Origin: Acidimicrobiaceae bacterium
Lineage (GTDB): Bacteria > Actinomycetota > Acidimicrobiia > Acidimicrobiales > Poriferisodalaceae
Direction of reading: 5' to 3'
Length of the DNA: 64,000 nucleotides
NCBI GenBank assembly: GCA_002705305.1
Contig: PAHW01000002.1
Coordinates: 26,392-90,391 of the forward strand
This document shows positions 1 through 64,000 of this stretch, in pieces. Numbering within the stretch: position 1 is the first letter of the stretch; each line of letters starts with the position of its first letter. The translations under genes were made by a program, and so were the position numbers. Below the pieces are notes generated by a model, which did not search any database, was not told the origin of the DNA, and saw only the letters and a program-made list of their open reading frames with translations.

Positions 1-47
1 CAGCCGCGGTCCGCGAACAGAAGTCAAACCTAGTTAACTTCAAGGCC

Positions 48-413
48 ATGGAAGACGAGATTCAAAAACTGGAAGAACGTCGTTGGGGAGCGATGATCGC
101 ATCAGACCTACAGGCGTTGGGCGATTTACTCCATCCGAAGTTGAGGTACACCCACTCCAATGCGAGCGTCGACTCTAAAGATTCATACCTGTCGGCAATT
201 GAACAAGGCATCTTTGACTATCGCAGCGTGGACAACAGCGACGTAGAAATCCAAGTCATCGACAACCTGGCACTGGTGAATGGCACCGCCAAAATCACCG
301 TGGAGGCTCGGGGCAGCGAGTTCCAAATTCATAGCCGTTACACATGCGTCTGGATGAGCACAGATAGTGGATGGAAGTTCCTCGCCTGGCAGAACACACC
401 GATCCCGAGCTAG
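48..413 (+). CDS. NTF2-fold / SnoaL-like (DUF4440-like) small protein
   Basis: 121-aa ATG ORF with no competing frame. Its length and pattern (EERRWGAMIASDLQALGDLLHP ... GWKFLAWQNT) resemble NTF2-like fold proteins. Family recalled, not searched. Confidence 0.5.
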   Translation: MEDEIQKLEERRWGAMIASDLQALGDLLHPKLRYTHSNASVDSKDSYLSAIEQGIFDYRSVDNSDVEIQVIDNLALVNGTAKITVEARGSEFQIHSRYTCVWMSTDSGWKFLAWQNTPIPS

Positions 414-484
414 CGCCGCACATTTGTGGTGGCCGCTCAGCCATAATGTTTCTGAGCAAGCACTGCGGCCCAAAGCGATAAGGG

Positions 485-1579
485 ATGTCGCGTACAGTCG
501 GGGCCAGCGTCGACGCGAGCGAGGATGGAATGAGTGACGGTACCGAAATCGTTGGGTACGACGTTCCGGCCGTAGAGGCATGGATTTCGCAAAATACCGA
601 AGGACTAGAACCGCCTTTTCAATGGATCCGATTAGAAGGCGGGCACAGCAACCTTACGTACGCGTTGACAGACCTGAAGGGAAATAGGGCTGTTGTTCGT
701 CGACCTCCGATGGGTGAGTTGCTACCGAAGGCTCACGACATGGGTCGTGAATTCGCGATCATCAGCGGCCTGGGTGCAACTGACGTCCCGGTTCCGACTG
801 CGTACGGCTACTGCGAGAGTCCCGAAGTCACCGGCGCCCACTTTTATGTCATGAGCCTTGTCGCCGGCCAGGCCTTGTTTGAATTAGAAGACGCGGTGGA
901 GTATCTCAGCCGTGATGCTCGAGCCAGGGTGGGACTGTCGTTCATCGATGTGCTAGCGGCTCTACATTCAGTTGACCCCGACGACGTTGGGTTAGGCAAC
1001 CTAGGGAAAAAAGAAGATTATGTAGGTCGACAGATCCGCACCTGGTATCGAAGCTGGCTCGCATCCGCCGAAGGCGCAGCGTATGACGACCCAGACTTAC
1101 ACGAGCTTCATGATTTTTTGGATGCGAGACGACCCGAGCAAGGCCCGGCGCGGGTAGTGCACGGCGATTACGGGCTACATAACTGCCTCATCAACCAAAG
1201 CGGCGAACTGACAGCGGTCTTGGACTGGGAAATTTCGACCCTAGGGGATCCAATGGCAGATTTCGCTTATGCACTAAACACATGGGCCGAACCCGAAGAT
1301 GAGTTAGTCAACAAAGAGAATTCGCCGACTCTCGCTGAAGGGTTCGTTGGGCGAGACCAGCTGGTTGATCGGTATGCATCACACACCGGATGCGATTTAA
1401 CACACTTGCCCTACTACGTAAGTTTCAATCACTTCAAAAGTGCGTGCATCATCCACGGCGTGTACGCGCGATACATGCAAGGTCAAAAGTCCACAGAGGG
1501 CGTTGATTTGGACTACTACCGCTCTCGTATCGGTATGTGCATCACGCTGAGCAAGCAGGCAGCGGACGAACTCGACTGA
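485..1579 (+). CDS. Phosphotransferase, APH / ACAD10-11-type kinase-like family
   Basis: 364-aa ORF. Brenner-type catalytic loop HGDYGLHNCLI followed by VLDWEISTLGDP, typical of aminoglycoside-phosphotransferase-fold kinases. Confidence 0.75.
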   Translation: MSRTVGASVDASEDGMSDGTEIVGYDVPAVEAWISQNTEGLEPPFQWIRLEGGHSNLTYALTDLKGNRAVVRRPPMGELLPKAHDMGREFAIISGLGATDVPVPTAYGYCESPEVTGAHFYVMSLVAGQALFELEDAVEYLSRDARARVGLSFIDVLAALHSVDPDDVGLGNLGKKEDYVGRQIRTWYRSWLASAEGAAYDDPDLHELHDFLDARRPEQGPARVVHGDYGLHNCLINQSGELTAVLDWEISTLGDPMADFAYALNTWAEPEDELVNKENSPTLAEGFVGRDQLVDRYASHTGCDLTHLPYYVSFNHFKSACIIHGVYARYMQGQKSTEGVDLDYYRSRIGMCITLSKQAADELD

Positions 1580-1588
1580 GATTAGCGA

Positions 1589-2254
1589 ATGCCTACCGAC
1601 TGGAACCCTCTACTACGGGATCAGTTCACGCAGCCCTATTGGGCTCAACTGCAAGGTTTCGTCCAGCATGAGCGTCGCGCTTCGGTTGTGTTCCCGCCCG
1701 AAGCAGAAGTGTTTGCTGCACTTCATCTCACCTCATATGAGGATGTGAAGGTCTTCATTCTGGGGCAAGACCCTTACCACGGCGAAGGGCAAGCCCATGG
1801 CTTATGTTTTTCGGTCCGTCCCGACGTACAGATTCCGCCATCGCTGCAGAACATTTATACCGAGATGCAAACAGACATAGGTGTCACCCCTCCGACACAT
1901 GGAAACCTTGAATCGTGGGCTCGCCAAGGTGTGCTCCTACTGAACGCGGTGCTTACCGTTCAAGCGCACAAGGCTGGTTCGCACCGCAACCGCGGATGGG
2001 AAATCTTTACCGATCAGATCATCCGGGTCGTCAACGATAAGCAAGAACGTGTCGTCTTTTTGCTGTGGGGAGCCTTTGCCCAAAAGAAAAAACCACTCAT
2101 CGACGCTGATCGCCATGTCGTTATCGAATCGCCGCACCCATCTCCCCTCAGCGCACACAGAGGATTTTTTGGCAGTCGCCCCTTTTCCCGAACTAATTCA
2201 GCGCTTACTGCCGCAGGACGGGAGCCCATTGACTGGAGCATTCCTCATAATTGA
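1589..2254 (+). CDS. ung: Uracil-DNA glycosylase, family 1
   Basis: 221 aa. Carries the water-activating motif GQDPYHG, the LLLNAVLTV segment and the C-terminal HPSPLSA leucine-loop motif. Confidence 0.9.
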   Translation: MPTDWNPLLRDQFTQPYWAQLQGFVQHERRASVVFPPEAEVFAALHLTSYEDVKVFILGQDPYHGEGQAHGLCFSVRPDVQIPPSLQNIYTEMQTDIGVTPPTHGNLESWARQGVLLLNAVLTVQAHKAGSHRNRGWEIFTDQIIRVVNDKQERVVFLLWGAFAQKKKPLIDADRHVVIESPHPSPLSAHRGFFGSRPFSRTNSALTAAGREPIDWSIPHN

Positions 2255-3042
2255 CTGGTCATGAGCTCAGGGTCGAGTTTGTTTCCCTTGTCGGTCCACT
2301 CGACCTGAGTCAGTGAGACGGAATCATCAGTCTCGGAGGCATCGACAGTAAAACGACCTTTGTGAACAGCAACTCCTCGGGCCCAGACTCGGCTCAGCCA
2401 ACGCGGATGCAGAGATACCTCTACGTGGCTATCCCGACCAGACAAATATCCGCGGACCCAAGACTCCTCAGAAAGGTTGATGTGACATCGGAACGGGATC
2501 AACGCGGGGCTCGGTATAGATGGTCGCTGATGACTGACGGCTTTCACGAATGCCCGTCGAGCCCTCAGTCTCGTCGCTTCGGCAAGGTGGCGACTGAGAG
2601 AGGGGTTGAAGTCCCATCCACGTTGGTCGGCGGCATCAACGACCGCAGCCGTGGCTCTGTCAAGGAACTCGTGGGGCAAAGTTACAGAAACTTCTCCCAT
2701 CTTGAGGGCGCGCTCTCGAGGCAAATCGTAAAGAAAATCCTGCACTCCCTCCGACCGTAATCTTTCGAGCGCAGTCATTAACCACCAACGACGCTGACGA
2801 TCGGAGTAGTGCCATGGTGCCCACTCTTCAATGAAACCGCCGTCAAGCACCGCAAGTTGCCACAAATCAAAAACTTCGAGGCATTTTGGCTTCACGCCCC
2901 CCAATGCCACGAGGGCCTTTTCGGCATCTATTTCCGGATGCTGTTGGAGAACAATGTTGCCCTGCGACCAAGTGATGCTGTGTCGGTTCCCCTCGCAATC
3001 GACGTCGAATGTGACAGGGGGGACCTGCTCGTACCAGGGCAC
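2245..3042 (-). CDS. Hypothetical protein
   Basis: 265-aa ORF filling the space between ung and the flavodoxin-like gene. It overlaps the ung stop convergently by 10 nt. No family recognised. Confidence 0.45.
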   Translation of the reverse strand: MPWYEQVPPVTFDVDCEGNRHSITWSQGNIVLQQHPEIDAEKALVALGGVKPKCLEVFDLWQLAVLDGGFIEEWAPWHYSDRQRRWWLMTALERLRSEGVQDFLYDLPRERALKMGEVSVTLPHEFLDRATAAVVDAADQRGWDFNPSLSRHLAEATRLRARRAFVKAVSHQRPSIPSPALIPFRCHINLSEESWVRGYLSGRDSHVEVSLHPRWLSRVWARGVAVHKGRFTVDASETDDSVSLTQVEWTDKGNKLDPELMTSQL

Positions 3043-3145
3043 GTGTCATGCCTCCGCAGTAGAGGTGTCAGCTACATGTGAGGCAAGAACGTTGACCCGG
3101 GTTCCGAATTCCACGTTGACATCGTACGGAGTAAGCCGCGAACTC

Positions 3146-3619
3146 TCAGATCAGATCGCTATCAAGGCTTACAGCGAGCAGGCCACCTATCTCGAAAGCA
3201 CTCTCGCGAGCGAGTTCAGTAATTTCGCCAACGACAAGCACGGGAGGTCGGAATTCTTTCCAACCCTGGGCGTTTGCAAGCTTTTGTATACCTTCAATTG
3301 TTTGGGCTCCATCGGTTCCGGCTTTGACTATGAGCTGATAAGGCAGTCCCTGCGTCTGATGCAAACAATCGTCCCAAATCTCTTCGAAGAAGACCTTTGT
3401 AGCGCCTGCCATTGAGCCGAAGTGTTCCGGAGTAGCTATCACCAGCACATCGGCGTTCATAACGTCAGCCGAAGTGGCCGATAGAGCGGAACGTTCAACA
3501 ATGTCTAATTCGATATCAATCAGCTCTGACGCACTCTTGACTCCCGACGAAAAAGATTCGACCAGCTGAAGAGTTGCGCCGTTACGGCTTTGATACACGA
3601 CCAGAATTTGTCGAGTCAT
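3146..3619 (-). CDS. Flavodoxin-like / NAD(P)H-dependent FMN reductase-like protein
   Basis: The ORF track extends to 3931, but the homology-like part starts at internal ATG 3619 (MTRQILVVYQSRNGAT...VLVIATPEHFGSMAG). The upstream extension overlaps the divergent amidohydrolase gene. Confidence 0.6.
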   Translation of the reverse strand: MTRQILVVYQSRNGATLQLVESFSSGVKSASELIDIELDIVERSALSATSADVMNADVLVIATPEHFGSMAGATKVFFEEIWDDCLHQTQGLPYQLIVKAGTDGAQTIEGIQKLANAQGWKEFRPPVLVVGEITELARESAFEIGGLLAVSLDSDLI

Positions 3620-3749
3620 GGCCCTACTTTGCCATTCCAGTTTGGCTAGTTCGATTTCTCTTCCTAAGAAATGCAAGTTGTCGTAGTTGCGAGAAGTCTG
3701 AACCAGGTAACGGGAATCAGTAGATGAATCATGGGTACGCTTTCGAAGC

Positions 3750-5462
3750 ATGCATGATCTTGTGATCCGAAACGGTGTGATCATCGATGGCAGCGGCGCT
3801 GCGAAGTTCAATGGCGACCTCGCTATCAACGGCGGTTTTGTAAGCGCCGTCGGCGAATTTGATGGCGCTGGCCACCGCGAGATTGACGCCGATGGGCAAC
3901 TGGTTCTCCCCGGATGGGTGGATATCCACACTCATTATGATGGTCAAGCCACTTGGGATCCCGAGATGTCTCCTTCTTCCTGGCACGGCGTTACCACAGC
4001 GGTGTTCGGGAATTGTGGGGTGGGCTTCGCACCTGTCCGTCCAGGTACGGAGGAGTTTTTAATTAACCTCATGGAGGGCGTGGAAGATATCCCCGGCACT
4101 GTTCTTGCTGAAGGCATCGATTTCTCGTGGGAGAGCTACCCAGAGTATTTGGACGTGTTGGAAAGCATGCCTCGTGTGATGGACATCGGAAGTCAAATTC
4201 CCCATGGGGCGCTCCGGTTTTTCGTTATGGGCGAACGAGGGGCTGACCATGCTGAAATTCCTACTGCCGAGGAGTTGCTGGAATTCGAACGCCTGGTGGC
4301 TGAAGGATTTAGTGCCGGAGCACTCGGATTTAGCACCAGCCGTACGTCGAAACACAAAGCGGCAGATGGCAGACTCACACCATCTTTGTCAGCAGGCGAC
4401 CCAGAATTAGCGGCGATTGCAAACGCGATGCGCTCCTCGGAAGCTGGAGTGCTGCAAGTGAACAGCGATTTTGGTCCGGGTGAATTCGAAATTCTTTTGG
4501 AGGCATCTCGTATATCGAAGAGACCGCTTTCGGCACTAATCATCCAGGTCGATCACTCTCCAGATCTTTGGCGTCAGACGCTTGAGCAGATTCGGAAAGC
4601 GAACGCAGAAGGGATCATGGCTAATGGCCAGGTCGGGTGTCGACCTATCGGTGTTTTGCTTGGTTTGGACGCCACAGTTAACCCATTTGGTAACCACCCC
4701 GCCTACCAAGCAATTGCTGACCTTCCCGCACATGAACGTGCTGCACTGCTTCGGACTGATCATGCGTTGCGAGAAAAGTTGGTTAACGATCGACCGATCG
4801 ACGCGTTTAGCGAATGGATGGATTACGCGCTTACTCGGGCCTATGAATTAGGTCCGGAACTCGACTATGAGCCTGAACCAGCTACCTCAGTTGCGGCTAG
4901 AGCTGAGCGCACAAGTTGTAGCCCTTGGGAGGTTGCACTTGATTTGTTAGCTGAGGGAACTGGCGAAACATTGTTGCTTTACCCATTTGAGAATTACACC
5001 TCCGGCTCTTTGGACGAAATTCACGAGATGCTTACCGATGCTCACACCATTTGCGGTGTCGGAGACGCTGGGGCTCACGTCGGAACTATTTGCGACGCTT
5101 CATACCCGACCTACCTCCTCACCCACTGGGGGCGTGACCGCACCCGCGGACCAAAGATCCCGCTGGAATTTCTTGTCAACAAGCAAACCCGACGAACTGC
5201 GGAAACGTACGGGTTGTTGGATAGAGGGTTACTCCGGCCTGGGTATAAAGCGGACTTCAACGTAATCGACTTCGACCAACTGACCGTTGGTCCACCTGAA
5301 CTTGTTCGAGATCTTCCCGCGGGCGGCAAACGTCTCGTGCAACGCCCGAAGGGCTACAGCCACACATTCGTTTCCGGTACCGAAGTGTCATGCCAAGGTG
5401 AAGCGACAGGGCAACGACCCGGACGCCTGGTCAGAGGCGCTCAGCATGACCCCGGGCAATAA
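3750..5462 (+). CDS. N-acyl-D-amino-acid deacylase (D-aminoacylase) family amidohydrolase
   Basis: 570 aa. N-terminus is [13 protein letters not shown]...[10 protein letters not shown] (HxH metal site) and the C-terminal DAGAHV motif is present. Paralogue of 47909..49633. Confidence 0.8.
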
Positions 5463-5465
5463 ACC

Positions 5466-6326
5466 ATGACCGACGCGCGAAGACGCTTCCGTGAGGCAAT
5501 ATTCGGAGGCGACGTCGTTTTTGCGCCTTTAGTCCTCGATCCCTTGTCTGGCCTAATTGTTGAAGAATCTGGGTTTTCGGCCGGGTATTTAAGCGGAGGA
5601 GCGCTCGGGTTCCAGTATGCGGTTTCTGAAGCCCTTTTGACCACAACTGAAATAGCCGACGCCGCGCGCCGCATCACTTCTCGCTGTCAACTTCCGCTAA
5701 TCGTTGACGGTGGCGTAGGTTTCGGCGACCCTGTCCACGTAGTTCGAGCGATATGGGAATTTGAACAGGCGGGCGCGGCCGCCGTCGAGTTCGAAGACCA
5801 AGTGTCACCCAAACGCGTCCACCATCACATCGGGATCGAGCATTTGGTTTCCACTGATGAGATGTGCGCGAAGGTCGCTGCTGCGTCCGAAGCACGTTCT
5901 GATAGTGACCTATTAATCATTGCTAGAACCGGTGCAATGCGTCACGAAGGTGTTGACGAGGGAATAGCACGTCTCAATTCCTATATCGAAGCAGGGGCGG
6001 ATGTCGCCATGGCGTTCTGCCGTGATCAAGACTTGCAGCAAGTAGCAAGTAAGACCTCTGCTCCGTTGGCCACAATTACTTCGCTGGATCAACACTCTCC
6101 GCAAGAGTGGAGAGACTATGGGTGGTCGCTAATTATTGACGCTTTTACCTCCCAAGCACTTTCGTTAACCGCCACCCGAGATGCCTATCGAAGCTTTATG
6201 GAGAACGGTTCCACCGGAACAGAAACAGACGGTAGGAAGCTTCATCGTGATCTAGTGGAAATTACTGGGTTAACTTCACTAATCGATTTGGAACGCCGAA
6301 CTACTGAGATTCCAGAATTGGATTAA
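5466..6326 (+). CDS. Isocitrate lyase / PEP mutase superfamily protein
   Basis: 286 aa with the EFEDQVSPKRVHH active-site loop (EDQ..PKR). The usual Cys of the K(R/K)CGH loop is Val here. The gene starts 3 nt after the upstream stop. Confidence 0.7.
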   Translation: MTDARRRFREAIFGGDVVFAPLVLDPLSGLIVEESGFSAGYLSGGALGFQYAVSEALLTTTEIADAARRITSRCQLPLIVDGGVGFGDPVHVVRAIWEFEQAGAAAVEFEDQVSPKRVHHHIGIEHLVSTDEMCAKVAAASEARSDSDLLIIARTGAMRHEGVDEGIARLNSYIEAGADVAMAFCRDQDLQQVASKTSAPLATITSLDQHSPQEWRDYGWSLIIDAFTSQALSLTATRDAYRSFMENGSTGTETDGRKLHRDLVEITGLTSLIDLERRTTEIPELD

Positions 6327-6337
6327 GGAGCTCGTTG

Positions 6338-7522
6338 ATGGTCGAAGCAATGCCGCTGTCCGACATCACCGTTATCGACTTGACGATCGCCCGAGCCGGC
6401 CCTACCGCGGTGCGACAACTTGCAGATTGGGGCGCCGACGTTGTACGGGTTGAATCTCCAGACGGTGGTTTCGAAGCAGGAGGTCATACCTCACCCGACT
6501 ATCTGAATCTCCATCGAAACAAGCGCTCAATCGTGATCGACCTGAAGGCAGATGAAGGTCGAAAGGTCCTCCATCGAATGGTCAAGTCGGCTGATGTTGT
6601 TGTTGAAAATATGAGGACTTCGGTCAAGTACAAACTTGGCTTTGACTATGAAACGCTATCCAACCTGAATCCGAGGATCATTCTCGGTTCTATATCAGGG
6701 TTCGGTCAGAGCGGGCCGTATCGCCAAAGAGGGGGAGTCGATCAGATCGCTCAGGGGATGGGCGGAATGATGTCTATCACCGGGCTCCCCGGTCAGGGAC
6801 CTGTGAGAGCTGGAGTGGCCATCAGCGACGTAACCGCTGGACTACAACTAGCGATTGGCATTTTGACTGCTTTACACGAGCGACACACAACCGGAAAAGG
6901 TAGGTGGGTTCATACATCGCTTCTTGAGTCAATGATCGGGATGCTCGACTTTCAGGCAGCCCGATGGACGGTCAGCAACCACAGTCCTCCTCAAGCTGGA
7001 AACGATCATCCGACCATGGGTCCGATGGGAATGTACAAAACTGCGGACGGCCACCTGAATCTCGCTGCTTCTGGCGGACGCCTTTGGGAGGCTTTTTGTC
7101 AAGAACTCGGTGTCCCTGAATGGTTAGAAGATCAACGGTTTTCTTCGAGTTCGGCGCGCAGAGAGAACAAAACTCGACTCAACGAACTCATCGAAGATCG
7201 CCTTGTGCAGCATTCAACCGCGCACTGGGTTGAGCGGCTCAATGAAGTCGGGGTTCCTTGTGGCCCGGTAAACACGGTCGCCGAAACGTTTGCCGACCCA
7301 CAGGTACAACACCTAGGCGTCGCTGCGCCTGTCTCTCACCCGACTGCGGGTGATATCAAAATCGTGAGAAACGCAACTAATTTAGAGGGAGTGTCAAACG
7401 ACATTCGGTCGGCGAGCCCACTCAAAGGAGAGCACTCTGAGGAGTTGCTGACCCAATTTGGGTTCAGTCCAGACGAAATCAAATCTTTGGCCAACGATGG
7501 CGTAGTACCGCTCCCCAAATAG
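6338..7522 (+). CDS. Family III CoA-transferase (CaiB/BaiF/Frc family)
   Basis: N-terminus is ITVIDLTIARAGPTAVRQLADWGADVVRVE. The putative catalytic Asp lies in VAISDVTAGLQLAIGILTAL. AAGGAG sits 8 nt upstream of ATG 6338 (the ORF track starts at TTG 6335). Confidence 0.85.
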   Translation: MVEAMPLSDITVIDLTIARAGPTAVRQLADWGADVVRVESPDGGFEAGGHTSPDYLNLHRNKRSIVIDLKADEGRKVLHRMVKSADVVVENMRTSVKYKLGFDYETLSNLNPRIILGSISGFGQSGPYRQRGGVDQIAQGMGGMMSITGLPGQGPVRAGVAISDVTAGLQLAIGILTALHERHTTGKGRWVHTSLLESMIGMLDFQAARWTVSNHSPPQAGNDHPTMGPMGMYKTADGHLNLAASGGRLWEAFCQELGVPEWLEDQRFSSSSARRENKTRLNELIEDRLVQHSTAHWVERLNEVGVPCGPVNTVAETFADPQVQHLGVAAPVSHPTAGDIKIVRNATNLEGVSNDIRSASPLKGEHSEELLTQFGFSPDEIKSLANDGVVPLPK

Positions 7523-7543
7523 GCCCGACCATTAGACCGATCT

Positions 7544-8551
7544 TCAAAATCCGGCGCGCTTGTCGACGACACCTTCGAACTCTTTGCCCTCCCGCAGCGA
7601 CACCAGATTTCGGCAGAAACGTTCTAAATTTCGACGCCCGCGATGTTGGCTAGCACCTGCCGTGTGTGGAGTCATCACACAATTCTCAAAGCCCCAAAGT
7701 GGACTCTCGGGAGGTAGAGGCTCCGTGGGCGCGACATCAAGCGCAGCCCCTCCGATGGCGTTATTTCGAAGGGCGCGTTCCAACGCAGGACCGTCAATAA
7801 TTTCACCGCGCGTAACGTTAAGAAATATTGCCGTTGGTTTCATCGCCGCGAAAAACTCATCGTTACACATCCCGCGAGTTTCATCGGTTAACGGGAGGCC
7901 GACAGCTAAGACGTCGCTAACGCGGATTACCTCATCCAACGCATCAATGCCTTCAACAACTTCGACTCCGTCACTGGATTGAACAGGGAAGGCATCTACT
8001 GCTCGTACGCTCATCCCAAAGGCCGTGGCTCGCCTTGCCAGATGTCGACCAGTGCCTCCAAAACCGACGATTCCCATTGTTAAGCCCTCAAGTTCGATTT
8101 CAGAGAATCGCATTCTTTCCCGGTTCTCGAGAGTCCAGCCATCAGGTCCCAACTCAATGGCCGTTTTGATCCGTCGCGTTAATGCGAGCAATAACCCAAA
8201 CGCCGTATCGGCTAAGTGGCCCCCCACTAGACCCTTTTCGCCTGTAAGCACGACATCACTTTCGACGAATTCGTCGTACATGAACATGTCCACGCCCGAC
8301 GCGGTCGCATGAACCCACTTCAGATTTGGAGCAGCTCGGAAAAGTGATTTCGGAGTAATCCCCAATATGACATCCGCGTCGGCGGCGTAGGCGGCGCCCT
8401 CCTTGGGGCTGTCAACAATCGTGATAGTGGCGCCTGGGCCGGCCGCCTCTTTGATCATTGCCTCATCTTCTGGGCTGACTTCAGGCAAGGTCAGCGTTTT
8501 GGTGACCAAAATGTTGAGCGGCCCATCTGGCATAGGGATTGGTGAATTCAT
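7544..8551 (-). CDS. D-isomer-specific 2-hydroxyacid dehydrogenase family, NAD-binding
   Basis: Rossmann motif GIVGFGGTGRHLARR and C-terminal TPHTAG. ATG 8551 overlaps the upstream stop as ATGA. The ORF-track extension to 8599 overlaps the upstream gene. Confidence 0.8.
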   Translation of the reverse strand: MNSPIPMPDGPLNILVTKTLTLPEVSPEDEAMIKEAAGPGATITIVDSPKEGAAYAADADVILGITPKSLFRAAPNLKWVHATASGVDMFMYDEFVESDVVLTGEKGLVGGHLADTAFGLLLALTRRIKTAIELGPDGWTLENRERMRFSEIELEGLTMGIVGFGGTGRHLARRATAFGMSVRAVDAFPVQSSDGVEVVEGIDALDEVIRVSDVLAVGLPLTDETRGMCNDEFFAAMKPTAIFLNVTRGEIIDGPALERALRNNAIGGAALDVAPTEPLPPESPLWGFENCVMTPHTAGASQHRGRRNLERFCRNLVSLREGKEFEGVVDKRAGF

Positions 8552-9423
8552 TGGTAGCTCGTCTCTACTCGGCCGATACCGGAATATTCGGCTACCCAAC
8601 TTTCTCCAGAAGCGACGGGATATCGGGTGTAGGCGCCCGTAATTACCTTTTGTCCGACATCCAATCCCATATTGAAGCGATAAAGAGTGGCCGCGAGGCG
8701 GGCGATTGAAACAAAGGGATTATCTACCTCTTCCCGATGCACACATCGAAAACGTTCTTCGCCGTTGCAATACTGCACGATCTCGGTTTCGTCGATGTCG
8801 GAAATTTCGTCTGGCGCCACGCCGCTTCCCTCGACAATGGCCCAGTTGGTCAGATTGTCTGCGACGAGCATGGCCAAGTTGCCTCCCACAAGGGCGCGCC
8901 GTTCGTTGAGTTCATAGCCGGCTGAAACTTTTTCAATTCGGCTAGGCACACTCTCGGGATTGACGTCAGGTCCAGAGATCTCTTCGCCAATGGTGAAACA
9001 CATTTCCGGTTCAATTGTGGCCCCGTTAACTGAAGATGCTAGGAGTGAAACTCCACTGTCAAATTTCTGCATTAGGTGACCGAAAGGACGATCGTCGATT
9101 CCCACTCGTCTACGAGCCCTGTCGGAGGTAAGGCCGACCTTCCAACCGACTTGCACTGCACCATCTTGGAGCCGACGACGTCTGATTTCCGCTTGTATTG
9201 CTAGGCCGTCGTTGAAATCAAGCCCCTCGAACAGTTCTTCGGAGAGTTCGCCGCCCCGTTGATAATGCTCCCAAAGAGCGTCAGCGGCGCGAGTTTGATT
9301 GTCGTTGAGAGAATTCACTCGTTTGACCGTAGTTGGGCTCTCGTGGGTTGTGCCCAATGAGGCCGCGCTGAGAGAGCCATTGGGGGAACTGCGGGTGATG
9401 GCCGCGGTCGACGATCCCAGCAT
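8548..9423 (-). CDS. 2-keto-4-pentenoate hydratase-like (MhpD/HpcG family, FAH superfamily)
   Basis: The GWKVGLTS motif and overall length fit the MhpD-like hydratase/decarboxylase family. The start is uncertain (ATG 9423, or GTG 9318). Confidence 0.6.
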   Translation of the reverse strand: MLGSSTAAITRSSPNGSLSAASLGTTHESPTTVKRVNSLNDNQTRAADALWEHYQRGGELSEELFEGLDFNDGLAIQAEIRRRRLQDGAVQVGWKVGLTSDRARRRVGIDDRPFGHLMQKFDSGVSLLASSVNGATIEPEMCFTIGEEISGPDVNPESVPSRIEKVSAGYELNERRALVGGNLAMLVADNLTNWAIVEGSGVAPDEISDIDETEIVQYCNGEERFRCVHREEVDNPFVSIARLAATLYRFNMGLDVGQKVITGAYTRYPVASGESWVAEYSGIGRVETSYQ

Positions 9424-9444
9424 GGGGCCAATCGAAATTTCGAG

Positions 9445-10641
9445 TTAAAGCAGGCCGCGGCGACTCTCATTCCAAGGAACATCACGGTCGAGTCTGGGCT
9501 CGCCAGGAAGCCCCAAAACGCGCTCGCCAAGGATGTTTCGTTGAATCTCGTCAGTGCCACCACGAATCGACATTGAAGGAGCAGTCATCGTCTCGATGTA
9601 CCCGTGCCCGTCGCTGAGCATTCCGTAACAACCGGCTGATCGGTTCGATAGGTAAGCGCGATCTTTGTACGACTTAACTGATCTTAATTTTGCTCCGCTG
9701 CCCGCAGGACCGGGAGCACCACTTGCCCGAGCCTCGTCGGCGGCGCGTTGAGATGTCCACCGGCTGACCCCATCGTGCGAGTAAATTTTGACAACTTCGT
9801 TTTGCCACAGCCGGTCTTCGGCTACGCCCAGATCTCGAAGGTCTGAAATCCAGCCAGGAACTCTGATGCCGCGGGCGTTGCCATCGCCACCACCCCGGCT
9901 TCCGCCGCCGGCTCGTTCATGAGCGAGAACCGTCATTGCGACCCGCCAACCCTCACCGATGTCGCCGATACGCCAGGCGTCTAACGCACGTGCGTTTTCA
10001 ACGAACACCTCGCTGAAATGAGCGTCGCGGTTCATTTGAGTGAGCGGCCGAACGTCTACCCCAGGCGTGTCGATCGGCAGAGCGAACATTGTTAGCCCTT
10101 TATGTTTTGGTTGGCCGGGATCGGTTCGAGCCAGGCAAATAGCCCAATCAGCCCACATAGCTCGGCTTGTCCAGGTTTTTTGGCCGCTGAGAACCCACTC
10201 GTCGCCATCGCGGTCTGCTTTCAAAGCAACATTGGCGAGGTCGGACCCTGCTTCGGGCTCGGAAAACATTTGACACCAGATTGAGCTTCCAGAGGCGATG
10301 GGACGCAACCAATCGTCCTGCTGTTTTTGGGTGCCATGGGCTAACAAGGCTGGGCCAACCATTCCGAGTCCGATAGCAAATGGATAAAGATCTGGAACGA
10401 TGAATTCGCGCAACAAACGCCCGATTAACGCGTTCTGACTTGGGGAAGCCCCGCGACCTCCATGTTCGTGCGGCCAAGTCGGAACATGCCAACCTCCGTC
10501 CACGGTTCCGGCGAGATATTGGCGACCATCTTCTAGGTCGTCTGATCCAGCGCCCATTGTCGTCAGCCGGGTGTCGGCACTTCGACGCTCGAGAACTAGC
10601 TCAAGTTCGGAGCGAACCTGTTCCTCGGTGAGCTCTGTCAC
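9445..10641 (-). CDS. Acyl-CoA dehydrogenase
   Basis: 398 aa with CQMFSEPEAGSDLA and the C-terminal GGTDEIQRNILGERVLGLPGEP typical of actinobacterial FadE proteins. Confidence 0.85.
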   Translation of the reverse strand: MTELTEEQVRSELELVLERRSADTRLTTMGAGSDDLEDGRQYLAGTVDGGWHVPTWPHEHGGRGASPSQNALIGRLLREFIVPDLYPFAIGLGMVGPALLAHGTQKQQDDWLRPIASGSSIWCQMFSEPEAGSDLANVALKADRDGDEWVLSGQKTWTSRAMWADWAICLARTDPGQPKHKGLTMFALPIDTPGVDVRPLTQMNRDAHFSEVFVENARALDAWRIGDIGEGWRVAMTVLAHERAGGGSRGGGDGNARGIRVPGWISDLRDLGVAEDRLWQNEVVKIYSHDGVSRWTSQRAADEARASGAPGPAGSGAKLRSVKSYKDRAYLSNRSAGCYGMLSDGHGYIETMTAPSMSIRGGTDEIQRNILGERVLGLPGEPRLDRDVPWNESRRGLL

Positions 10642-10672
10642 GGTTGCGCTAGTCGGTAAAACATGACCGGGT

Positions 10673-11473
10673 CTATTGTCTCGAGAAGTCCGGAGTACGA
10701 CGTTCGTTCATAGCAGTAACGCCTTCTTTCCAGTCATCAGTGGTTCGGAGTCTGTCTTGTTCGGCTTTCTCGCGGTCGGTTGCTGCCTTTATTGCTTGGG
10801 GTAGATGCCCTCGCATGGTTTCTCTTATTGATTCAACAGCCAGAGGTGCAGACGTGGCGATCTCAGTAGCAAAGTCTAAGGTTGCTGAACGAAGGTCGGC
10901 GAGCGGTACCAGACGATCGGCCAGACCTATAGCGACAGCTTCTTCGCCTTTTATACGTGCTCCGGTGTAGAGCAGTTCCAATGCTTTTTGTTGACCCACG
11001 AGTGCTGGAAGGGTCGCTGTTAACCCAAAGCCGTGATGAAATCCGAGCCGCGCGAAGTTGGCAGTAAAACGTGCTTCTGGGGCTGCGATTCGAAAATCAG
11101 CGAAACAGGCGACCCCGAGGCCTCCACCGACAGCTGCCCCTTGGATCGCCGCGATGACAGGTTTCTTGCAACTAAATAGATCAAACGCGGCGTCATAGAG
11201 GTGTCTTGCTGAGCCATCAGCATTACGGGCTGTTATCTCACCGCCTCGACTGCCGTCGCTGTGGAACTGTGCTCCGGCGCAGAAGTTCTTGCCCTCGGCG
11301 CACAACACAATGGCGCGACAACTGTCTTCTGCGTCTAGATCCGTGAACGCCGACACCAAACCGTCAATTAGTTCGAGGTCGAAGAAATTGTTCGGCGGAC
11401 GTCGAATCTCGGCCGTTGCAACGTAGCTGTCAATAGATACGTGTAGATCGCCGTAGACACCAAAATCGTTCAT
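10673..11473 (-). CDS. Enoyl-CoA hydratase/isomerase (crotonase fold)
   Basis: 266 aa with the oxyanion-hole segments FCAGAQF and GAAVGGGLG. Paralogue of 38355..39137. Confidence 0.85.
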   Translation of the reverse strand: MNDFGVYGDLHVSIDSYVATAEIRRPPNNFFDLELIDGLVSAFTDLDAEDSCRAIVLCAEGKNFCAGAQFHSDGSRGGEITARNADGSARHLYDAAFDLFSCKKPVIAAIQGAAVGGGLGVACFADFRIAAPEARFTANFARLGFHHGFGLTATLPALVGQQKALELLYTGARIKGEEAVAIGLADRLVPLADLRSATLDFATEIATSAPLAVESIRETMRGHLPQAIKAATDREKAEQDRLRTTDDWKEGVTAMNERRTPDFSRQ

Positions 11474-11524
11474 GACTCGATGCTAGCCCGTTCGGTATTT
11501 ATTGCCGAAAGAAGTAGCGGTGGA

Positions 11525-12601
11525 CTAGCTAAGGACTGATGAGCCGCCGGTAATCAAGGGATACAAACCCTCGGCTCCTTGGGCGACGGCAGCTTTCCCA
11601 AGCCATCTACTCCACTCGGCGTCACCACCGTATTCTTTGCGCCAGGCCCATAATCGACGGCTGTAGTGGTGAAGCGGGTATTCCTGGGTCATCCCCATCG
11701 CACCATGTGCCTGATGGCATGCTTTTGTGGCTCGAGCAGCAGCCTGGTTGGTGATGAGCTTTGCTGCAGCAATTTCGAAGGAAGCTAGTCCGCGGTTCGC
11801 TTCACGGGCAGCTGTTTCGGCTGCCATACGGGCCAGTGCCGCCTCTTGAGCACCCCAAACTAAGTGTTGTTGCACGGCCTGGAATCTTGCCACCGGGCGG
11901 CCGAACTGGACCCGATCATTCGTGTAGGTCACCGTCAGCTGACTCATCTTTTCGATAGCTCCGGCCATTAGCGCCGAGCGCGACAAAGCACCACGGAAAC
12001 GAAACGTCTCGGGGTTGGCTTCTGAGGCTGAAGAAGCTGGTGCTTTGACGTTGTCGAAACAAACCGTGTCGCGAGGTTCACCGGCCATATTTGTCATCGT
12101 ATGGATGACGCAATCGTTGGGATCGACGGACGCCACCATGTTTTGTCCATCGATTTCTAACAGGACCGCAATTCGTTCGGCCATCCTCGCCCACGGGACC
12201 CTTATGCAGGTTCCAGTCAGAGTTACTTCCTGGCCAGAAAGTGAACCCTTGACATCGGTGGCGCCATTGGGGAGGACTGTTACTGGCCCTTCAGGGATTT
12301 CGTGCCCCGCATCGGCAAGCAACCAACCACCAAGGATCCCGGTCTCCGCTGCTGGGATCGGAGCGGCGTGATACCCGACGAGTCTCAACACTTCCAATGC
12401 GTCGAGAAGTGTGCCGCCCGATCCGCCGCACGTCTCATCTATGGAAATCCAAGGAAACCCCGTTTCGGCAAATGCGGACCAGATTTCGGGCGCGGTGCCA
12501 ACTGCTTCAGCGGTCTGTACCGCTTCGTGGTCGCAGACTTGAGTGAAAAGACGATCGGCAGTTTCAGTGACTAATGGGTCAACCTCAGCCAACTCAGTCA
12601 T
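11525..12601 (-). CDS. Acyl-CoA dehydrogenase family protein (shorter partner subunit)
   Basis: 358 aa with ACAD C-terminal helical-domain features (RFQAVQQHL, QAHGAMGMTQEYPLHHYSRR). Its start overlaps the upstream ACAD stop by 4 nt. Confidence 0.75.
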   Translation of the reverse strand: MTELAEVDPLVTETADRLFTQVCDHEAVQTAEAVGTAPEIWSAFAETGFPWISIDETCGGSGGTLLDALEVLRLVGYHAAPIPAAETGILGGWLLADAGHEIPEGPVTVLPNGATDVKGSLSGQEVTLTGTCIRVPWARMAERIAVLLEIDGQNMVASVDPNDCVIHTMTNMAGEPRDTVCFDNVKAPASSASEANPETFRFRGALSRSALMAGAIEKMSQLTVTYTNDRVQFGRPVARFQAVQQHLVWGAQEAALARMAAETAAREANRGLASFEIAAAKLITNQAAARATKACHQAHGAMGMTQEYPLHHYSRRLWAWRKEYGGDAEWSRWLGKAAVAQGAEGLYPLITGGSSVLS

Positions 12602-13749
12602 GCCGGGAGTCCCTTCAGTCCTTTGGAAGCAACCGATCGAAGAATCTCAATAGTGCCGCCTCTGATTGTGTTGCCCGGAAATGTGACGACGCATTGTGCC
12701 AGCAGCCGTTCGAATAATGAGTCTGAGTCGGGTGAATATTCAAGATCGATGAGGTGGACAAGCTTTTCCACTACTTCTTGCTCATAGCGAGTGCCCATCT
12801 CCTTCACTAGTGAGGATTCGATGGAGGGTGCTTCACCGGTGTCGATGAGTCGAGCTACAGAGAGTGAAAGGTTTCGTATACCCCACCAGCGAGCGACCAG
12901 TTCGCCGAAGAGGTCTGAGATCGTCTGTTCGAGGTCAGTTCCTTTTGCTTCCCTGAGCAGTTGTTCCACCGTTGAGAATGGAGACAGCCAACGGTCGGGG
13001 CCGCCGCGTTCATAAGCCATCTCCGTGGTGTTTTGGTGCCATCCCATTCCGACATCGCCTACAACATTGATGTCGGGCACGAACACTTCGTTGAAAGTGA
13101 CTTCGTTGAAGTGGTGGGAACCATCAAGAAATGGGATGGGGCTAATTTCCAGGCCGGGCGATTTGAGGTCTATCAGTATTTGGGACAACCCTGCGTGTTT
13201 GTTCCCATCTTCCATAGGAGAGGTCCGCAGCAGGCAAACAAACCAGTCATTTTCGTGCGCTCCTGAGGTCCATATTTTTGTACCGTTGACAATCCACCCA
13301 TCAGTGGTGCGCTCCGCCTTGGTACTCACCGAAGCAAGATCAGATCCGCTGTCGGGCTCGCTCATTCCAATAGAGAATCCAAGTTCTCCTCTGCAAATTT
13401 CAGGCAGAAATCTTTCACGCTGTTCCTCTGTACCGAATTTCAGAATGACATTCCCGGTCTGTCGATCGGCAACCCAGTGATGTCCGACTGGGGCGCCCCA
13501 ACGAAGCATCTCTTCCACGACGATGAACCTGTCAACTGCTGTCCTATCTGACCCACCCCATTCTTTGGGGAGCGCCATACCTACCCAGCCGCGCTCAGCC
13601 ATTTTGAGCGAGAACGCTTTATCTTTCCTCGCTGCCATACCGAGACAAGGTTCATGAGATCCCGACGGCAACTCTTCTTGCAGAAACTCTCGCACTTGTT
13701 GCTGAAGTTCAAGCTCTTTGTTTGTGAGTTCGGTTGGAGTGAAACGCAT
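12598..13749 (-). CDS. Acyl-CoA dehydrogenase
   Basis: 383 aa with GFSIGMSEPDSGSDLAS and C-terminal GGTIEILRS. First gene of a six-gene minus-strand operon. Confidence 0.85.
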   Translation of the reverse strand: MRFTPTELTNKELELQQQVREFLQEELPSGSHEPCLGMAARKDKAFSLKMAERGWVGMALPKEWGGSDRTAVDRFIVVEEMLRWGAPVGHHWVADRQTGNVILKFGTEEQRERFLPEICRGELGFSIGMSEPDSGSDLASVSTKAERTTDGWIVNGTKIWTSGAHENDWFVCLLRTSPMEDGNKHAGLSQILIDLKSPGLEISPIPFLDGSHHFNEVTFNEVFVPDINVVGDVGMGWHQNTTEMAYERGGPDRWLSPFSTVEQLLREAKGTDLEQTISDLFGELVARWWGIRNLSLSVARLIDTGEAPSIESSLVKEMGTRYEQEVVEKLVHLIDLEYSPDSDSLFERLLAQCVVTFPGNTIRGGTIEILRSVASKGLKGLPA

Positions 13750-13885
13750 GTGATTTGTTTTCTGTTACGCAAGTAAAGAAATTGGCTTGGATGAAAGGGT
13801 CAAGTTCCTATTGTGGTCTGAAACAGCGTTGCCCCCCAACACGACGCAGCGACCGGTAATTGATGGTATTCGACGCGACGACGCC

Positions 13886-14407
13886 ATGGTGAGGCAGGAT
13901 CAAAGGGTGAACCAGACCCCAGCTCCCTTCGAGGGACATAGCGACATTGTCCGAAAAGAGTGGATTGACTTCAACGGTCACTTCAACGCCGGGTACTACC
14001 TCGTTTGTTTCGATGACGCCATTGAATCTTGGATGGATTTCATCGGCGTAGGTCGAGCACATCGAGATCGCCATTTCGTCACCACCTTCTCTGCGCAGAA
14101 TCACGTCACGTATCTTCGCGAAGTGCGCGAAGGAGCAAATTTGAGCGTCGCGACGCAACTACTGGGATTCGACCGCAAACGCATTCATGCCTTGCAGGTG
14201 ATGTGGAACACCGATGAAAACTTCGTGGCCGCAACATGCGAGGTCATGTCACTGCACGTATCAGAGCAAACACGCCGCGTCTCTGAGATGCACGATGACG
14301 TCTATGAGCGGTTGTCTCAAGTATGGAACAGTCACAAAAAGCTGGAGGTTCCCCACCAAGTTGGTCAGGTGATGTCTGTTCCGGGATGGCCTGCTTCTGT
14401 GGACTGA
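13886..14407 (+). CDS. Hotdog-fold acyl-CoA thioesterase (4HBT-like)
   Basis: The core (KEWIDFNGHFNAGYYLVCFDDA ... THVTYLREV) resembles thioesterase-superfamily proteins. The ORF track starts at TTG 13787; internal ATG 13886 is preferred but uncertain. Confidence 0.5.
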   Translation: MVRQDQRVNQTPAPFEGHSDIVRKEWIDFNGHFNAGYYLVCFDDAIESWMDFIGVGRAHRDRHFVTTFSAQNHVTYLREVREGANLSVATQLLGFDRKRIHALQVMWNTDENFVAATCEVMSLHVSEQTRRVSEMHDDVYERLSQVWNSHKKLEVPHQVGQVMSVPGWPASVD

Positions 14408-14425
14408 CGCGGGCAGAATAGAGCT

Positions 14426-15190
14426 ATGAGTCAACGGCTAGAAGGCAAAACGGCGGTTATCACAGGCGGCGGACGGGGGATAGGAAGAGCAATAGCACTG
14501 GCTTACGTTCAAGCGGGAGCAACGTGCATAGTGGCCAGCAGACAATTAGAAGATCTCGAAGCAACAGCGAGGCTCGCACCGCATGGTGCTGTCGAAGCAA
14601 TCGTTTGTGACGTTGCCAGTGACACATCGGTAGCGGCCATGGCTGAATTGGTACTGGGCAAATTCGGTGGCGTCGACATTGTCGTGAATAACGCAGGCGT
14701 CCACGCCGCCGGCAGCTTTTTAGAGATAGACGCGGCAACGTATTCCCGTCTCTACGAAGTCAACGTCGTGGGAATAGTGCGCGTCAGCCAAGCCTTCCTC
14801 GGAGGAATGATTGAGAGAGGCCGAGGGAGCATCGTCAATATCGCCTCTACAGCGGGACTGTTTGAATCCCCGGGACAGGCTCCGTACAACGCTTCAAAAC
14901 ATGGAGCTGTAGGGCTTACCCGTTGTATGGCATTGGAGTTGGCCTCAACAGGGGTGACTTGCAATGCCATATGCCCTGGTTTTGTCGACACACCAATGCT
15001 CGAAGGATTCGCAGATCTCGTCGGAGCGGAAGCTGACGAACTGCGAAAGCGCCTAGCCCAGCGAACCCCCATGGGTCGAATCCTTGACCCAAGCGAAATT
15101 GCCAACCTAGCCGTCTACCTTGGAGGCGATGAATCATCTGGAATGACGGGTCAAACCATGGCGATTAGCAATGGGATGCGGATGGCATAA
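14426..15190 (+). CDS. SDR-family oxidoreductase (FabG-like)
   Basis: Contains TGGGRGIGRAIA, NNAG and the catalytic YNASKHG motif. Confidence 0.85.
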   Translation: MSQRLEGKTAVITGGGRGIGRAIALAYVQAGATCIVASRQLEDLEATARLAPHGAVEAIVCDVASDTSVAAMAELVLGKFGGVDIVVNNAGVHAAGSFLEIDAATYSRLYEVNVVGIVRVSQAFLGGMIERGRGSIVNIASTAGLFESPGQAPYNASKHGAVGLTRCMALELASTGVTCNAICPGFVDTPMLEGFADLVGAEADELRKRLAQRTPMGRILDPSEIANLAVYLGGDESSGMTGQTMAISNGMRMA

Positions 15191-15486
15191 GCAACGACGC
15201 ACTACGAGATTCCGAACACGCATTCCCCGATTACGTTTCAGATCTCGAGCCGCGATCATTTATTGTGATTCGGACGACCTTGGCGAAGTCGCTGAACGGC
15301 ACCCAGAGGTGCAAAACAGGGACAGAGATCAGGCTTTCGAAGCTTCAGCGATTCACGCCAACAAGTGCTGACACAGGCGCAGAGCGCGACCGAAGCGGTC
15401 TTGGTGAGGAGTCGGCACAGTCCTTGCGTAATGCAAAGTTCGAGATCGAAGACCTGCAACCGATAAGTCCAGGCTAGTTTCCGAAC

Positions 15487-16275
15487 ATGGAGATTTTCGG
15501 GGTAGTAAACGCTTCCCCTGATTCTTTAGCCGGTTTCTCAATCGTCTCCGACCAACACCAAGGCGAACAGTACGGGGCTCAACTAGTCGCGGAAGGCGCC
15601 GACCATTTAGACATCGGCGCCCAAGCGTCACATGGAGACGCAGCGTTCGTCAGCGCGGACGAAGAATGGCAGATTGTCAAAAACCCCTTACAAGGCCTCC
15701 TTTCACTGGGTGTAGACGTAGCGATTGACACATGGCAGGTTGAAACCGCACGACGAGCGTTAGATGCCGGTTGCCGTGTGCTTAACGCCGCAGATGCATT
15801 ACAAACCAACGAAATGATTGAATTGGCGGCAGAGCGCGAGATTCAGATCGTTTTACCATTCATGCTCGGCCCGGATCCTCGTCACCTCAAACACGTGACA
15901 GGCGACCCTGTGCAGGTCATGGTTGACTGGTTCGACCTTCAGCTAGAACGAGCTGCACGCTGGGGAATCCGCGAACGACTAATGCTTGACCCAGGGACAG
16001 GTTTTGCCCCCGCCCATTGGGATTGGGAAGACCGCTTTCAGTATCAAAAAGCCATATACCAAGGTCTGTATCGACTGCGACCGTTTGAATTGCCAATTTA
16101 TGTGCCAATAGCGTGGAAACAGACACCAGACAGACTGGAGCTGATCGACTTGGTGTTGGCTCAAGAGGTCGAATATGTGAGGGCCCATATTCCGGCACAG
16201 GTCCGTCAACGCCACAATGCGATTCGCGAAGGAACACCGCTACCAACCTCGGAGCTGTGGCCTGACTATGAATAG
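15487..16275 (+). CDS. Dihydropteroate synthase-like pterin-binding domain protein (divergent)
   Basis: Collinear with FolP landmarks: GVVNASPDS (cf GILNVTPDS), GADHLDIGAQASHGDA (cf GA.IIDVGGESTRPGA), AIDTW (SVDT), LNAAD (INDI), LDPGTGF (LDPGFGF), VRAH (RVHD). Confidence 0.6.
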   Translation: MEIFGVVNASPDSLAGFSIVSDQHQGEQYGAQLVAEGADHLDIGAQASHGDAAFVSADEEWQIVKNPLQGLLSLGVDVAIDTWQVETARRALDAGCRVLNAADALQTNEMIELAAEREIQIVLPFMLGPDPRHLKHVTGDPVQVMVDWFDLQLERAARWGIRERLMLDPGTGFAPAHWDWEDRFQYQKAIYQGLYRLRPFELPIYVPIAWKQTPDRLELIDLVLAQEVEYVRAHIPAQVRQRHNAIREGTPLPTSELWPDYE

Positions 16276-16280
16276 AGGTG

Positions 16281-18587
16281 TTAGCTCGGCAACGCTTCTA
16301 GACGTGCCCGCACGTGTTTGTGGTGGGGGGTTAACGCGAACCAATCTCGATCTTCGATGTCTGTCAATTCGTTTACTGCTACGCCATGAATTTTGTGCTC
16401 ACCGGTTTCGTCGGGGTATTCCATTCCGAAACCGTGGGGGAGACTTACCTGACCTTCCATCATGGTCTCAGTGATGTCGACCGGGGCCTCAGCCTCGCCA
16501 CGTTTGGTGACAATTCGGACTCTCTGCCCCTCGCCGACCCCAATTCGATCGGCGTCTGAGGGATGAATCCGCAGAGCTCCGTCCTTGTCTTTCTTGCGCC
16601 AGGAGGGGTCCCTGATGATGTCGTTGACCGTAGATGATCGATGCTCGCCAGCTGTTAGAACAAATGGGTAAGCGTCGGAGGGTGAAGCTGGTTCTTCGTC
16701 AGCAAGGCCGCGTAACTCGTCGACCAGTTCAGGGATGTAGAGATGAATTTTTCCGTCCGGAGTTTTAATGCGGTCAAAACTCGATGAGTAATCGCTTGTG
16801 CTGAAGACCATTCCCGATTTGGCTTCCAGCAAGGAGTCGAACAGGTTGTTCGCAAGCTCCAGTCCATCTCCCTTTAGACCCGCAGCGCGCAACGAATCCG
16901 GGAATCGCAGAGATGCCTGCATCGCAGAAGCAAACATCACGGCAGCTGGACCCATCTTGCCGAGACTTTGCCCGAGGCTTCGATACAACGCGGTCGGAAG
17001 TTTTGCACCCAAGTCAGGATTGTCTGATGACAAACGCGTAAAGGTTTCGATGAACTGGTCACGTCCTTCTTCTGCAGCTTCGGCGAGTTCATCGACCCCT
17101 TCAGGAGCGCCTCCCATCGCTTCAACCAACCGCGAATGTATTTCCGCTTCGGGCAGAGTGTCTCCCAACGGTTCGAAAATAGGTTGACGAACATGGAAAT
17201 AATTTGAAGGCATCTCGCCTGCGAAGAAGGTCGCCTCCGGCTTCTCGTACTGAGAACACGCCGGTAGGACATAGTGCGCTTGACGCGCTGTTTCTGTCAT
17301 CGCCACGTCGATCACCACTAGGCAGTCAAGTTTTTGAAATGCTTCACGAAATCGCTTGGAATCAGGCAACGAATGCAAGGGGTTTGCAGACTCGACAATT
17401 AATCCTCGAAAACGGTCGGGATGGTCTGTGTCTATGGCATCAGGAATCGCGGCACATGCCACCATTCCGCATAACAGTGGAGTACCCGTTACGGGTTCTG
17501 TAGCCCCATCAGGACTGTGTCCGCAAATTGGTGCGAGGCGCACCGGGATATTCATTCCACCCTCGATACCAAAATTTCCGGTCAACAAAAACAAGAGCCG
17601 TTGCAACCAACTATTCAGCGTCGAGTGCGGGGCCATTTCGATGCCAAGGTCCTCTTCGGTGGCCATCGATTGAGCATTGGCCATCGTTCGCGTCGCTGAC
17701 CGAAGGTCCTCTTCGCTGACGCCACATTTCCGCGCGTAATCCGCAATGTCGATGTCCGCGAGCAAAGCATGAAGGTCGTCCCAACCAACGCACTGTTGGT
17801 CGAGAAATCGGTCGTCGGTCAGGTCTTCTTCAACCATGATCGCTAGAACAGCAGCGAGAGCCCAAGCGTCAGTACCTGGCTTCACCCTGAGATGATGATC
17901 TGACATGTTCGCCGTTTCAGAAATTCGAGGATCGAACACCACGATCTTTCGGTCCGCATCGTTTTTGATCGCGTTTAGAACATTTCGCGTCTCTGGGAAT
18001 CCATGACTTTGCCAGGGATTCTTGCCTATAAAGACAGCGCAATCAGTGTGATGAAAATCAGGGGTAGCTCCGACATCTTGTCGCCCAAAAAACTTTCCCT
18101 GTACCCAGTACATTCCAGTTTTTTCCTGAGCTAAAGCGTTGCTTCTGTATTGGATACCCAAGGTTTGTATAACGCTGCGAGCGTAGGCGCCAGGGAAGTG
18201 GTTGCCTTGGCCGCCGCCCCCGTAATACAAGATCTTGTCGCCTCCGTAGGTGTCTCGGATTCCGACAAGCTGATCAGCGACCTCTTTGATGGCTTGGTCC
18301 CAGCTGATTTCGATGAACGTTCCGTCTTCCATCCGCTTCAGGGGTGACGTAAGCCGATCGCGCCCATTTTGATAGTGGTTGACGCGTAAACCTTTCTCGC
18401 AGGTATAGCCCTTGCTCGAGGGGTGTTCTTTATCACCTCGGACCCGAACGATTTCTCGACCATCAATCCGCACTTCGATCCCGCAGTTGGCAGAACAAAG
18501 GACACAAGCCGTTTTGTGCCATACCTTCGTAGGGTCGTTTTCGGCGCTGAGTTCTTCCGCTGTTTGCGGGCTGTCAGTGTCGTGCAT
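16281..18587 (-). CDS. Molybdopterin (bis-MGD) oxidoreductase, formate-dehydrogenase/BisC-like
   Basis: 768 aa. N-terminal 4Fe-4S motif CVLCSANCGIEV...YTCEKG (CxxCxxxC...C), with MGD-binding and C-terminal beta-barrel regions. The frame is uninterrupted. Confidence 0.85.
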   Translation of the reverse strand: MHDTDSPQTAEELSAENDPTKVWHKTACVLCSANCGIEVRIDGREIVRVRGDKEHPSSKGYTCEKGLRVNHYQNGRDRLTSPLKRMEDGTFIEISWDQAIKEVADQLVGIRDTYGGDKILYYGGGGQGNHFPGAYARSVIQTLGIQYRSNALAQEKTGMYWVQGKFFGRQDVGATPDFHHTDCAVFIGKNPWQSHGFPETRNVLNAIKNDADRKIVVFDPRISETANMSDHHLRVKPGTDAWALAAVLAIMVEEDLTDDRFLDQQCVGWDDLHALLADIDIADYARKCGVSEEDLRSATRTMANAQSMATEEDLGIEMAPHSTLNSWLQRLLFLLTGNFGIEGGMNIPVRLAPICGHSPDGATEPVTGTPLLCGMVACAAIPDAIDTDHPDRFRGLIVESANPLHSLPDSKRFREAFQKLDCLVVIDVAMTETARQAHYVLPACSQYEKPEATFFAGEMPSNYFHVRQPIFEPLGDTLPEAEIHSRLVEAMGGAPEGVDELAEAAEEGRDQFIETFTRLSSDNPDLGAKLPTALYRSLGQSLGKMGPAAVMFASAMQASLRFPDSLRAAGLKGDGLELANNLFDSLLEAKSGMVFSTSDYSSSFDRIKTPDGKIHLYIPELVDELRGLADEEPASPSDAYPFVLTAGEHRSSTVNDIIRDPSWRKKDKDGALRIHPSDADRIGVGEGQRVRIVTKRGEAEAPVDITETMMEGQVSLPHGFGMEYPDETGEHKIHGVAVNELTDIEDRDWFALTPHHKHVRARLEALPS

Positions 18588-18691
18588 CTAATCCAGTCCC
18601 TCCGACACAACCATGCTAGAGCGATCGCAGGTCGTGGTCGATTCCATCGGTTGTAAGACGCGCTCGGTTCGAACATGAGTAACGTGCCTCC

Positions 18692-19240
18692 ATGAGTGCA
18701 AACAGACGGCGATATGTGAAAGCGCTGTATGGCTTCGATGCGGTGGTGCAGCGCGTCGAAGAGTCATGCTGGGGCTCGGAGTCACCATGTGAGGGCTGGT
18801 CAGCGCTTGATGTACTAGCTCACAACGTTGGGATGTGCGAGATGATCGCCGGAATAGCCAGAGGTATTCCCGCGGACACAGCACAACATCCCACCCTTGG
18901 GAACCCCAAAAAAGATTGGATTGATGCCCGCGACGATGTACTCGAGGCTCTCGACCAGCCAGGAGCGCTCGAAATTGAAGTCGGAACGCCTTGGGGTCAT
19001 CTGGCCGTCGATCGCTTCGTGGGTATCGTCGCTGTGGATCCGCTACTGCATACTTTCGATTTAGCAAAATCTTCTGGTCAGGCGGTCGTTCTCGATGAAG
19101 AACTCGCCAAAGCCGCATATAACCAGCTTGAAAAGGCCGGGGACATGATTCGCGGTGAACGTTTCGGGCCAGCAGTTCCCGTTGCCCCCGATGCTTCCAT
19201 AACAGATAAATTGATCGCTATCGCGGGTCGGAATCCGTGA
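18692..19240 (+). CDS. DinB/MDMPI_N-like (TIGR03086-like) metal-binding protein
   Basis: 182 aa with SPCEGWSALDVLAHNVG, typical of the mycothiol maleylpyruvate isomerase N-terminal-like family. Confidence 0.55.
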   Translation: MSANRRRYVKALYGFDAVVQRVEESCWGSESPCEGWSALDVLAHNVGMCEMIAGIARGIPADTAQHPTLGNPKKDWIDARDDVLEALDQPGALEIEVGTPWGHLAVDRFVGIVAVDPLLHTFDLAKSSGQAVVLDEELAKAAYNQLEKAGDMIRGERFGPAVPVAPDASITDKLIAIAGRNP

Positions 19241-19256
19241 CTGGGGGAGGACCGGT

Positions 19257-19451
19257 ATGCGCGTTCGGGTCGATACCGAAAAGTGCCAAGGACATAATCG
19301 CTGTTTTTCTTTAGCCGCCGAACTGTTCGACGTTGATGACTATGGCTATGCCACAGAAATAGGTGATGGAGAGGTTGCGAGTGAGCTAGAGGACAAGGCG
19401 CGATTAGCAGTGGCCAATTGTCCGGAATTTGCAATTTCCATCGAAGAGTGA
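19257..19451 (+). CDS. Small [3Fe-4S]-type ferredoxin
   Basis: 64 aa with CQGHNRC ... CPEFAI spacing, as in actinobacterial P450-associated ferredoxins. Confidence 0.75.
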   Translation: MRVRVDTEKCQGHNRCFSLAAELFDVDDYGYATEIGDGEVASELEDKARLAVANCPEFAISIEE

Positions 19452-19501
19452 CACTTGGTTTTTGAAGGCCTCGGGGTACTCCCAAAATTTGCTGCGAGCA
19501 C

Positions 19502-20479
19502 TTAACCTCGGAGCTTGCTAATTGTTTGACCGGCGCCCCATTGGTTCGCTTCCAGCGCCAACAGGATGCCGACGAGGTTGTCGTCTCGGATCCTTTCAAG
19601 TTCACGAACCGTATAGTCGCCCGATTGAGCGTCAGATTGTTCGGTAATGCGCTCTATCAACGCCTCAGTCAACTCGGGGGTGTCAGTGAGCTTGGACCAT
19701 GGCCACGAAAGAGTAGGACCGAACTGGCTTATGAAATGAGCCATGCCCCCCTCGCCTCCGGCTATTCGATAGTTCTCAAACAACCCCATTTGAGCCCAGC
19801 GCAAACCGAAACCGAAACGGATTACGTCATCAATCTCTTTAGTTGTGGCAACACCGTCGTTCACCAACCACAGGGCTTCCCGCCAAACAGCCTCAAGAAG
19901 ACGATCAGCGATGAAAGCGTCAACTTCGACGCGAACGTGGAGAGGGCGCATTCCCGCCGATTCATACAACGTCATCGCCCGAGAAATTGTCTCAGCGGAA
20001 GTCAACTTCCCTCCCACCACCTCGACCATGGGTAGTAGATACACAGGATTGAAGGGATGCCCCACCACGAGCCGCTCGGGGGACTTCATGGCTTCTTGCA
20101 AGACACTCGGCTTCAACCCGGAAGTGGAAGAAGCGATCAAGGTCGTTGCGTCAACGGACCGTTCGATTTCTGTCAATATTTGGGTCTTTAACTCAAGTAT
20201 CTCTGGAACGCTTTCTTGCACAACATCTGCATCTACGACGGCCGCATCAATCGATTCGAAAAAACTCAGTCGTCCCTCACCTTTCGGCGTCTTACCCATC
20301 CGGGCCCAGGCATGCCGGGCGTTGTCAAGCGCTTGAGAAACGATTCTCGGAGCATCACTTGATGGGTCAGTCACAGCAACATCGGTTCCGCGAAGGAGCC
20401 AACGCGCGGCCCAAGCGGCGCCAATAACTCCAGCCCCGACGAGAGCGATGCGTTTAGGTGGCGCTGGTAGGTCGTTCAT
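19502..20479 (-). CDS. L-carnitine dehydrogenase-like 3-hydroxyacyl-CoA dehydrogenase family protein
   Basis: The N-terminus IALVGAGVIGAAWAARWLLRGTDVAVTDP matches recalled carnitine dehydrogenase N-termini. The start overlaps the upstream stop by 4 nt. Confidence 0.7.
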   Translation of the reverse strand: MNDLPAPPKRIALVGAGVIGAAWAARWLLRGTDVAVTDPSSDAPRIVSQALDNARHAWARMGKTPKGEGRLSFFESIDAAVVDADVVQESVPEILELKTQILTEIERSVDATTLIASSTSGLKPSVLQEAMKSPERLVVGHPFNPVYLLPMVEVVGGKLTSAETISRAMTLYESAGMRPLHVRVEVDAFIADRLLEAVWREALWLVNDGVATTKEIDDVIRFGFGLRWAQMGLFENYRIAGGEGGMAHFISQFGPTLSWPWSKLTDTPELTEALIERITEQSDAQSGDYTVRELERIRDDNLVGILLALEANQWGAGQTISKLRG

Positions 20480-21369
20480 GGATGGTGCGCAACGAGTTCA
20501 AGCATCTCGCGAACCCTGGCCGGCCCAATCACCTCAAAATTCAAAGACTCGAGAATCTTTTTGGCCCGCGCAGTGAGTGTTTCATTGGTGGCGAGCTGCC
20601 CGCGATCTAGATACAGGTTGTCTTCAAGGCCCACCCGCGCGTTTCCCCCCGCTACGGCGGCTAGAGCGACATAGGGTAACTGCTCCCTGCCGAGTGAAAA
20701 CGCCGAAAAAGTCCATTCCTCGGGAACGTTGTTCACCATTGCCATAAATGTGTTCAGGTCATTAGGGGCTCCCCATTTGACACCCATGCATAACTGAACC
20801 ATGACGGGTGAATCGATCAGACCTTCGGCGACGAGCGACTTGGCCTCCCACAATTGGCCCGTATCGAAAATTTCGATCTCAGGTCGAACTCCGAGTTGTT
20901 GTATTTGCCGGGCCATCTCTGCGAGCGTGTCATGCGTATTGGTAGCGACGTAGTTCCCTTCTCCAAAGTTCATGGTCCCGCAGTCGAGAGTGCAGATTTC
21001 CGGTTGTAGAAGCCGAACGTGATCAAGCCGTTCAGTTGCGCCGACCAGGTCCGTTTGCCGAGAATCGAGTGGCAGCGGCTCCTCAACCGAACCAATAACT
21101 AGATCGCCGCCCATGCCCGCGGTCAGATTGAGCACAACATCGGTCGAGGACGCTCTCACCCGTTCTACGACTTCTTGGTAGTACTCAACCTGACGGTCTG
21201 GGTCCCCTGTAATCGGGTCTCGGACATGAATATGGGCGATAGCCGCGCCCGCTTGGGCCGCAGCGATCACATCCGCAGCGATTGCCTCGGGGGTGAACGG
21301 AACTTTGTCAGATTTCCCGACTGTGTCTCCCGCGCCGGTGACCGCGCAGGTGATGAAGACTTCAGGCAT
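20476..21369 (-). CDS. Beta-keto acid cleavage enzyme (BKACE / DUF849), dehydrocarnitine cleavage-type
   Basis: 297 aa. The ITCAVTGAGDT N-terminus and IAHIHVRD motif are characteristic of BKACE TIM-barrel enzymes. It overlaps the upstream gene by 8 nt. Confidence 0.75.
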   Translation of the reverse strand: MPEVFITCAVTGAGDTVGKSDKVPFTPEAIAADVIAAAQAGAAIAHIHVRDPITGDPDRQVEYYQEVVERVRASSTDVVLNLTAGMGGDLVIGSVEEPLPLDSRQTDLVGATERLDHVRLLQPEICTLDCGTMNFGEGNYVATNTHDTLAEMARQIQQLGVRPEIEIFDTGQLWEAKSLVAEGLIDSPVMVQLCMGVKWGAPNDLNTFMAMVNNVPEEWTFSAFSLGREQLPYVALAAVAGGNARVGLEDNLYLDRGQLATNETLTARAKKILESLNFEVIGPARVREMLELVAHHP

Positions 21370-22579
21370 CTTCGCCCTCCTTGGAGTGACCGAATCCTAG
21401 AGATTGTTCTCCAGGGTTGAGGGCTCGCCGTAGAACTCGCATTCTCGAATAGACCTCATCAGCGTCGAGATATGTGCCGCGAAGTTCACGCGTGCCTTCC
21501 TGGCTATCGAAGGACTCCCGTCCGTGCAGGACGCGACGGTTGTCAAAAGCGATCAAGTCTCCCGGGGTCAAGTCATAACGGATTTGAAAGTCGTCACTGT
21601 TAGCGAGTTGACCGAGGCGGCGCATGGAGTTGTACGCGTCGTCAATTTCGTTGTGGTCCATGGCCGGAAAGCCTCGCACCGGATGGAACGCTCGAAATGT
21701 CCAGGGAATTCGACCGTCTCCCGTATCGATGATGGGAGCGGTCCATCGGTGATCGTGGTTACTGTCGCGGTTGAAAAACGTCCACTTCAGAGTGATCAAC
21801 CGCTGAAATACATCGGGTTCATGATCCTGTAGGTAGTTGATCACCGCAAGGCCATCGGTCATCGTCGACTGCCCCCCACCAACATCATTTTTGAGGCAAT
21901 GCAAAAGTTGGAACCCAGGCGGAACTTCCCGCGTCGGGAGGTCGCTGTGAGCTGGGAGTCTTGAGTTCGTGTTGGCGGTTGAATTCGGATCAAAATCGAC
22001 GCTCACGTGCCAGGTAGGACCAAAATTTGAATCGCGCAACGCTCCGATACGACTACCAACAAGCTCTACCGTTTCGGTTTGGAGGGGTAGGCAAGTCAAT
22101 CTGGTAAGCCCAATTTCCAAAAGGTCATGAAGCCAAGCGGCCAACGCATCATCGTTCTCGAGAATCGACAAACCATCGTGAGTCGGAGGTTCTCGAAGAT
22201 CGGTAGCGTTCCAAGGTTTAGGTTCGGGCAACAACGCGAATGGGTGATGTAAGCCGTCGGCAACATGTCGCAACCAGCCCGGGTGAAAACTCGCCCCCCG
22301 GTTCTCAGGAATGAATTCAACAACTAAGGCGCCGGCATCAATAGATGCCGCACCGATAGTTGTGGACATGTCCAAGTCGGTGACATCGAGGTCGTTCTCT
22401 TTGGAGCGAGGATCGATGCCGTCAGGGCCGGGAGCGTTTTCTCTGAGCCACAGAGGATGACATTCGAGCTGCTGACCATCGGACCAAGCGACAATGACTC
22501 CCCCCAGGGCGGTTTTCCTTACCGCCTCCAGTGCAAACCACGGGTAACTGTAATAATCGGGAGTCGGTAGGTCGTTCAT
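21362..22579 (-). CDS. Gamma-butyrobetaine dioxygenase-like Fe(II)/2-oxoglutarate oxygenase (TauD family with DUF971-like N-domain)
   Basis: 405 aa. N-terminal domain reads W.DG....HPLWLRENAP. The HxD triad is in LPAHSDLP and the distal His in RRVLHGRESF. Confidence 0.7.
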   Translation of the reverse strand: MNDLPTPDYYSYPWFALEAVRKTALGGVIVAWSDGQQLECHPLWLRENAPGPDGIDPRSKENDLDVTDLDMSTTIGAASIDAGALVVEFIPENRGASFHPGWLRHVADGLHHPFALLPEPKPWNATDLREPPTHDGLSILENDDALAAWLHDLLEIGLTRLTCLPLQTETVELVGSRIGALRDSNFGPTWHVSVDFDPNSTANTNSRLPAHSDLPTREVPPGFQLLHCLKNDVGGGQSTMTDGLAVINYLQDHEPDVFQRLITLKWTFFNRDSNHDHRWTAPIIDTGDGRIPWTFRAFHPVRGFPAMDHNEIDDAYNSMRRLGQLANSDDFQIRYDLTPGDLIAFDNRRVLHGRESFDSQEGTRELRGTYLDADEVYSRMRVLRRALNPGEQSLGFGHSKEGEDA

Positions 22580-22760
22580 CTCACAGCCACTTTTGCCGTT
22601 GAGTCACGAGGAGTCGGGCGGTCTGAGTGCATTGGGTCAAACACGCTGCTTTCGAGGCGCTGATAGTGCTTCTGATAACGAAACCGTAGTCAATAGCTAC
22701 AGGAGTCTTGATCAACGTTCCTGAGTGACGTGAAGCGTTCGATCTCCTAGCTTTGCAGCG

Positions 22761-23570
22761 ATGCCTAAACGTGACGTCTACACCCATGGTCACCAGCCAG
22801 CCGTCGTCGATCAACATGCTCGGCGGACCGCTGAACGATGCGCGGCCTTCGTCCGTGGAATTATTTCGCCAGATTTTCAAATACTGGATGTTGGATGCGG
22901 CCCGGCGTCGATCACGGTGGGACTCGGTAAATGGGTTCCAGAAGGAACCGTAACTGGGATTGACATCGGCGGCGACATCGTGGAAGTGGCGAGAAGCGCG
23001 GTCGAAGCATCAGGTTTAAGCAACGTGACTGTGGAGCACGCATCGGTATACGAATTGCCCTACAAAGACGACTCCTTTGACATCGTGTATGCGCATCAGG
23101 TGATGCAACACTTGACTGACCCAGTTTCGGCCCTCAAGGAAATGGCCCGGGTGGCGCGTGTCGGGGGTTACGTAGCGGTGCGGGATGCCGACTATTACAC
23201 GATGTCTTGCAGCCCGGAATCCGAAATGATCGACGAATGGCGTCGCATCTATTGTCTCGTTGCCCGTCGTAATGGAGCTGAACCGGACGCCGGCCGACAT
23301 TTACTGGGCTGGTGTCATCAGGCAGGTCTTCAGGATGTGCACATCTCAGCTTCTGCTTGGTCCTATTGGACTGAAGAAGATCGAGAGAATTGGGGATTCT
23401 CGTGGGCGGAAAGGTGCCTTACCACCAGCTTCGCCGAGCAGGCTTTGGAGTATGGCTACGCGACAAGGGCAGAACTAGAAGAGATCGCGAAAGGTTGGCG
23501 CGCGTGGGCAAAGAATCCCAGCGGGTATTTTCACTTCATCAATGGTGAAGCGCTCGCGCACGTCGAGTAA
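22761..23570 (+). CDS. Class I SAM-dependent methyltransferase
   Basis: Motif I is ILDVGCGPASITVGL, followed by acidic post-I and DIVYAHQVMQHL motifs. Confidence 0.8.
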   Translation: MPKRDVYTHGHQPAVVDQHARRTAERCAAFVRGIISPDFQILDVGCGPASITVGLGKWVPEGTVTGIDIGGDIVEVARSAVEASGLSNVTVEHASVYELPYKDDSFDIVYAHQVMQHLTDPVSALKEMARVARVGGYVAVRDADYYTMSCSPESEMIDEWRRIYCLVARRNGAEPDAGRHLLGWCHQAGLQDVHISASAWSYWTEEDRENWGFSWAERCLTTSFAEQALEYGYATRAELEEIAKGWRAWAKNPSGYFHFINGEALAHVE

Positions 23571-23605
23571 ACAAGTCCTGACGCCATTGGCCAACGGGGG
23601 GGATC

Positions 23606-25192
23606 ATGGGCGCGTTGATGCCGGATAATTTTCCAGCGCTTGTCGACCGAGCGGCCGTCGAGTTCGCGGGGACAGAAGCAATATCTGACGGTGACTTCAG
23701 TTGCGACTACGCAGAGATGGGGCGACGTATCAGTGAGTGCGCCGCGGCGCTCGTTGCATCAGGCATAGAACCGGGTGATGCGGTAGGGGTATGGGCGCCC
23801 AACGCATGGGAATGGGTTGTCGCTGGAATGTCAGTTTTCGAGGCCGGCGCCGTTTTGGTGCCAGTTAACACCAGGTTCAAGGGGCGCGAGGCTGCTTACA
23901 TCTTGGAGAAAGCGAAAGTGAAGCTGCTGTTCACGGTGGTGGGCTTTTTGGGTAACGACTACGTCAGTGATTTGCAAGACTCGGGCGCAGTAGTGGACGG
24001 CTTAAACGAGATCGTTGTCCTACGAGGAGACACACCACCCGGCACTGTGTCATTTGACGATTTCTTGAGGCGCAGCACCGGCGACGAAACTGAAGAACTA
24101 GCTCGTCGGCGCCTCCAAATAGCGGGTTCGGATCTGGGTTTGGTGATGTTTACGTCGGGCACGACCGGGTTACCAAAGGGAGTGATGGTCGAACATGGGC
24201 CGATCATTCGCAGTTTCGGTCACACTGCCCGAGAACTCGGCATGAGAACTGGTGACCGGATGCTTGTGATTAATCCGTTTTTTCATGCTTTCGGGTTCAA
24301 CGGAGCGATAGTGCCCTGCTTCATGCACGGAGCGACGATCCTTCCACACCCAATATTCGATGTCCCCCGCGTATTGCAACGTATTCAAGACGAACGTGTA
24401 ACGGTCTTCCCGGGTCCCCCTGCCTTGTTCCAAGGTTTACTCAACCATCCCGATATGGACGAATACGACACTTCCAGTCTCCGCTCCGCCATGACCGGAG
24501 CTGCAAGCATCCCAGTAGAAACTGTCGTCGCCATGAGACAACGACTTGGCTTCGAGACGGTGATTACCGCCTACGGCATGACTGAGACTCATGGATTGGT
24601 TACGGCCTGCGATGCAGACGACCCGCCAGACGTTGTCGCCAGCACGAGCGGCAAGGCACTACCTGGCATGGAAATGAAATTGGTGGATGACGCGGGAAAA
24701 GAGGTTCCTTTAGGGAAGCCGGGCGAACTATTAGTCAGGGGGTATGGAGTTATGCGCGGCTATTTAGATGACCCTGAACAGACTGCCGAAACCATCGACG
24801 AGGATGGATGGATGAAGACCGGCGATATCTGCGTAATGAACGAAGACGGTTATATCGATATCACCGACCGAAAAAAAGACATGTTTATCAACGGTGGCTT
24901 CAACGCATACCCGGCTGAGATCGAGCGAACAATGCTTGAACACCCCCAAATTGGTCAGGTAGCCGTCATCGGAATACCCGACGAACGATTAGGAGAAGTC
25001 GGAGCCGCCTTTGTCGTTCCGAGCCCGCTAGGTGCGCCCGACGCAGCAGACGTAATTGAATGGTGCCGCGAACAAATGGCGAATTACAAAGTGCCTCGAC
25101 AATGCTGGATCGTCGACGAACTACCGCTCAATCCCTCGAACAAAGTTCTCAAGACGGAACTCAGAGACCGAGCGGCAGAAATGATGGGCTAA
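23606..25192 (+). CDS. AMP-dependent acyl-CoA synthetase/ligase (FadD-like)
   Basis: Has the AMP-binding motif MFTSGTTGLPKGV, plus YGMTE, TGD and a C-terminal NYKVP...NPSNKVLK. Confidence 0.85.
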   Translation: MGALMPDNFPALVDRAAVEFAGTEAISDGDFSCDYAEMGRRISECAAALVASGIEPGDAVGVWAPNAWEWVVAGMSVFEAGAVLVPVNTRFKGREAAYILEKAKVKLLFTVVGFLGNDYVSDLQDSGAVVDGLNEIVVLRGDTPPGTVSFDDFLRRSTGDETEELARRRLQIAGSDLGLVMFTSGTTGLPKGVMVEHGPIIRSFGHTARELGMRTGDRMLVINPFFHAFGFNGAIVPCFMHGATILPHPIFDVPRVLQRIQDERVTVFPGPPALFQGLLNHPDMDEYDTSSLRSAMTGAASIPVETVVAMRQRLGFETVITAYGMTETHGLVTACDADDPPDVVASTSGKALPGMEMKLVDDAGKEVPLGKPGELLVRGYGVMRGYLDDPEQTAETIDEDGWMKTGDICVMNEDGYIDITDRKKDMFINGGFNAYPAEIERTMLEHPQIGQVAVIGIPDERLGEVGAAFVVPSPLGAPDAADVIEWCREQMANYKVPRQCWIVDELPLNPSNKVLKTELRDRAAEMMG

Positions 25193-25209
25193 CTATTTTG
25201 GTTGCGAAG

Positions 25210-25230
25210 AAGGCGGAAATCGCCTTGTTT
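25210..25230. terminator. Weak candidate bidirectional terminator hairpin
   Basis: AAGGCG-GAAAT-CGCCTT (6-bp stem, 5-nt loop) followed by GTTT, lying between the convergent genes ending at 25192 and 25235. Confidence 0.3.
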
Positions 25231-25234
25231 GTGA

Positions 25235-26023
25235 CTAATCGAGAAAGTCGGGGTTTTCGGCGACAATTTTGTCGTAAATCGGTTGATAGCTGAACCAGCC
25301 TGCGAGGTCGCTTCCGGTCTGAAGAGCCGTCGTCTGGGCCACATCGTGTCGTATCGAAATTGGAGCTCCCGCCGCCTCAGCCATCAACTGGCTTTGACAA
25401 GTGCGTTCCATCGTGATGAACCACCAAGCGGCTTCATCAACAGTGCGTCCCACCGTTAACAGGCCGTGATTTTGGAGAATCACAGCTTTCTTGTCTCCCA
25501 ACGCGTCACCGATTCGATCACCTTCGTCGGTGTCTAGGACTACCCCAGTGAAGTCGTCGAACAAAGCGTGGTCTTCGTAGAAAGCGCAAGCATCTTGGGT
25601 GAGAGGATCGAGTAAGCGCCCAAGGCTTGACCACGTCTTACCGTACAAAGAGTGTGTGTGAGCTGCAGCAATGACGTCAGGACGTGCCTTATGAACACGA
25701 CTGTGAATGGCGAACGCGGCCTGATTAAGCGGAAAACGTCCCTCGACGATGTTGCCATCGTGATCTACCAACAAAAGGTCGGAGGTTTTGATCTGGCCGA
25801 AGGCGACACCGAAGGGGTTAACCCAGAAATGGTCAGTAAGTTCTGGGTCTCGCGCCGTTACGTGACCCGCTACGCCCTCCTCGAATCCGAACTTCGAAAA
25901 CACGCGAAAAACTGAGGCGAGACGCTGTTTGCGGTGTTCGCGCTCCTGCTCAATCGAATCAAACACAGGCGCGCTCGGAATCATGTCGTCAATTGTTGCG
26001 ATGGGATCAGCGGTATCGGTCAT
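25235..26023 (-). CDS. Class II aldolase / adducin-head family protein
   Basis: GHVTARDPE ... AAHTHS motifs. The start is set at ATG 26023 (MTDTADPIATI...). The ORF-track extension to 26257 overlaps the divergent CoA-transferase gene. Confidence 0.75.
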   Translation of the reverse strand: MTDTADPIATIDDMIPSAPVFDSIEQEREHRKQRLASVFRVFSKFGFEEGVAGHVTARDPELTDHFWVNPFGVAFGQIKTSDLLLVDHDGNIVEGRFPLNQAAFAIHSRVHKARPDVIAAAHTHSLYGKTWSSLGRLLDPLTQDACAFYEDHALFDDFTGVVLDTDEGDRIGDALGDKKAVILQNHGLLTVGRTVDEAAWWFITMERTCQSQLMAEAAGAPISIRHDVAQTTALQTGSDLAGWFSYQPIYDKIVAENPDFLD

Positions 26024-26119
26024 GCAACTCAGTTTAGAACCCGCTTGCTTAGCTTGCTTTCGCTCTGGGTACTTGGAGACAGGGTTGACTATCGTGACCA
26101 GTGAAGAAACGAACTGGCG

Positions 26120-28159
26120 ATGGGGGAGTCGGTGACCGAAGTCGGTGCCTACGCGGGGATTCGAGTGATGGAACTCGTGGAAGGAATAGCCGGTCCCTAC
26201 GCCACCAGATTCTTTGCCGATCAGGGTGCGGATGTAATCAAGGTTGAACCATCGCAAGGTGACTACTACCGCGGTGACCCCGGATTCCAGGCCATCAACC
26301 GCAACAAGCGATCCGTGGTGTTGGCTGATGACCGTGACCTAATTAGCACAGCTGATGTCGTAGCCGTGAAAGGTCCCCAAGACGCGGAGCGAGCTCGTCG
26401 TTTGGCGCCCGGATCTGTGATCGTTTCATTCCCGACCTGGGGCTCTCAGGGTCCGATGGTTGACCAGCCGGGGTCCCCCGCGCAAGTTGCAGCTATGACA
26501 GGGATCGCCTGGAACCAGGTGAGCTGGACCGAAGGTCCCGTCCACGTGGTTCTGCCACTCGCTTCATATGGAGCCGGAATGCTCGGAGCTTTAGCGATAG
26601 CAGCAGGCCTGTACGCGCGCGAGGCTCACGGTTCTGCACCCACCTACGAAGTCTCAGAAGTGGCCGGATCTGGTGCGATGCAAATCGGTGATTTTTGGTC
26701 TCCCGATACGACCCCCGAAAGAGACGGAGCGAGTCCTCTGGGACCAGCGGGACGAGCTCCCGCGTATCGTCCGTTTCGCGCAGCAGATGACCTCTGGTTC
26801 TTCGTTGCTTGTGGCACTCGTCGCTTCTACGAGTCGATGTTGAACGCGGTGGGTCGAATCGACCTTTTGGAAGACCCCATTCTCAGCAACCCCCCCTGGG
26901 GTCTCATCGAACCCGACCCCCTAGCTCACATCACCCCAATTCTTGAGAACGTTTTCGCGAATAACAGTCGAGCTGAATGGATAGAGATTCTGCGAGCTCA
27001 TGATGTGCCATGTCAGCCCATTCAGACAAGGGAGGAATTCTTAAGGTCTGATTTGGCAACGTCTAACGAACTCATGACGACGATTCATCATCCCGAACTC
27101 GGCCACGTAGCGATGCCGACGCAACCGTTGATCTTAGAAGCGTGCCCGGCCGAAGCTATTCACGCAGCGCCGGAGTTGGGTGAACACACTCGTGAAGTCC
27201 TGGCTGAATCACACACACCGGCCAAAGGATCGGGTCAAGGTGGGCCCCCGTTGGCAGGGACTCGTGCAATTGATTTGGCCTCGTTCATCGCAGGCCCAGT
27301 GATTACCAGGCACTTGGCCATGTTGGGGTCAGACGTCATAAAGATAGAACCGATTGACGGCGATCCATTTCGCACTTTCAGCCCAATGTTCAATGGCTGG
27401 AATCAGGGCAAACGAGCAGTCACCCTTGACCTGAAGAGCCAAGCGGACAAAGCGTTTCTCTATCGCATGATTTCAGAATCCGACGTGGTTGTGGAGAACT
27501 TTCGGCCAGGCGTTGCTGAACGATTGGGTTGTTCAAGTTCCGAACTTCGACAAATTCGCTCAGATCTCGTGCTCGTGAAAAGCCCGGGTTATGGATCCGA
27601 CCAATCGCGAGCCAGCCAACCGGCCTTCGACCCACTACTGCAGGCTCTGGGGGGAATGATGGCGGCACAAGGAGGAGCCGAAGAGCCCGTATTCTTAACG
27701 GTCCCAGTTCACGACGCCGCCACGCCAATCATTGCCGCGTTCGGCGTCGTTACTGGGCTCTACCACAGGTTGAAAACGGGACGATCCCAAACAGTCCACA
27801 CTTCCCTAGTGCAGACCACCACAGCAGCCCAATTGGCAGAATTCGTAGATTACGAGAATCGACCCGAAGTTGCTCAAGGTGGATTTGACCACAAAGGGCC
27901 TGACGGAGACCACTGTTTTGTGGAACGAGATGGGTCATGGATCTGGTCCGAACCGCTCGGCCAGGTAGATGTTGAAACTAAAGGTTTCGTTGGCAGCGAG
28001 GTCGCCTTAGCAAACGGTCTTGTTTGTGAACACCTCGACTCCCCAGGCTGGGGAGCGCTCAACCAAGTGGGGCAACTCATTAAAGGCGCCGGCCCGCATC
28101 CAACGCGTGCTCCTAATTTCAACGAACACGAAGTCGAATTGCGTTCGGAATTCGGTTAG
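26120..28159 (+). CDS. Tandem-fused double family III CoA-transferase
   Basis: 679 aa holding two CaiB/BaiF-like modules. Each starts with a GIRV/RAIDL...AGP....FADQGADVIKVEP / LGSDVIKIEP segment, and they are joined by the linker HTPAKGSGQGGPP. Confidence 0.8.
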   Translation: MGESVTEVGAYAGIRVMELVEGIAGPYATRFFADQGADVIKVEPSQGDYYRGDPGFQAINRNKRSVVLADDRDLISTADVVAVKGPQDAERARRLAPGSVIVSFPTWGSQGPMVDQPGSPAQVAAMTGIAWNQVSWTEGPVHVVLPLASYGAGMLGALAIAAGLYAREAHGSAPTYEVSEVAGSGAMQIGDFWSPDTTPERDGASPLGPAGRAPAYRPFRAADDLWFFVACGTRRFYESMLNAVGRIDLLEDPILSNPPWGLIEPDPLAHITPILENVFANNSRAEWIEILRAHDVPCQPIQTREEFLRSDLATSNELMTTIHHPELGHVAMPTQPLILEACPAEAIHAAPELGEHTREVLAESHTPAKGSGQGGPPLAGTRAIDLASFIAGPVITRHLAMLGSDVIKIEPIDGDPFRTFSPMFNGWNQGKRAVTLDLKSQADKAFLYRMISESDVVVENFRPGVAERLGCSSSELRQIRSDLVLVKSPGYGSDQSRASQPAFDPLLQALGGMMAAQGGAEEPVFLTVPVHDAATPIIAAFGVVTGLYHRLKTGRSQTVHTSLVQTTTAAQLAEFVDYENRPEVAQGGFDHKGPDGDHCFVERDGSWIWSEPLGQVDVETKGFVGSEVALANGLVCEHLDSPGWGALNQVGQLIKGAGPHPTRAPNFNEHEVELRSEFG

Positions 28160-28180
28160 TAAGTTCTGACGCGCAGGACC

Positions 28181-29029
28181 TCACTCCACATACGTCACTT
28201 TTGGAGTCGGGGCGTTTTCCAGGTCGACCCACCCCGAAAGCACACCCGAGGTATATCCGCCGTCCACGACGAGATGGTGACCGTTGACCCAACGAGATTG
28301 ACCAATAGCGAGCCATTCAATTGTCTCTGCAATCTCGTCGGGGGTCGCAGCGCGCCCCGAATGACTGAGAACCCAATCAATTCGCTCATCTCCAATTTGC
28401 TCGCGAAAGGCGGGCAACAATGGGGTCTCGACAGGCCCCGGACTCACTACGTTGCAGCGGATCCCAGTTCCCAATAGTTCCCCCGCATGGAGCATGCTCC
28501 ACACGATGACTGCTTCTTTAGAAAAGGAGTATGGATCAACCCCAACAGATCTACTGCGGTCACGCCACCAGTCTCGAATTTGGTCGTCATCGAGTTCCCA
28601 AAGGGATCTATGAATATCTAGACGCTGCTGCCACGCGTTTCCCGAAATCGAACCAACATTTACGATGCTGGTGCCGGCAGAAAAGCGAACCGCTACAGCG
28701 CGACTGAGAGTACGCACAGCGAGGAGGTTGACTTCGAGAACGGTTGAAGCTGTTTGGGTACCGGAAACTCCAGCGACGTTGACGAGAGAAGCGAAGTTCG
28801 CGGCATCAAACTGGCGGTCTAAATCTTGAACCAGCTTTTGAATCGCAGCTGCATCACTGAGATCACAAACGAAATGTGTCGCGACATCAACATCTCCGGG
28901 AGCATCATCTCGATCGACACTGATTACCCGCGCCCCTGCCCTGACCAAGCGACTACACACAGCGTGTCCTATGCCGGACGAAGATCCCGTGACAATCGTC
29001 AGGCGATCGCTGTTTCCTAGAGAAGACAT
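28181..29029 (-). CDS. SDR-family oxidoreductase
   Basis: VTGSSSGIGHAV cofactor motif. The start is set at ATG 29029 (MSSLGNSDRLTIVTG). Confidence 0.75.
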   Translation of the reverse strand: MSSLGNSDRLTIVTGSSSGIGHAVCSRLVRAGARVISVDRDDAPGDVDVATHFVCDLSDAAAIQKLVQDLDRQFDAANFASLVNVAGVSGTQTASTVLEVNLLAVRTLSRAVAVRFSAGTSIVNVGSISGNAWQQRLDIHRSLWELDDDQIRDWWRDRSRSVGVDPYSFSKEAVIVWSMLHAGELLGTGIRCNVVSPGPVETPLLPAFREQIGDERIDWVLSHSGRAATPDEIAETIEWLAIGQSRWVNGHHLVVDGGYTSGVLSGWVDLENAPTPKVTYVE

Positions 29030-29192
29030 TGCGTTGAAGCTACTCGGGAACAAGTAATTGCTGAGCCACTCCAATGATTAACCAGTCTGAACGCCGTCGA
29101 ACCTCGGAGTAAAAAGAACCTCCCAAACTGTTTAGTTGGGCATCTCGCGTCCTCGGGCGTACCATCTCTATGTTGTTGATAAGGATGCCGCC

Positions 29193-30488
29193 ATGGTCGA
29201 CCCCGACTATCTAAAATTTGACACGCTGTCGCTTCACGCTGGACAAGAACCGGATCCGACTACTGGTTCTCGTGCGGTACCGATTTACCAGACGACTTCA
29301 TACAGCTTTGTGGACACCGAGCAGGCCGCAGGATTGTTCAATCTTGAACAACCGGGGCATATCTACAGTCGCATCTCCAACCCGACAGTTGCAGTGCTCG
29401 AAGAGCGAATAGCTGCCCTAGAGGGAGGGGTTGGCGCGGTTTGCACCGCTAGTGGCATGGCTGCATTCCATCTGGCAGCAGCGACGATTATGAGCGCAGG
29501 TAACCACGTGGTGGCTAGCCGCAATATTTACGGCGGTACCCACAACATGTTGAACCTCACAATGCCCAGATTTGGAATCACTACAACTTTCGTCGACCCG
29601 CGAGATCCCAAGGCATGGCGTTCCGCGATCACTCCGGAGACCCGCGTCCTATTTGCCGAAACCCTAGGCAACCCAGGAATAGAAGTGCTCGATGTGCCCT
29701 TAATCGCTGAGATCGCGCACGAACATGGCCTCCCATTAATGGTTGATGCGACCTTCACAACTCCCTATTTGATGAAACCCATCGATCTTGGCGCCGACAT
29801 CGTGATGCACTCAGTTACGAAATTTTTGGGTGGCCATGGCATCGCATTGGGCGGGGTGATCGTTGACGGTGGCAGATTTGACTGGGCCGCGAACGACAAA
29901 TTCCCAACGCTTTCCCAACCCTACGACGGGTATCACGGCATCAGCTTTACCGATGAATACGGTCATCAGGCCCTGTCAATGCGCGCGAGAGCGGAAGGGC
30001 TTCGAGATTTTGGTGCGGCGATGAGCCCCACCAACGCATTCCATCTGTTGCAAGGAATCGAAACCCTCCCCTTGAGAATGAAGCGCCATGTCGAGAACAC
30101 CGACTCAGTAATCACATTCCTCGAAGGACATGATGCTGTCACCTGGGTAAGCCACCCTTCCGTCTCCACTCACCCCGACCATGAACTAGCCAAACGACTT
30201 CTCCCCAAAGGAGCCGGCGCGATTTTCTCGTTCGGTATTGCGGGAGGCCGAGAAGCCGGCTGTCGATTCATCGAAAACGTTCAACTTGCTTCCCATCTAG
30301 CCAACGTCGGTGACGCCAAAACCCTCGTACTTCACCCGGCCTCCACCACCCACCAACAACTCAGCGCCGAAGACCTAGTGGCAGCCGGGGTAGGTGAGGA
30401 CCTAATTCGCCTATCTGTAGGTTTAGAGGATCCTGAAGACATCATCGCGGATTTGAGTCGAGCCCTTCGCGCTTCCCAAAAGGGGTAG
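29193..30488 (+). CDS. metY: O-acetylhomoserine sulfhydrylase / aminocarboxypropyltransferase (PLP-dependent)
   Basis: Contains FDTLSLHAGQEPDP..GSRAVPIYQTTSY, the PLP-lysine motif HSVTKFLGGHG and C-terminal IRLSVGLED. Start is at ATG 29193. Confidence 0.85.
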   Translation: MVDPDYLKFDTLSLHAGQEPDPTTGSRAVPIYQTTSYSFVDTEQAAGLFNLEQPGHIYSRISNPTVAVLEERIAALEGGVGAVCTASGMAAFHLAAATIMSAGNHVVASRNIYGGTHNMLNLTMPRFGITTTFVDPRDPKAWRSAITPETRVLFAETLGNPGIEVLDVPLIAEIAHEHGLPLMVDATFTTPYLMKPIDLGADIVMHSVTKFLGGHGIALGGVIVDGGRFDWAANDKFPTLSQPYDGYHGISFTDEYGHQALSMRARAEGLRDFGAAMSPTNAFHLLQGIETLPLRMKRHVENTDSVITFLEGHDAVTWVSHPSVSTHPDHELAKRLLPKGAGAIFSFGIAGGREAGCRFIENVQLASHLANVGDAKTLVLHPASTTHQQLSAEDLVAAGVGEDLIRLSVGLEDPEDIIADLSRALRASQKG

Positions 30489-30493
30489 GTGTA

Positions 30494-31282
30494 ATGAATA
30501 TTGAATGTCGAGGCGAAGCAGTCAATTTTGCGACCGGTGGTGTTGAGGTCGGACGTGATCTTCCTCTAGTTGTGCTGGTACACGGCGCCGGTATGGACCG
30601 AACGGTTTGGAGTCAGCAAACTCGATACCTCGCTCACCACGGTTTTGCTGCGATGGCCTTAGACCTACCAGGTCACGGCGAATCAGGCGGAGAACCCCTT
30701 TCATCGATAGGGGAAATGGCGGATTGGGTATCTGAGGTCATCGACGGAATCGACCAAGGACCCGCCCGCCTCATCGGTCACTCCATGGGAAGTCTGGTTT
30801 CTTTGGAAGTAGCGGCCCGGCATCCCGGCGTTGTGGAACGACTTGTTCTATTGGGGACCGGCGCTGCGATGCCTGTGCATCCCGAGTTACTCGGAGCTGC
30901 CGAAAGAAACGAGGTTTTGGCTCCACAACTCATTACGAGTTGGGGACACGGAACCCGAGCCCACATCGCCGGGAACCCTGCCCCTGGTCTCTGGATGCGG
31001 AGCGGATGTCAAGCTCTGCTCGAAAGAGCAGCCGACGGAGTGATTTTCAACGACCTCGCCGCCTGTAACTCATATGAGGCGGGAGATGTTGCCGCGCTCA
31101 TTACATGCCCGATTACCGTCGTCGTTGGCAGCGAAGACAAAATGACCCCGCCCCGGGCCACATCACAGCTGGTTGCGGGCTTATCTGATGTTGATCTAAA
31201 GCATCTAGACGGAATAGGCCACATGATGATGATTGAAGCGCCGGATCGTATACGAGACATACTTTTAGGGGCATTGCAGTAA
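30494..31282 (+). CDS. Alpha/beta hydrolase
   Basis: HGAG oxyanion segment, GHSMGS nucleophile elbow and a C-terminal GHMMMIE His region. Confidence 0.75.
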   Translation: MNIECRGEAVNFATGGVEVGRDLPLVVLVHGAGMDRTVWSQQTRYLAHHGFAAMALDLPGHGESGGEPLSSIGEMADWVSEVIDGIDQGPARLIGHSMGSLVSLEVAARHPGVVERLVLLGTGAAMPVHPELLGAAERNEVLAPQLITSWGHGTRAHIAGNPAPGLWMRSGCQALLERAADGVIFNDLAACNSYEAGDVAALITCPITVVVGSEDKMTPPRATSQLVAGLSDVDLKHLDGIGHMMMIEAPDRIRDILLGALQ

Positions 31283-31351
31283 CTCGGGGCGACAAAGAGG
31301 CCTGATCAGTGTCATGATCAAGCAACCTTCATTCAAATAAAAGGGGGACTC

Positions 31352-31876
31352 ATGGCAGTGGACCGTTTCCCGGTCGAGGCTTCGCACATTTTGATGTTTG
31401 CTAGGTCCATCGGAGACACCAACCCGATTTATTACGACGAGGCTCACGCGACTTCGACAGCGGTCGGGTCGATAATTGCCCCGCCGACATTCGCACAAGC
31501 GAGTGCGCAATTTGATCCGGACTATGTCCTTCGCCCGAAGGCGGGACAAAAATGGTTCGGTAGCGGAGCGACGCCTTCTGGCGCAGCGACCGCGAAGAAG
31601 GAAGAGGCGTCGGACTCTGACGGAGATGGAAAGACGTCGGGATCTTCGGCGGGAGGGCTCCACGCCGAACAACATTTCACCTATCACAGGCATCTGAAGC
31701 CCGGTGATGTCCTCACCGCCGAGACAAAGCCGGGTGAAAGCTGGGAGAAAGAGTCGAAACGAGCTGGGGTCTTGAAATTCAGCGAGAGCATCACCGAATA
31801 TCGAGATGAAGATGGTGAGTTGGTCATTACTGCGCGAGGCGTCGGTGTGGTGACTGAGAAAGTCATCGAGCAGTAG
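31352..31876 (+). CDS. MaoC-like hotdog protein, N-terminal-type subunit (HadA/ChsH-like)
   Basis: 174 aa with FARSIGDTNPIYYDE. A Gly/Ser/acidic low-complexity insert lies between the hotdog elements. It sits directly upstream of the MaoC dehydratase subunit. Confidence 0.6.
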   Translation: MAVDRFPVEASHILMFARSIGDTNPIYYDEAHATSTAVGSIIAPPTFAQASAQFDPDYVLRPKAGQKWFGSGATPSGAATAKKEEASDSDGDGKTSGSSAGGLHAEQHFTYHRHLKPGDVLTAETKPGESWEKESKRAGVLKFSESITEYRDEDGELVITARGVGVVTEKVIEQ

Positions 31877-31888
31877 GGGAGAAGACAA

Positions 31889-32308
31889 GTGGCATTAGAT
31901 ACAAGCGAAATCAAAGTCGGCGATTCGTATTCAGAAATGATCGTCGAGGACCTCACCCGGACCCAGATCGTTCAATACGCGGGCGCATCTGGGGATTACA
32001 ACCCTGTGCACAGCGACGAGAAATTCGTGACTGAGGTAGCGGGATACCCCACGGTGTTCGCCCACGGCATGCTTACGATGGGAATGACCGGACGGATGAT
32101 CACCAACTACGTGGGAGACGGTCAGTTGACCTATTACGGCGTGCGGTTCGTTAATCAGGTCTGGCCGGGTGACACGTTGACTGCCAGAGCCGAAATAGCA
32201 GCCATCCGCGAAGAGAATGGCGAGACGCTGGTGGATTTGGCTATTTCAACTACCAACCAAGACGAAAACTTTGTTCTAACAGGTAACGCGACCGCTAGAG
32301 CCGCCTAA
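31889..32308 (+). CDS. MaoC-family (R)-specific enoyl-CoA hydratase subunit
   Basis: 139 aa, GTG start, with the hydratase motif YAGASGDYNPVHSDEKF. Confidence 0.75.
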   Translation: MALDTSEIKVGDSYSEMIVEDLTRTQIVQYAGASGDYNPVHSDEKFVTEVAGYPTVFAHGMLTMGMTGRMITNYVGDGQLTYYGVRFVNQVWPGDTLTARAEIAAIREENGETLVDLAISTTNQDENFVLTGNATARAA

Positions 32309-32359
32309 AACCCAGATCGCTCACTAAAGACGGTCGCCAAACGTCCAAAAACGAGGGAT

Positions 32360-33616
32360 CTATCCCTTGGCTCGTCCCGCGTACCCAAACAATTTTCCGG
32401 CCACTTTGCGAATCTGGATCTCCTCTGCGCCTTCGGTGATCCGATAGCGCCTGTGATGTCTGTATATGTGTTCGAAGGGCATGCTTCGGCCGTATCCAAC
32501 TCCACCGCAACTCTGCATCGCTCGGTCTGCGGCGTCGCAACAAAATCTGTTTCCTCGGTAGTTACACATGGCCACCCGATCAGTTATCTCCATGTGGTCG
32601 ACTCCCTCGTCCATCTCCCAAGCTGTTTTCCAGATCAACGCTCGGATCATTTCAGCTTCCGTGTACAACTCGGCTAAGGGAAACTGGATCGCCTGGTTTT
32701 GGGAGAGCGGTTTTCCGAAGGTGGTGCGACCATTTACATAGTCAACGGCGACGTCAATGCAATGAAGGCCTGCACCTACTGAAGACGCGGCTTGTCGGAT
32801 CCGATTCTCATGAACAAACAGCTGAGCAGTTTGAAGTCCTCTAGCTTCCTCTCCCAAGATGTCGTCATTGTGAATACGAACGTCGGTTAGGCGGACATGG
32901 GCATGATCTGTTGGCATGTTGAAGGTCCACATGAATTCTTCAACCTTGAATCCCGGTGAATCCACCGGAACGATGAAGCATGTGATCCCATGACCCTCGC
33001 CTGGATTTCCGGACGTCCTCGCAAAGATGTAGTCATGAGTCGCGTGATGAAGTCCTGTGTTCCAGTATTTCTCGCCATTTATCACCCATTCGTCACCGTC
33101 GCGCACGGCCGTGGTCTCCATCCAAGTGGCATCGGAGCCGTGAAGAGGCTCAGTAAGCCCAAACCCGATACGCGCTGTCCCTTCGAGCATTTTGGGAATC
33201 CAATATTCTTTCTGATCTTCTGAACCGAATTTTTCCATCATCAGTACGGTCGGAAAATTACCGATGACGGAGTTTTCGTTCTGAAGGTCGTTGTGAAGGC
33301 CGAGCCCTTTGCGAGCCAAATGTTCTCTGACTATGGCCATCCCAAGATTTGTACCGTTCTGACCGCCGAAACGTTTTGGAAGATGCCAACGCAAGAAACC
33401 CGCGGCGTCGGCCTCGCTACGCATCCGGCCAAGGAGTTGCTCCCACTCGGCGTTGGGTAGGCCATCCCTATGCCAGTCAGTGCGCGAGTCTTCGCGTCGA
33501 TGATCAAAGAATCGTATGTTGTCGTTTTCGTTCTCGATCGGCTTTATTACGTCCTCGATGAACTGGTCAAGATCATCGAGCAATGTTTGTATGTCAGAGG
33601 GAATCGTGAAGTCCAT
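32360..33616 (-). CDS. Acyl-CoA dehydrogenase (FadE2 / ACAD10-11-like type)
   Basis: GFGLTEPLHGSDAT and C-terminal ITEGAEEIQIRKV. ATG 33616 (MDFTIPSDIQ) is preferred over the ORF-track start at 33646. Confidence 0.85.
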   Translation of the reverse strand: MDFTIPSDIQTLLDDLDQFIEDVIKPIENENDNIRFFDHRREDSRTDWHRDGLPNAEWEQLLGRMRSEADAAGFLRWHLPKRFGGQNGTNLGMAIVREHLARKGLGLHNDLQNENSVIGNFPTVLMMEKFGSEDQKEYWIPKMLEGTARIGFGLTEPLHGSDATWMETTAVRDGDEWVINGEKYWNTGLHHATHDYIFARTSGNPGEGHGITCFIVPVDSPGFKVEEFMWTFNMPTDHAHVRLTDVRIHNDDILGEEARGLQTAQLFVHENRIRQAASSVGAGLHCIDVAVDYVNGRTTFGKPLSQNQAIQFPLAELYTEAEMIRALIWKTAWEMDEGVDHMEITDRVAMCNYRGNRFCCDAADRAMQSCGGVGYGRSMPFEHIYRHHRRYRITEGAEEIQIRKVAGKLFGYAGRAKG

Positions 33617-33644
33617 AGGCAGCGAACGTATACGGTCGGACCTC

Positions 33645-34250
33645 ATGGTGTTGCCAATTGTTGTTTGGTCGGACTTTCTGTGACCCTGGTGTCATTTAGC
33701 GCGAGCCCGGGCGGCTCGTCTTGAACAACGACACGACGTAGCTATTTCGTGGTTGCCATACGAGTTACATCCCGAGATTCCCGAGGGCGGTGTTCCTAAC
33801 CATCGTCAATTCTCGGCGCTGCGCACGATTGCTGAAGAACTCCAAGTAACCCTGGTGCCGCCAACAACTTTTTATCCAACAAGGCGCGCCCATCAGGCAG
33901 CCCTCGTGGTCGAGCATGCCTCCCCTGAAGAAGCTGGCATCTATCACGATCGGCTATATGCCTCGATTTGGGAAAATCATCGAGACATCGAAGATCCTGA
34001 GGTGTTAGCCCAGCTAGCGGCTGACCTAACCGTCCCTTCAGGCCTTATCGAGCGGGTTGTTACCAACAACGAATTGTGGCCAGCTGTGTTGTCGTCAATG
34101 CAACGAGCCCACGAATGGGGAGCGACGGGCACCCCGAGTTGGGTAATAGACAACAAACTGATGGTGCCCGGTTTACAAGACGACGATTTTTTTGATCGCG
34201 TCATTGAACGGCTGAGCAATATCAAAAGCGGCGAAGAGAACTCCAAATAA
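33645..34250 (+). CDS. DsbA/FrnE-like thiol:disulfide oxidoreductase, candidate selenoprotein (UxxC; TGA 33681..33683 read as Sec)
   Basis: The ORF-track piece 33753..34250 is DsbA/FrnE-like but lacks the active site. The same frame upstream reads MVLPIVVWSDFL-TGA-PWCHLARARAARLEQRHDVAISWLPYELHPE. This restores the I.VWSD..CPWC signature with TGA at the first Cys position. Confidence 0.7.
33701..33719 (+). promoter_or_regulatory. Candidate bacterial SECIS hairpin for the DsbA-like gene
   Basis: GCGAGCC-CGGGC-GGCUCGU: 6 Watson-Crick pairs plus one G-U pair, with a 5-nt G-rich loop. The loop starts 24 nt after the UGA. A possible lower stem pairs GUGUC (33689..33693) with GACAC (33730..33734). 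Confidence 0.55.
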
Positions 34251-34284
34251 TCATCTGAGTGTCGCCTCGGGTACTGTCCTGAGT

Positions 34285-35535
34285 ATGCAGCCAACCTATT
34301 CACGAGACGCAGAGGAATACCGCGACAAGATCCAAGACTTCATTACTGAGCACCTACCCGAGGACTGGGAAGGTATTGGGTCCTTAACGGGAGACGCTAA
34401 AGCTGAGTTCGTTCGTCAATGGAGGCAGATTCTTAGCGAAAATCATTTTCTCGCGACTATGTGGCCCACCGACTACGGCGGCCCTGGGTTGACAGTTAAC
34501 GAGAATGTGATTATCGCCGAGGAATTCACGAAAGCCGGGTTGCCGACCGGTGGTTCCAACGATGGTTTCGGTATCGGCATGGTTGGCAACACCCTTATCG
34601 AATGGGGTACTGAGGAACAAAAGAAGCACTATCTCCCACGAATTCTTGATGGCGAAGATATTTGGTGTCAGGGGTATTCGGAACCGGGAGCGGGTTCGGA
34701 CTTAGCCAATCTTGGCTGTCGAGCTGAACTTGACGGCGACGAATGGGTTCTGAACGGACAAAAAATCTGGACATCGAGCGGACATTTGGCGAATTGGATA
34801 TTTGTCCTTGGTCGAACCGCTCCCGATGACGCGAAACATCAAGGCATTACATTTTTCTTGTGTCCCATGAACCAGGAAGGAATTGAGGTTCGGCCCATCG
34901 TTAACATCGCGGGCCACAGTCATTTCAACGAAGTGTTTTTCTCGAACGCGAGGGTGCCGAAGGGCAACGTCGTAGGTCAAGTAAATGGCGGTTGGGCCGT
35001 CGCCATGACGTTGCTGGGCTACGAGCGTGGGTTTGGGGCCACGACGACCTACTTCCGTTATCGATCTGAGTTGGATCGTTTGGTTGAAATGGCCCAACAA
35101 CGCGGTCGGACAGAGGACCCGAACATTCGTCAACGTTTGGCCTGGTGTCATAGCAAAGTCGAAATCATGCGATGGCTCGGCCAACAAGTGTTGACGTCTT
35201 TCTTGAATGGTGAACCGCCAGGGCCCAAGAGTTCAATAGGAAAACTCAATTGGAGCGAATATCACCGCCACGTCACGGAGTTGTCAATCGACATTCTTGG
35301 AGCCGAAGCGATGGTGGTCGAGGGAGATGATGCTCTCGCCGCTGGATTAGGAGCCGCAGACGCAGGCACGCCCAACACGACTTCAGCTTGGATCAATAGT
35401 TTTCTATCAGCGAGATCCGGAACGATCTACGCGGGTACTAGCCAAGTGCAGCGCAACATCATTGGCGAACGAATCTTAGGGTTGCCTAAAGAGCCGCGAG
35501 CTGATGAAGGTCCCTGGAACGAGACGCTTCGCTGA
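34285..35535 (+). CDS. Acyl-CoA dehydrogenase
   Basis: 416 aa with CQGYSEPGAGSDLA and C-terminal GTSQVQRNIIGERILGLPKEP. Confidence 0.85.
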   Translation: MQPTYSRDAEEYRDKIQDFITEHLPEDWEGIGSLTGDAKAEFVRQWRQILSENHFLATMWPTDYGGPGLTVNENVIIAEEFTKAGLPTGGSNDGFGIGMVGNTLIEWGTEEQKKHYLPRILDGEDIWCQGYSEPGAGSDLANLGCRAELDGDEWVLNGQKIWTSSGHLANWIFVLGRTAPDDAKHQGITFFLCPMNQEGIEVRPIVNIAGHSHFNEVFFSNARVPKGNVVGQVNGGWAVAMTLLGYERGFGATTTYFRYRSELDRLVEMAQQRGRTEDPNIRQRLAWCHSKVEIMRWLGQQVLTSFLNGEPPGPKSSIGKLNWSEYHRHVTELSIDILGAEAMVVEGDDALAAGLGAADAGTPNTTSAWINSFLSARSGTIYAGTSQVQRNIIGERILGLPKEPRADEGPWNETLR

Positions 35536-35536
35536 A

Positions 35537-36121
35537 GTGTTGGTAGGTCTGTGCGGTGGATCATGTGCGGGGAAGACAACGTTGGCGCGCGCGCTTTTAG
35601 CGGAACGTCCTGACGCCGCATTGCTCGAATTTGATGACTATTACTATGACCTGTCGGAAGTCCCCATTGAGGAACGGGCAAAGGTCAACTACGACCACCC
35701 TGACGCCATAGACGTTCAACTTTTGGTGACCCACATGGATGAGTTAGCTGCGGGACGTGCGGTGGAGGTGCCTGACTACGATTTCGCTACCCACACTCGT
35801 CCCGGTGGCGTACATCGTGTGGAGGCCTCCTCACTCGTCATCGTCGACGGCCTATTGCTGCTGGCAGTTCCCGAATGTCGAGAACGACTAGATCTAAAAG
35901 TTTTTGTAGATGCTCCCCGCGAAGTGCGTCTTGCTCGGCGACTTGAGAAAGACGTGAGGGACAGAGGACGTGACCGCGATGGCGTAATTAGACAGTTCGG
36001 TGACTCAGTAGAGCCAATGCACCAAACCCTTGTTTCGCCTAGTTCGGAGTTCGCGGACTTGTGCTTTACCTACCCTTGGGATGTACAACACGCAACACAG
36101 GCCATCCTTGGGTACCTCTAG
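35537..36121 (+). CDS. udk: Uridine kinase
   Basis: P-loop GGSCAGKTT, then FDDYYYD, NYDHPDAID, VPDYDF..H.R and FVDAPREVRLARRLEKDVRDRGRD. GTG 35537 lies 1 nt after the upstream stop and is preferred; ATG 35504 (ORF track) is the alternative. Confidence 0.7.
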   Translation: MLVGLCGGSCAGKTTLARALLAERPDAALLEFDDYYYDLSEVPIEERAKVNYDHPDAIDVQLLVTHMDELAAGRAVEVPDYDFATHTRPGGVHRVEASSLVIVDGLLLLAVPECRERLDLKVFVDAPREVRLARRLEKDVRDRGRDRDGVIRQFGDSVEPMHQTLVSPSSEFADLCFTYPWDVQHATQAILGYL

Positions 36122-36145
36122 CTGCCGTCGAAGGGTCCGAGATCG

Positions 36146-36556
36146 CTATTCACCGATAAATTCGACCCAGTTACCATCAGGGTCTTCAACCATTCCCACG
36201 ACTACGCCGGGACGTACTTCTCTTCTGTCCCAGATAATCGGCGTGCCAACTGCGGCACACGCATCAAGAGCCGACTGAACACTGGGAACGGACAGAGTGA
36301 AGTAACGCATCCCTGAAGCGCCCATCATCCCTCCGCTAGCTCCAGGCGCTACCTCTTTCGTGGGAACCACGATCTTAAGCAAGCTCTCGTTGGCCCAAAC
36401 GCGATGCATCGCGGCGACCCCTAAAGCCTCCATGTTCAAGGTGGCTTCAAACTCAAGCCCAATTACGTCGCGGTAAAACTCCAGCATCTCGTCGCCGTTT
36501 GTCGTCACAATTCCGAGATCAAATCCACCCTTAGTGAAACTGTTAGCCACCATCAC
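36146..36556 (-). CDS. VOC (glyoxalase/bleomycin-resistance/dioxygenase) family protein
   Basis: 136 aa with paired beta-alpha-beta-beta-beta module-like halves and a C-terminal DPDGNWVEF motif. Confidence 0.7.
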   Translation of the reverse strand: MMVANSFTKGGFDLGIVTTNGDEMLEFYRDVIGLEFEATLNMEALGVAAMHRVWANESLLKIVVPTKEVAPGASGGMMGASGMRYFTLSVPSVQSALDACAAVGTPIIWDRREVRPGVVVGMVEDPDGNWVEFIGE

Positions 36557-36576
36557 TCCTAACTACTCAAGGTTCC

Positions 36577-37374
36577 TCAGTCGTAGCTCACGCCGAGACC
36601 AGCTCGAGCATCAGTCTGGATACCATAGTTAGGAATGGGATAACGCAAGCCGTTTCGTGCGAGAAATTCCATTCCCTCAACTGCGACAAGTAAATCTTCG
36701 GGGCGAAGTGCCATCAGAAGCTCGTCTTCCATCACTCCGCCGTAACGTCTTTCAGCGAAGCATGGAATTGACAAACTTGGCTCTCCGGTACTTAAGGCCC
36801 GCCCCCAACTGTCCGCGCAAGCTGACTCCCCAACGCATCCCCAGTCCAGTTTCTTGTAGCCGCGCCATTGCAGACCATTGATCAGCAGAATCATTTGAGC
36901 GGGAGTCGCGTAAACGAGACAAATATCAGGTGGATCAAGCCGTTTTGAAGATAAAGGTGAAACAGCCATGGCCGCATAAGTTCCGAAAGGCACGCAGTCC
37001 ATCGCTTCTTGGTGTGCCGAACTGTCATCAAGGGTTTCGAACCAGACTCCCTGCATGCGCTCGCCAGACAACCAATCTTCGTCCTGTGGGTGAAGGCCTA
37101 TGACGGCTCCGCATTGATCGCCGACCAGGTCAGCACGGGTGATACCGACGGTCCAGTTCAGTCGTGATGCCATTCCGACGATTTGGTCCGTTGTGTGGAT
37201 GTCGTCGGGTCGGCGAATCCGAGGCACTGACTCCATCTCGTCGACCGTCGCAAACAGCTTCATTCCGATCGGGGTAGTGCGGATTCGGAGGAGAGCCTGA
37301 AGGCGAGCTAGTAAATCATCCCAATCCATCTGTCCTGTTCGCAGATGCACCGGCTGTTCTTCAGTTTCACTCAT
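36577..37374 (-). CDS. DUF169-like protein
   Basis: The start is set at ATG 37374 (MSETEEQPV...). Pattern IGMKLF ... DCVPFG ... CADSWG recalled as DUF169. The ORF-track N-terminal extension overlaps the divergent gene. Confidence 0.5.
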   Translation of the reverse strand: MSETEEQPVHLRTGQMDWDDLLARLQALLRIRTTPIGMKLFATVDEMESVPRIRRPDDIHTTDQIVGMASRLNWTVGITRADLVGDQCGAVIGLHPQDEDWLSGERMQGVWFETLDDSSAHQEAMDCVPFGTYAAMAVSPLSSKRLDPPDICLVYATPAQMILLINGLQWRGYKKLDWGCVGESACADSWGRALSTGEPSLSIPCFAERRYGGVMEDELLMALRPEDLLVAVEGMEFLARNGLRYPIPNYGIQTDARAGLGVSYD

Positions 37375-37406
37375 GGGTCCCCCTGGCTTAGGCAGCCAAC
37401 CTACCG

Positions 37407-37431
37407 CGCGCATCGCGTGGCTCGATGCGCG
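37407..37431. promoter_or_regulatory. Perfect 9-bp inverted repeat (candidate operator or 5'-UTR hairpin)
   Basis: CGCGCATCG-N7-CGATGCGCG in the 70-nt divergent spacer between the starts at 37374 (-) and 37445 (+). Confidence 0.3.
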
Positions 37432-37444
37432 ACAGAATGAAGCA

Positions 37445-38293
37445 ATGAAAACTGTCATGCTTCTGCACCCAGGAGAAATGGGGGCCTCGATCGGTTCGGC
37501 CATCGTCGCGAATGGGTACACCGTGTTGTGGGTTCCCGAAGGTCGAAGCCAAGCAACGAGGCAACGAGCAGCAGCAGCCGGATTTGAGGAAGCCGAGTTA
37601 CTTGACGCTCTGAGTCGAGTTGACATCGTCATTTCCGTAGTGCCGCCCGGCGCCGCAATTCAAGTTGCTCAACAGGTGGCCGACGGCGGTTTCGAGGGGA
37701 CGTATGTGGATATGAACGCCATTTCTCCTCGTAGCGCCAGTCAGATAGCTACTGCATTTTCCGATTATGTCGACGGTGGCATAGTCGGACCGCCCGCCAG
37801 GGAGACCGGAACAACGCGACTCGCGTTGAGTGGCCCCAAAACTGATGAAATCAAAGCGCTCTTCGCTGGTTCGTTCATAGAAGTAGTTGATTTAGGTATC
37901 GAAATTGGCACGGCCTCCGCCTTCAAGGTTGGTTTTGCAGCCTGGACAAAAGGGTCCGGAGCGCTCTTGCTCTTGATATGTGCCTATGCGCGGTCCGCAG
38001 GGATCGAAAACGAATTGTTTGAAGAATGGGAACGACGAGGCATGACGCAGAAAGCGCAGTCCATTCGCGCAGCCGAGCAAATGGCCCCAAAGAGTTGGCG
38101 CTTTGGTGACGAAATGCGCCAAATATCGGACGCTTTGGAAGATGCGGGATTGGGTATCGGGTTCTTTTTACACGCAGGTGAAACTTTTGACAGACTCGCT
38201 CACATAAACACTGAGTCCGATCGAAAGCTCAGCTTGGAAGAAGTGACGCGAGAGCTGCTTGCGGGAAGGAGTTTGCGTGACCCATTCGATTAG
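37445..38293 (+). CDS. NAD(P)-binding 6-phosphogluconate-dehydrogenase-like oxidoreductase (DUF1932-type C-terminus)
   Basis: The start is set at ATG 37445 (MKTVMLLHPGEMGASIG, a Rossmann-like N-terminus). The C-terminal helical domain resembles beta-hydroxyacid dehydrogenase-like proteins. Confidence 0.55.
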   Translation: MKTVMLLHPGEMGASIGSAIVANGYTVLWVPEGRSQATRQRAAAAGFEEAELLDALSRVDIVISVVPPGAAIQVAQQVADGGFEGTYVDMNAISPRSASQIATAFSDYVDGGIVGPPARETGTTRLALSGPKTDEIKALFAGSFIEVVDLGIEIGTASAFKVGFAAWTKGSGALLLLICAYARSAGIENELFEEWERRGMTQKAQSIRAAEQMAPKSWRFGDEMRQISDALEDAGLGIGFFLHAGETFDRLAHINTESDRKLSLEEVTRELLAGRSLRDPFD

Positions 38294-38354
38294 GGTGACG
38301 CCTCGCGTCGCTAAGCGACAGATATTGCCACTGTGACCAGTTGAGGAGATCCCA

Positions 38355-39137
38355 ATGGCTGACGGCCTTCGTACTGAAATTCACGGCAACGTGGGAATGG
38401 TCATCATGGACCGCCCCCCACACAACTTTTTGAATTTTCGACAAATTCATGACATAGCTGATGCGCTCGGGGAAATGGAAAATGACATGTCCATCCGCTG
38501 CGCGGTGCTGGCCGCAGAAGGCCGATCATTTTGTGCCGGCGCAGACTTCGCCGGTGACGGAGTAGGTGGAGGTGACGACGAAGTCGTCGGCGGTGACGCG
38601 ACGCTCGCCCTTTACCAAGGGTCAGGACGTCTATTCGACGTAACACTTCCCATAGTTGGGGCCATACAGGGTCCAGCGGTTGGCGGAGGGTTGGGCTTAG
38701 CCATGGTGCCTGATATCAGAATCACGTGTCCCGATGCGCGTTTCTCGGCCAACTTTGCGGCGCTGGGAATCCACCAAGGATTCGGTATGAGTGTCACGCT
38801 CCCAGAACTTCTAGGTCCCTCAAGAGCAGCGCAGGTTCTCTACAGCGCAAAGAGATATAAGGGCGAAGAAGCGGTCCTTATTGGACTCGCCGATGAATGT
38901 GTTCCTTCGTCAGAAGTGAGGGACCGTGCCCTAGAAGTTGCTTCAGACATAGCGGCGAACGCCCCGCTGGCCCTCCGTGCAATCAAGTCGACGCTAAGGC
39001 TCGGTCTTGGTGACCGTGTACGAGAAATCACACAGCGCGAAGCTCAGCTCCAAGCTGAATTGTCCGCTAGTTCTGATGCCAAAGAGGGGATTGCTTCAGT
39101 ATCAGAACGACGACCAGGCAATTTCACCGGACAGTAA
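38355..39137 (+). CDS. Enoyl-CoA hydratase/isomerase (crotonase fold)
   Basis: FCAGADF and GPAVGGGLG oxyanion-hole segments. Paralogue of 10673..11473. Confidence 0.85.
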   Translation: MADGLRTEIHGNVGMVIMDRPPHNFLNFRQIHDIADALGEMENDMSIRCAVLAAEGRSFCAGADFAGDGVGGGDDEVVGGDATLALYQGSGRLFDVTLPIVGAIQGPAVGGGLGLAMVPDIRITCPDARFSANFAALGIHQGFGMSVTLPELLGPSRAAQVLYSAKRYKGEEAVLIGLADECVPSSEVRDRALEVASDIAANAPLALRAIKSTLRLGLGDRVREITQREAQLQAELSASSDAKEGIASVSERRPGNFTGQ

Positions 39138-39187
39138 GCACCGCCGAATTCGTCGCAAAGAACGAACCGCAGAGTCACGAGAACAAG

Positions 39188-40060
39188 ATGCGAATTGTGG
39201 TCACCGGCGTCAGCGGTCTTATCGGATCGGCGTTGGCTACCGAATTAGGAATTCAGGGCCACGAAGTGATAGGGGTCTCTCGTTCTCCCTCAGCCGGATC
39301 GGTCGGCTGGGAAGAAGTAACTGCGACCCTCATGAACGACGTTGACGCAGTAGTCAACTTAGCGGGAGAAACAATCGCGGGCCGATGGACCAGCCAAAAG
39401 AAAAGGCGGATAACGCGGAGCCGTTTAGAGGCCGCCGAATCAGTTAGTAACGCCATACGCGATTCGGATCGACCTCCATCTGTGCTGATCCAAGCTTCAG
39501 CGTCGGGCTACTACGGAAGTCGCGGAAACGAAGTTCTTGACGAGCGCTCAAGCCCTGGCTCTGGTTTTTTAGCTGATCTTTGCCGCGAATGGGAAGCGAC
39601 CGCGGAGACCGTTCGCACTGTCAACACAAGGCTCGTACTAGCAAGATTTTCGGTTGTCCTCGCAGCAGAAGGTGGGGCTCTCTCGCCACTCAAGACTTTA
39701 ACTAGCGTGGGTCTTGGTGGTCCCTTGGGGCGAGGTAGACAATGGTGGAGTTGGATATCGCTTCATGACACAGTGCGCTCCTTGTTTCATCTTCTCGAAA
39801 CCGATATTTCTGGACCGGTAAATGTCAGTTCCGAAACACCGGTGCAACAGCGAGATTTCTCGAAAACGTTGAGCAAGGTTTTGCGTCGCCCCTGCTTAGT
39901 GCCGACTCCTGAAATAGCGCTTAAGGCGGTGCTTGGCGAAATGGGTCAAACACTCTTGCTGGACTCCACGCGTCTCCGCCCGTCCGTGCTAACTACCAGC
40001 GGATTCAAATTCGAAGAGGGCGACCTCGAAAGCGCACTGAGACGGATCTTTAATACTTAA
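39188..40060 (+). CDS. TIGR01777-like NAD-dependent epimerase/dehydratase family protein (SDR39U1-like, DUF1731 C-terminus)
   Basis: MRIVVTGVSGLIGSAL N-terminus, with GRQWWSWISLHD in the C-terminal half. Confidence 0.7.
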   Translation: MRIVVTGVSGLIGSALATELGIQGHEVIGVSRSPSAGSVGWEEVTATLMNDVDAVVNLAGETIAGRWTSQKKRRITRSRLEAAESVSNAIRDSDRPPSVLIQASASGYYGSRGNEVLDERSSPGSGFLADLCREWEATAETVRTVNTRLVLARFSVVLAAEGGALSPLKTLTSVGLGGPLGRGRQWWSWISLHDTVRSLFHLLETDISGPVNVSSETPVQQRDFSKTLSKVLRRPCLVPTPEIALKAVLGEMGQTLLLDSTRLRPSVLTTSGFKFEEGDLESALRRIFNT

Positions 40061-40098
40061 GCTTCAACTCGTCCCCACGATTAGAAAGAGCCTCGACC

Positions 40099-41043
40099 TT
40101 GACACTTCAACCCGATACGCAGGCGTTCATTGAAATGGTTGAGGCTGCCAATGCCGACGCGCCACCCCGATCTGAGCAGTCACCTGAAGATGCGCGAAAC
40201 GGCTACCAGGCATTGGCTCATATTCTTGGACCGGGTCCAGAACCCGGCGGAGGGATAGAAGATTTTCAAATTCCAGGACCGACTGGACAGACACCAGTGC
40301 GGATCTACCGACCACAGGGAGAGGGACCTCATCCAACGCTGACCTTCTTTCACGGCGGAGGGTTTGTCGTAGGCGACTTGGAAACTCACGACAAGGAATG
40401 TCGGCTGCTTTGCGAGAAGGCCAACTGTCTCGTCTTGGCCGTTGACTACCGATTAGCCCCAGAGGCGCCCTTCCCGGCCGCGGTCGAAGACGCTTGGTCA
40501 GCGGTCCAATGGGTTGTCGATCATGGCGCCGAAATAGGCATCGATACCACCCGTGTAGCAGTAGGAGGTGATTCGGCCGGTGGCAATCTCGCCGCTGTCA
40601 TGGCCCTGATGGCTCGCGACGCTGGAATCGACCTGAGACTGCAAATGTTGGTCTACCCAGCCACCGATGCCTCCAAACAGTACGACTCATTCGTTGAAAA
40701 TAAAGACGGTCCGCTGCTGACGGTGGAAGTCATTGACTGGTTCTGGTCGCACTACGTCGGTCATCGAACTGCCGACGAAACGCGAGGTGACTGGCGGTTC
40801 TCTCCCGCATTGGCCGCTAGCCACGCCGGTGTTGCCTCCGCATATGTGGCAACGTGTTCAGCTGACCCGCTTCGCGATGAGGGAAACGCATACGCAGAAC
40901 TTCTCGCGGCGGCAAATGTGCCAGTGCATCATTCAACGTTCGAGGGTGAGCCGCACGTCCTATTTCAAATGTTTAATGTTTGCGATGGCGCAAAAACACT
41001 CATTGAAGAGTGCGCAGCAGCCCTCACGGCGGCATTCAAATGA
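40099..41043 (+). CDS. Alpha/beta hydrolase, hormone-sensitive-lipase-type esterase
   Basis: HGGGF oxyanion motif and GDSAGGNLA nucleophile elbow. TTG start. The stop overlaps the next start (ATGA). Confidence 0.8.
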   Translation: MTLQPDTQAFIEMVEAANADAPPRSEQSPEDARNGYQALAHILGPGPEPGGGIEDFQIPGPTGQTPVRIYRPQGEGPHPTLTFFHGGGFVVGDLETHDKECRLLCEKANCLVLAVDYRLAPEAPFPAAVEDAWSAVQWVVDHGAEIGIDTTRVAVGGDSAGGNLAAVMALMARDAGIDLRLQMLVYPATDASKQYDSFVENKDGPLLTVEVIDWFWSHYVGHRTADETRGDWRFSPALAASHAGVASAYVATCSADPLRDEGNAYAELLAAANVPVHHSTFEGEPHVLFQMFNVCDGAKTLIEECAAALTAAFK

Positions 41044-43250
41044 GGACCACAGTACGGCGAGACCGCTGGGGGATTGCCCATGTTGAGTCACCTAACGTAG
41101 CCCAGGCCTTCGAAGCCCAGGGTTGGATAGCGGCTTCAGACCGGATTTGGCAGATGGACGCCGATCGATTCAAAGCACTTGGGAGATGGGCCGAGGTAGT
41201 TGGACCTGGAGCCCTGAAGGAGGACGCATTTTTTCGACGGATCGGACTTGGGAGCATTGCTCAAGCCGACTGGGGTGCGCTGAACTCTGAGACCCAACAG
41301 ATGACCGAAGCCTATGCCAACGGTGTCAACCGATGGTTGGAGGAAAACCCTGAGGGACTGCCCGCTGAATACGAACACCACCCCGCAGCCCCGGAACCGT
41401 GGGAGCCGTGGCACTGTCTAGCGGTCTACAAAGTCCGACATATATTCATGGGGACCTTGCATCGGAAACTTTGGCGGGGGCACCTCTTGGCAAAGGCGGG
41501 ACCTGAAGTCGTCGCGGCGATGATGGGCGACCCAAACCAAGCATCGGCGATCGCTCCAGGGAATGGAACCCCGCTGAACTTACTCTCGGAGGTGTCTGAC
41601 CTCCTTGATTCTCAATCGGAACTGCTTAAAGCCTTAGTGGACATTGACGGTGGATCGAACTCTTGGGCCGTCGACGGAACACGAACCATTTCAGGTAAAC
41701 CACTGTTGGCAGGCGATCCTCACCGAGGTATCGAATTTCCTAACGTCTACCACCAATTTCATCTGGAATGCCCCGAATTCAACGTGATTGGGCTTGCTTT
41801 TCCCGGCGTTCCCGCTTTCCCCCATTTTGGCCACAATGATCAGGTTGCTTGGTGCATCACGCATGGCATGGCCGACGACACCGACCTCTTCGTTGAAACA
41901 GACAGCCTTGAGGCAATTGATTGGGTTCCAGAGGTAGTTCGTGTCCGCGGTGACGACGATGTCGAAGTTTTTTGTGGCTCAACAGATCGAGGGCCGGTGG
42001 TCATTGGTGATCCGGCCGACGGCATGGCCCTATCGGTTGCCTGGACGGGCATGATCGGTGGTGACACTACCTTCGAAGCCCTTCAACCAATGTTGAGTGC
42101 CTCAAGTTGTGAAGAACTCGAAAATAGCGTTCGACCATGGGTCATACCGGTTAACAATCTGCTCACCGCCGACCGCGATGGAAACATATCTTTCAAGATC
42201 AGGGGACGAGTGATCGAACGCCCACCCGCTAATCGCTGGTGTCCCGTTCCCGGCGACTCCGAACACGGTTGGTCTGGGTTGCGAACTGTTCCCTTCGATG
42301 AACTTCCGGGTGTACAAAATCCCAGCCGCGGATTTTTAGTGACAGCCAACAACAGAATCAGTGATACCCATCCCTTCATTTCGTTAGATTTTGCCGGTCC
42401 CGCTCGATATGACCGGATCGTTGAACTTCTCGAGGAAGTCCCTGAAGCCTCCGTCGAAGACATGCGACGAATTCATGGAGATGTGCTTTCACATAAGGCG
42501 CGTTCCATAGTCCCGCTCTTAATTTCCCAGACCTCTCAAGCCACCCATCGACGAAGCAAATGGCTTCGCGACGTACTCTCAACCTGGGACTTTCAAGTGA
42601 CCGAAAGCTCGGTCGAAGCTTTGTTGTACGCAGTCATGCGACGCAGATGGTCTGAAAGCGTTGGGGAAAGATTAGGAGTATCAATCGCTGAACTTGGGGC
42701 GCCAGGATGGCCATCACCCGAAGCGGCCAGCCGAATGCTCTACGAGGCAGCGACCGCGCTGCTCGATGGTGACGCATGGAAGTGCCTACCAGGACTCGAA
42801 ACAGACGAGGACCTCGATCAAGCGTTGTCGGCGTGCATCGACGAGACTTTGAATGAACTTGAACTCCGACTAGGACAAGACATCTCTCAGTGGTCGTGGG
42901 GGCAGTTACACAGAATGGCATCACCACATCCGTTAGCTTCGGCGCTCGAAGGGGCAAGAGAGCTCCACCCACCCTTGGATAGCTGTCCCGGCGACGGGGA
43001 CACGGTGAGGTGCGGTTCGGTGATGCCCGAAACTGGGGAACGAGCGGTTGCTGCATCGGTAGCGCGCTACGTTTTCGATCTAGCCGACTGGGACTCCTCA
43101 GGTTGGGTCGTGCCTCACGGGGTGTCGGGTGTACGCGGCAGCGGACACGACCTCGATCAGCGAGCGATCTGGCTCGACTGCGATCTAATACCGATGTCGT
43201 TCAGCAAAGATGCCGTATCGGCTATTACTCGCGAAGAATTTGAAATATGA
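41040..43250 (+). CDS. Penicillin acylase-family Ntn hydrolase (no signal peptide)
   Basis: RDRWGIAHV alpha-subunit N-terminus and the GGSNSWAV processing/nucleophile site. The start at ATG 41040 is coupled to the esterase stop. Confidence 0.8.
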   Translation: MRTTVRRDRWGIAHVESPNVAQAFEAQGWIAASDRIWQMDADRFKALGRWAEVVGPGALKEDAFFRRIGLGSIAQADWGALNSETQQMTEAYANGVNRWLEENPEGLPAEYEHHPAAPEPWEPWHCLAVYKVRHIFMGTLHRKLWRGHLLAKAGPEVVAAMMGDPNQASAIAPGNGTPLNLLSEVSDLLDSQSELLKALVDIDGGSNSWAVDGTRTISGKPLLAGDPHRGIEFPNVYHQFHLECPEFNVIGLAFPGVPAFPHFGHNDQVAWCITHGMADDTDLFVETDSLEAIDWVPEVVRVRGDDDVEVFCGSTDRGPVVIGDPADGMALSVAWTGMIGGDTTFEALQPMLSASSCEELENSVRPWVIPVNNLLTADRDGNISFKIRGRVIERPPANRWCPVPGDSEHGWSGLRTVPFDELPGVQNPSRGFLVTANNRISDTHPFISLDFAGPARYDRIVELLEEVPEASVEDMRRIHGDVLSHKARSIVPLLISQTSQATHRRSKWLRDVLSTWDFQVTESSVEALLYAVMRRRWSESVGERLGVSIAELGAPGWPSPEAASRMLYEAATALLDGDAWKCLPGLETDEDLDQALSACIDETLNELELRLGQDISQWSWGQLHRMASPHPLASALEGARELHPPLDSCPGDGDTVRCGSVMPETGERAVAASVARYVFDLADWDSSGWVVPHGVSGVRGSGHDLDQRAIWLDCDLIPMSFSKDAVSAITREEFEI

Positions 43251-43321
43251 CAGCGAGCGATCTAAGACCTATAGGTGTGATTCCGAATTTTCAACTCACG
43301 AGACACGAGTAGCTTCATGCC

Positions 43322-44416
43322 ATGGCGGTAACCAACCACGACAGCGAACTGGACATCGACCCGATGTTCATCTCTACTCACAACGACCTATGGCTGCGAC
43401 TTGGTAGCTGCGGAACCTGGTGGACCGGCCCCCAACGCGTAGCCGCAATGTCGGAAGTCCGCGCGGCATTCGAATGTGACCTATGTTCCGAGCGTTCTGA
43501 AGCGCTGAGCCCGTTAATGATTGAAGGAGTTCATGACTCGGTATCCGAGCTTCCTCCAGAAGCGGTGGATTTGGTTCATAGATTGACGACCGATCCGGGT
43601 CGCCTAACCCAACCGTGGGCGAACACAATCATCGACGTTTTAGGCGAAGAACGCTATGTGGAAATCGTCACAGTCGTTTGTGTCCAATATGTCATAGAGA
43701 GCTTCGCCCGAAATCTTGGACTACCACTCCCAGACCTGCCTGAGGCGGGCGACGGAATTCCCAATCACGTGCGACCAACCGATGTCGGAGACGTCGGCGC
43801 ATGGGTCAGTCAAACGGTTGACAAAAAATTGGCAAATGTCTCCAGAGCCGCATCTCTAGTTCCCGACACAGAAGTGTTATGGCGGGACCTGGTGCAATGT
43901 CACTACAGCCGCGGACCACAATTTGCCGAACTGGTCTGGGACCGAGCACTCGCTAGACCCCAAGTCGAATTGTTGGCATCCACCGTTTCTGCACTTAATG
44001 AGTGCTTCTACTGAACTGCGGCCCATGTATCGCTGCTCCGTGCGAGCAGCGAAGCCAGCGACACCGAGGTCGCAATTGAGCAACTGGAAGATGGAGCTCA
44101 GGTCGAACACGGCTCCGCCCTCGTGCGCTACGCGGAATCAGCAGTTCAACGAGACAGTGATCTAACTGAATCTCGTACCCGCCTGTTGCGACTTATCGGG
44201 CCACAAGCGCTCGTCGAAGCTTCGGCGACAGTTTCGGCTTTCGAGGGGCTTAACCGCATTGCCGACGCAACAGGCATCCAGCTCGATGCCGGATTAGCGG
44301 ACGAATCTGCTGATTTCAGAAACGATCTAGGGATTAACTCTTACGCGGGTGCGGTGAACACCAAATCAAACGGATCTCCCGATCGAGCCGACAGCGTCCT
44401 TGGAATTTTTCGCTGA
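43322..44416 (+). CDS. AhpD / carboxymuconolactone-decarboxylase (CMD)-like protein, candidate selenoprotein (CxxU; TGA 44012..44014 read as Sec)
   Basis: ORFs 43322..44014 and 44123..44416 are in the same frame, with no other stop between them. Read-through gives ...LLASTVSALNECFY-TGA-TAAHVSLLRASS..., the AhpD CxxCxxxH motif with TGA at the second Cys. Confidence 0.7.
44030..44052 (+). promoter_or_regulatory. Candidate bacterial SECIS hairpin for the AhpD-like gene
   Basis: UCGCUGCUC-CGUGC-GAGCAGCGA: a perfect 9-bp stem with a 5-nt loop containing GU. The loop starts 24 nt after the UGA. Confidence 0.6.
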
Positions 44417-44451
44417 AGGTCACATAAAGACCCTCGGGTTGGCGCGGCCCG

Positions 44452-45600
44452 CTATTCAGTAGAGATTTGAGGTTCCCTCGGCAGTCCCAAAAGACGCTCG
44501 CCAATAATGTTTCGTTGGATTTCACTGGAGCCACCGGCAATACGCATGCCCGGGGAGTAGAGCAAAGATTCAATTGATGGACTCGCAAGCAACGACTGAG
44601 CTCCCTGTAGGGCCGCATTCAATTGCGCCTCGTCGTAACCCAACTCACTGTTCATCAACTTGGCTACTGGAGCTACCCGCGGATCGCCGCCCCTTCGCTC
44701 CATAAGCGACTGGAGGGCTCTCCCACGATTCAAAATTCCGACAAGCCCGTCAATCTGAAGTGAGTCAATTTCACCGAGTCCCTGAATCATCTCTTGCAGT
44801 CGGCGACGAAGGCTAATGACACCTGCCGCGCCCGCACCGCCTCGTTCATCTTCCAGGACGGACATCGCGACCGCCCAACCGCCGTTCAAGTCACCTAAGA
44901 CAGCATCGGAAGGAACCTCCACATCGGTGAAAAACACCTCACAGAATTCACTTTCTCCGGTCATTTGCTTTATTGGGCGTACCTCAACTCCATCAAGGGT
45001 CATATCAAGCAAAAAGAACGTAATGCCCTTATGTTTTGGCTGTTCGAAATCAGTTCTTGCCATGAGGATGCCGAACTGAGCCAATTGGGCATTCGAAGAC
45101 CAAACTTTTTGTCCATTGAGAACAAAGTGATCTCCGTCGAGGACGGCTGAACTTTGCAGTCCCGCCAAATCAGACCCTGCGCCAGGCTCACTGAACAATT
45201 GGCACCAAAGAATGTCGTTACGTAACGTCGGGCGAAGAAAGCGTTCCCGCTGAGCTTCAGTCCCGGACCGCAAAATTGCCTCTCCAGCTAGCACCAAACC
45301 CTGCAAGTTCAAGTACGGCGCGACTTCAGCGACCGCGCATTCCTCGTGCCAAACGACGTTATTTTCAGCGGTCAAACCCATGCCGCCGTGCTCCTGTGGC
45401 CAGTGCACTCCAGCCCACCCGTGGTCGAAACAAAATCGCTGCCAGTGCATGGCTTCCTGATGGAGCCCCGGAGGCAAAATCGCACCGTACGCCGGACATG
45501 CATCGCCCGAAGCAACAGCGTTAGCTATGAAAAGCGCTGCCTTTTCACGAAAGGTCTCTAGTGGTTGACTATCGGACACCCTTGAGACCGTAGCGCCCAC
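44452..45600 (-). CDS. Acyl-CoA dehydrogenase
   Basis: 382 aa, GTG start, with CQLFSEPGAGSDLA and C-terminal GGSSEIQRNIIGERLLGLPREP. Confidence 0.85.
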   Translation of the reverse strand: MGATVSRVSDSQPLETFREKAALFIANAVASGDACPAYGAILPPGLHQEAMHWQRFCFDHGWAGVHWPQEHGGMGLTAENNVVWHEECAVAEVAPYLNLQGLVLAGEAILRSGTEAQRERFLRPTLRNDILWCQLFSEPGAGSDLAGLQSSAVLDGDHFVLNGQKVWSSNAQLAQFGILMARTDFEQPKHKGITFFLLDMTLDGVEVRPIKQMTGESEFCEVFFTDVEVPSDAVLGDLNGGWAVAMSVLEDERGGAGAAGVISLRRRLQEMIQGLGEIDSLQIDGLVGILNRGRALQSLMERRGGDPRVAPVAKLMNSELGYDEAQLNAALQGAQSLLASPSIESLLYSPGMRIAGGSSEIQRNIIGERLLGLPREPQISTE

Positions 45601-45641
45601 TCATACTGGCCGCATGCGCACTTGTTACCTAGCATTCCCAT

Positions 45642-47006
45642 ATGAGCGATCTCAACCACACCGACACTCAACGCACAAACGAAACCGTGGAGTTACTGCA
45701 GCAACTCATTCGAAACAAGTGCGTCAACACCGGGCAGAGTGACTCAGGTGACGAAATACGCAACAGCGATCTGCTACAAACCTTCCTTGAGGGACCTGGT
45801 GTCGAAGTGGAACGTTTCGACTGTCTTCCGGGCCGCCGATCGATGGTGGCGCGAATAGAGGGAACTGATCCGAACGCCCCATCTCTATGCCTCATGGGCC
45901 ACACCGACGTCGTTCCCGTCAGCCCCGACGGATGGAGTCGAGACCCTTTCGGTGGCGAGTTAGTAGATGGCGAGGTTTGGGGACGCGGGGCAGTCGACAT
46001 GCTCAACTTGACATCGTCGATGGCTGTGGCATTCCGTCACTTAGCGCGAAACGGGTTCCGACCACAGGGAGACTTGGTCTATTTCGGTGTGGCTGATGAA
46101 GAAGCTGGAGGAACCTACGGAGCAAAATGGATGGCCGAAAACCACTGGGACGCGATATCGGCTGACTATGTGTTGACCGAATTTGGTGGACTACCCATGG
46201 ATACCCCCGAAGGAAAAAAAATCACGCTAGCAGCGGGTGAAAAGGGCTTGGGTTGGCGCAGACTGACAGTCAAAGGAACGCCGGGACACGGCTCAATGCC
46301 ATTCGGATCAGACAACGCTGTTCTCAAAGCCGCTGAAATAATTAGACGATTGGGCGAATATCGGCCGGACCCAAAACTTACGGAGATGTGGCAGCATCAA
46401 GTCTCCACGCTTAACGTCGAATCTGACGTCAAGGCCGCTCTTTTAGACCCTGCTTCAGTATGGGACACCATTTCGCAAATGGGCGACCAGGGCTTGGCTC
46501 GACACCTGCATGCATGCAGCCACACGACGTTTTCGCCGAACGTAGTGCACGGTGGTGTCAAGACGAACGTCATTCCCGACTCGGTCGAAATAGACGTCGA
46601 CATTCGAACAGCGCCGGGGGACAGCGACCGAGTCGATCAACACCTTCGCGATGCTCTTGGGGAAATGTTCGACGAAGTTGAGATACATCCCATTCACGAC
46701 GATCCCGCAACCTTTTCGTCGATCGACACGCCCATGTGGCATTTGCTTCAAGATCTGATGCAAAAAGCACATCCCGGAGCGCCGCTGATTCCATCGCTCA
46801 TCGTCGGAGCTACAGATGCCCGTTTCTACCGAGAAAATGGTTCAGTTGCATATGGTGCCGGGCTATTCAGCGACCGAGTCAACTCATCAGAATTTATGAC
46901 TCGTTTCCACGGACACAACGAACGCGTTGATACTGACTCGCTCGCCCTCACGACACAACTCTGGCTGGACGTAGCCTCAAACTTCTGGGACCGAGTGAAC
47001 AGCTAA
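45642..47006 (+). CDS. M20-family metallopeptidase / deacylase (ArgE/DapE/CPG2-like)
   Basis: 454 aa with LMGHTDVVP, GRGAVDM and ADEEAGG metal-site motifs. Confidence 0.8.
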   Translation: MSDLNHTDTQRTNETVELLQQLIRNKCVNTGQSDSGDEIRNSDLLQTFLEGPGVEVERFDCLPGRRSMVARIEGTDPNAPSLCLMGHTDVVPVSPDGWSRDPFGGELVDGEVWGRGAVDMLNLTSSMAVAFRHLARNGFRPQGDLVYFGVADEEAGGTYGAKWMAENHWDAISADYVLTEFGGLPMDTPEGKKITLAAGEKGLGWRRLTVKGTPGHGSMPFGSDNAVLKAAEIIRRLGEYRPDPKLTEMWQHQVSTLNVESDVKAALLDPASVWDTISQMGDQGLARHLHACSHTTFSPNVVHGGVKTNVIPDSVEIDVDIRTAPGDSDRVDQHLRDALGEMFDEVEIHPIHDDPATFSSIDTPMWHLLQDLMQKAHPGAPLIPSLIVGATDARFYRENGSVAYGAGLFSDRVNSSEFMTRFHGHNERVDTDSLALTTQLWLDVASNFWDRVNS

Positions 47007-47017
47007 TCGGAACTGGT

Positions 47018-47719
47018 CTAACCCCCAGCGCACCCGATCTTAGGTGTCACATGGGGAACGCGACCCGTGCGCAATGACGTGACCGTTCCCTCCGCGTCCA
47101 ACTCCCAGATGACCCGCATATTCTTGTCGCCATCAGACACAGGTACGTACATCACGTAATCACCGTCAGCTGACTCTTGAATTTTGGAACCAAAGGCGGT
47201 TTTGATTGCGTCTTTCGTTGAACCTATTCCGTACCCAGACTTCGTGGTTATCGGACCGCTCGAAATGTCTACTCGTACAACCTCCCCGTTCACCACCATA
47301 AACGACGCTCCAGTCGCTCCAGCAGCCGGGGTGTAGTAGCGGCAGGCCTCGCTTCCCGTCGATGCCGCGATAAGTTCAACCCCGGCCTCGGATTGTGCCT
47401 CTTCCACCAACTGTCCGATGCGAACCGGCCCCAGTCCAGCAGTAGTGATCGAGTCATCGTTCGTCAGAAGAGGCGGCAACGTCGTCGAAGTTTCCGTACC
47501 GTAACGCTCAGCTGCTGTTTGAATAGCTGCGGTAGTCGAACTTGGTTGCGCGTCGTCCGTGGCCTGCGAAGAAGCGGCCTTCGATGTGGTGACGGTCGGT
47601 AGAGTTGTGGTCGAGTCCGTCGAATCAGTGGTGCCGAGCGAACACCCTGCTGTGAGCAGGGCGACACAGAAAGACCCACCGAGGACCATAAGTAATTTCG
47701 ATGTTCGAGTTGCGTTCAT
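47018..47719 (-). CDS. Putative lipoprotein with Ser/Thr-rich linker
   Basis: Signal peptide plus lipobox (LLTAGCS), followed by a T/S-rich low-complexity tract and a globular C-terminal domain of unknown family. Confidence 0.55.
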   Translation of the reverse strand: MNATRTSKLLMVLGGSFCVALLTAGCSLGTTDSTDSTTTLPTVTTSKAASSQATDDAQPSSTTAAIQTAAERYGTETSTTLPPLLTNDDSITTAGLGPVRIGQLVEEAQSEAGVELIAASTGSEACRYYTPAAGATGASFMVVNGEVVRVDISSGPITTKSGYGIGSTKDAIKTAFGSKIQESADGDYVMYVPVSDGDKNMRVIWELDAEGTVTSLRTGRVPHVTPKIGCAGG

Positions 47720-47908
47720 CCGCTGTCTACCTCATGTCGACGTCGTCCAAGTCACGACGGCTAGCTAATAATCCAGGTATTGATGAGGGTACCTCTGTTC
47801 GCCTCAATGTGTCGGCCGAGCCCTTGAGTTAGTCTGAAATGAAGGAAATTAGCTTCAACGCGTGGCGACCGATTCGTAATTGGGTGTTCGCCTAAGGGAG
47901 GACCTTTC

Positions 47909-49633
47909 GTGTCTGATCCAGAGTTCGACATCGTCATCAGAGGAGGCTCAGTCGTCGACGGCGACGGTTCGCCAATCAAAGAAGCCGATGTAGCAATTTT
48001 AGGTGACCGAATTGTTGGTGTGGGCGAGATCAACGGTTCTGGCTATCGCGAAATTGACGCGAAAGGCCGCATCGTTACCCCAGGCTTCGTTGACATACAC
48101 ACCCACCTCGATGCCCAGTTGGCTTGGGACCCGATTGGATCGAGTTCTTGTTGGCACGGCATCACCTCGGTGGTAATGGGCAACTGCGGGGTGACGTTCG
48201 CTCCTGTTCGCACTGAAGACATCTCATATTTGGCTGAAGTGATGGAATCGGTTGAGGACATCCCGAGAGAGGCAATCCTGGAAGGTTTGCCATGGGATTG
48301 GCGGACCTATGGCGAATACCTGGACTTTCTAGATGGATTGCCTAAAGGCTTGAACGTAGGCGGCATGGTTGGGCACGTGGCAGTTCGCTGGAACGTCATG
48401 GGGCAGGACAGCCTTGACGAAGATCCTGCTTCTCCTGAACAAATCGAAGCGATGTGCGCGCTCGTTGACGAAGCCATGTCAGCAGGTGCGCTCGGGTTCT
48501 CAACTTCTCGAACGCTGCTACATCGCACCCCTGATGGTCGACCCATCCCCGGAACTTTCGCTGATGACGACGAACTGTACGCGTTTGCCGAAGTGTTAGG
48601 TCGCCACGAACGCGGTGTCTTTGAAGCCGCGCCTCGTTTCGAAAAAGCCGGCGCAGACTGGGCCGGCCTGAAACATGAGATACGGACGCTTGGAGAAATC
48701 ACGCGGCGAAGTGGACGCCCATCAACGTTTGGTCTCGTGTACAACGCTGTTCGGCCAGACATGAGTGAAGTCGCGCTAATTGAAGTTGCGTCAGAAAACT
48801 CAAACGGCGCAACCCTCCGACCTCAGACCACCTGTCGCCCGATCGGTGTGGTTCTTGGAATCCAACATCGGACGCCCTGGGCTCGCGCCGGAGCGACATG
48901 GAGGTCAATGCAGCATCTGGATCTCGCGGGCCGACTCGCCGTCATCAGAGATCCCGAAAGCCGCCGACGGCTAATTGAGGAGGCCAACAACCCCGAGGAG
49001 ATTCACGGCGGCGGCAGCGCAATGGTTGATCTCAGCCGGCTGTATCTCCTTGACGCCGAAAATCCCAACTATCGAGTAGGACCGGACGGGACCTTAGAAG
49101 CGAAAGCCGCTCAGGAAGGCATTACACCCGTCGAATTGTTCCTAAACGAAACCGACCGTTCAGACGGTTCGGTGATGCTTTCGCTGCCCATTTTAAACCA
49201 GGACTATGAAGCCATCGAAACCATGCTCCAGGACGAATCAATCGTCATGGGCCTAGCCGATGCAGGGGCACATGTGGGGCAAATCATGGATTCCAGTCAA
49301 CCGACCTACTTCCTGAGCCACTGGGTTCGAGACACCGGATTTTTCTCCCTCGAAGAGGGCGTGCGGAGAATCACTTCGGATACAGCGGATCTGTTCGGAC
49401 TAGTGGACCGCGGGCGAATAGTCGAGGGCGGCTACGCGGACATCAACATCATCGACTTTGACCAATTGGCCCTAACCGGACCCGAATACGTACATGACTT
49501 CCCCGGAGGGTCGGGACGTTACGTGCAACGCGGAGTCGGATACGACGCCACGATTGTCAACGGCCAGGTGTTCATGGAACACGGGGAACACACCGGTGCT
49601 TTAGCTGGCGTCACGCTGCGCTCAACAGACTGA
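47909..49633 (+). CDS. N-acyl-D-amino-acid deacylase (D-aminoacylase) family amidohydrolase
   Basis: GTG start preceded by AAGGGAGGA. Contains IRGGSVVDGDG...GFVDIHTHLD and ADAGAHV. Paralogue of 3750..5462. Confidence 0.8.
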   Translation: MSDPEFDIVIRGGSVVDGDGSPIKEADVAILGDRIVGVGEINGSGYREIDAKGRIVTPGFVDIHTHLDAQLAWDPIGSSSCWHGITSVVMGNCGVTFAPVRTEDISYLAEVMESVEDIPREAILEGLPWDWRTYGEYLDFLDGLPKGLNVGGMVGHVAVRWNVMGQDSLDEDPASPEQIEAMCALVDEAMSAGALGFSTSRTLLHRTPDGRPIPGTFADDDELYAFAEVLGRHERGVFEAAPRFEKAGADWAGLKHEIRTLGEITRRSGRPSTFGLVYNAVRPDMSEVALIEVASENSNGATLRPQTTCRPIGVVLGIQHRTPWARAGATWRSMQHLDLAGRLAVIRDPESRRRLIEEANNPEEIHGGGSAMVDLSRLYLLDAENPNYRVGPDGTLEAKAAQEGITPVELFLNETDRSDGSVMLSLPILNQDYEAIETMLQDESIVMGLADAGAHVGQIMDSSQPTYFLSHWVRDTGFFSLEEGVRRITSDTADLFGLVDRGRIVEGGYADINIIDFDQLALTGPEYVHDFPGGSGRYVQRGVGYDATIVNGQVFMEHGEHTGALAGVTLRSTD

Positions 49634-49666
49634 GGCCTTTCACAGCGGTACCGCTAGGGTGCAGTG

Positions 49667-50143
49667 ATGGCTTCACCCCCCAAAATGAACATCGATGAAC
49701 AGATGATTTATCGAGTCACTCTTGAGACCAACAAGGGGAGCATAGTTATGGACTTAGATCCAAAATTGGCTCCCAATAGCGTGAACAATTTCGTCAATTT
49801 GGCCCGCGATGGCTACTACACCGGATTGACGTTTCACCGCGTTGTACCAGATTTTGTCGTTCAGGGAGGATGCCCAGAAGGGACCGGAACAGGCGGCCCT
49901 GGGTATCGGTTCGACGACGAACCAGTTACGGGCGATTACACCCTTGGGGCGGTAGCAATGGCAAATGCCGGACCCAATACGAATGGAAGCCAATTCTTCA
50001 TCTGCATCGATGACTGTCGATCCAAATTGGCGCCCGCCTACAACCTTTTTGGGCATGTCTCCAGTGGTATGGAAACGGCCTTAAATATTCAAGTTGGAGA
50101 TGTAATGGAATCCGTTGAGATTGAGGAAATCGGCGTCGCGTAG
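49667..50143 (+). CDS. Peptidyl-prolyl cis-trans isomerase, cyclophilin type
   Basis: Contains FHRVVPDFVVQGG, MANAGPNTNGSQFFI and the LFGHV motif. Confidence 0.85.
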   Translation: MASPPKMNIDEQMIYRVTLETNKGSIVMDLDPKLAPNSVNNFVNLARDGYYTGLTFHRVVPDFVVQGGCPEGTGTGGPGYRFDDEPVTGDYTLGAVAMANAGPNTNGSQFFICIDDCRSKLAPAYNLFGHVSSGMETALNIQVGDVMESVEIEEIGVA

Positions 50144-50209
50144 ATCGGCCATGAATCTGAGCCACCAGGAACGCTATGGTGGGTTCCTCATGACCGAAGG
50201 GGACAGTTA

Positions 50210-51004
50210 ATGGGTGACGTAGTCCTATACGAAGAAAACGACGGTGTCGCGCTGGTAACCCTTAACCGGCCCGAACGCCTTAATTCATGGACCGATGAGC
50301 TCGGCTCAGCTTATTTTGATGCTCTCGATCGTGGCGCGGCCTCGAGCGATGTCAACGCAATAGTGGTGACGGGTGCAGGAAGAGGATTCTGCTCAGGAGC
50401 TGACATGGACATGCTCCAGGGAATTGGAGCAAGCGAAGGCGGGGAAGAAACACCCCAACAACTACGAGCCGAAAGACATGACTACGCCCTTACCATCCCC
50501 AAACCGGTAATAGCCGCCATCAACGGGGCATGCGCCGGCTTGGGCTTCGTTCACGCGATGATGTGCGATATTCGCTTTGCCGCCGAGGGAGCGAAATTTA
50601 CCAGTGCGTTCTCGCGACGAGGACTGATCGCTGAACATGGCGTGTCCTACATGTTGCCGAGAGTTGTCGGTCCCTCTAATGCGTTAGACATCTTGATGTC
50701 CGGACGCGTTTTCTTAGCGGAAGAAGCTAAAGAGATGGGCGTAGTGAGTCGGGTGTTGGCCCCGGAGGATCTACTTACCGCCACTGTCGAATACGCGCAG
50801 GAATTGGGGCGCTACAGCGCGCCATGGTCGATGGCCCAGATGAAGCGCCAAGTCTGGACCCAAATGGACATGGCTCGCACAGACGCTTTGAACGAATCAA
50901 ATCAAATAATGGCTCAATCGTTGAAGAGGCCAGATTTCAAGGAAGGAGTCGCGAGTTTCGTTGAAAAACGCGATCCCTCCTTTGAGCCAGTCACAGGCCT
51001 ATAA
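50210..51004 (+). CDS. Enoyl-CoA hydratase/isomerase (crotonase fold)
   Basis: LNRPERLNS, FCSGADM and GACAGLGF segments. Confidence 0.85.
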   Translation: MGDVVLYEENDGVALVTLNRPERLNSWTDELGSAYFDALDRGAASSDVNAIVVTGAGRGFCSGADMDMLQGIGASEGGEETPQQLRAERHDYALTIPKPVIAAINGACAGLGFVHAMMCDIRFAAEGAKFTSAFSRRGLIAEHGVSYMLPRVVGPSNALDILMSGRVFLAEEAKEMGVVSRVLAPEDLLTATVEYAQELGRYSAPWSMAQMKRQVWTQMDMARTDALNESNQIMAQSLKRPDFKEGVASFVEKRDPSFEPVTGL

Positions 51005-51055
51005 GACATTTCATAGTTGCCGTAAACTCACAGAGGGGCGGTAACGTCATTCGCC

Positions 51056-52672
51056 ATGACTGAGACACTTGGAGCCTTCGCTGTCTTAGCTTGGCTGGCT
51101 TATCTAGCCAGCAGATTGTTGGCCAGTCGCCATCTGCCCGAACTAGTCGGATTCTTAATCGTGGGAGCTGTTCTAGGGCCTTCGGGAATTGAATTGATAA
51201 GTGAGCACGAACTTGCGTCTCTGCGCCCCCTCACCGAAATTGCTTTAGCCGTACTCATGTTCATCATCGGTCAGAGAGTGTCCACCAGGGCGCTTCGGGC
51301 AGCCCGATGGACTCTTACCACCGGTGTAACCCAATACGTTCTCAGCGCAGTGCTGGTTTTCATGGCAACCAGCGCTGTTGGCGCTGATAGGCCGGTTGCC
51401 TTGGTGCTCGCTGCCCTTGCCGGAGCCGGTGCGCCAATGACGATCGCCCACATCGTGAGTTCAGTGAAGGCGTCGGGAAGTTACCCCATAGGGGTGATAG
51501 GCACCCACGCGGTGTCAGACGCCTTAGCCACGACCACGTTCGCGGCCGTGCTCCCGATAGCTACCGTTCTCGCCGACCAAGAAGCCGATGTTTTTGGAGC
51601 AGTAGTAGATTTCGTGCAACTAGGTATTGGTGGCGCAGTTCTTGGGTTGTTGGGAGGAATGTTTGTATCGCGTCTCGGCTTTCAAATCGAAACGTCAGGT
51701 GAACTGCTTCTTTTCTTCCTAGTGCACATTCTGCTCGGTTGGTCGATCGCCGACTGGCTCAACATTTCTCTACCTCTAGCGGCCTTGATGGCCGGTGCCA
51801 CAGCGGCATCGGTATCGCCAGAAGCTTTCTCGCTACGACTTTTCAGAACCATTCGAAGCATCGAGCAACCTCTCTACCTACTCTTCTTTGCTCTTGCCGG
51901 GGCCTCCATCCATCTCGGAGATCTTGGAAGTGTTGGACTACTGGGATTGGTGTACATAGGGGTCCGAGTCGCAGCGAAAATAATTGGAGGGTTAACCGGA
52001 GGGTTGTTGGGTGGACTCGGATGGAGGACCTCGCTTCGTCTGGGAGTGAACCTGACGCCTCAAGCGGGTGTGGCTGTAGGTCTCGCAGTGCTCGCGAGTG
52101 AAGTGCTCGGTGCCCCGGGATCTGAAGCGGCCACCGTAGTTTTGGGATCCGTTGTCTTGTTTGAACTCATCGGACCGATTCTCGTAGCTAAGGATCTGCA
52201 CAGCACGGGGGACGACAATGAACCAGGCTCGGTTGATCCGACCCGAGTGGAGCTACCGGCCCGGGTACTTATAGCGTCTTCGATAGCGGTGGAAATTCCC
52301 GAATGGCTTATTGACCTTGCCGCTAGGTGGCGTTCTCGTTTAGTCGTCTACCAGCCAGGGGAAGCAGATTCCGAACACGTGTCACAACTCTTGGCTCGAT
52401 GCGCCACCAAAGACGTCGAAGTGGAATTCCGAAGCCTAAGAAATGAAAGTTTCACCGGCGCAGTGGTGAGAACGAGGGCAGAAGTTCGAGCTGACATGGT
52501 CGTCTTGTTTGCTGCAAGACCTCAAGGAGCCACTTCGCGCCTTGTCCTTTTTCCGTACGAACGAATTGCACGCGAACTTTCGGTGCCGGTGTTGACTTTT
52601 CCCATTACGACCGAAGGTCCACCAGAGCCGCCACACAGGGCTCGTCGTTGGCCTTGGTCACATCGAGATTGA
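51056..52672 (+). CDS. Cation:proton antiporter (CPA-type) with C-terminal soluble USP-like domain
   Basis: About 390 aa of repeated hydrophobic helices with an N-terminus like Kef/NapA-type exchangers. A soluble tail of about 140 aa (VLIASS...MVVLFAAR...VPVLTFP) resembles universal stress protein folds. Confidence 0.65.
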   Translation: MTETLGAFAVLAWLAYLASRLLASRHLPELVGFLIVGAVLGPSGIELISEHELASLRPLTEIALAVLMFIIGQRVSTRALRAARWTLTTGVTQYVLSAVLVFMATSAVGADRPVALVLAALAGAGAPMTIAHIVSSVKASGSYPIGVIGTHAVSDALATTTFAAVLPIATVLADQEADVFGAVVDFVQLGIGGAVLGLLGGMFVSRLGFQIETSGELLLFFLVHILLGWSIADWLNISLPLAALMAGATAASVSPEAFSLRLFRTIRSIEQPLYLLFFALAGASIHLGDLGSVGLLGLVYIGVRVAAKIIGGLTGGLLGGLGWRTSLRLGVNLTPQAGVAVGLAVLASEVLGAPGSEAATVVLGSVVLFELIGPILVAKDLHSTGDDNEPGSVDPTRVELPARVLIASSIAVEIPEWLIDLAARWRSRLVVYQPGEADSEHVSQLLARCATKDVEVEFRSLRNESFTGAVVRTRAEVRADMVVLFAARPQGATSRLVLFPYERIARELSVPVLTFPITTEGPPEPPHRARRWPWSHRD

Positions 52673-52735
52673 TGAACAATTGCTCGCCAGGCCTGGTTAC
52701 GAGCAGACTGTATTTGCTGAACAAAGGAAGTAGTG

Positions 52736-53536
52736 ATGTCCGATCGTGTTTTAGTAAGCGTCGTTGACGGAGTCGCCGATGTCCGGTTAAACCGGCCCGA
52801 AAAGCTAAACGCCCTCGACAGCGCAATGTTCAAAGCGCTGGCGGATGCGGGGGAGAGCCTAAAGGACCGCTCGGATGTGCGAGCGGTAGTCCTCAGCGGC
52901 GAAGGAAGGTCTTTTTGCGCGGGCCTCGATTTCTCGTCGTTTCAGGCAATGGGCACCTCGAAAGAAGATAAAAACGAACCCGACGCCGTAGATCATCTCG
53001 AAGGTCGAATCACACACCTCGGTCAACAAGCCGCTTGGGTATGGCAGGAACTACAGGTTCCAGTCATTGGAGCGATTTCAGGGCACGCACTTGGTGGGGG
53101 ATTTCAGATTGCAATGGGACCAGATATCCGCTTGGTTCATCCCGAAACGAAAATGTCGGTTCTTGAAATTAGGTGGGGCCTAGTGCCGGATATGGGAGCC
53201 TCGGTTCTTCTACCGCCCTTAGTTGGTCTGGATGTCGCTAAAGAGCTGTACTTCACCGGGCGAATGATCTCGGGAACTGAAGCAGCGGAACTTGGGGTCG
53301 CTACCCGAGTCAGCGATGACCCTCACACGGAAGCCTTGGACTTGGCGAAAGAAATAGCCGAAAAGAATCCTGAAGCCATCCGTCGGATGAAAACAATTCT
53401 CAACGGACTCGGCGAACGCTCCACAGCTGAACGTTTCGCTGCTGAACGTGAACACATTGGAGCGCTAATCGGATCACCAAACCAAGTGGAGGCGGTCTCA
53501 GCCTTCTTCGAAAAGCGCACTCCCAGATTCTCGTGA
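52736..53536 (+). CDS. Enoyl-CoA hydratase/isomerase (crotonase fold)
   Basis: LNRPEKLNAL, FCAGLDF and GHALGGGF segments. Confidence 0.85.
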   Translation: MSDRVLVSVVDGVADVRLNRPEKLNALDSAMFKALADAGESLKDRSDVRAVVLSGEGRSFCAGLDFSSFQAMGTSKEDKNEPDAVDHLEGRITHLGQQAAWVWQELQVPVIGAISGHALGGGFQIAMGPDIRLVHPETKMSVLEIRWGLVPDMGASVLLPPLVGLDVAKELYFTGRMISGTEAAELGVATRVSDDPHTEALDLAKEIAEKNPEAIRRMKTILNGLGERSTAERFAAEREHIGALIGSPNQVEAVSAFFEKRTPRFS

Positions 53537-53565
53537 TCCTTGTCGGTATCTGAAACACTGACGAC

Positions 53566-54348
53566 GTGACTTCAACCATTGATTCTTTACTTGCCGATGC
53601 TTGCGAGTTGGCTGAGGCAGCAGGGTCCCTCACGCTGAAATGGTTCAGGCAATCCAACCTTAAAGTGGACGCCAAAGTTGATGGGACCGAAGTCACAGCG
53701 GCCGATCGCGCTGCCGAACGATTTATTCGCGAGGAGTTAGCCCGCCGCTATCCGCATCACGCGGTTTACGGTGAGGAAGAAGGAGGGGAAATCGCAGTAG
53801 ACGGGCTTTCGTGGATCATTGATCCGATCGACGGAACACGCGGCTTCGTTCGAGGTGTACCGCTGTATGCGACCCTGTTGGCAGTTGTCGACGGCGACGG
53901 TCCACTCGTGGGAGTCATTCATCTTCCGTCGCTGCGTTCCACAATCGCGGCTGGGCGCGGCAGTGGGTGCCATCTTGACGGTCAACAGTGTTGGGTGAGT
54001 AATCGGTCTGATTTAGATGGCTCGCTTGTGAACACAAGTAGTTACGAAACGCTGTCGAACACGGCACTACTCGGTTTGAAGGCGTCGGGGGCAATGATGA
54101 GGACATGGGGTGACGCATACGGCTACTACTTGGTGGCAAGCGGGCAAGCCGAAGTAATGATCGATCCGATCTGTTCCCCGTGGGACCTCGCACCGATGCC
54201 AGTGATCATCGAGGAGGCAGGCGGAATCTTCACCGACATGAAAGGTAACAGTGAATTAGATTTCCGTGCGCCCCCAGATTCCATAGACGGAGTTGCTACC
54301 AACGGATTGATACACGAGCAGCTACTCGACGCCCTGGGGGACCAATGA
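53566..54348 (+). CDS. Inositol monophosphatase family protein (possibly HisN-type histidinol-phosphatase)
   Basis: Metal-binding motifs GEEEGG, WIIDPIDGT and WD. GTG start. The function within the family is not resolvable from sequence alone. Confidence 0.7.
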   Translation: MTSTIDSLLADACELAEAAGSLTLKWFRQSNLKVDAKVDGTEVTAADRAAERFIREELARRYPHHAVYGEEEGGEIAVDGLSWIIDPIDGTRGFVRGVPLYATLLAVVDGDGPLVGVIHLPSLRSTIAAGRGSGCHLDGQQCWVSNRSDLDGSLVNTSSYETLSNTALLGLKASGAMMRTWGDAYGYYLVASGQAEVMIDPICSPWDLAPMPVIIEEAGGIFTDMKGNSELDFRAPPDSIDGVATNGLIHEQLLDALGDQ

Positions 54349-55451
54349 CCGAAGGAAATCAGAAGATGCCTAAATGGTTTCCACGAGCGGTGGCTCTCTC
54401 CCTCGGCGGTTTAGCTTTCCTGGGAGCCGCGGTTTGGGTATTGATTCGAGTTCGCTCTTTAATCATCGTCATTCTCGTGTCGTTGTTTCTCTCATTCGCG
54501 ATAGAACCGGCCGTTAACTGGCTAGCGAGAAGGGGGTGGCGTCGCGGGTTAGCCACCCTTGCCATGTTCTTACTCATCCTCCTGGGAGTCGGCGGCTTTT
54601 TATTCGCCATGGGATCCGTTCTGGCCGAACAGATAACAAAACTGACAAACGAAGCCCCCGAATACATAGGGCAAATCGAAGGATGGCTCGAAGATCAGTT
54701 CGGGATCGTTGTGGAGACTGACTCACTCGTAGCGGAGTTTTCAAGCGGCGGAAGCGCAGCGCGTCTCGCCTCCAATGTCGCAGGCGATCTGGTTTCAATT
54801 GGAACAGCACTGATGTCTCTCGTCTTTCAAACGTTGACCGTCTTGCTGTTCACTTTTTATCTAGTAGCTGACGGGCCGAAGCTCCGCCGCCTGCTGTGTT
54901 CAGCGCTACCGCCTTCGAAACAGCAACTTATGTTGAAGGGTTGGGAAATCGCGATTGACAAGACCGGCGCATACATCTACTCAAGGACTTTGCTAGGCCT
55001 TGCCGCCTTCCTAGTTCACTGGATCATCTTTGCTCTGCTGGACGTACCGTCGCCGGTTCCGCTTGCCTTATGGGTCGGAATCATGTCGCAATTCGTTCCG
55101 GTGGCCGGCACATATTTGGCGGGTCTCCTTCCCATACTCATAGCGCTCCTCCACCAGCCAATCAGTGCTTTGTGGGTGTTAATAGCCATCGTCGTCTACC
55201 AGCAGTTAGAGAACTATCTTTTCGCTCCAAGAATCACCGCTCAAACGATGAACATCCACCCAGCCGTAGCGTTTGGCACAGTGATATTGGGAGCCTCGCT
55301 GCTCGGTGTAGTGGGCACCTTATTGGCAGTGCCGGTCGCCGCAACGGTCCAAGCTTTCGTTTCGACCTACATTCGCAGACACGAATTAATCGACTCCGAG
55401 TTACTTGATGATGTTGAGGTTGACGTTCAAACAAACGAAGAAGACGTCTGA
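54345..55451 (+). CDS. AI-2E family transporter (PerM-like)
   Basis: 368 aa, polytopic membrane protein with the conserved C-terminal region (LGASLLGVVGTLLAVPVAA). The start overlaps the upstream stop (ATGA). Confidence 0.75.
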   Translation: MTEGNQKMPKWFPRAVALSLGGLAFLGAAVWVLIRVRSLIIVILVSLFLSFAIEPAVNWLARRGWRRGLATLAMFLLILLGVGGFLFAMGSVLAEQITKLTNEAPEYIGQIEGWLEDQFGIVVETDSLVAEFSSGGSAARLASNVAGDLVSIGTALMSLVFQTLTVLLFTFYLVADGPKLRRLLCSALPPSKQQLMLKGWEIAIDKTGAYIYSRTLLGLAAFLVHWIIFALLDVPSPVPLALWVGIMSQFVPVAGTYLAGLLPILIALLHQPISALWVLIAIVVYQQLENYLFAPRITAQTMNIHPAVAFGTVILGASLLGVVGTLLAVPVAATVQAFVSTYIRRHELIDSELLDDVEVDVQTNEEDV

Positions 55452-55475
55452 CACACAGCTTTTACGCAGGAAGCG

Positions 55476-56027
55476 TCATGGTTCACCGATGATCAACTCA
55501 AGTACGTGTCGTTCATGATGTTGGGTTGGGTTCGATAAGTCGATTAGTACAAGGTCCAATTGTGGGACCTCGTTGAACTCGAGGACCAACGCTGCAGCGC
55601 TAGGTCGTTCAACCATGAGCACCTCCAGCACCTCAATTTTCGGACTCACGGAAGCGAGAGTTTTGTTAAATCGTTGAACCATGCTTCTATCCGAAATCGT
55701 GACAGCTACGATCTCGGCGACCTCAGCGAGAGTGTGGCGCCGATCCGATCGGTAACTGATATTCCAATTCAATTTCTTCGATCTGTCTCTGAGGCCAGCG
55801 TTTCGGAGCCGGCGGACGAGTTCTCGACTGTCCACGCTCACCGCGCCGGCTTCAAGTGCTCGTGCATGTTCCGTTGGGTTTAGGTCATAGTGATCGCCCT
55901 GGAACCCAATGCGCCGTTTTCCGAGTTGGCGGGCGAATTCATGGAGTTCCTCAAGTGAAGTATCCGACACCAGGTGCCCCCAAAGCTGACCTCTCCAGGG
56001 CCAAAGGGGTTTGTCAGCGAGAATCAT
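55476..56027 (-). CDS. DUF4031-domain protein with C-terminal extension
   Basis: WPWRGQLWGHLVSD...ELHEFARQLG...FQGDHYDL matches the recalled DUF4031 signature. ATG 56027 overlaps the upstream stop (ATGA). Confidence 0.55.
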   Translation of the reverse strand: MILADKPLWPWRGQLWGHLVSDTSLEELHEFARQLGKRRIGFQGDHYDLNPTEHARALEAGAVSVDSRELVRRLRNAGLRDRSKKLNWNISYRSDRRHTLAEVAEIVAVTISDRSMVQRFNKTLASVSPKIEVLEVLMVERPSAAALVLEFNEVPQLDLVLIDLSNPTQHHERHVLELIIGEP

Positions 56028-57139
56028 TGCCGGCACTCGATCAGATCGTCGATAAGAGCGTCGTATGTCGGTGCCAGGTTTGCCCATTCGAAACCAGCGA
56101 CGTGAGCCATTGTCGCAGATTGGTACTGGTGAAGCGCGTCTCGTGACCTCGTCAAAACAGATCGAAGCGCCTCGATCAGATTCGTTTCGTAGAGAAGAGT
56201 TGATCGCAGCGATTTAGGCACAATTTCAGGGTACGCAAGGCGATTCGGCAAGACCGGCCTCGCTCCGGCCGCGATTGCCTCTGCTACAGCGACGCCAAAA
56301 AAGTCTTGGCGGGCCGTGGAAACCACCAAATCGCTCTGACAGAGAGCGCTCTCATATGCTCCTCTGTCTTGGTGCCCGCAAAGAATTATTCGTTCTCGTA
56401 ACTGATTGACGAGACGCGATTGCGCTCGCTGCCCGCTGCGTTCAACCTCACCCAAGGCATAGACCTGGAACTCTTGACCCTCCCCGGCGAGTATTGACAT
56501 AGCGTGAACGAACTCGTTTGGGTCCTTGTCGTAGGCCCAACGATGGTTCCACAGGAGCCTTAAAGGACCGGTAGCCGAGCGCGACCGCAAACCTGACATG
56601 GTTATTCCCACTGGCAAGATTTCAATTTTGGACAACACGCATTCCAACTTTGACCCAGCCCCTGGAAGCAATCCCTCGACAAACGGCGGCATTCGCTCCA
56701 TCAACAAGCCTGCGTGAAAGTGCGTTGCGACGACGACTTTGTCGGCGGTTGAAATTGCCGTCCAATCATTGATGATTCCTTTCTGCGACCTCCCTCCTTT
56801 AGGCCCGGGCGGGTATCCAATCTGACTCTCATGCATGTAGAGCAATATCGGGGGTCGAGAGATTTTTGGGCCCAAGAGTCCAGCGACGGTGGCTAGATCA
56901 ATGGGACTGCTTGCTACTAAGGCGTCTGTAGTCGTTGAGTTCTGCGCGATTACTTCAGCAAAATGGGTTGGAGCGGTCGCCAGTGATTGCCGCCATCCAC
57001 TGTCCGGGCCTTCAACAATGTTGAACTGATGCCTGCTGGCCTCACGCCACCCATCGAGCCATGTTCGATGAGATCCTCGGTACCACGGTTCAAGAACCAA
57101 AATATTTGCCACATAGGCGACGCTACATGGGTGCTTCAC
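56024..57139 (-). CDS. DUF3524-domain glycosyltransferase (GT4-like; homologous family to eukaryotic tRNA-queuosine mannosyltransferase)
   Basis: N-terminal ILVLEPWYRGSHRTW matches the recalled DUF3524 signature. The C-terminal half is GT-B-like (FGVAVAEAIAAGARPVLPNRLAYPE). Confidence 0.6.
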   Translation of the reverse strand: MKHPCSVAYVANILVLEPWYRGSHRTWLDGWREASRHQFNIVEGPDSGWRQSLATAPTHFAEVIAQNSTTTDALVASSPIDLATVAGLLGPKISRPPILLYMHESQIGYPPGPKGGRSQKGIINDWTAISTADKVVVATHFHAGLLMERMPPFVEGLLPGAGSKLECVLSKIEILPVGITMSGLRSRSATGPLRLLWNHRWAYDKDPNEFVHAMSILAGEGQEFQVYALGEVERSGQRAQSRLVNQLRERIILCGHQDRGAYESALCQSDLVVSTARQDFFGVAVAEAIAAGARPVLPNRLAYPEIVPKSLRSTLLYETNLIEALRSVLTRSRDALHQYQSATMAHVAGFEWANLAPTYDALIDDLIECRQ

Positions 57140-58527
57140 TTCACCGAAATAAGCGGGCAGACTTGCCCTCCGTGACGAAGATCTGGTTCCGTTCGCTCAT
57201 AGTGACGTTTTTGGTGCTGCCGGCGATAGTCGCGACTCCAGTTGCGGCAGCGAAGATCGAAGTCGTCGGCGACGCCATCGCGCACGGACAACCGAGCACC
57301 GAATCCATGACCTCGTCCGTCGCCGCGATGACCTCTAAAGGAGACGGTTCTGGGTATTGGATAGCGACGCAGGATGGGGCTGTAGTCAATTTCGGTGGAG
57401 CGATGCATTTTGGAGATATGAGCGGGACACCTTTGAATGAGCCCGTCGTTGGAATGGCTGTCACCCCGAGCGGAAATGGGTATTGGCTGGTTGCTGCCGA
57501 CGGGGGAATCTTTTCGTTTGGCGACGCACGTTTTTATGGTTCGACTGGGCAATTAGAGCTCAACAGCCCAATCGTTGGAATGGCAACGAGCTTTATCGAC
57601 GGTTACTGGTTAGTCGCTGCAGATGGTGGAGTTTTTGCTTTCGGCGCAGCCCCATTTTATGGATCGATGGGAGCGGTTGCCCTTAACCGTCCAATAGTTG
57701 CGATGCTTCCCAGCGGCTCCGGACGCGGGTATTGGCTGTTGGCCGAAGATGGAGGGATTTTCACGTTTGGTGATGCCGCTTTCTATGGCTCGGGTCCCGG
57801 CGAGGGCTACACCGGACTGTTCGTCGGCATGATTCCCACGACCGGCGGACATGGCTATGCACTAGTTCACAGCAACGGCAGAATTAGCCCATTTGGGACC
57901 TCAGCGCTGCAGAGTGGACCATTGTGTGATCCATGGCCGATTGCCGACATGTCGGTGGCCGGAGATGGGGCAGTGCTGCTGAGAACTGCCACTGCTCAAC
58001 CCAACAATCCACCGTCCAGCATTTCGGGACGGGTTGATTCCGAATATCTGAGTCAACTGGTCATTCACTCGCAGTCTTGCCAACCCGCACGCGAACTGGT
58101 TTTAGCCGAATTCGCCCTGCCACTAAATGAGCCCGTTCAAACGTCTTCGTTCGGTTGGCGACGCCACCCCATATGGGGAGGTATAGCGATGCATCTTGGT
58201 ACCGACTTCATCGGACCCAACGGAACATCAGGTGGGCCAGCCCTCGCTGTAGCCGACGGAACGGTTCTTGCGGTGCTTGATATGGTCGCCTACGGAAAGA
58301 CCGTTGTCCTGAACCACGGCGAGCAGATTTCGACCGTATATGCGCATCTCGGGAGAGTGAGTGTCGAAACAGGAGACGTGGTTGTGGTCGGAGATCCTCT
58401 CGGCACAGTCGGATCCACAGGGCTAAGCACCGGCATTCATCTCCACTTCGAACTTCGGGTCAATGGGACGGCGAAAGACCCGGTGCCGTATTTGAACTTC
58501 CCAGCCGCTCCGCCCGCTGAGCCGTGA
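57127..58527 (+). CDS. Secreted/membrane-anchored M23 metallopeptidase with N-terminal repeat domain
   Basis: Hydrophobic anchor IVTFLVLPAIVATPVAAA, five tandem repeats, then the M23 motifs HLGTD (HxxxD) and HLHFE (HxH). The start is uncertain (57061, 57127 or GTG 57172). Confidence 0.75.
   Translation: MGASLHRNKRADLPSVTKIWFRSLIVTFLVLPAIVATPVAAAKIEVVGDAIAHGQPSTESMTSSVAAMTSKGDGSGYWIATQDGAVVNFGGAMHFGDMSGTPLNEPVVGMAVTPSGNGYWLVAADGGIFSFGDARFYGSTGQLELNSPIVGMATSFIDGYWLVAADGGVFAFGAAPFYGSMGAVALNRPIVAMLPSGSGRGYWLLAEDGGIFTFGDAAFYGSGPGEGYTGLFVGMIPTTGGHGYALVHSNGRISPFGTSALQSGPLCDPWPIADMSVAGDGAVLLRTATAQPNNPPSSISGRVDSEYLSQLVIHSQSCQPARELVLAEFALPLNEPVQTSSFGWRRHPIWGGIAMHLGTDFIGPNGTSGGPALAVADGTVLAVLDMVAYGKTVVLNHGEQISTVYAHLGRVSVETGDVVVVGDPLGTVGSTGLSTGIHLHFELRVNGTAKDPVPYLNFPAAPPAEP
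57352..57906 (+). repeat. Five tandem ~40-aa coding repeats (GYW[LI]xxxDGGxFxFGdAxFYGS)
   Basis: Units read directly from the translation: GYWIATQDGAVVNFGGAMHFGDM, GYWLVAADGGIFSFGDARFYGST, GYWLVAADGGVFAFGAAPFYGSM, GYWLLAEDGGIFTFGDAAFYGSG, GYALVHSNGRISPFGTSA. Confidence 0.8.
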
Positions 58528-58544
58528 GACAGCGTTGCAGTCTT

Positions 58545-59222
58545 CTAGAAGGCGTCCAGGTGCTCTAGAACGGCGTCGATAAAACCGAAGTTCTTTGGAG
58601 TCGCAAAGTGATCGCATCCCCGAAGCTCTGTGTAGCTGACGTCAGAGAGAGCGTCGAGTAACGGATCTGCAGGACCGGCGAAATCTTCGCTCCCTAATAC
58701 AACTCGCACTGGATGACTTATCTTTTCGAACTGCGCAGATCCGAGGGGGTAATGGCTTCGACGCATAAATGCGGCCAATGCCTTCCCGTCTTGATCAGGT
58801 TCAGAAGCGTAGCGAGCAAAAGTTTGAGCGTGAACGTCATCATCAGCAGCTTCACCTAGCACGCCTTGAGCGATTCGTTCTGCTTGCTCCTCGTCTCTCT
58901 CAAAAAGGTTCCGTCCGACACCTGCGACGACCAGCTTGCCGAACTTCTGTGGGGCGATAGCCGCCATGCAAAGAAGCGTCCGCGCACCCATCGAAAACCC
59001 GACGCCGTCGACGACTTCGTCAGGAAGTTGATCAACCAAACTTTGTTCCATGTCGGCGTAACCAGCAGGATCGTGATGTTTCTCGGCTGAACCATGCCCG
59101 GGAAGATCCCAAGCAATCACTTGCCGCCCCGCGTCTTGTAAAAGTTCGATGATGCCCGTGGGCGCCCAAGTGGATTCGACGGACCCGGTAAAACCGTGCA
59201 GTAGCAGAACAGGGTTACTCAT
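58545..59222 (-). CDS. Alpha/beta hydrolase
   Basis: 225 aa with LLHGFTGS and the GFSMGA nucleophile elbow. Confidence 0.7.
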   Translation of the reverse strand: MSNPVLLLHGFTGSVESTWAPTGIIELLQDAGRQVIAWDLPGHGSAEKHHDPAGYADMEQSLVDQLPDEVVDGVGFSMGARTLLCMAAIAPQKFGKLVVAGVGRNLFERDEEQAERIAQGVLGEAADDDVHAQTFARYASEPDQDGKALAAFMRRSHYPLGSAQFEKISHPVRVVLGSEDFAGPADPLLDALSDVSYTELRGCDHFATPKNFGFIDAVLEHLDAF

Positions 59223-59331
59223 TTACCGAGTTTGACAGAGGACGCTCGGTGCGTGCATCCCGTCGTCAACCTGCAACAAATTTCATGCGTCGATTACCGT
59301 GAGGAAACAACATCTCAACAGGAGAGGAACC

Positions 59332-61104
59332 ATGGCTCGTTCATCCGGCCAACCGATACGAATAGCAAACTGCAGCGGGTTTTTCGGAGATCGATTAGCT
59401 GCCGCTAAAGAAATGGTTCAGGACGGACCCATCGACGCGTTAACCGGTGACTGGCTCGCTGAATTAACAATGCTGATCCTGTCGCGTATCCAAGCGAAAG
59501 CTCCAGGACGTGGATATGCGCGAACGTTTGTTACTCAAATGGAAGACGTTATGGGCGAATGCCTGGACAAGGGGATCAAAGTCGTATCGAACGCTGGCGG
59601 GCTCAACCCGGAAGGGTGCGCTGACGCGGTTCAAGAGGTAGCCGACCGGTTTGGCTTACAACCCTCAATTGCATACGTGGCCGGAGATGACCTATCCGAT
59701 CGACTTCAGGACTTGATAAACGCAGGAAACGATTTTACCCACCTTGACACCGGTCAACCTTTGGGCGAACTAGCAGATCGCATAGTTACAGCAAACGCGT
59801 ACATCGGCTGCTGGGGAATTGTTGAGGCATTGGACCAAGGGGCCGACATCGTCATTACTGGAAGAGCGACGGATGCAGCGGTTGTTGCGGGGCCAGCAGC
59901 GTGGCGACACGGTTGGCAACGAGACGACTGGGATGCCTTAGCTGGAGCGATCGTCGCGGGGCACGTCATCGAATGCGGGGCGCAAGCCACCGGAGGCAAT
60001 TATTCATTTTTCACGGAAATCGATGATCTGACGTACCCAGGGTTTCCATGGGCTGAAGTCTTCGCCGATGGAAGTTCGATAATTGGCAAGCACGATGGCA
60101 CAGGAGGCGAAATTTCCATTGGAACCATCACGTCTCAGCTTCTTTATGAGATTCAAAGCGAGCGATACCTCAATCCTGATGTTGTGAGCAGGTTCGACAC
60201 CATCCAGCTTGAGCAGATTGAAAAGGACCGTGTGAAAATCTTCGGTACTCGAGGAGAACCCGCTCCCGAAAACCTGAAAATAGCCATGAACTATCAAGGC
60301 GGCTATCGCAATCAGATTTCTATAGGTCTTACAGGCCTCGACATCGAAGAGAAGGCTGAGCTGATAGAGCGCCAGTTTTGGAATAGCTGTCCCTATGGCC
60401 CAGAAGACTATGAGACCGTGGTACGAAAGTTTCTACCGACGCACAAAGAGAACCCAGCCACAAACGAAGAGGCGGTGGCTGTCTACAAGATCATTGTCAA
60501 AGATCCCGACGAGCGAAAAGTGGGAAGAGCATTTTCGAACTCCGGGACAGAAATTGGTCTGTGTTCGATACCTGGAATGTTCGGAACCGGGGGAGGCCCG
60601 GGTCCGGGTCAACCGTTTGGCGTCTACTGGCCTGCCTTGTTGGACTCAACGCTTGCGCCGATGGAAGTAGTCGTGGACGGCAAACGGACGGTCGTGGATA
60701 ACACTGCACCATCGACGGTGGCCGAAATCGAAGCGCTAAAGGTCGTTTTGCCGGACCCGCCTCAGGGCCCGACACGTTCTATTGCCCTGGGGACCCTATT
60801 TGGGACCCGGTCGGGCGACAAAGGGCCTAATGCCAACCTCGGCATTTTTGCACGAAGTCCGGAGTCATTTGTGTGGTTACGCGATTTCTTGACCGTCGAC
60901 CGGCTTAAAGCTCTGATGCCTGAGGCAGCCGATCGAAATATTGACCGCTACGACCTCCCTAACTTGTTGAGTCTCAACTTCATTTTTCACGGGTTACTCG
61001 AAGAAGGGGTGGCTGCCTCAACGAGGCAAGATCCGCAGGCTAAGGCATTGGGAGAATATCTGCGCGCGAAAGTTGTTGAGGTGCCCGAAGCGTTGTTGCC
61101 CTAG
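59332..61104 (+). CDS. AtuA-like (DUF1446, acyclic terpene utilisation family) protein
   Basis: IRIANCSGFFGDRL...DALTGDWLAELTM matches the recalled AtuA N-terminus. Start at ATG 59332. Confidence 0.65.
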   Translation: MARSSGQPIRIANCSGFFGDRLAAAKEMVQDGPIDALTGDWLAELTMLILSRIQAKAPGRGYARTFVTQMEDVMGECLDKGIKVVSNAGGLNPEGCADAVQEVADRFGLQPSIAYVAGDDLSDRLQDLINAGNDFTHLDTGQPLGELADRIVTANAYIGCWGIVEALDQGADIVITGRATDAAVVAGPAAWRHGWQRDDWDALAGAIVAGHVIECGAQATGGNYSFFTEIDDLTYPGFPWAEVFADGSSIIGKHDGTGGEISIGTITSQLLYEIQSERYLNPDVVSRFDTIQLEQIEKDRVKIFGTRGEPAPENLKIAMNYQGGYRNQISIGLTGLDIEEKAELIERQFWNSCPYGPEDYETVVRKFLPTHKENPATNEEAVAVYKIIVKDPDERKVGRAFSNSGTEIGLCSIPGMFGTGGGPGPGQPFGVYWPALLDSTLAPMEVVVDGKRTVVDNTAPSTVAEIEALKVVLPDPPQGPTRSIALGTLFGTRSGDKGPNANLGIFARSPESFVWLRDFLTVDRLKALMPEAADRNIDRYDLPNLLSLNFIFHGLLEEGVAASTRQDPQAKALGEYLRAKVVEVPEALLP

Positions 61105-61943
61105 AGAAGCTGGGTATGGGGCTCAGCGACCACTGGATTAGTGAGTGTGCCTATCCCGTCGATGGTGATCGAAACCTCGTCACCAGGCGCGAGCATTTTG
61201 GGGGGATCCCAATAAAGGCCCACTCCGGCGGGGGTTCCGGTTGCTATGACAGTTCCTGGTTCCAATGTGAAGGCGGTCGACAAGTGGTGAACGATGTCGA
61301 AACAATCGAAGATTAAGTCGTCGGTGTTCGACTCTTGGCGAATTTCACCGTTCACACGTGTAGTGAGTTGAAGATTGTGCGGATCCAAAGAAGGGTCACA
61401 TGCCATCCACGGACCTAAGGGCCCATGAGTGTCCCAGGACTTTCCCATGAGCATGGTCGGGCTAGCCCGTTGCCAATCGCGAACGCTCACGTCGTTCATG
61501 ACGCTGTAACCCGCAATTACCTCCGACGCTCGGTCTTTTGGAACGTGACGGCACCTGCGGCCAATTATCACTGCGAGTTCGCCTTCGTAGTCCACCATCT
61601 CCGGTGCTACCTCTGGAATGTGAATTTCGGCGCCTGTTCCGACAATGCAGTTGTGATGTTTTGTGAAAATAATCGGGGTCTTAGGCAGTTCTCGTCCGCC
61701 TTCTTCTGCGTGGGCCCGATAATTCAGCCCTACCGCCAGGATTGCCGGAGGAGTTCCGACTGGGGAGAGAAGCTGTGCATCGGACAAGGGTGTTCGCGGT
61801 CCGGAAGCCAAGTCGTCTATACCTACTCCCGAAGCCAATAACCCCGGGAGATCGTCGTGCTCCGTTTCAAGATCAACTAGCTCCTCACCGTCTACTAGAG
61901 CGATCCGAACAGACTTTTCACAGAGATGTCGTGCAACAAACAT
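61101..61943 (-). CDS. Fumarylacetoacetate hydrolase (FAH) family protein
   Basis: 280 aa with DYEGELAVIIG, the SVRDWQ region and C-terminal PGDEVSITIDGIGTLTNPV. Confidence 0.8.
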   Translation of the reverse strand: MFVARHLCEKSVRIALVDGEELVDLETEHDDLPGLLASGVGIDDLASGPRTPLSDAQLLSPVGTPPAILAVGLNYRAHAEEGGRELPKTPIIFTKHHNCIVGTGAEIHIPEVAPEMVDYEGELAVIIGRRCRHVPKDRASEVIAGYSVMNDVSVRDWQRASPTMLMGKSWDTHGPLGPWMACDPSLDPHNLQLTTRVNGEIRQESNTDDLIFDCFDIVHHLSTAFTLEPGTVIATGTPAGVGLYWDPPKMLAPGDEVSITIDGIGTLTNPVVAEPHTQLL

Positions 61944-62094
61944 GTACGGACCATAGTCCCGCTCTCGTGAGTAGGGGTTAGATCTCCATCACCAACGACT
62001 ACTCGAACATTGTGTCCCTCAGCCACTTCTCTGACTTCGATAGCACCGCGCCGAAACGACAAACAACCCAAAACGGTGAGGCTAGGGTTTTGGG

Positions 62095-62544
62095 GTGAAG
62101 GTTCTGAGCTACTACGTCGAATCTTGGCGGCGCTACGCCGATTTCCAGGGACGGTCATCGCGAGCCGCTTACTGGTCGACGTTGCTGATCTCCGTGGTTG
62201 TCACCCTTGTTCTCGGAGGCGTTTCCGCAGCTATCTGGGATGTTGACAGCGACCAACTCGGTCCTTTGGAAGGCATCTATACGCTCGCCTTCATCATCCC
62301 GAGCCTGGCATTGAGCGTCCGCCGCCTGCATGACATCGGACGAAGTGGAAAGTGGATGTGGATTCTGTTGACCGGTATCGGGGGTCTGGTGCTTTTATGG
62401 TGGCACTGCCTGCCGAGTTCACCTGAAGACAACCAATGGGGACCCGCCCAGGATAGAGCTGTCGGCGATCAACTGACACCGTCACGCCGACGCGGAGGCG
62501 GAGAACCGAAACAGCCACAAGGACCAGCTGACATTATTCGCTAA
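62095..62544 (+). CDS. DUF805-domain inner-membrane protein
   Basis: F.GRSSRAAYW...VRRLHDIGRSGKW signature with 3-4 transmembrane helices. GTG start. Confidence 0.7.
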   Translation: MKVLSYYVESWRRYADFQGRSSRAAYWSTLLISVVVTLVLGGVSAAIWDVDSDQLGPLEGIYTLAFIIPSLALSVRRLHDIGRSGKWMWILLTGIGGLVLLWWHCLPSSPEDNQWGPAQDRAVGDQLTPSRRRGGGEPKQPQGPADIIR

Positions 62545-62676
62545 TTATTAGTGTGTTGGGGGCAAGGTCGAACTTGACTCGATTCTCCTCTTGTTGTCTT
62601 GGGTAAGCTCTGGCACCCTTGCTCTTCAGACCGCTGTCGCCGCGACCACGGTTCTGTGACTAGGAGCACCGCCTCG

Positions 62677-63183
62677 ATGCGTGGACCTGAAGCGAGTGTG
62701 GATTCAATTACCGACACGATCACCGGCCTGCCCGATGGCCGCGTTTTCAAAGTGATGCTTGACCGCAAAGTGGCTCTAGCCCGGCGCACTCTAAAACCGG
62801 TGTCAATCATTTACTTCAATCTTGACGACTTTGATTCTTTCGCCCCGTACATACGAGAACACGCGACCAGAGTCACCTCAAGGGTCATCACCAACACTCT
62901 TCGAGAGTCAGACACGGTGTGCGGCCTCGGCGGCGGCGTACTCGTGGCGTTGTTGGACGATACGTCGGAATCGGGTGCCGTGTGGGCTGCTAACAGGATC
63001 CGGCAGTCGAGCGCTGAAGCCCCTTCGCGAGATGTTGTCAGCCTTTCCGCTGGAGTGTCTTGCTATCCGACCCACGCCATGGATGCCGAAGATTTGATAA
63101 CAGCAGCCCGAGCAGCTTGTGAAAGAGCACTGTCCCATGGTCCGGGCCGTATCCAGGTAGCTGCGGGTGTTGAGAGCTTCTGA
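62677..63183 (+). CDS. Stand-alone degenerate GGDEF-domain protein
   Basis: ITGLPDGR start of the domain. The A-site reads GGGVL instead of GG[DE]EF, and RESD (RxxD) lies 5 residues upstream. Start set at ATG 62677. Confidence 0.6.
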   Translation: MRGPEASVDSITDTITGLPDGRVFKVMLDRKVALARRTLKPVSIIYFNLDDFDSFAPYIREHATRVTSRVITNTLRESDTVCGLGGGVLVALLDDTSESGAVWAANRIRQSSAEAPSRDVVSLSAGVSCYPTHAMDAEDLITAARAACERALSHGPGRIQVAAGVESF

Positions 63184-63235
63184 CCCGCGGGCTTTCGCAC
63201 AGTATTGTCCAACACCAGACGAATAAAGCGAAACC

Positions 63236-64000
63236 ATGGAACAGTCCCTAGAAAACGTTGTTATCGACTCCCCACAGTCGGGAGTCGCTCGAATCACTTT
63301 GAATCGGCCAGAACGTCTGAATGCACTTACGCTCGGTCTAGTTAACGATTTACACGAAGCACTCGATGGAGTGGATGGTGACCACGAAACCAGGGCCGTA
63401 ATTATTACTGGGGCAGGAAGAGGTTTCTGCGCCGGCCTCGATCTGACGGGATTTGGGACTATCCCCGGAACCGAAAATTTTGGCCAACAACAGCAAGGTA
63501 TGGCTGTACAGCAACACATCGCTGAACTGGTTCACCATATGAGAGACGTACGCCAACCGATTATCGCCGCGATCAACGGCGCAGCTGCAGGGGGAGGCTT
63601 CGCAATTGCTTGCGCAAGCGACATTCGATACTGCAGCACTTCGGCGAAGTTCGGCACCGCCTTTGTGCGGCTTGGCATCTCCGGCTGCGATATCGGTGTT
63701 AGTTGGATGTTGCCGCGACTGATCGGAGCCTCTCGCGCTTGGGAATTAATGCTCACCGGCCGCGTCATCGATGCCGAGGAAGCCAATCGGATTGGACTTG
63801 TGAGTAACGTTGTGCCTGACGGCGACTTAACCGACACATGCCTGAACGTAGCCACTGAGATTTGCGGAAATAGCCCCTTCGGAGTTTGGATGACCAAAGA
63901 AGTCATGTGGTCAAACCTTGAAATTCAGAGTCTGAAGGCCGGAATTGATATAGAAAACCGGACTCAAATTTTGGCCTCAGGCACTGAAGACAGCAAGGAA
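63236..64000 (+). CDS. Enoyl-CoA hydratase/isomerase (crotonase fold), 3'-truncated by the window edge
   Basis: Not in the ORF track because it has no stop. My translation from ATG 63236 gives MEQSLENVVIDSPQSGVARITLNRPERLNAL...GAGRGFCAGLDL...AINGAAAGGGFA. Confidence 0.8.
   Translation, partial: MEQSLENVVIDSPQSGVARITLNRPERLNALTLGLVNDLHEALDGVDGDHETRAVIITGAGRGFCAGLDLTGFGTIPGTENFGQQQQGMAVQQHIAELVHHMRDVRQPIIAAINGAAAGGGFAIACASDIRYCSTSAKFGTAFVRLGISGCDIGVSWMLPRLIGASRAWELMLTGRVIDAEEANRIGLVSNVVPDGDLTDTCLNVATEICGNSPFGVWMTKEVMWSNLEIQSLKAGIDIENRTQILASGTEDSKE

What the first reader, a model, noticed from the sequence alone, without database searches (positions are those of the whole stretch)
33645..34250. 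DsbA/FrnE-like gene with in-frame TGA at the first active-site Cys (U-P-W-C): candidate selenoprotein
The ORF caller only finds 33753..34250 (TTG start). That piece is a DsbA/FrnE-like thioredoxin-fold protein that appears to have lost its N-terminal redox motif. Reading the same frame upstream gives ATG(33645) GTG TTG CCA ATT GTT GTT TGG TCG GAC TTT CTG TGA CCC TGG TGT CAT TTA GCG. This translates as MVLPIVVWSDFL-U-PWCHLARARAARLEQRHDVAISWLPYELHPE. It reproduces the FrnE/DsbA beta1-active-site signature (I.[VI]WSD..CPWC......L) exactly, with TGA (33681..33683) in place of the nucleophilic Cys codon. A GC-rich stem-loop (33701..33719, loop CGGGC) lies at the distance expected for a bacterial SECIS. 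Sec/Cys exchange at thioredoxin-fold CxxC sites is the classic hallmark of selenoproteins, and standard annotation would miscall this gene as truncated.
Basis: partly seen in the sequence, partly recalled or inferred. Interest (0 to 1): 0.85.

Follow-up and report, generated by a model that had tools for sequence, protein, structure and literature searches.

The report
Selenocysteine DsbA/FrnE-like redox gene, mis-annotated
This is very probably a real selenoprotein gene: a cytoplasmic DsbA/FrnE-like redox enzyme from a marine Acidimicrobiales bacterium with selenocysteine (UGA) in place of the first active-site cysteine; public annotation truncates it, but the family has been known since 2005.

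Summary
Window 33645..34250 (+) is one 201-codon gene. It has an in-frame TGA at codon 13 (33681-33683), and the U-P-W-C motif sits where Cys-containing homologues have CPWC.

- **Conservation:** all 23 related species-level genomes found (marine Acidimicrobiales/Acidimicrobiia MAGs, 48-82% aa identity) keep TGA at exactly this codon. The protein is conserved on both sides of it.
- **SECIS hairpin:** a 7-bp hairpin (33701-33719, loop CGGGC) starts its loop 24 nt after UGA and meets every published bacterial SECIS criterion. Its synonymous sites are strongly constrained (p = 6e-5). Cys homologues lack it.
- **Second selenoprotein gene:** 43322..44416 (NCBIfam AhpD_rel_CFYUT, motif CFY-U-TAAH) carries a hairpin with the same 24-nt spacing and a CGUGC loop.
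- **Stop codon usage:** TGA is otherwise the commonest true stop codon here, so there is no genome-wide reassignment.

Not shown: selA, selB, selC and selD in the same genome. None lies in the window or the fetched flanks.

DsbA-like UxxC selenoproteins (COG2761/PF01323) were described from the Sargasso Sea in 2005. This is therefore a new clade of a known kind, only 24-30% identical to those sequences. Interest is modest.

The parts
33645..34250 (+). Complete CDS of the DsbA/FrnE-like selenoprotein (201 codons including Sec13; stop TAA at 34248-34250).
   Evidence: Translation. Pfam PF01323 covers residues 5-187 = profile positions 2-190 of 191, E 2.3e-26. tblastn matches query residues 1-201 in L001-L023.
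33645..33647 (+). Start codon (ATG here; ATG or GTG at the same position in most orthologues, a TTG one codon downstream in L019/L020).
   Evidence: Alignment of the upstream regions. In-frame stop codons lie immediately upstream in L013 and L017, which excludes a longer N-terminus.
33681..33683 (+). UGA codon 13, read as selenocysteine; the first residue of the U-P-W-C redox motif (33681-33692).
   Evidence: TGA at this codon in 24/24 orthologues. It aligns with the first Cys of CPWC in Cys homologues and in FrnE, PDB 5cnw.
33701..33719 (+). Bacterial SECIS-type hairpin. Stem 33701-33707/33713-33719 (7 bp), apical loop CGGGC 33708-33712, 24 nt between UGA and the loop. It lies inside the codons for A-R-A-R-A-A-R.
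   Evidence: Fold (-11.0 kcal/mol). RNAalifold consensus. Pair counts. Synonymous-site constraint. Absent from Cys homologues. Meets the consensus quoted in PMC13188914.
34131..34136 (+). Codons for Thr163-Pro164, the invariant G-T-P motif. By analogy with DsbA-family proteins this is the cis-Pro loop that faces the active site.
   Evidence: G162, T163 and P164 are invariant in alignment A1. The assignment as the cis-Pro loop rests on established knowledge of the thioredoxin/DsbA fold and was not modelled here.
33617..33644 (.). 28-nt divergent intergenic region between the acyl-CoA dehydrogenase start (33616, minus strand) and this gene. It contains the conserved near-palindrome GAACGTATACGGTC (33624-33637).
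   Evidence: GAACGTATAC[CG]GTC is invariant in the window and L001-L018. No sigma-70 consensus match was found. Its function is inferred only (operator and/or promoters for leaderless transcripts).

Best explanation
Window 33645..34250 encodes a 201-residue cytoplasmic thioredoxin-fold oxidoreductase of the DsbA/FrnE type. It has no signal peptide, because strand beta-1 starts at residue 3. Its nucleophilic active-site residue is selenocysteine.

**Proposed mechanism.** During translation the UGA at codon 13 reaches the A site. The hairpin 33701-33719, whose loop begins 24 nt downstream and carries the conserved G-G/U, recruits SelB-GTP-Sec-tRNA(Sec). Sec is inserted instead of termination. 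The product carries a U13-P-W-C16 centre that cycles between selenol/thiol and selenylsulfide, and so reduces or isomerises disulfides or other oxidised thiol adducts of cytoplasmic substrates. C16 is the only Cys in the protein.

The gene sits between two acyl-CoA dehydrogenase genes, probably co-transcribed with the downstream one, in a strongly syntenic acyl-CoA-metabolism cluster.

**Shown here:**
- gene continuity across the TGA;
- the Sec/Cys pair;
- conservation of the TGA;
- a conserved hairpin under RNA-level selection;
- a second selenoprotein gene with the same SECIS geometry in the same window.

**Inferred:** actual Sec insertion, SelB binding, the redox chemistry and the physiological substrate.
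For: 1. **One gene.** The Pfam DSBA profile is matched end to end across the TGA. The closest solved structure is Deinococcus FrnE, where VDIWSDIACPWCYIGKRR aligns with IVVWSDFL-U-PWCHLARAR.
2. **Sec/Cys pair.** Cys homologues carry CPWC at the aligned position.
3. **Conservation of the TGA.** It is present in 24/24 genomes at 48-82% aa identity. LPI[IV]VWSD[FY]L is conserved upstream, while 4-fold sites upstream vary freely.
4. **SECIS criteria.** The hairpin has a 5-nt loop, a 7-bp stem, G at loop position 2 followed by G/U, 24-nt spacing and -11.0 kcal/mol. The published limits are loop 3-9, stem 4-16, spacing 16-37 and energy <= -7.5.
5. **RNA-level selection.** Mean 4-fold-site entropy is 0.71 bits in hairpin codons 19-25 and 1.73 bits at 43 other sites (Mann-Whitney p = 6e-5). 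The paired third positions of codons 19, 21 and 23 are the three most constrained sites in the gene. Pair 30-42 switches A-U/G-U/G-C.
6. **Specificity.** Ten Cys homologues have 0-1 bp at the same geometry.
7. **Independent second gene.** 43322..44416 scores 374.8 bits against NCBIfam NF041238 'AhpD_rel_CFYUT (seleno)protein' (cut-off 175). Its TGA is conserved in 11 genomes. Its hairpin has the same 24-nt spacing and a CGUGC loop (z = -2.57). The two SECIS sets align without gaps, with 97% of cells paired and 0/500 shuffles reaching the covariation score.
8. **Pattern scan.** A scan for TGA-N18-30-CG[GT]G[CT] with a stem of >= 6 bp in ORF context, over the window plus 23 loci on both strands, returns only these two gene families, always at spacing 24.
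9. **TGA is a normal stop.** It ends 25 of 54 long ORFs in the window.
10. **Lineage precedent.** The AhpD-related gene of this lineage was already called a selenoprotein in 2005 (AACY01574522). Sec machinery is reported for all 84 genomes of the sister order Actinomarinales (bioRxiv 10.64898/2026.04.03.716425).
Against: - No tRNA-Sec, selA, selB or selD lies in the 64-kb window or in about 0.5 Mb of flanks from related genomes. The trait is therefore not demonstrated for this genome.
- No Rfam SECIS family matches, even at E <= 10.
- The fold energy of the region alone is no better than shuffles.
- Within the DsbA set alone, covariation is modest. The paired-cell percentage and covariation score do not exceed shuffles for the 12-pair version, and the lower stem is unsupported.
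- Part of the hairpin could follow from the GC-rich Ala/Arg codons.
- There is no experimental evidence for Sec insertion in any member of this clade.
Confidence: 0.9

Rival explanations
1. The gene is a truncated or decaying DsbA-family gene. Translation starts downstream (TTG 33753, or the equivalent of the 'MARARAARLE' starts annotated in databases), the TGA is a real stop or nonsense mutation, and the protein lacks its redox motif.
For: This is what every public gene call shows: 113-184 aa products. The mechanical ORF list also starts at 33753.
Against: The TGA and the 12 codons upstream are conserved as protein in 24 species-level genomes, with free synonymous change. A nonsense mutation would not persist as TGA only at 48% identity. 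The Pfam domain would lose strand beta-1 and its active site. In-frame stops directly upstream of the ATG/GTG in L013 and L017 mark a real start there.
Confidence: 0.02
2. The UGA is decoded, but not as selenocysteine. Examples are context-dependent read-through by a near-cognate tRNA (Trp or Cys) or a local recoding signal unrelated to SelB, so the protein carries W/C at position 13.
For: The Sec machinery is not demonstrated for this genome. Rfam SECIS models do not match.
Against: The recoded position is the catalytic Cys of a CxxC centre, the classic Sec/Cys pair. The hairpin fits the SelB-type bSECIS consensus in loop, G position, spacing and energy. The same geometry occurs in a gene belonging to a curated selenoprotein family. 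A Trp at the nucleophile position would inactivate the enzyme, and a Cys would be simpler to encode as TGY.
Confidence: 0.05
3. The hairpin is only a by-product of the Ala/Arg-rich peptide ARARAAR (GCN/CGN codons are self-complementary) and has no role in recoding. Any SECIS lies elsewhere or is unconventional.
For: The region's MFE is not better than dinucleotide shuffles. Most stem positions are first or second codon positions fixed by the peptide.
Against: Third-position (4-fold) sites that pair in the stem are nearly invariant (C 23/23, G 20/21, G 20/21), while 43 other 4-fold sites average 1.73 bits (p = 6e-5). The ARARA peptide itself is found only in the TGA-containing forms; Cys forms read YLGRDRT and have no stem. 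An unrelated peptide (SLLRASS) in the second gene builds a hairpin with the same spacing and loop. L017 changed both its peptide and its hairpin together.
Confidence: 0.04

Closest known systems
DsbA-like selenoprotein family ('DsbA-like protein', COG2761, UXXC; 'DsbA-like protein form 1', PF01323) from Zhang, Fomenko & Gladyshev 2005, Sargasso Sea (PMC1088965); listed in the 2026 review PMC13188914.
   Same: Same Pfam domain. Sec sits at the first position of the CxxC motif (U-P-W-C), close to the N-terminus with no signal peptide. The N-terminal context is the same; for example AACY01178397 reads IVVWSDFLuPWCY. It comes from a marine planktonic metagenome, and the SECIS lies just downstream in the coding region.
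   Different: Only 24-30% identical to the full-length Sargasso sequences, so it is a separate clade. Its SECIS and the ARARAAR peptide are clade-specific. Here the clade is assigned to marine Acidimicrobiales/Acidimicrobiia MAGs and to a fixed gene neighbourhood between two acyl-CoA dehydrogenases. No NCBIfam model reaches its cut-off.
FrnE of Deinococcus radiodurans (PDB 5cnw, 5cp1, 5co3, 5coh, 5e59, 5xwh), a cytoplasmic DsbA-family disulfide oxidoreductase.
   Same: It is the best solved-structure match (E 1.7e-9), aligned over residues 5-180. WSDxxCPWC and the G(T/V)P loop line up. Like this protein it is cytoplasmic, with no leader peptide.
   Different: FrnE uses Cys, not Sec. It is longer (260 aa). 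From memory of the FrnE literature, it has a C-terminal tail with a second Cys pair used for recycling. The window protein has a single Cys (C16) and a Cys-free tail.
AhpD-related selenoprotein NF041238 (AhpD_rel_CFYUT; 'hypothetical protein 1' of the Sargasso Sea study).
   Same: It is present in the same window (43322..44416) and in the same genomes. Its SECIS has the identical UGA-to-loop distance (24 nt) and the loop consensus CGKGC, so presumably the same SelB reads both.
   Different: It is an unrelated fold (CMD/AhpD). The motif is CxxU rather than UxxC, and Sec sits mid-protein at residue 231.
Escherichia coli fdhF-type SECIS (the reference bacterial SECIS).
   Same: It is a hairpin inside the coding sequence just 3' of UGA, with an exposed G followed by G/U in a small apical loop. 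Spacing is within the 16-37 nt consensus. The L017 variant even has a GGUC loop.
   Different: There is no sequence similarity and no Rfam SECIS hit. No bulged U was identified. Binding by SelB is not tested.

Membership tests
DsbA-like selenoproteins (form 1, UxxC) | DSBA-like thioredoxin domain (PF01323 / COG2761) | tested here: met
   PF01323, E 2.3e-26, 93.2 bits (cut-off 25.6), residues 5-187 = profile positions 2-190 of 191.
DsbA-like selenoproteins (form 1, UxxC) | In-frame UGA aligned with the first Cys of the CxxC motif of Cys-containing homologues (Sec/Cys pair) | tested here: met
   U-P-W-C against CPWC in P0041-P0047, L024-L029 and FrnE.
DsbA-like selenoproteins (form 1, UxxC) | UGA-containing orthologues in other organisms, with coding conservation on both sides | tested here: met
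   TGA in 24/24 genomes. Codons 2-12 are conserved while their synonymous sites vary.
DsbA-like selenoproteins (form 1, UxxC) | bSECIS downstream of UGA: loop 3-9 nt, upper stem 4-16 bp, G in the first two loop positions, 16-37 nt spacing, MFE <= -7.5 kcal/mol | tested here: met
   Loop CGGGC (5 nt), 7-bp stem, G at loop position 2 followed by G, 24-nt spacing, -11.0 kcal/mol. Conserved and under synonymous constraint.
DsbA-like selenoproteins (form 1, UxxC) | Sec-decoding machinery (selA, selB, selC/tRNA-Sec, selD) in the same genome | not testable with these tools
   None in the window or the fetched flanks, and the rest of the genome could not be read. Indirect support comes from a curated-family selenoprotein gene in the same window and from machinery reported in Actinomarinales.
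DsbA-like selenoproteins (form 1, UxxC) | Selenium actually incorporated (75Se labelling or mass spectrometry) | not testable with these tools
   An experiment is required.
FrnE-type cytoplasmic DsbA-family oxidoreductase | Sequence and fold similarity to FrnE, with the xPWC active site at the start of helix 1 and no signal peptide | tested here: met
   FrnE chains are the top PDB matches, E 1.7e-9, over residues 5-180. The protein begins directly with strand beta-1.
FrnE-type cytoplasmic DsbA-family oxidoreductase | C-terminal tail carrying a second Cys pair (a feature recalled from the FrnE literature, not checked in a paper here) | tested here: not met
   C16 is the only Cys, and the tail ...RLSNIKSGEENSK has none.
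Periplasmic DsbA (E. coli type) | N-terminal signal peptide and CPHC motif | tested here: not met
   The active site is at residues 13-16 with no leader, and the motif is UPWC.
HCCA isomerase / GST-kappa branch of PF01323 | Closest similarity to 2-hydroxychromene-2-carboxylate isomerases | tested here: inconclusive
   Only a weak match to 3fz5, E 0.0038, far behind FrnE. The UPWA/CPWA variants without a resolving Cys would suit a single-nucleophile chemistry.

The most novel reading that the evidence does not exclude
This clade may not be a general disulfide oxidoreductase. It could be a dedicated selenoenzyme of a conserved acyl-CoA/beta-oxidation-type gene cluster in marine Acidimicrobiales.

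The gene is fixed between two acyl-CoA dehydrogenase genes, next to MaoC hydratases and an enoyl-CoA hydratase, in all syntenic genomes. One sub-clade (L021-L023) has lost the resolving Cys (U-P-W-A). A separately described 'DsbA-like form 2' selenoprotein is fused to a crotonase. Together these hints would fit a single-selenol chemistry on CoA-linked or low-molecular-weight-thiol substrates, for example removing CoA or thiol adducts, or a GST-kappa/HCCA-isomerase-like reaction.

In addition, the fixed rule UGA-N24-CGKGY could serve as a lineage-specific key to read out the whole selenoproteome of this abundant ocean group.
Probability: 0.15. Interest if true: 0.55.

Novelty: new member of a known kind. 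Interest (0 to 1): 0.3.

Why it matters
- **Annotation:** the gene, and the AhpD-related gene 10 kb away, are split or truncated in every public assembly and protein cluster examined. The catalytic residue is therefore missing from databases for a widespread group of ocean bacteria.
- **Biology:** the result assigns a distinct clade of DsbA/FrnE-like selenoproteins to planktonic marine Acidimicrobiales. It implies that this lineage uses selenium, which I did not find stated in the searched literature outside Actinomarinales.
- **Method:** two unrelated genes share one SECIS geometry (24-nt spacing, CGKGC loop). This gives a simple lineage-specific search rule and a defined RNA target for SelB studies.

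It does not change what is known about selenoprotein families in general.

Tried and rejected
- **Rfam.** There was no hit in the window at gathering thresholds and no SECIS hit at E <= 10 around either TGA. Rfam's bacterial SECIS models are clade-specific, so this says little.
- **Extended lower stem** (columns 21-25/47-51, suggested by the single-sequence fold). It is not supported comparatively, with 12-16 of 24 sequences unpaired at three of the pairs, so it was dropped.
- **Covariance model R1** built from both SECIS sets. It finds only the two training sites in the window. It is too sequence-specific to generalise, so I used a geometric pattern scan instead.
- **Sec machinery.**
  - ARAGORN on the window and 23 loci found no tRNA-Sec.
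Against the window plus 80 loci it gave no hit except a weak GTPase match in an unrelated locus.
  - Extending 10 kb beyond the left window edge found nothing. The right-edge look-up found no record.
  - I read the SelD selenoprotein sequences of the Sargasso supplement looking for one with this lineage's SECIS signature and G+C content. All were low-GC types from other lineages.
  - I ran no further search on SelD. The word-based retrieval would return relatives of the query, not of this lineage, and same-genome linkage could not be established.
Fold statements therefore rest on Pfam and PDB sequence matches.
- **Genome-wide TGA reassignment** was rejected because TGA ends 25 of 54 long ORFs.
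- **Other in-frame TGA junctions** in the window (for example 13787-14407 / 14426-15190) are adjacent separate genes or antisense ORFs, not Sec sites.
- **Apparent ORF-free gaps** (3043-3749, 37372-38354) contain ordinary genes that my greedy gene map had missed.
Full report
**1. The observation**

The sequence is as described. ATG at 33645 opens a frame that reads MVLPIVVWSDFL, then TGA (33681-33683), then PWCHLARARAARLEQRHDVAISWLPYELHPE. The frame continues without another stop to TAA at 34248-34250. The mechanical ORF list reports only 33753..34250, with a TTG start.

A 7-bp hairpin (33701-33707 with 33713-33719, loop CGGGC) is the core of the predicted fold. It folds at -11.0 kcal/mol on its own. 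The energy of the 71-nt region is not better than shuffled sequence (z = -0.21). The hairpin by itself therefore proves nothing, and the case rests on comparison with other genomes.

**2. One gene, not a truncated one**

With U replaced by C, the 201-aa product matches the Pfam DSBA domain from profile position 2 to 190 of 191 (E 2.3e-26). The stretch upstream of 33753 supplies strand beta-1 and the active site.

The closest solved structure is FrnE of Deinococcus radiodurans (E 1.7e-9). Its VDIWSDIACPWCYIGKRR aligns with IVVWSDFL-U-PWCHLARAR.

In the 5.8-billion-protein collection, all 40 close relatives (54-99% identity) are annotated as N-terminally short products of 113-184 aa. Many begin 'MARARAARLE', immediately after the motif. 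The more distant relatives (33-41% identity) are full length and mostly carry VWSDYLCPWCY.

**3. Orthologous DNA**

A scan of one genome per species (GTDB) returned 23 loci with 48-82% aa identity. All come from marine metagenome-assembled genomes labelled Acidimicrobiales, Acidimicrobiaceae, Acidimicrobiia, MedAcidi-G3 or 'Ca. Microthrix sp. UBA...'.

- Every one has TGA, never TAA or TAG, at the codon corresponding to 33681.
- LPI[IV]VWSD[FY]L is conserved upstream and PW[CA] downstream.
- L013 and L017 have in-frame stops just upstream of the start codon, which fixes the start at the position of 33645.
- The next-closest loci (36-39% identity; soil and sediment Acidimicrobiales, and others) have TGC (Cys) there.
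- Four-fold degenerate sites in codons 4, 7, 9 and 14 vary freely (1.7-1.8 bits) while the amino acids stay fixed. This is the signature of translation on both sides of the TGA.

TGA is also the commonest ordinary stop in the window, ending 25 of 54 long ORFs. The genome has therefore not reassigned it.

**4. The hairpin as a SECIS**

RNAalifold recovers exactly the 7-bp stem as the consensus of the 24 sequences. The lower extension seen in the single-sequence fold is not conserved.

The stem lies in the codons for A-R-A-R-A-A-R, so I asked whether the RNA is constrained beyond the peptide.

- At 4-fold sites the hairpin codons average 0.71 bits, against 1.73 bits for 43 other sites (Mann-Whitney p = 6e-5).
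- The paired third positions of codons 19, 21 and 23 are the three most constrained sites of the gene.
- Pair 30-42 moves between A-U, G-U and G-C.
- The one orthologue whose stem is broken (L017) has a changed peptide (ARVRASS) and a new 6-bp hairpin with a GGUC loop, 20 nt from the UGA.
- Ten Cys homologues have 0-1 bp at the same geometry.

Against the published bacterial SECIS consensus (quoted from PMC13188914), all criteria are met:

| Criterion | Consensus | This element |
|---|---|---|
| Apical loop | 3-9 nt | 5 nt (CGGGC) |
| Upper stem | 4-16 bp | 7 bp |
| G in first two loop positions, usually followed by G/U | required | G at position 2, then G |
| Spacing from UGA to loop | 16-37 nt | 24 nt |
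| MFE | <= -7.5 kcal/mol | -11.0 kcal/mol |

Rfam has no matching family, even at E <= 10. This is the usual outcome for bacterial SECIS elements.

**5. Independent support inside the same window**

I looked for other genes that would be extended by reading through a TGA. One convincing case appeared. ORF 43322..44014 continues in frame through TGA 44012-44014 to 44416, giving the motif NECFY-U-TAAH.

- The read-through protein scores 374.8 bits against NCBIfam NF041238 'AhpD_rel_CFYUT, alkylhydroperoxidase-related (seleno)protein' (cut-off 175). It also has a CMD domain.
- Its TGA is conserved in 11 of the related loci.
- Downstream lies a 9-bp hairpin (44030-44052, loop CGUGC; z = -2.57).
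- The distance from UGA to the loop is again exactly 24 nt, and the loop consensus across both genes is CGKGC.

The two sets of sequences align without a gap. CCG-GCG around the loop is invariant, 97% of cells are paired, and the covariation score is reached by none of 500 shuffles.

A geometric scan (TGA, 18-30 nt, CG[GT]G[CT] loop, stem of >= 6 bp, open frame on both sides) covered the window plus the 23 loci on both strands. It returns only these two gene families, always with spacing 24.

The Sargasso Sea sequence AACY01574522 ('hypothetical protein 1', called a selenoprotein in 2005) is nearly identical to the L016 copy of this second gene. This lineage has therefore been in the selenoprotein literature, unnamed, for two decades.

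**6. What could not be shown**

No tRNA-Sec, selA, selB or selD lies in the window, in the roughly 0.5 Mb of flanks from related genomes, or in 10 kb beyond the left window edge. I could not read the rest of any of these genomes. The Sec machinery is thus inferred, not demonstrated.

The nearest published statement concerns Actinomarina, another order of the class Acidimicrobiia. A 2026 preprint reports selA, selB (divergent), selC and selD in all 84 complete genomes. In the searchable library I found no paper on selenoproteins in the planktonic Acidimicrobiales.

**7. Mechanism proposed**

- **Shown:** gene continuity, the Sec/Cys pair, conserved TGA, a hairpin under RNA-level selection, and a second gene with the same geometry.
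- **Inferred from established knowledge of bacterial Sec decoding:** SelB-GTP-Sec-tRNA(Sec) binds the apical loop while the UGA is in the A site, and Sec is inserted at residue 13.
- **Inferred from family membership:** the product is a cytoplasmic thiol-disulfide oxidoreductase or isomerase. It has no leader peptide, and its U13/C16 pair forms a selenylsulfide. C16 is its only cysteine.

The gene is flanked divergently by an acyl-CoA dehydrogenase gene (start 33616, 28 nt away). A second acyl-CoA dehydrogenase gene follows 34 nt downstream. The surrounding cluster holds MaoC-type hydratases, an alpha/beta hydrolase, DUF169 and an enoyl-CoA hydratase. This order is preserved in essentially all syntenic genomes. 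The substrate is unknown.

**8. Comparison with what is known**

'DsbA-like protein' (COG2761, motif UXXC, nine sequences) is one of the selenoprotein families reported from the Sargasso Sea in 2005 (PMC1088965). It is listed as 'DsbA-like protein form 1, PF01323, UxxC' in a 2026 review.

The published sequences share the N-terminal context; for example AACY01178397 reads IVVWSDFLuPWCY. Overall they are only 24-30% identical to the window protein. This gene is thus a member of the known family by every testable criterion, but it belongs to a separate clade. No NCBIfam model reaches its cut-off for it, which explains why pipelines truncate it.

It resembles FrnE in sequence and cellular location. 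It lacks a second Cys pair in its tail (a feature recalled from the FrnE literature), so I do not file it as an FrnE orthologue.

**9. Verdict**

Confidence that this is a genuine Sec-encoding gene is about 0.9. The residual doubt is the unverified machinery and the lack of any experiment.

It is a new member (a new clade) of a known kind. It is useful for annotation and for the selenium biology of marine Acidimicrobiales, but it would not surprise a specialist. Interest: 0.3.

The least ordinary features are:
- the strict shared SECIS geometry in two unrelated genes;
- the U-P-W-A sub-clade (L021-L023) that lacks a resolving Cys;
- the fixed position inside an acyl-CoA metabolism cluster.

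Noticed in passing
window 43322-44416 (+); TGA 44012-44014; hairpin 44030-44052: A second selenoprotein gene: an AhpD-related protein with motif CFY-U-TAAH. It matches NCBIfam NF041238 (374.8 bits) and has a CMD domain. Its TGA is conserved in 11 related genomes, and a 9-bp SECIS hairpin with loop CGUGC follows. Public gene calls split it into 230 + 119 aa.
   Followed up: yes
window 33681-33719 and 44012-44052; alignment A3: Both selenoprotein genes share one SECIS geometry: exactly 24 nt from UGA to a CGKGC loop closed by C-G, with the loop encoding Arg-Ala in both. A pattern scan for this geometry hit nothing else in about 0.5 Mb. It may be a lineage-specific SelB recognition rule.
   Followed up: partly
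window 33617-33644 (core 33624-33637): Only 28 nt separate the divergent start codons of the acyl-CoA dehydrogenase gene and the DsbA-like gene. The near-palindrome GAACGTATAC[CG]GTC is invariant in the window and L001-L018, and there is no sigma-70 consensus match. It could be an operator, or overlapping -10-like elements (TACGGT / TACGTT) for leaderless divergent transcripts. This is speculation.
   Followed up: partly
L021:10001-10594, L022:3639-4232, L023:10001-10633: A sub-clade of the selenoprotein has U-P-W-A, so the resolving Cys is replaced by Ala. The one other Cys is not positionally conserved between L021/L022 and L023. TGA and a hairpin (loop CGUGU) are retained. This suggests a single-selenol mechanism.
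   Followed up: partly
L017:10037-10096: The one orthologue without the standard stem has a different peptide (ARVRASS) and a replacement 6-bp hairpin, GGCGCG-GGUC-CGCGCU. It lies 20 nt from the UGA and has an fdhF-like GGUC loop.
   Followed up: partly
window 33693-33695 and 44024-44026 (A3 columns 19-21): In both selenoprotein genes a His codon (CAY) sits four residues after Sec (U-P-W-C-H and U-T-A-A-H). It may be coincidence, a catalytic feature, or part of the RNA signal.
   Followed up: no
L012 (PAOZ01000001.1): A contig labelled 'Methanobacteriota archaeon isolate SP175' carries the full syntenic Acidimicrobiales locus, with 86-91% identity in neighbouring genes. This is probably a mis-binned or mislabelled MAG.
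   Followed up: no
window 13787-15190 (+): Two adjacent genes, a hotdog/thioesterase-like ORF and a short-chain dehydrogenase, lie in the same frame separated by a single TGA. I considered this as a Sec site and rejected it: the dehydrogenase has its own start (MSQRLEGKTAVITGGG) and there is no redox motif at the junction.
   Followed up: partly
window 30000-45000 and L001-L023, L081-L084: The gene order is very strongly conserved across genomes: PLP enzyme, alpha/beta hydrolase, two MaoC-type hydratases, ACAD, DsbA-like, ACAD, uridine-kinase-like, glyoxalase, DUF169, enoyl-CoA hydratase ... penicillin-amidase-like, AhpD-related. The DsbA-like protein diverges much faster (48-82% identity) than its ACAD neighbours (mostly 82-96%).
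   Followed up: partly

What the first reader, a model, noticed from the sequence alone, without database searches (positions are those of the whole stretch)
33681..44052. The two UGA-hairpin units share the same geometry, suggesting a lineage-specific SECIS pattern and Sec usage in an apparently actinobacterial genome
In both candidates the apical loop is 5 nt, of the form C-G-N-G-C (CGGGC and CGUGC). In both, the loop begins after exactly 24 intervening nucleotides from the UGA (33684..33707 and 44015..44038). Each loop is closed by a GC-rich stem of 7 or 9 bp. Two independent genes in different redox families, 10 kb apart, show the same UGA-to-loop spacing. This is hard to explain by chance nonsense mutations and matches the general bacterial SECIS model of a G-containing apical loop at a constrained distance from UGA. 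The neighbouring gene content suggests Actinomycetota, a phylum where the Sec-decoding trait is thought to be sparse. A two-member selenoproteome sample in 64 kb would therefore be notable.
Basis: partly seen in the sequence, partly recalled or inferred. Interest (0 to 1): 0.7.

Follow-up and report, generated by a model that had tools for sequence, protein, structure and literature searches.

The report
Two selenoprotein genes with ordinary SECIS hairpins
Two redox-enzyme genes in this marine Acidimicrobiales (actinobacterial) fragment really do encode selenocysteine at an in-frame UGA followed by a conserved RNA hairpin, but both belong to known selenoprotein families, and their matching hairpin geometry fits the general bacterial rule rather than a lineage-specific one.

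Summary
UGA 33681-33683 lies in frame in a DsbA/FrnE-like gene (WSDFL-U-PWCH). UGA 44012-44014 lies in frame in an AhpD-related gene (NECFY-U-TAAH). Each is followed, after exactly 24 nt, by a 5-nt loop (CGGGC, CGUGC) closed by a 7- or 9-bp stem.

Both are genuine selenocysteine sites:
- The UGA replaces the catalytic Cys of Cys-containing homologues.
- It is conserved in 81/81 AhpD-related and 15/15 DsbA-like orthologous loci.
- Sequence beyond the UGA evolves as coding sequence.
- The hairpins keep pairing through wobble-position changes, and synonymous sites are frozen only inside the hairpin.

Both families are already known. The AhpD gene scores 375 bits against NCBIfam NF041238 "AhpD_rel_CFYUT (seleno)protein". 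DsbA UxxC selenoproteins were described from Sargasso Sea and Global Ocean Sampling (GOS) data.

The "lineage-specific SECIS" idea is not supported:
- The AhpD hairpin geometry is identical in five or more other phyla.
- An Acidimicrobiales contig carrying the AhpD gene also has a selenocysteine formate dehydrogenase with 18-nt spacing and a GGUCU loop.
- The loops fit the universal N-G-[G/U]-N-N consensus.
- A covariance model of one hairpin scores the other at chance level.

No Sec machinery lies in the window, so that part could not be tested.

The parts
33645..34250 (+). DsbA/FrnE-like thiol-disulfide oxidoreductase selenoprotein gene (201 codons; Sec at codon 13; motif WSDFL-U-PWC-H)
   Evidence: Translation shows a single internal TGA. 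Pfam PF01323 DSBA, E=2.3e-26, spans residues 5-187 and so crosses the UGA. Cys homologues P0041-P0047 have WSDYLCPWCY at the same place. Most database homologues are N-terminally truncated, with gene calls starting just after the UGA.
33681..33683 (+). Sec-encoding UGA of the DsbA-like gene (first position of the UxxC redox motif)
   Evidence: TGA is present in all 15 distinct orthologous loci examined. It aligns with the first Cys of CPWC in Cys homologues.
33696..33724 (+). SECIS hairpin of the DsbA-like gene. Upper stem 33701-33707/33713-33719, apical loop CGGGC 33708-33712, possible lower stem 33696-33699/33721-33724.
   Evidence: Minimum-free-energy fold, -13.0 kcal/mol. 94% of cells are paired across 15 orthologues. 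Pair 24:36 is GC/GU/AU at two wobble positions. The +24 spacing is the same in all 15.
43322..44416 (+). AhpD-related (carboxymuconolactone decarboxylase (CMD) fold) selenoprotein gene, family AhpD_rel_CFYUT (364 codons; Sec at codon 231; CxxU motif C-F-Y-U)
   Evidence: Translation. NCBIfam NF041238 scores 374.8 bits against a cutoff of 175, over residues 16-342. Pfam CMD covers residues 203-271 across the UGA. Database homologues are cut at 218-240 aa, ending in NECFY. Substitutions downstream of the UGA fall 21:14:72 at codon positions 1:2:3, like the upstream 37:19:109, with no stops in 133 codons in 12 relatives.
44012..44014 (+). Sec-encoding UGA of the AhpD-related gene
   Evidence: TGA is present at the homologous codon in 81 of 81 sites, i.e. 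80 species genomes plus the window.
44030..44052 (+). SECIS hairpin of the AhpD-related gene: 9-bp stem 44030-44038/44044-44052, apical loop CGUGC 44039-44043
   Evidence: Fold of -17.1 kcal/mol, z=-4.2. 87% of cells are paired across 73 distinct orthologues, with wobble-position covariation at pairs 21:39 and 24:36 and one compensatory change at 27:33. Third-codon-position entropy is 0.52 bit inside the hairpin against 1.61 outside.

Best explanation
These are two ordinary bacterial selenoprotein genes from an uncultured marine Acidimicrobiales bacterium. One is a DsbA/FrnE-like oxidoreductase in which selenocysteine replaces the nucleophilic Cys of CPWC. The other is an AhpD-related protein of the curated family AhpD_rel_CFYUT, with a C-F-Y-U redox motif.

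In each gene a coding-region hairpin (a bacterial SECIS) presents an apical loop N-G-[G/U]-G-N 24 nt after the UGA. The inferred mechanism is the standard one. SelB-GTP carrying Sec-tRNA(Sec) binds the loop. When the ribosome places UGA in the A site, the tethered complex delivers Sec in competition with release factor 2, and translation then continues to the true stop (TAA 34248-34250; TGA 44414-44416).

Shown here: in-frame UGA at the catalytic Cys position, its conservation, coding constraint on both sides, and RNA-level constraint on the hairpins.

Inferred: SelB binding and Sec insertion, and the presence of selA/B/C/D elsewhere in the genome.

The identical geometry of the two hairpins is best read as two independent solutions that both sit in the middle of the general bSECIS envelope. 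In each, the loop is built from an Arg (CGN) plus Ala/Val (GYN) codon pair at codons +9/+10. Each geometry is inherited within its own protein family. It is not a lineage-specific rule.
For: - In-frame UGAs and motifs.
- Family models span the UGA: PF01323 and PF02627; NF041238 at 374.8 bits against a cutoff of 175.
- Sec/Cys pairing with CPWC homologues.
- UGA conserved 81/81 for AhpD-related and 15/15 for DsbA-like.
- Codon-position substitution pattern downstream equals upstream.
- Hairpins appear in the MFE folds.
- Pairing is kept at 87% and 94% of cells, with wobble covariation, against 23-59% when partners are slid.
- Synonymous-site entropy drops to 0.52 bit only inside the hairpin.
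- The Arg third position in the loop is U or G in all 73 sequences, as the consensus G[G|U] demands.
- TGA is used as the ordinary stop by 24 other window genes, so there is no genome-wide recoding.
- The families are published as selenoproteins: AhpD-like CxxU and DsbA UxxC (PMC1088965, PMC2398784).
- bSECIS consensus (PMC13188914).
- Sec machinery in the sister order Actinomarinales (bioRxiv 10.64898/2026.04.03.716425).
Against: - No selA, selB, selD or tRNA-Sec in the 64-kb window or in 1.4 Mb of related flanks. The Sec-decoding trait of this genome is therefore inferred, not shown.
- No Rfam SECIS model matches.
- The DsbA hairpin alone is not thermodynamically exceptional (z=-1.3).
- Shuffle controls on related sequences can exaggerate covariation, and the stems also encode conserved peptides (LLRAS; ARARA), so part of the conservation is protein-level.
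Confidence: 0.9

Rival explanations
1. Lineage-specific SECIS rule. The SelB of this actinobacterial lineage requires a 5-nt C-G-N-G-C loop placed exactly 24 nt after UGA, so all its selenoprotein genes share this geometry.
For: - Both window genes share spacing, loop length and the C-G-N-G-C form.
- The geometry is invariant in all Acidimicrobiales orthologues of both families.
- SelB of the related Actinomarina is reported as divergent (bioRxiv 10.64898/2026.04.03.716425).
Against: - The same AhpD geometry occurs in at least five other phyla.
- Acidimicrobiales contig L030 carries a formate dehydrogenase alpha (FdhA)-type Sec gene with +18 spacing and a GGUCU loop next to the +24 AhpD gene.
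- Within the AhpD family the loop also reads CGUGU, CGUGA, AGUGU and GGUGC.
- No third family with the pattern was found in 1.43 Mb.
- The cross-family covariance-model score is at chance, 5.9 bits, E=8.
- The loops fit the universal consensus (PMC13188914).
Confidence: 0.07
2. The UGAs are true stops: nonsense mutations, or naturally split or short genes. The hairpins would then be chance structures or terminators, and no selenocysteine is inserted.
For: - Gene callers treat both as stops, so nearly all database entries are truncated.
- No Sec machinery is seen in the window.
- Loose hairpins are common, following 11.5% of codons.
Against: - A nonsense mutation would not persist at the same codon in 81/81 and 15/15 species-level genomes.
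- The downstream 133 codons stay open and evolve under purifying selection.
- Domain models cross the UGA.
- The UGA sits exactly on the catalytic Cys.
- Hairpin synonymous sites are frozen and covary.
Confidence: 0.02
3. UGA is read as a standard amino acid (Trp, Gly or Cys) by genome-wide or local recoding, not as Sec.
For: Nothing specific. It cannot be strictly excluded without the tRNA set.
Against: - 24 window genes end at TGA at positions consistent with their domain models.
- In-frame TGAs are confined to two redox-motif positions, each followed by a constrained hairpin.
- The family is curated as a selenoprotein.
Confidence: 0.01

Closest known systems
NCBIfam NF041238, AhpD_rel_CFYUT, 'alkylhydroperoxidase-related (seleno)protein' (within the AhpD-like / CMD-domain CxxU selenoproteins of Zhang & Gladyshev)
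   Same: Full-length match well above the curated cutoff, the same C-F-Y-U-T motif, Sec at the CxxU position of the CMD/AhpD fold, and the same downstream hairpin as in every orthologue examined.
   Different: Nothing of substance. This copy is from a marine Acidimicrobiales lineage, 80-81% identical to the nearest species-level genomes. The N-terminal ~200 residues have no Pfam domain.
DsbA-like selenoproteins (PF01323, UxxC; 'DsbA 1' of the Global Ocean Sampling (GOS) survey, 'DsbA-like protein form 1')
   Same: DSBA thioredoxin-fold domain. Sec replaces the first Cys of CPWC. Marine origin. SECIS immediately downstream.
   Different: No curated NCBIfam equivalog matched; the best hit was a below-cutoff match to an unrelated thioredoxin-like selenolipoprotein model. 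The Sec lies only 12 codons from the start. A sister clade has U-P-W-A without the resolving Cys.
Bacterial SECIS consensus model (bSECISearch model; E. coli fdhF SECIS as archetype)
   Same: Hairpin in the coding sequence right after UGA. Small apical loop with G followed by G/U at loop positions 2-3. Spacing within 16-37 nt. Stem within 4-16 bp. MFE below -7.5 kcal/mol.
   Different: Spacing is 24 nt against 18 nt in fdhF-type elements. No bulged U equivalent to fdhF U17 is evident. SelB binding is untested.

Membership tests
Bacterial SECIS (consensus model as summarised in PMC13188914) | Stem-loop located immediately downstream of an in-frame UGA inside the coding sequence | tested here: met
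Bacterial SECIS (consensus model as summarised in PMC13188914) | Apical loop 3-9 nt and upper stem 4-16 bp | tested here: met
   5-nt loops; 7-bp and 9-bp stems.
Bacterial SECIS (consensus model as summarised in PMC13188914) | G in one of the first two loop positions, usually followed by G or U | tested here: met
   CGGGC and CGUGC. Across 73 AhpD orthologues, loop position 2 is always G and position 3 is always U or G. The same holds in 15 DsbA orthologues.
Bacterial SECIS (consensus model as summarised in PMC13188914) | 16-37 nt between UGA and the apical loop | tested here: met
   24 nt in both.
Bacterial SECIS (consensus model as summarised in PMC13188914) | MFE <= -7.5 kcal/mol | tested here: met
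   -13.0 and -17.1 kcal/mol for the isolated hairpins.
Bacterial SECIS (consensus model as summarised in PMC13188914) | Binds SelB and directs Sec insertion | not testable with these tools
   Needs biochemistry or a reporter assay. Only evolutionary constraint is shown.
Rfam SECIS families | Match to a curated covariance model | tested here: not met
   No hit at gathering threshold in the window. No SECIS hit up to E=10 in either region. Rfam represents bacterial SECIS elements poorly, so this does not argue against function.
NF041238 AhpD_rel_CFYUT (seleno)protein | HMM score above the curated cutoff over the full length | tested here: met
   374.8 bits against 175; residues 16-342 on profile positions 5-356 of 357.
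NF041238 AhpD_rel_CFYUT (seleno)protein | C-F-Y-U-T motif with UGA at the U position | tested here: met
   NECFY-UGA-TAAH. TGA in 81/81 orthologous sites.
DsbA-like selenoprotein (PF01323, UxxC) | DSBA domain above the Pfam gathering score | tested here: met
   93.2 bits against 25.6.
DsbA-like selenoprotein (PF01323, UxxC) | Sec aligned with the N-terminal Cys of the CxxC active site of Cys homologues | tested here: met
   WSDFL-U-PWCH against WSDYL-C-PWCY in P0041-P0047.
Sec-decoding trait of the host genome | selA, selB, selD and tRNA-Sec (selC) present | tested here: inconclusive
   None in the 64-kb window. No tRNA-Sec or SelD in the related flanks, though the SelD query was a sequence recalled from memory. 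The rest of the genome is not available. The literature reports the machinery in Actinomarina, order Actinomarinales, of the same class.
Proposed 'lineage-specific +24/CGNGC SECIS class' | Geometry restricted to, and general within, the lineage | tested here: not met
   The same geometry occurs in other phyla. A different geometry (+18, GGUCU) occurs in an Acidimicrobiales FdhA gene on the same contig as an AhpD gene. No third family has it. The covariance-model cross-score is at chance.

The most novel reading that the evidence does not exclude
The in-phase coincidence is a convergent optimum for a divergent Acidimicrobiia SelB. In both genes codon +9 is Arg CGN and supplies loop positions 1-3, and codon +10 is GYN and supplies positions 4-5, at exactly +24. 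Non-FDH selenoprotein genes recruited in this class would then be selected toward a '+24 / CG[U/G]G' SECIS. The non-actinobacterial AhpD_rel copies would have acquired gene and SECIS together by horizontal transfer from Acidimicrobiia.
Probability: 0.08. Interest if true: 0.45.

Novelty: new member of a known kind. Interest (0 to 1): 0.25.

Why it matters
The practical value is in annotation. In nearly all public records both genes are called as truncated proteins: the AhpD-related gene is cut at the UGA, and the DsbA-like gene is started after it. As a result the redox-active residue is missing from the databases.

The comparison also shows that selenocysteine use is widespread in marine and other Acidimicrobiales. 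553 species-level genomes carry the AhpD-related gene, always with UGA in the 80 examined. This group's selenium biology is barely mentioned in the open literature.

It does not reveal a new recoding mechanism or a new class of SECIS.

Tried and rejected
- Rfam, at gathering threshold on the window and permissive on both sites: no SECIS hit.
- ARAGORN on the window and on all loci: no tRNA-Sec.
- tblastn of a recalled E. coli SelD sequence against 1.4 Mb of loci: nothing. The query came from memory, so this is only a weak negative.
- Pfam annotation of about 60 window ORFs: no selA/selB/selD.
- Exact-protein look-up of the window's penicillin amidase to locate the source contig: failed, probably because the start codon is called differently.
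- Other in-frame-UGA candidates in the window. The same-frame ORF pair 13787..14407 / 14426..15190 turned out to be two separate genes, a thioesterase and a short-chain dehydrogenase (SDR). The pair 51056../52733.. is separated by a double TGA. No further Sec gene was found in the window.
- ORF-context hairpin scans of the loci were very noisy in these GC-rich genomes. Only the L030 FdhA gene, plus one unexplored Binatia/Thermodesulfobacteriota candidate, stood out.
- Genes next to L030 fdhA, sized like selB/selA/selD, turned out to be a prolyl-tRNA-synthetase-like gene, a serine-hydroxymethyltransferase-like gene and one of unknown function.
- A covariance model of the AhpD SECIS used to look for the DsbA SECIS or further elements in the window: chance-level scores only.
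Full report
**1. The observation**

- Site 1: TGA at 33681-33683 is followed by 24 nt. Then comes the loop CGGGC (33708-33712), closed by a 7-bp stem (33701-33707 with 33713-19, the outermost pair G-U).
- Site 2: TGA at 44012-44014 is followed by 24 nt. Then comes the loop CGTGC (44039-44043), closed by a perfect 9-bp stem (44030-44038 with 44044-44052).

ViennaRNA places both hairpins in the minimum-free-energy structure. The isolated hairpins fold at -13.0 and -17.1 kcal/mol. Only the second is clearly better than shuffles (z -4.2 against -1.3).

Both TGAs are in frame. Reading 33645..34250 gives a 201-codon protein with one internal stop, and 43322..44416 gives a 364-codon protein with one internal stop.

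**2. More than chance?**

Among 19,287 in-frame codons of the window's genes, a 5-nt loop starting exactly 24 nt downstream and closed by at least 7 consecutive pairs follows only 20 codons. Two of these are the two in-frame UGAs, and they are the only ones with a CGNGC loop.

A loosely defined hairpin (any spacing 15-35, loop 3-8, stem >=7) follows 11.5% of codons. It also follows 3 of the 24 ordinary terminal TGAs. A hairpin as such proves little, so the case rests on comparative evidence.

**3. What the genes are**

Gene 1 is a DsbA/FrnE-like thioredoxin-fold protein.
- Pfam PF01323 matches at E=2.3e-26 over residues 5-187, i.e. across the UGA.
- Its motif WSDFL-U-PWCH aligns with WSDYL-C-PWCY in full-length Cys homologues (P0041-P0047). 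The UGA therefore replaces the nucleophilic Cys of CxxC.

Gene 2 matches the NCBIfam equivalog NF041238 [quoted passage not shown].
- The score is 374.8 bits against a cutoff of 175, over residues 16-342.
- The family name spells out the window's motif, C-F-Y-U-T.
- Pfam CMD (PF02627) also bridges the UGA.

In the protein database nearly all relatives are mis-called:
- DsbA-like entries start just after the UGA.
- AhpD-related entries stop at 218-240 aa, ending in NECFY.
- One NCBI entry is already named "(seleno)protein [Actinomycetota bacterium]".

**4. Comparative test of Sec decoding**

A scan of one genome per GTDB species found 553 genomes encoding a relative of gene 2. The best 80 loci were retrieved.
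- At the homologous codon, all 81 sites (80 loci plus the window) have TGA. None has a Cys codon.
- Against twelve relatives, the 133 codons after the UGA contain no stops. They accumulate substitutions at codon positions 1:2:3 as 21:14:72, the same pattern as the 230 codons before it (37:19:109). The region is therefore translated.
- For gene 1, ten syntenic Acidimicrobiales loci and four loci from a more distant clade all have TGA. They also have a conserved 12-codon N-terminus, M-[VA]-LPI-[VI]-VWSD-[FY]-L.

Genome-wide reassignment of UGA is excluded, because 24 other genes of the window end at TGA.

**5. Comparative test of the hairpins**

In 73 distinct AhpD-related sequences the 9-bp stem is formed in 87% of cells. 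When the 3' partners are slid by 1-3 columns the figure drops to 23-59%.

The variable pairs are wobble positions of codons on both arms:

| Pair | Pair types |
|---|---|
| 21:39 | GC 47, GU 11, AU 6, CG 1 |
| 24:36 | GC 56, GU 14, AU 1 |
| 27:33 | CG 72, UA 1 (one compensatory change) |

Third-codon-position entropy averages 0.52 bit inside the hairpin (positions 21-39). It is 1.44 in the spacer and 1.61 in 48 flanking codons. This is the signature of an RNA constraint superimposed on coding.

The four-fold degenerate third base of the loop Arg codon is U or G in all 73 sequences, never A or C.

In 15 DsbA-like sequences the 7-bp stem is formed in 94% of cells. Pair 24:36 is GC 5, GU 5, AU 3.

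Caveat: the stems also encode conserved peptides (LLRAS; ARARA), and shuffle controls overstate significance for related sequences. The synonymous-site argument is the stronger one.

**6. Mechanism**

The anatomy fits the published bacterial SECIS consensus point by point (PMC13188914):

| Consensus requirement | Observed |
|---|---|
| Loop 3-9 nt | 5 nt |
| Upper stem 4-16 bp | 7 and 9 bp |
| G in the first two loop positions, followed by G or U | CGG.., CGU.. |
| Spacing 16-37 nt | 24 nt |
| MFE <= -7.5 kcal/mol | -13.0 and -17.1 |

The most likely mechanism is therefore the canonical one. SelB-GTP-Sec-tRNA(Sec) docks on the apical loop and delivers Sec when UGA reaches the A site. That step is inferred, not shown.

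No selA, selB, selD or tRNA-Sec lies in the window or in the related flanks. The rest of the genome could not be reached.

Indirect support:
- A 2026 preprint reports selA, selC, selD and a divergent selB in all 84 complete Actinomarina genomes, order Actinomarinales, of the same class (bioRxiv 10.64898/2026.04.03.716425).
- One Acidimicrobiales contig (L030) carries a formate dehydrogenase alpha (FdhA)-type gene with UGA at the canonical Sec/Cys position, SCNRT-U-HAPSV. Its best solved-structure matches are FdhF/FDH-H, E=5.7e-156 to 1.8e-128.

**7. Is the shared geometry lineage-specific?**

The evidence says no.
- (a) The AhpD-related hairpin has the same +24 spacing and N-G-[U/G]-G-N loop in genomes labelled Thermoanaerobaculia, Binatia, Myxococcota/Deltaproteobacteria, Thermodesulfobacteriota, Gamma- and Alphaproteobacteria and Limnocylindria. 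The geometry belongs to the gene family. It is locked by the absence of indels between U and the LLR[AV]S peptide.
- (b) Within that family the loop also reads CGUGU (14), CGUGA (6), AGUGU (3), CGGG[CGU] (6) and GGUGC (1). C-G-N-G-C is therefore not required.
- (c) On contig L030 the AhpD gene (+24, CGUGC) coexists with the FdhA gene, whose hairpin sits at +18 with loop GGUCU. From my own recollection, this is the geometry of the E. coli fdhF element.
- (d) A DsbA-like Sec gene in a Defluviicoccus genome has a CGUGC loop at +20.
- (e) Across 1.43 Mb of related DNA, TGA followed by the +24/NG[GU]GN/stem>=6 pattern occurs 95 times. 87 of these are the two families. The remaining 8 have no reading-frame context, which is a chance level comparable with other triplets.
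- (f) A covariance model built from the 73 AhpD hairpins recovers its own site at 73.7 bits. It scores the DsbA site at 5.9 bits (E=8, rank 25 of 32).

What remains is a real but modest coincidence. In both genes codon +9 is Arg (CGN) and codon +10 is Ala/Val (GYN), so the loop is in the same codon phase. The sample of other Sec genes from the lineage is tiny (one FdhA), so a weak preference cannot be excluded. I give it under 10%.

**8. Taxonomy and context**

The window has 54.6% G+C. It encodes mostly acyl-CoA dehydrogenases, enoyl-CoA hydratases, CoA transferases, amidohydrolases and a mycothiol-type MDMPI_N protein.

The closest species-level genomes are marine Acidimicrobiales MAGs: 80-81% identity for gene 2, including MedAcidi and MED-G lineages. 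Near-identical contigs come from marine metagenomes. "Actinomycetota" is therefore right.

The claim that Sec is sparse there is only partly right. Actinobacteria were counted among the selenoprotein-family-rich phyla in 2006 (PMC1794560), although that tally leaned on Symbiobacterium. AhpD-like (CxxU) and DsbA (UxxC, pfam01323) selenoproteins are among the common marine families in the Sargasso Sea and Global Ocean Sampling (GOS) surveys (PMC1088965, PMC2398784).

**9. Verdict**

It is not supported as to a lineage-specific SECIS pattern, and it overstates the novelty. These are new members of known selenoprotein families with canonical bacterial SECIS elements. Interest is low to moderate, mainly for annotation and for documenting Sec use in marine Acidimicrobiales.

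Noticed in passing
window 33645-44416; L009, L013-L016, L018-L022; L087, L090, L094: The two selenoprotein genes are syntenic. They lie about 10 kb apart on the same strand, inside a conserved block: divergent acyl-CoA dehydrogenase (ACAD), DsbA-like, ACAD, uridine-kinase-like, glyoxalase, DUF169, DUF1932, enoyl-CoA hydratase (ECH), epimerase, esterase, penicillin amidase, AhpD-related. The block is seen in at least ten Acidimicrobiales genomes. It largely persists in a clade only ~55% identical, where the AhpD-related gene itself lies beyond the retrieved flank. A functional link is possible but untested.
   Followed up: partly
L087:9929, L090:9929, L093:1092, L094:9929: A divergent clade of the DsbA-like selenoprotein has the motif WSD[YF]L-U-PWA-Y. 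The resolving Cys is replaced by Ala (UxxA), while the same +24 hairpin is kept (loops CGGGU, CGUGU, CGGGC). This implies a different redox chemistry from the UxxC form in the window.
   Followed up: partly
L030:12163-14169 (UGA at 12487): An FdhA/FdhF-type molybdopterin formate dehydrogenase in an Acidimicrobiales MAG. It has an in-frame UGA at the canonical Sec position and a hairpin 18 nt downstream with loop GGUCU. It lies on the same 18-kb contig as an AhpD-related Sec gene.
   Followed up: yes
L073:18650 and L079:15083: In Binatia and Thermodesulfobacteriota genomes, an in-frame TGA sits in the context YSISCMH-UGA-MSVSLALRGEG. There are 304 open codons upstream and 52 downstream, and a hairpin at +21 (loop CGGGGU). 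This may be a further selenoprotein of an unidentified family.
   Followed up: no
window 33644-33647: The longest-ORF start of the minus-strand acyl-CoA dehydrogenase (32360..33646) and the ATG of the DsbA-like gene overlap in a CATG palindrome. Relatives have 418-419 aa ACADs and a ~190-nt intergenic gap, so the ACAD start in the window is probably further downstream.
   Followed up: no
window 16281-18587 (-), hairpin 17779-17805: A 768-aa molybdopterin oxidoreductase with no in-frame UGA, so it is not a Sec enzyme. Inside it lies an 11-bp hairpin with loop AGUGC on the sense strand, preceded by an out-of-frame TGA at +24. It is probably chance.
   Followed up: no
window 44414-44470: The true stop of the AhpD-related gene is also TGA. 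It is followed by a 7-bp hairpin with a 3-nt loop at +25. It lies between convergent genes and looks more like a terminator than a second SECIS. Orthologues end at the same codon.
   Followed up: partly
window 43322-43930 (residues 1-200 of the AhpD-related protein): The N-terminal ~200 residues have no Pfam domain but are well conserved (e.g. HR-[VLI]-x-[TS]-D-[PS]-GRL). The marine clade has a CxxC (C-D-L-C) that is replaced by N-x-L-D in other Acidimicrobiales.
   Followed up: no

What the first reader, a model, noticed from the sequence alone, without database searches (positions are those of the whole stretch)
43322..44416. AhpD/CMD-like gene split by an in-frame TGA inside the CxxCxxxH motif (C-F-Y-U-T-A-A-H): second candidate selenoprotein
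ORFs 43322..44014 and 44123..44416 are in the same frame. I translated 44015..44122 and found no further stop codon. The junction reads ...QVELLASTVSALNECFY-TGA-TAAHVSLLRASSEASDTEVAIEQLEDG.... That is the alkylhydroperoxidase AhpD / carboxymuconolactone decarboxylase active-site signature CxxCxxxH, with the second Cys codon replaced by TGA (44012..44014). A perfect 9-bp hairpin (44030..44038 / 44044..44052) with loop CGUGC follows. AhpD-like proteins are one of the families in which Sec/Cys pairs have been reported, so the interpretation is biologically coherent. The 364-aa architecture, with a roughly 220-aa N-terminal region that has its own CDLC pair, is not one I can place.
Basis: partly seen in the sequence, partly recalled or inferred. 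Interest (0 to 1): 0.85.

Follow-up and report, generated by a model that had tools for sequence, protein, structure and literature searches.

The report
Known AhpD-related selenoprotein gene (CFYUT)

Summary
Window 43322..44416 (+) is a single frame with one internal stop, TGA at 44012-44014, inside C-F-Y-TGA-T-A-A-H. A perfect 9-bp hairpin (44030-44052, loop CGUGC) follows.

- The read-through protein matches NCBIfam NF041238 [quoted passage not shown] over its full length (375 bits, cutoff 175).
- All 80 related loci fetched, nearly all labelled Acidimicrobiia, carry TGA at this codon.
- The frame stays open for 131-164 more codons and shows protein-type substitution patterns.
- The hairpin sits at the same offset in all relatives, has compensatory changes, and has the strongest synonymous-site constraint in the gene.
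- Full-length Cys-forms (C-F-Y-C-x3-H) exist, for example in Microbulbifer and Parashewanella.
- E216/C228/Y230/U231/H235 reproduce the AhpD proton relay, with Sec at the second Cys.

A 2026 review equates NF041238 with "hypothetical protein 1" of the 2005 Sargasso Sea selenoproteome, so this is already known.

Three points remain open. The Sec machinery could not be checked in the source genome. The biochemical function and substrate are unknown. The first ~165 residues match no known family. A DsbA-like gene in the same window (TGA at 33681) has the same hairpin geometry, which supports Sec decoding in this organism.

The parts
43322..44416 (+). Complete selenoprotein gene: 364 sense codons (one of them UGA = Sec) plus the terminal TGA at 44414-44416. 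Member of NCBIfam NF041238 (AhpD_rel_CFYUT).
   Evidence: Single frame with one internal TGA. NF041238 E 4.7e-112, 374.8 bits against cutoff 175, profile positions 5-356 of 357. tblastn of relatives spans residues 1-364.
44012..44014 (+). In-frame TGA, inferred selenocysteine codon (U231). It takes the second Cys position of the AhpD CxxC motif.
   Evidence: TGA in all 80 related loci fetched plus the window. It aligns with Cys in full-length Cys-forms and with the second Cys of the CxxC in PDB AhpD-like proteins 6k40 and 3c1l.
44030..44052 (+). Bacterial SECIS-type hairpin. Stem 44030-44038 / 44044-44052 (9 bp), apical loop 44039-44043 CGUGC. The loop starts 24 nt after the UGA.
   Evidence: Hairpin alone -15.2 kcal/mol. 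Same register in 74 distinct relatives: 88.7% of cells paired against 22-60% when partners are slid, G-C to A-U (or U-A to G-C) double changes at 4 pairs, loop G29 and G31 invariant. Third-codon-position diversity 0.17 against 0.61 for the rest of the gene, the lowest of 183 seven-codon windows. It meets the bSECIS constraints quoted in PMC13188914.
43967..44026 (+). Active-site helix-turn-helix encoding the AhpD proton relay: E216 (43967-69), C228 (44003-05), Y230 (44009-11), U231 (44012-14), H235 (44024-26). Pattern E-x11-C-x-Y-U-x3-H.
   Evidence: All five positions are invariant in the full-length family alignment A3. They correspond to Glu36/Cys48/Tyr50/Cys51/His55 of PA0269 and Glu118/Cys130/His132/Cys133/His137 of M. 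tuberculosis AhpD (PMC3141380).
43844..44281 (+). AhpD-fold (CMD superfamily) catalytic domain, roughly residues 175-320. The Sec codon lies inside it.
   Evidence: Pfam CMD at residues 203-271. TIGR01926 at residues 201-319, below its cutoff. The family profile matches PDB 6k40, 3c1l, 2pfx, 2oyo and 2prr over profile positions 166-311. The Foldseek search of the full-length Cys-form model returns the same structures at probability 1.00.
43322..43816 (+). Family-specific N-terminal helical region, roughly residues 1-165, of unknown function. It carries many invariant residues (G31, W33, R39, R47, H71, H86, R94, Y112, E114, G145, P147, G156, G159, A160). The C30/C52/C55 cysteines are specific to one subclade.
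   Evidence: No Pfam family. No PDB sequence match. The AF2 model of residues 1-230 is confident (pLDDT 85) and helical but has no Foldseek match.
44015..44413 (+). Coding sequence downstream of the Sec codon (residues 232-364). Gene callers either drop it or call it as a separate 73-160 aa fragment.
   Evidence: Open for 131-164 codons in all relatives, ending in TGA, TAG or TAA. Protein-type codon-position pattern, with conserved motifs UTxxH..LLRxS and EAaaTvaaFxGLxRvADxTGIxLD. Database entries for this half are only fragments.

Best explanation
Window 43322-44416 is one gene for a 364-residue selenoprotein of the curated family NF041238. That family is the 'alkylhydroperoxidase-related (seleno)protein' with motif CFYUT, equal to 'hypothetical protein 1' of the 2005 Sargasso Sea selenoproteome.

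Translation (inferred from anatomy and conservation). When the ribosome reaches UGA 44012-44014, the hairpin at 44030-44052 acts as a bacterial SECIS. Its apical loop CGUGC starts 24 nt after the UGA. The hairpin recruits SelB-GTP-Sec-tRNA(Sec), Sec is inserted, and translation runs on to the true stop at 44414-44416.

Protein (shown by sequence, profile and model). A family-specific helical N-terminal region of about 165 aa precedes an AhpD-fold domain. That domain's helix-turn-helix carries the full AhpD proton relay: E216-x11-C228-x-Y230-U231-x3-H235.

Chemistry (inferred by analogy with AhpD). The selenolate of U231 is the nucleophile. It attacks an oxidised substrate such as a peroxide, a protein sulfenate or a disulfide. 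C228 resolves the intermediate to an intramolecular selenenylsulfide, and an unidentified reductant recycles it. The physiological substrate and partner are unknown.
For: Family:
- NF041238 full-length hit, 374.8 bits against cutoff 175.
- A truncated Actinomycetota MAG copy and the Cys-forms already carry that name in GenBank/RefSeq.
- The review table links NF041238 to Sargasso 'hypothetical protein 1', motif CxxU. The 2005 paper describes it.

Recoding:
- TGA at the aligned codon in all 80 related loci plus the window.
- 118 of 120 homologues, and 100 of 149 representatives at 50% identity, end at C-x-Y.
- The downstream frame stays open for 131-164 codons, with position 3 far more variable than positions 1 and 2.
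- T232, H235, L238 and L239 are invariant and lie upstream of the first in-frame start codon after the TGA in the window, the GTG at 44123.
- Cys-forms read C-[FYTH]-Y-C-x3-H at the same column, and 10 of 10 tested are NF041238 members.

SECIS:
- Geometry fits the consensus: 5-nt loop, 9-bp stem, G then U at loop positions 2-3, 24-nt spacing, -15.2 kcal/mol.
- The register is conserved and there are compensatory changes.
- Synonymous sites are frozen. Leu+8 is CTC in 80/80, Arg+9 is CGT in 73/75, and the third base of codon +10 is G in 80/80 although the amino acid varies A/V/E.
- A second TGA-interrupted redox gene in the window (DsbA-like, TGA at 33681) has its loop CGGGC at the identical +28 offset.

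Not a reassigned code: TGA is the commonest ordinary stop in the window, 26 of 59 long ORFs.

Fold and active site:
- The PDB profile hits AhpD-like proteins, with U aligned on the second Cys.
- The relay residues match PMC3141380.
- The AF2 model of Cys-form P0180 has pLDDT 92.9, and its top Foldseek hits are AhpD-like structures.
Against: - No tRNA-Sec and no selA/selB/selD were found in the 64-kb window. No tRNA gene was found in 60 of the related loci, and no sel motifs in any of the 80. The motif scans were crude, and the rest of the genome is not available here. Sec competence of this organism therefore rests on indirect evidence.
- No Rfam family matched. Rfam represents bacterial SECIS elements poorly.
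- Covariation is modest because the stem is so conserved. 'Pairs with change on both sides' did not exceed shuffles (193/500).
- The hairpin overlaps the conserved peptide LLRxS, so part of its conservation is protein-driven.
- There is no experimental evidence of Se incorporation or of any enzymatic activity for any member of this family.
- No ahpC or other redox partner is nearby, and there is no family-wide conserved neighbour.
- The protein scores below the cutoffs of the TIGR01926 and TIGR00778 AhpD models.
Confidence: 0.92

Rival explanations
1. The TGA is a genuine stop. The locus encodes a 230-aa protein ending in CFY, and a separate small protein is translated from an internal start downstream. 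This is how most automatic annotations treat it.
For: Gene callers produce exactly this split. Sec machinery was not demonstrated in this genome.
Against: - The AhpD domain would be cut inside its catalytic helix-turn-helix. The second redox residue and His235 would be lost.
- Residues directly after the TGA (T232, H235, L238, L239, S242) are invariant. They lie upstream of the first in-frame start codon after the TGA in the window, the GTG at 44123.
- Downstream fragment lengths vary from 73 to 160 aa because no conserved start exists.
- Cys-forms are single continuous proteins.
- The stop at this codon is TGA in the window and all 80 relatives, whereas the true terminal stop varies among TGA, TAG and TAA.
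Confidence: 0.03
2. The TGA is read through without selenocysteine. This could be near-cognate Trp or Cys insertion, a suppressor tRNA, or a lineage-specific reassignment of UGA.
For: Sequence alone cannot identify the inserted residue, and no Sec genes were seen in the window.
Against: - TGA is the most frequent ordinary stop in this window, 26 of 59 ORFs.
- Only two TGA sites in 64 kb have long open frames on both sides plus a hairpin. Both replace a redox Cys, in CxxU and UxxC motifs.
- The hairpin fits the SelB-type bSECIS consensus, with the conserved G-U in the loop.
- The family is listed among accepted bacterial selenoproteins.
- A sister order of the same class carries complete Sec machinery (preprint 10.64898/2026.04.03.716425).
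Confidence: 0.03
3. The TGA is a sequencing or assembly error, or a recent inactivating mutation (pseudogene), of a TGC/TGT Cys codon.
For: A single-base difference separates TGA from TGC or TGT.
Against: TGA is present in all 80 independently assembled relatives, spanning 43-81% protein identity. Purifying selection acts on both sides of the codon. A co-conserved hairpin is under synonymous constraint.
Confidence: 0.01
4. The hairpin is only a by-product of the conserved peptide L-L-R-A-S-S and has no RNA function. Sec insertion, if any, would depend on another element.
For: The stem lies wholly within conserved codons. The count of pairs with double changes does not beat column shuffles.
Against: - Amino-acid conservation does not explain codon choice: Leu is CTC in 80/80, Arg is CGT in 73/75, and Ser is only AGC/AGT and never TCN.
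- The third base of codon +10 is an invariant G while the amino acid there varies among A, V and E.
- This seven-codon window has the lowest synonymous diversity of 183 in the gene.
- Stem pairing collapses when partners are slid.
- The unrelated DsbA-like gene has a hairpin with the same offset and loop type over a different peptide.
Confidence: 0.04

Closest known systems
NCBIfam NF041238 'AhpD_rel_CFYUT', alkylhydroperoxidase-related (seleno)protein; equal to 'hypothetical protein 1' of the Sargasso Sea selenoproteome (Zhang, Fomenko & Gladyshev 2005, PMC1088965; equated in PMC13188914)
   Same: Full-length match well above the cutoff. Same length of about 360 aa, same two-part architecture, same C-F-Y-U-T motif, and a hairpin after the UGA. 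The window gene is a member.
   Different: Nothing substantive. Public entries for this marine Acidimicrobiales clade are mostly stored as truncated 230-aa ORFs plus orphan C-terminal fragments.
Cys-forms of the same family, e.g. Microbulbifer spp. WP_444884422.1 and Parashewanella tropica WP_133406768.1
   Same: 36-46% identity over the N-terminal 230 aa. Same NF041238 membership and the same E-x11-C-x-Y-C-x3-H site.
   Different: Cys replaces Sec, and the proteins are 363-418 aa long. The two Cys-forms that carry names come from Gammaproteobacteria rather than Acidimicrobiia.
AhpD-like 'peroxidase-related' proteins with solved structures (PDB 2prr, 3c1l, 6k40, 2oyo, 2pfx; P. aeruginosa PA0269, 2o4d) and M. 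tuberculosis AhpD (Rv2429)
   Same: All-helical AhpD fold. The catalytic helix-turn-helix carries the five-residue proton relay, of the PA0269 type (Glu/Cys/Tyr/Cys/His). Sec sits at the second Cys.
   Different: Those proteins are 145-197 aa, single-domain Cys proteins. This one has an extra family-specific N-terminal region of about 165 aa. It scores below the TIGR01926 and TIGR00778 cutoffs and has no ahpC neighbour. M. tuberculosis AhpD has His, not Tyr, between the cysteines.
'AhpD-like 1' (COG2128) and 'AhpD-like 2' / CMD-domain (PF02627) CxxU selenoproteins of the Sargasso and GOS surveys
   Same: Marine origin, AhpD/CMD superfamily, CxxU motif with Sec at the second position.
   Different: The 2026 review lists these as separate families (TIGR01926, PF02627) from NF041238. 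They lack the long N-terminal region.
Sestrin2 (PDB 5t0n, 5dj4)
   Same: It is the only whole-length structural similarity found: a single chain built of two helical AhpD-like lobes (TM about 0.43-0.45).
   Different: The match is weak (E 0.5-1.1, rmsd about 15 A, 9-11% identity). Sestrin2 is eukaryotic, has no Sec and has different active-site residues. This is a lead, not a relationship.

Membership tests
NCBIfam NF041238 (AhpD_rel_CFYUT) | HMM score at or above the curated cutoff of 175 bits | tested here: met
   374.8 bits, E 4.7e-112.
NCBIfam NF041238 (AhpD_rel_CFYUT) | End-to-end coverage of the ~357-position profile, i.e. the two-part architecture | tested here: met
   Protein residues 16-342 align to profile positions 5-356 of 357.
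NCBIfam NF041238 (AhpD_rel_CFYUT) | C-F-Y-U/C-T active-site motif | tested here: met
   NECFY-TGA-TAAH at 44003-44026. C228, F229, Y230, U231 and T232 are invariant in A3.
Bacterial selenoprotein gene | In-frame UGA conserved among orthologues, never replaced by another stop codon | tested here: met
   TGA in the window and all 80 related loci.
Bacterial selenoprotein gene | Protein-level conservation continues downstream of the UGA | tested here: met
   The frame is open for 131-164 codons. Codon-position diversity is .379/.338/.593. Invariant residues start directly after the UGA.
Bacterial selenoprotein gene | Homologues with Cys aligned to the UGA (a Sec/Cys pair) | tested here: met
   Sixteen full-length representatives read C-x-Y-C-x3-H at the aligned position. 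Ten of ten tested are NF041238 members.
Bacterial selenoprotein gene | bSECIS hairpin meeting the consensus: loop 3-9 nt, upper stem 4-16 bp, G in the first two loop positions, 16-37 nt from UGA to loop, MFE <= -7.5 kcal/mol (PMC13188914) | tested here: met
   Loop CGUGC (5 nt; G at position 2, then U). Stem 9 bp, spacing 24 nt, -15.2 kcal/mol. Conserved in 74 distinct relatives. bSECISearch and deep-Sep themselves were not run.
Bacterial selenoprotein gene | selA, selB, selC (tRNA-Sec) and selD present in the same genome | not testable with these tools
   None found in the 64-kb window. No tRNA gene in 60 related loci, and no sel motifs in any of the 80. Indirect support: a second Sec-type gene in the window, and Sec machinery in the sister order Actinomarinales.
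Bacterial selenoprotein gene | Physical incorporation of selenium (75Se labelling or mass spectrometry) | not testable with these tools
   This is an experimental test. I found no report of it for this family.
AhpD (alkylhydroperoxidase D) / AhpD-like peroxidase-related proteins | Five-residue proton relay Glu-x11-Cys-x-(His/Tyr)-Cys-x3-His on a helix-turn-helix | tested here: met
   E216, C228, Y230, U231 and H235 are all invariant. The pattern is taken from PMC3141380.
AhpD (alkylhydroperoxidase D) / AhpD-like peroxidase-related proteins | AhpD all-helical fold | tested here: met
   The model of the Cys-form homologue P0180 has pLDDT 92.9. Foldseek hits 2prr, 3c1l, 6k40 and 2oyo have probability 1.00 and TMt 0.5-0.69. 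The test was run on a homologue, because the window's read-through sequence could not be submitted.
AhpD (alkylhydroperoxidase D) / AhpD-like peroxidase-related proteins | Score at or above the cutoff of the curated AhpD models TIGR01926 (81.8 bits) and TIGR00778 (27.8 bits) | tested here: not met
   39.6 and 24.1 bits. The protein is related to these subfamilies but is not a member of them.
AhpD (alkylhydroperoxidase D) / AhpD-like peroxidase-related proteins | Genomic association with ahpC (peroxiredoxin), as in M. tuberculosis | tested here: not met
   The neighbours are a penicillin amidase, an acyl-CoA dehydrogenase, a lipase and an M20 peptidase. No neighbour is conserved beyond the ~20 closest loci.
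AhpD (alkylhydroperoxidase D) / AhpD-like peroxidase-related proteins | Peroxidase or AhpC-reductase activity | not testable with these tools
   This requires a biochemical assay.
Pfam CMD (PF02627, carboxymuconolactone decarboxylase family) | Domain score at or above the gathering threshold of 23 bits | tested here: met
   26.2 bits, residues 203-271. This shows superfamily membership only. PMC3141380 says true gamma-CMD decarboxylases lack the Cys-X-X-Cys motif and the relay residues, so the protein belongs on the AhpD branch.

The most novel reading that the evidence does not exclude
The family may not be a peroxide-defence AhpD at all. It could be a two-lobed, Sestrin-like AhpD-fold selenoenzyme. 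In that reading, the family-specific N-terminal region builds a binding site for a different substrate, and the C228/U231 pair performs some other reductive chemistry. That region has about 20 invariant residues, including R39, R47, H71, H86, R94, Y112 and E114, and no detectable relatives.

A precedent is the AhpD-fold debrominase Bmp8, which appears among the structural hits. The Sec form also occurs in several marine and soil lineages: Acidimicrobiia, Ardenticatenaceae and Rhodospirillales.
Probability: 0.15. Interest if true: 0.55.

Novelty: already known. Interest (0 to 1): 0.22.

Why it matters
For annotation: this gene and hundreds of relatives are stored in public databases as a 230-aa stub plus an orphan fragment. 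Recognising the Sec codon restores a complete redox enzyme. It also flags this uncultured marine Acidimicrobiales lineage as a selenium user, together with the DsbA-like gene 10 kb upstream.

For biology: the family has been known since 2005, but no function, partner or structure has been reported for it. The analysis here adds three things for anyone who wants to characterise it:
- a well-defined SECIS consensus (stem GCUGCUC / GAGCAGC with loop CGUGY at +28);
- assignment of all five AhpD proton-relay residues;
- a confident two-lobed model.

It does not open a new question.

Tried and rejected
- Full read-through protein in the exhaustive representative search. I used the exact N-terminal ORF instead.
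- Rfam at gathering thresholds over the whole window: no hit. This is uninformative, because bacterial SECIS elements are poorly represented in Rfam.
- Sec machinery. ARAGORN on the window and on 60 loci found no tRNA genes. Motif scans for the SelB G1 box, the SelD N-terminus and the SelA PLP site found nothing in the window or in any locus. These motif scans are crude, so a negative result carries little weight.
- A search with only the C-terminal 134 aa for Cys-forms returned only 73-160 aa fragments.
- N-terminal region. There is no Pfam family at E <= 1, no PDB sequence match, and no Foldseek match for the model of residues 1-230.
- Gene neighbourhood as a functional clue. Synteny holds only among the ~20 closest marine relatives, and no partner is conserved family-wide.
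- Promoter and terminator consensus scan of 43150-44600: nothing found.
- The N-terminal C52-D-L-C55 pair as a second redox centre. Rejected as a family feature, because many members have N/D-x-L-D there.
- A global reassignment of TGA. Rejected, because TGA terminates 26 of 59 long ORFs in the window.
Full report
**1. Observation**

Window 43322..44416 on the + strand translates as one frame of 364 sense codons. There is a single internal stop, TGA at 44012-44014, and a terminal TGA at 44414-44416.

Positions 44030-44038 (TCGCTGCTC) are the exact reverse complement of 44044-44052 (GAGCAGCGA), with the 5-nt loop CGTGC between them. The hairpin alone folds at -15.2 kcal/mol.

**2. Family**

With U written as C, the read-through protein hits Pfam CMD (PF02627) at residues 203-271, at 26.2 bits against a gathering score of 23.

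More decisively, it hits NCBIfam equivalog NF041238 'AhpD_rel_CFYUT, alkylhydroperoxidase-related (seleno)protein'. The E-value is 4.7e-112 and the score 374.8 bits against a cutoff of 175, covering profile positions 5-356 of 357. The generic AhpD models TIGR01926 and TIGR00778 are hit only below their cutoffs.

[quoted passage not shown] The 2005 Sargasso Sea paper introduced 'hypothetical protein 1' as a new selenoprotein family of four sequences, with a conserved CXXU motif and no functional evidence (PMC1088965). The family has therefore been known as a selenoprotein for two decades.

**3. Is the TGA conserved and read through?**

- *Database homologues.* A search of 5.8 billion proteins returned 579 homologues. 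All 120 best are 216-256 aa long, and 118 of them end in exactly ...CFY, down to 48% identity.
- *Genomic loci.* A scan of one genome per species found 285 relatives, of which 80 loci were fetched. Nearly all are labelled Acidimicrobiales, other Acidimicrobiia or unclassified Actinomycetota. They include marine lineages (MED-G01, MedAcidi-G3, 'Ca. Microthrix sp.' UBA bins, Tara bins) and Ilumatobacteraceae. The tblastn matches run across the stop and cover query residues 1-364.
- *The codon itself.* All 80 loci have TGA at the aligned codon, in C-F-Y-TGA-T-x-x-H. The 80th, L014, has N's next to it.
- *Downstream frame.* It stays open for 131-164 further codons in every locus and then ends in a mixture of TGA, TAG and TAA.
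- *Substitution pattern.* Mean pairwise diversity at codon positions 1/2/3 is .379/.338/.593 downstream of the TGA and .345/.274/.599 upstream. Both halves therefore evolve as protein.
- *Residues just after the TGA.* T232, H235, L238, L239 and S242 are invariant. They lie upstream of the first in-frame start codon after the TGA in the window, the GTG at 44123. A separately translated downstream gene could not explain that conservation.
- *How databases store the downstream half.* It exists only as fragments of 73-160 aa with inconsistent starts.

**4. Cys-forms**

I ran an exhaustive HMMER search of 1.84 billion cluster representatives with the exact N-terminal ORF. It found 828 relatives. 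Of the 149 best whose sequences I read, 100 end at C-x-Y, the Sec position. About 17 are full-length (339-418 aa), and 16 of these read C-[FYTH]-Y-C-x3-H at the aligned column.

Ten of ten Cys-forms tested are full-length NF041238 members, at 242-415 bits. RefSeq names them 'alkylhydroperoxidase-related (seleno)protein' in Microbulbifer spp. and Parashewanella tropica. Sec-type truncated copies also occur in Ardenticatenaceae (Chloroflexota) and Rhodospirillales MAGs.

**5. The hairpin as a SECIS**

The review quotes the bacterial SECIS constraints:
- apical loop of 3-9 nt;
- upper stem of 4-16 bp;
- a G in the first two loop positions, usually followed by G or U;
- 16-37 nt between the UGA and the loop;
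- MFE of -7.5 kcal/mol or lower.

The window hairpin has a 5-nt loop CGUGC, a 9-bp stem, 24-nt spacing and -15.2 kcal/mol. It meets all of them.

In 74 distinct relatives the hairpin sits in the same register, with core GCUGCUC-CGUGY-GAGCAGC. On the stated structure, 88.7% of cells pair, against 22-60% when the 3' partners are slid by 1-3 columns. The three loop-proximal pairs never vary. Four pairs show double changes (G-C to A-U, or U-A to G-C). Loop positions G29 and G31 are invariant, and U30 nearly so. Covariation is modest because the element is so conserved, and the count of pairs with double changes does not beat column shuffles (193/500).

Synonymous-site constraint is the stronger argument:
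- Third-position diversity over the seven hairpin codons is 0.168, against 0.609 for the rest of the gene.
- That is the lowest of all 183 seven-codon windows in the gene.
- Leu+8 is CTC in 80/80.
- Arg+9 is CGT in 73/75.
- The third base of codon +10 is G in 80/80, although the amino acid there varies among A, V and E.

This is RNA-level selection on top of the peptide LLRxS.

**6. Independent support inside the window**

I scanned all TGA codons for open frames on both sides and for a hairpin of this geometry. Only two sites combine both: 44012 and 33681.

The second site lies in a gene (ATG 33645 to stop 34250) that reads MVLPIVVWSDFL-U-PWCHL... With U written as C it matches Pfam DSBA (PF01323) end to end, at E 2.3e-26. 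DsbA-like UxxC selenoproteins come from the same 2005 survey.

Its hairpin has a 7-bp stem at +21..27 / +33..39 and a loop CGGGC at +28..32. That is the same offset and loop type (C-G-N-G-C) as the AhpD-related gene, over an unrelated peptide. Two redox genes with a UGA at a catalytic Cys position and matching hairpins argue that this organism decodes Sec.

TGA is also the commonest ordinary stop here, ending 26 of 59 long ORFs, so the code is not reassigned.

**7. What could not be shown**

The window contains no tRNA gene. It also contains no SelB G1, SelD N-terminal or SelA PLP-site motif. ARAGORN found no tRNA gene in 60 of the related loci, and the motif scans found nothing in any of the 80. 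This is the main gap.

A 2026 preprint reports selA, selB, selC and selD in all 84 complete genomes of Actinomarina, a genus of a sister order in the same class. That is context, not proof.

**8. Protein anatomy and likely chemistry**

A profile of 20 full-length family members matches solved AhpD-like 'peroxidase-related' proteins only over profile positions about 166-311. The hits are 6k40 (4.9e-11), 3c1l, 2pfx, 2oyo, 2prr and PA0269/2o4d. The family's C-F-Y-U aligns with their C-x-Y-C.

PMC3141380 defines the AhpD proton relay as Glu118/Cys130/His132/Cys133/His137 in M. tuberculosis AhpD, and Glu36/Cys48/Tyr50/Cys51/His55 in PA0269. The family has E216/C228/Y230/U231/H235 with identical spacing, and all five are invariant. 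This is the PA0269-type relay with Sec at the second Cys.

From my own knowledge of the M. tuberculosis AhpD literature (Koshkin et al., J Biol Chem 2003; not re-read here), the second Cys, Cys133, is the more reactive nucleophile. That fits Sec occupying this position.

The inferred cycle has three steps:
1. The selenolate of U231 attacks an oxidised substrate.
2. C228 resolves the intermediate to a selenenylsulfide.
3. An unknown reductant recycles the pair.

None of these steps has been tested for any member of this family.

**9.

Residues 1 to about 165 match no Pfam family and no PDB sequence. An AlphaFold model of the exact 230-aa ORF is confident (pLDDT 85, pTM 0.82) and helical, but it has no Foldseek match.

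A full-length model of Cys-form P0180 is very confident (pLDDT 92.9, pTM 0.92). Its top hits are AhpD-like structures at probability 1.00, each covering about half of the chain. The only whole-length similarity is a weak one to Sestrin2, a protein of two AhpD-like lobes (TM about 0.43-0.45, E 0.5-1.1). I record this as a lead only.

The region carries many invariant residues: G31, W33, R39, R47, H71, H86, R94, Y112 and E114, among others. It is therefore functional, and may contribute to substrate binding.

Many members have N/D-x-L-D there.

**10. Context**

The neighbours are catabolic enzymes:
- enoyl-CoA hydratase
- YfcH-type oxidoreductase
- HSL-family lipase
- penicillin amidase (PF01804)
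- acyl-CoA dehydrogenase (convergent)
- M20 peptidase
- amidohydrolase

Clustering of the flanking ORFs across the related loci shows this arrangement only in the ~20 closest marine relatives. No partner is conserved across the whole family, and there is no ahpC. No sigma-70-like promoter or intrinsic terminator was found around the gene.

**11. Verdict**

This is one gene with an in-frame UGA inside the AhpD C-x-x-C-x3-H site, followed by a SECIS-type hairpin, in a family with Sec/Cys pairs. It is also already known: NF041238, first reported in 2005. Interest is therefore low.

Three things remain open. They are the direct demonstration of Sec machinery and Sec insertion in this lineage, the biochemical function and partner, and the nature of the N-terminal region.

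Noticed in passing
window 33645-34250 (+); TGA at 33681-33683; hairpin 33701-33719: A second probable selenoprotein gene. It is DsbA-like (MVLPIVVWSDFL-U-PWC..., motif UxxC) and matches Pfam DSBA PF01323 over its full length at E 2.3e-26 when U is written as C. A 7-bp hairpin follows, with loop CGGGC at +28..32, the same offset and loop type as the AhpD-related gene. Gene callers would see only ORF 33753-34250.
   Followed up: partly
window 43409-43411 (C30) and 43475-43486 (C52-D-L-C55): Three extra cysteines in the N-terminal region co-occur in the marine subclade (SCGTWW ... CxLC). In many other family members they are replaced by P-G-D-W ... N/D-x-L-D. This is a clade-specific disulfide or metal site, or a vestigial one. 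It is not part of the family signature.
   Followed up: partly
L031 (NZ_JBFWVK010000017.1, 'Nocardioides sp.') and L045 (JBLIKS010000287.1, 'Ca. Azotimanducaceae'): Two short contigs of about 4 kb carry the Sec-form gene but are assigned to MAGs outside the Acidimicrobiia. L031 has the same 66 nt after the TGA as L032, an Acidimicrobiales MAG. This looks like binning contamination rather than true taxonomic spread.
   Followed up: no
L042/L043 (MAG CAVVZI01) and L059/L077 (MAG CAVOQV01): Two copies of the Sec-form gene lie on different contigs of the same Ilumatobacteraceae MAG. They could be paralogues or strain heterogeneity in the bins.
   Followed up: no
window 17821 (- strand): A TGA is followed by an 11-bp hairpin with loop AGUGC at +28, the same geometry as the two Sec candidates. 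Only 7 open codons lie upstream, and the site falls inside the coordinates of the 768-aa ORF 16281-18587 on the same strand. It is probably chance: about 7 such sites are expected in shuffled sequence.
   Followed up: no
window-wide, e.g. 9445-13749, 32360-33646, 34285-35535, 38355-39137, 44452-45600, 50210-51004, 52733-53536, 63236-64003: The window looks dense in acyl-CoA dehydrogenase, enoyl-CoA hydratase, CoA-transferase and amidohydrolase genes. Two of the listed ranges (38355-39137 and 44452-45600) and the amidohydrolase at 47909-49633 were confirmed by NCBIfam. The rest are judged by eye from N-terminal sequences. This is not connected to the finding.
   Followed up: no
window 41010-41043: The lipase-like ORF 40099-41043 and the penicillin-amidase ORF 41010-43250 overlap by 34 nt when the amidase is started at its most upstream GTG. 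The real amidase start is probably further downstream.
   Followed up: no
relatives P0170/P0327 (Ardenticatenaceae) and P0299/P0344 (Rhodospirillales): Truncated, Sec-type copies ending at C-F-Y also occur in Chloroflexota and Alphaproteobacteria MAGs. The two Cys-forms that carry names are gammaproteobacterial. The Sec/Cys state therefore follows lineage and is spread across phyla.
   Followed up: partly
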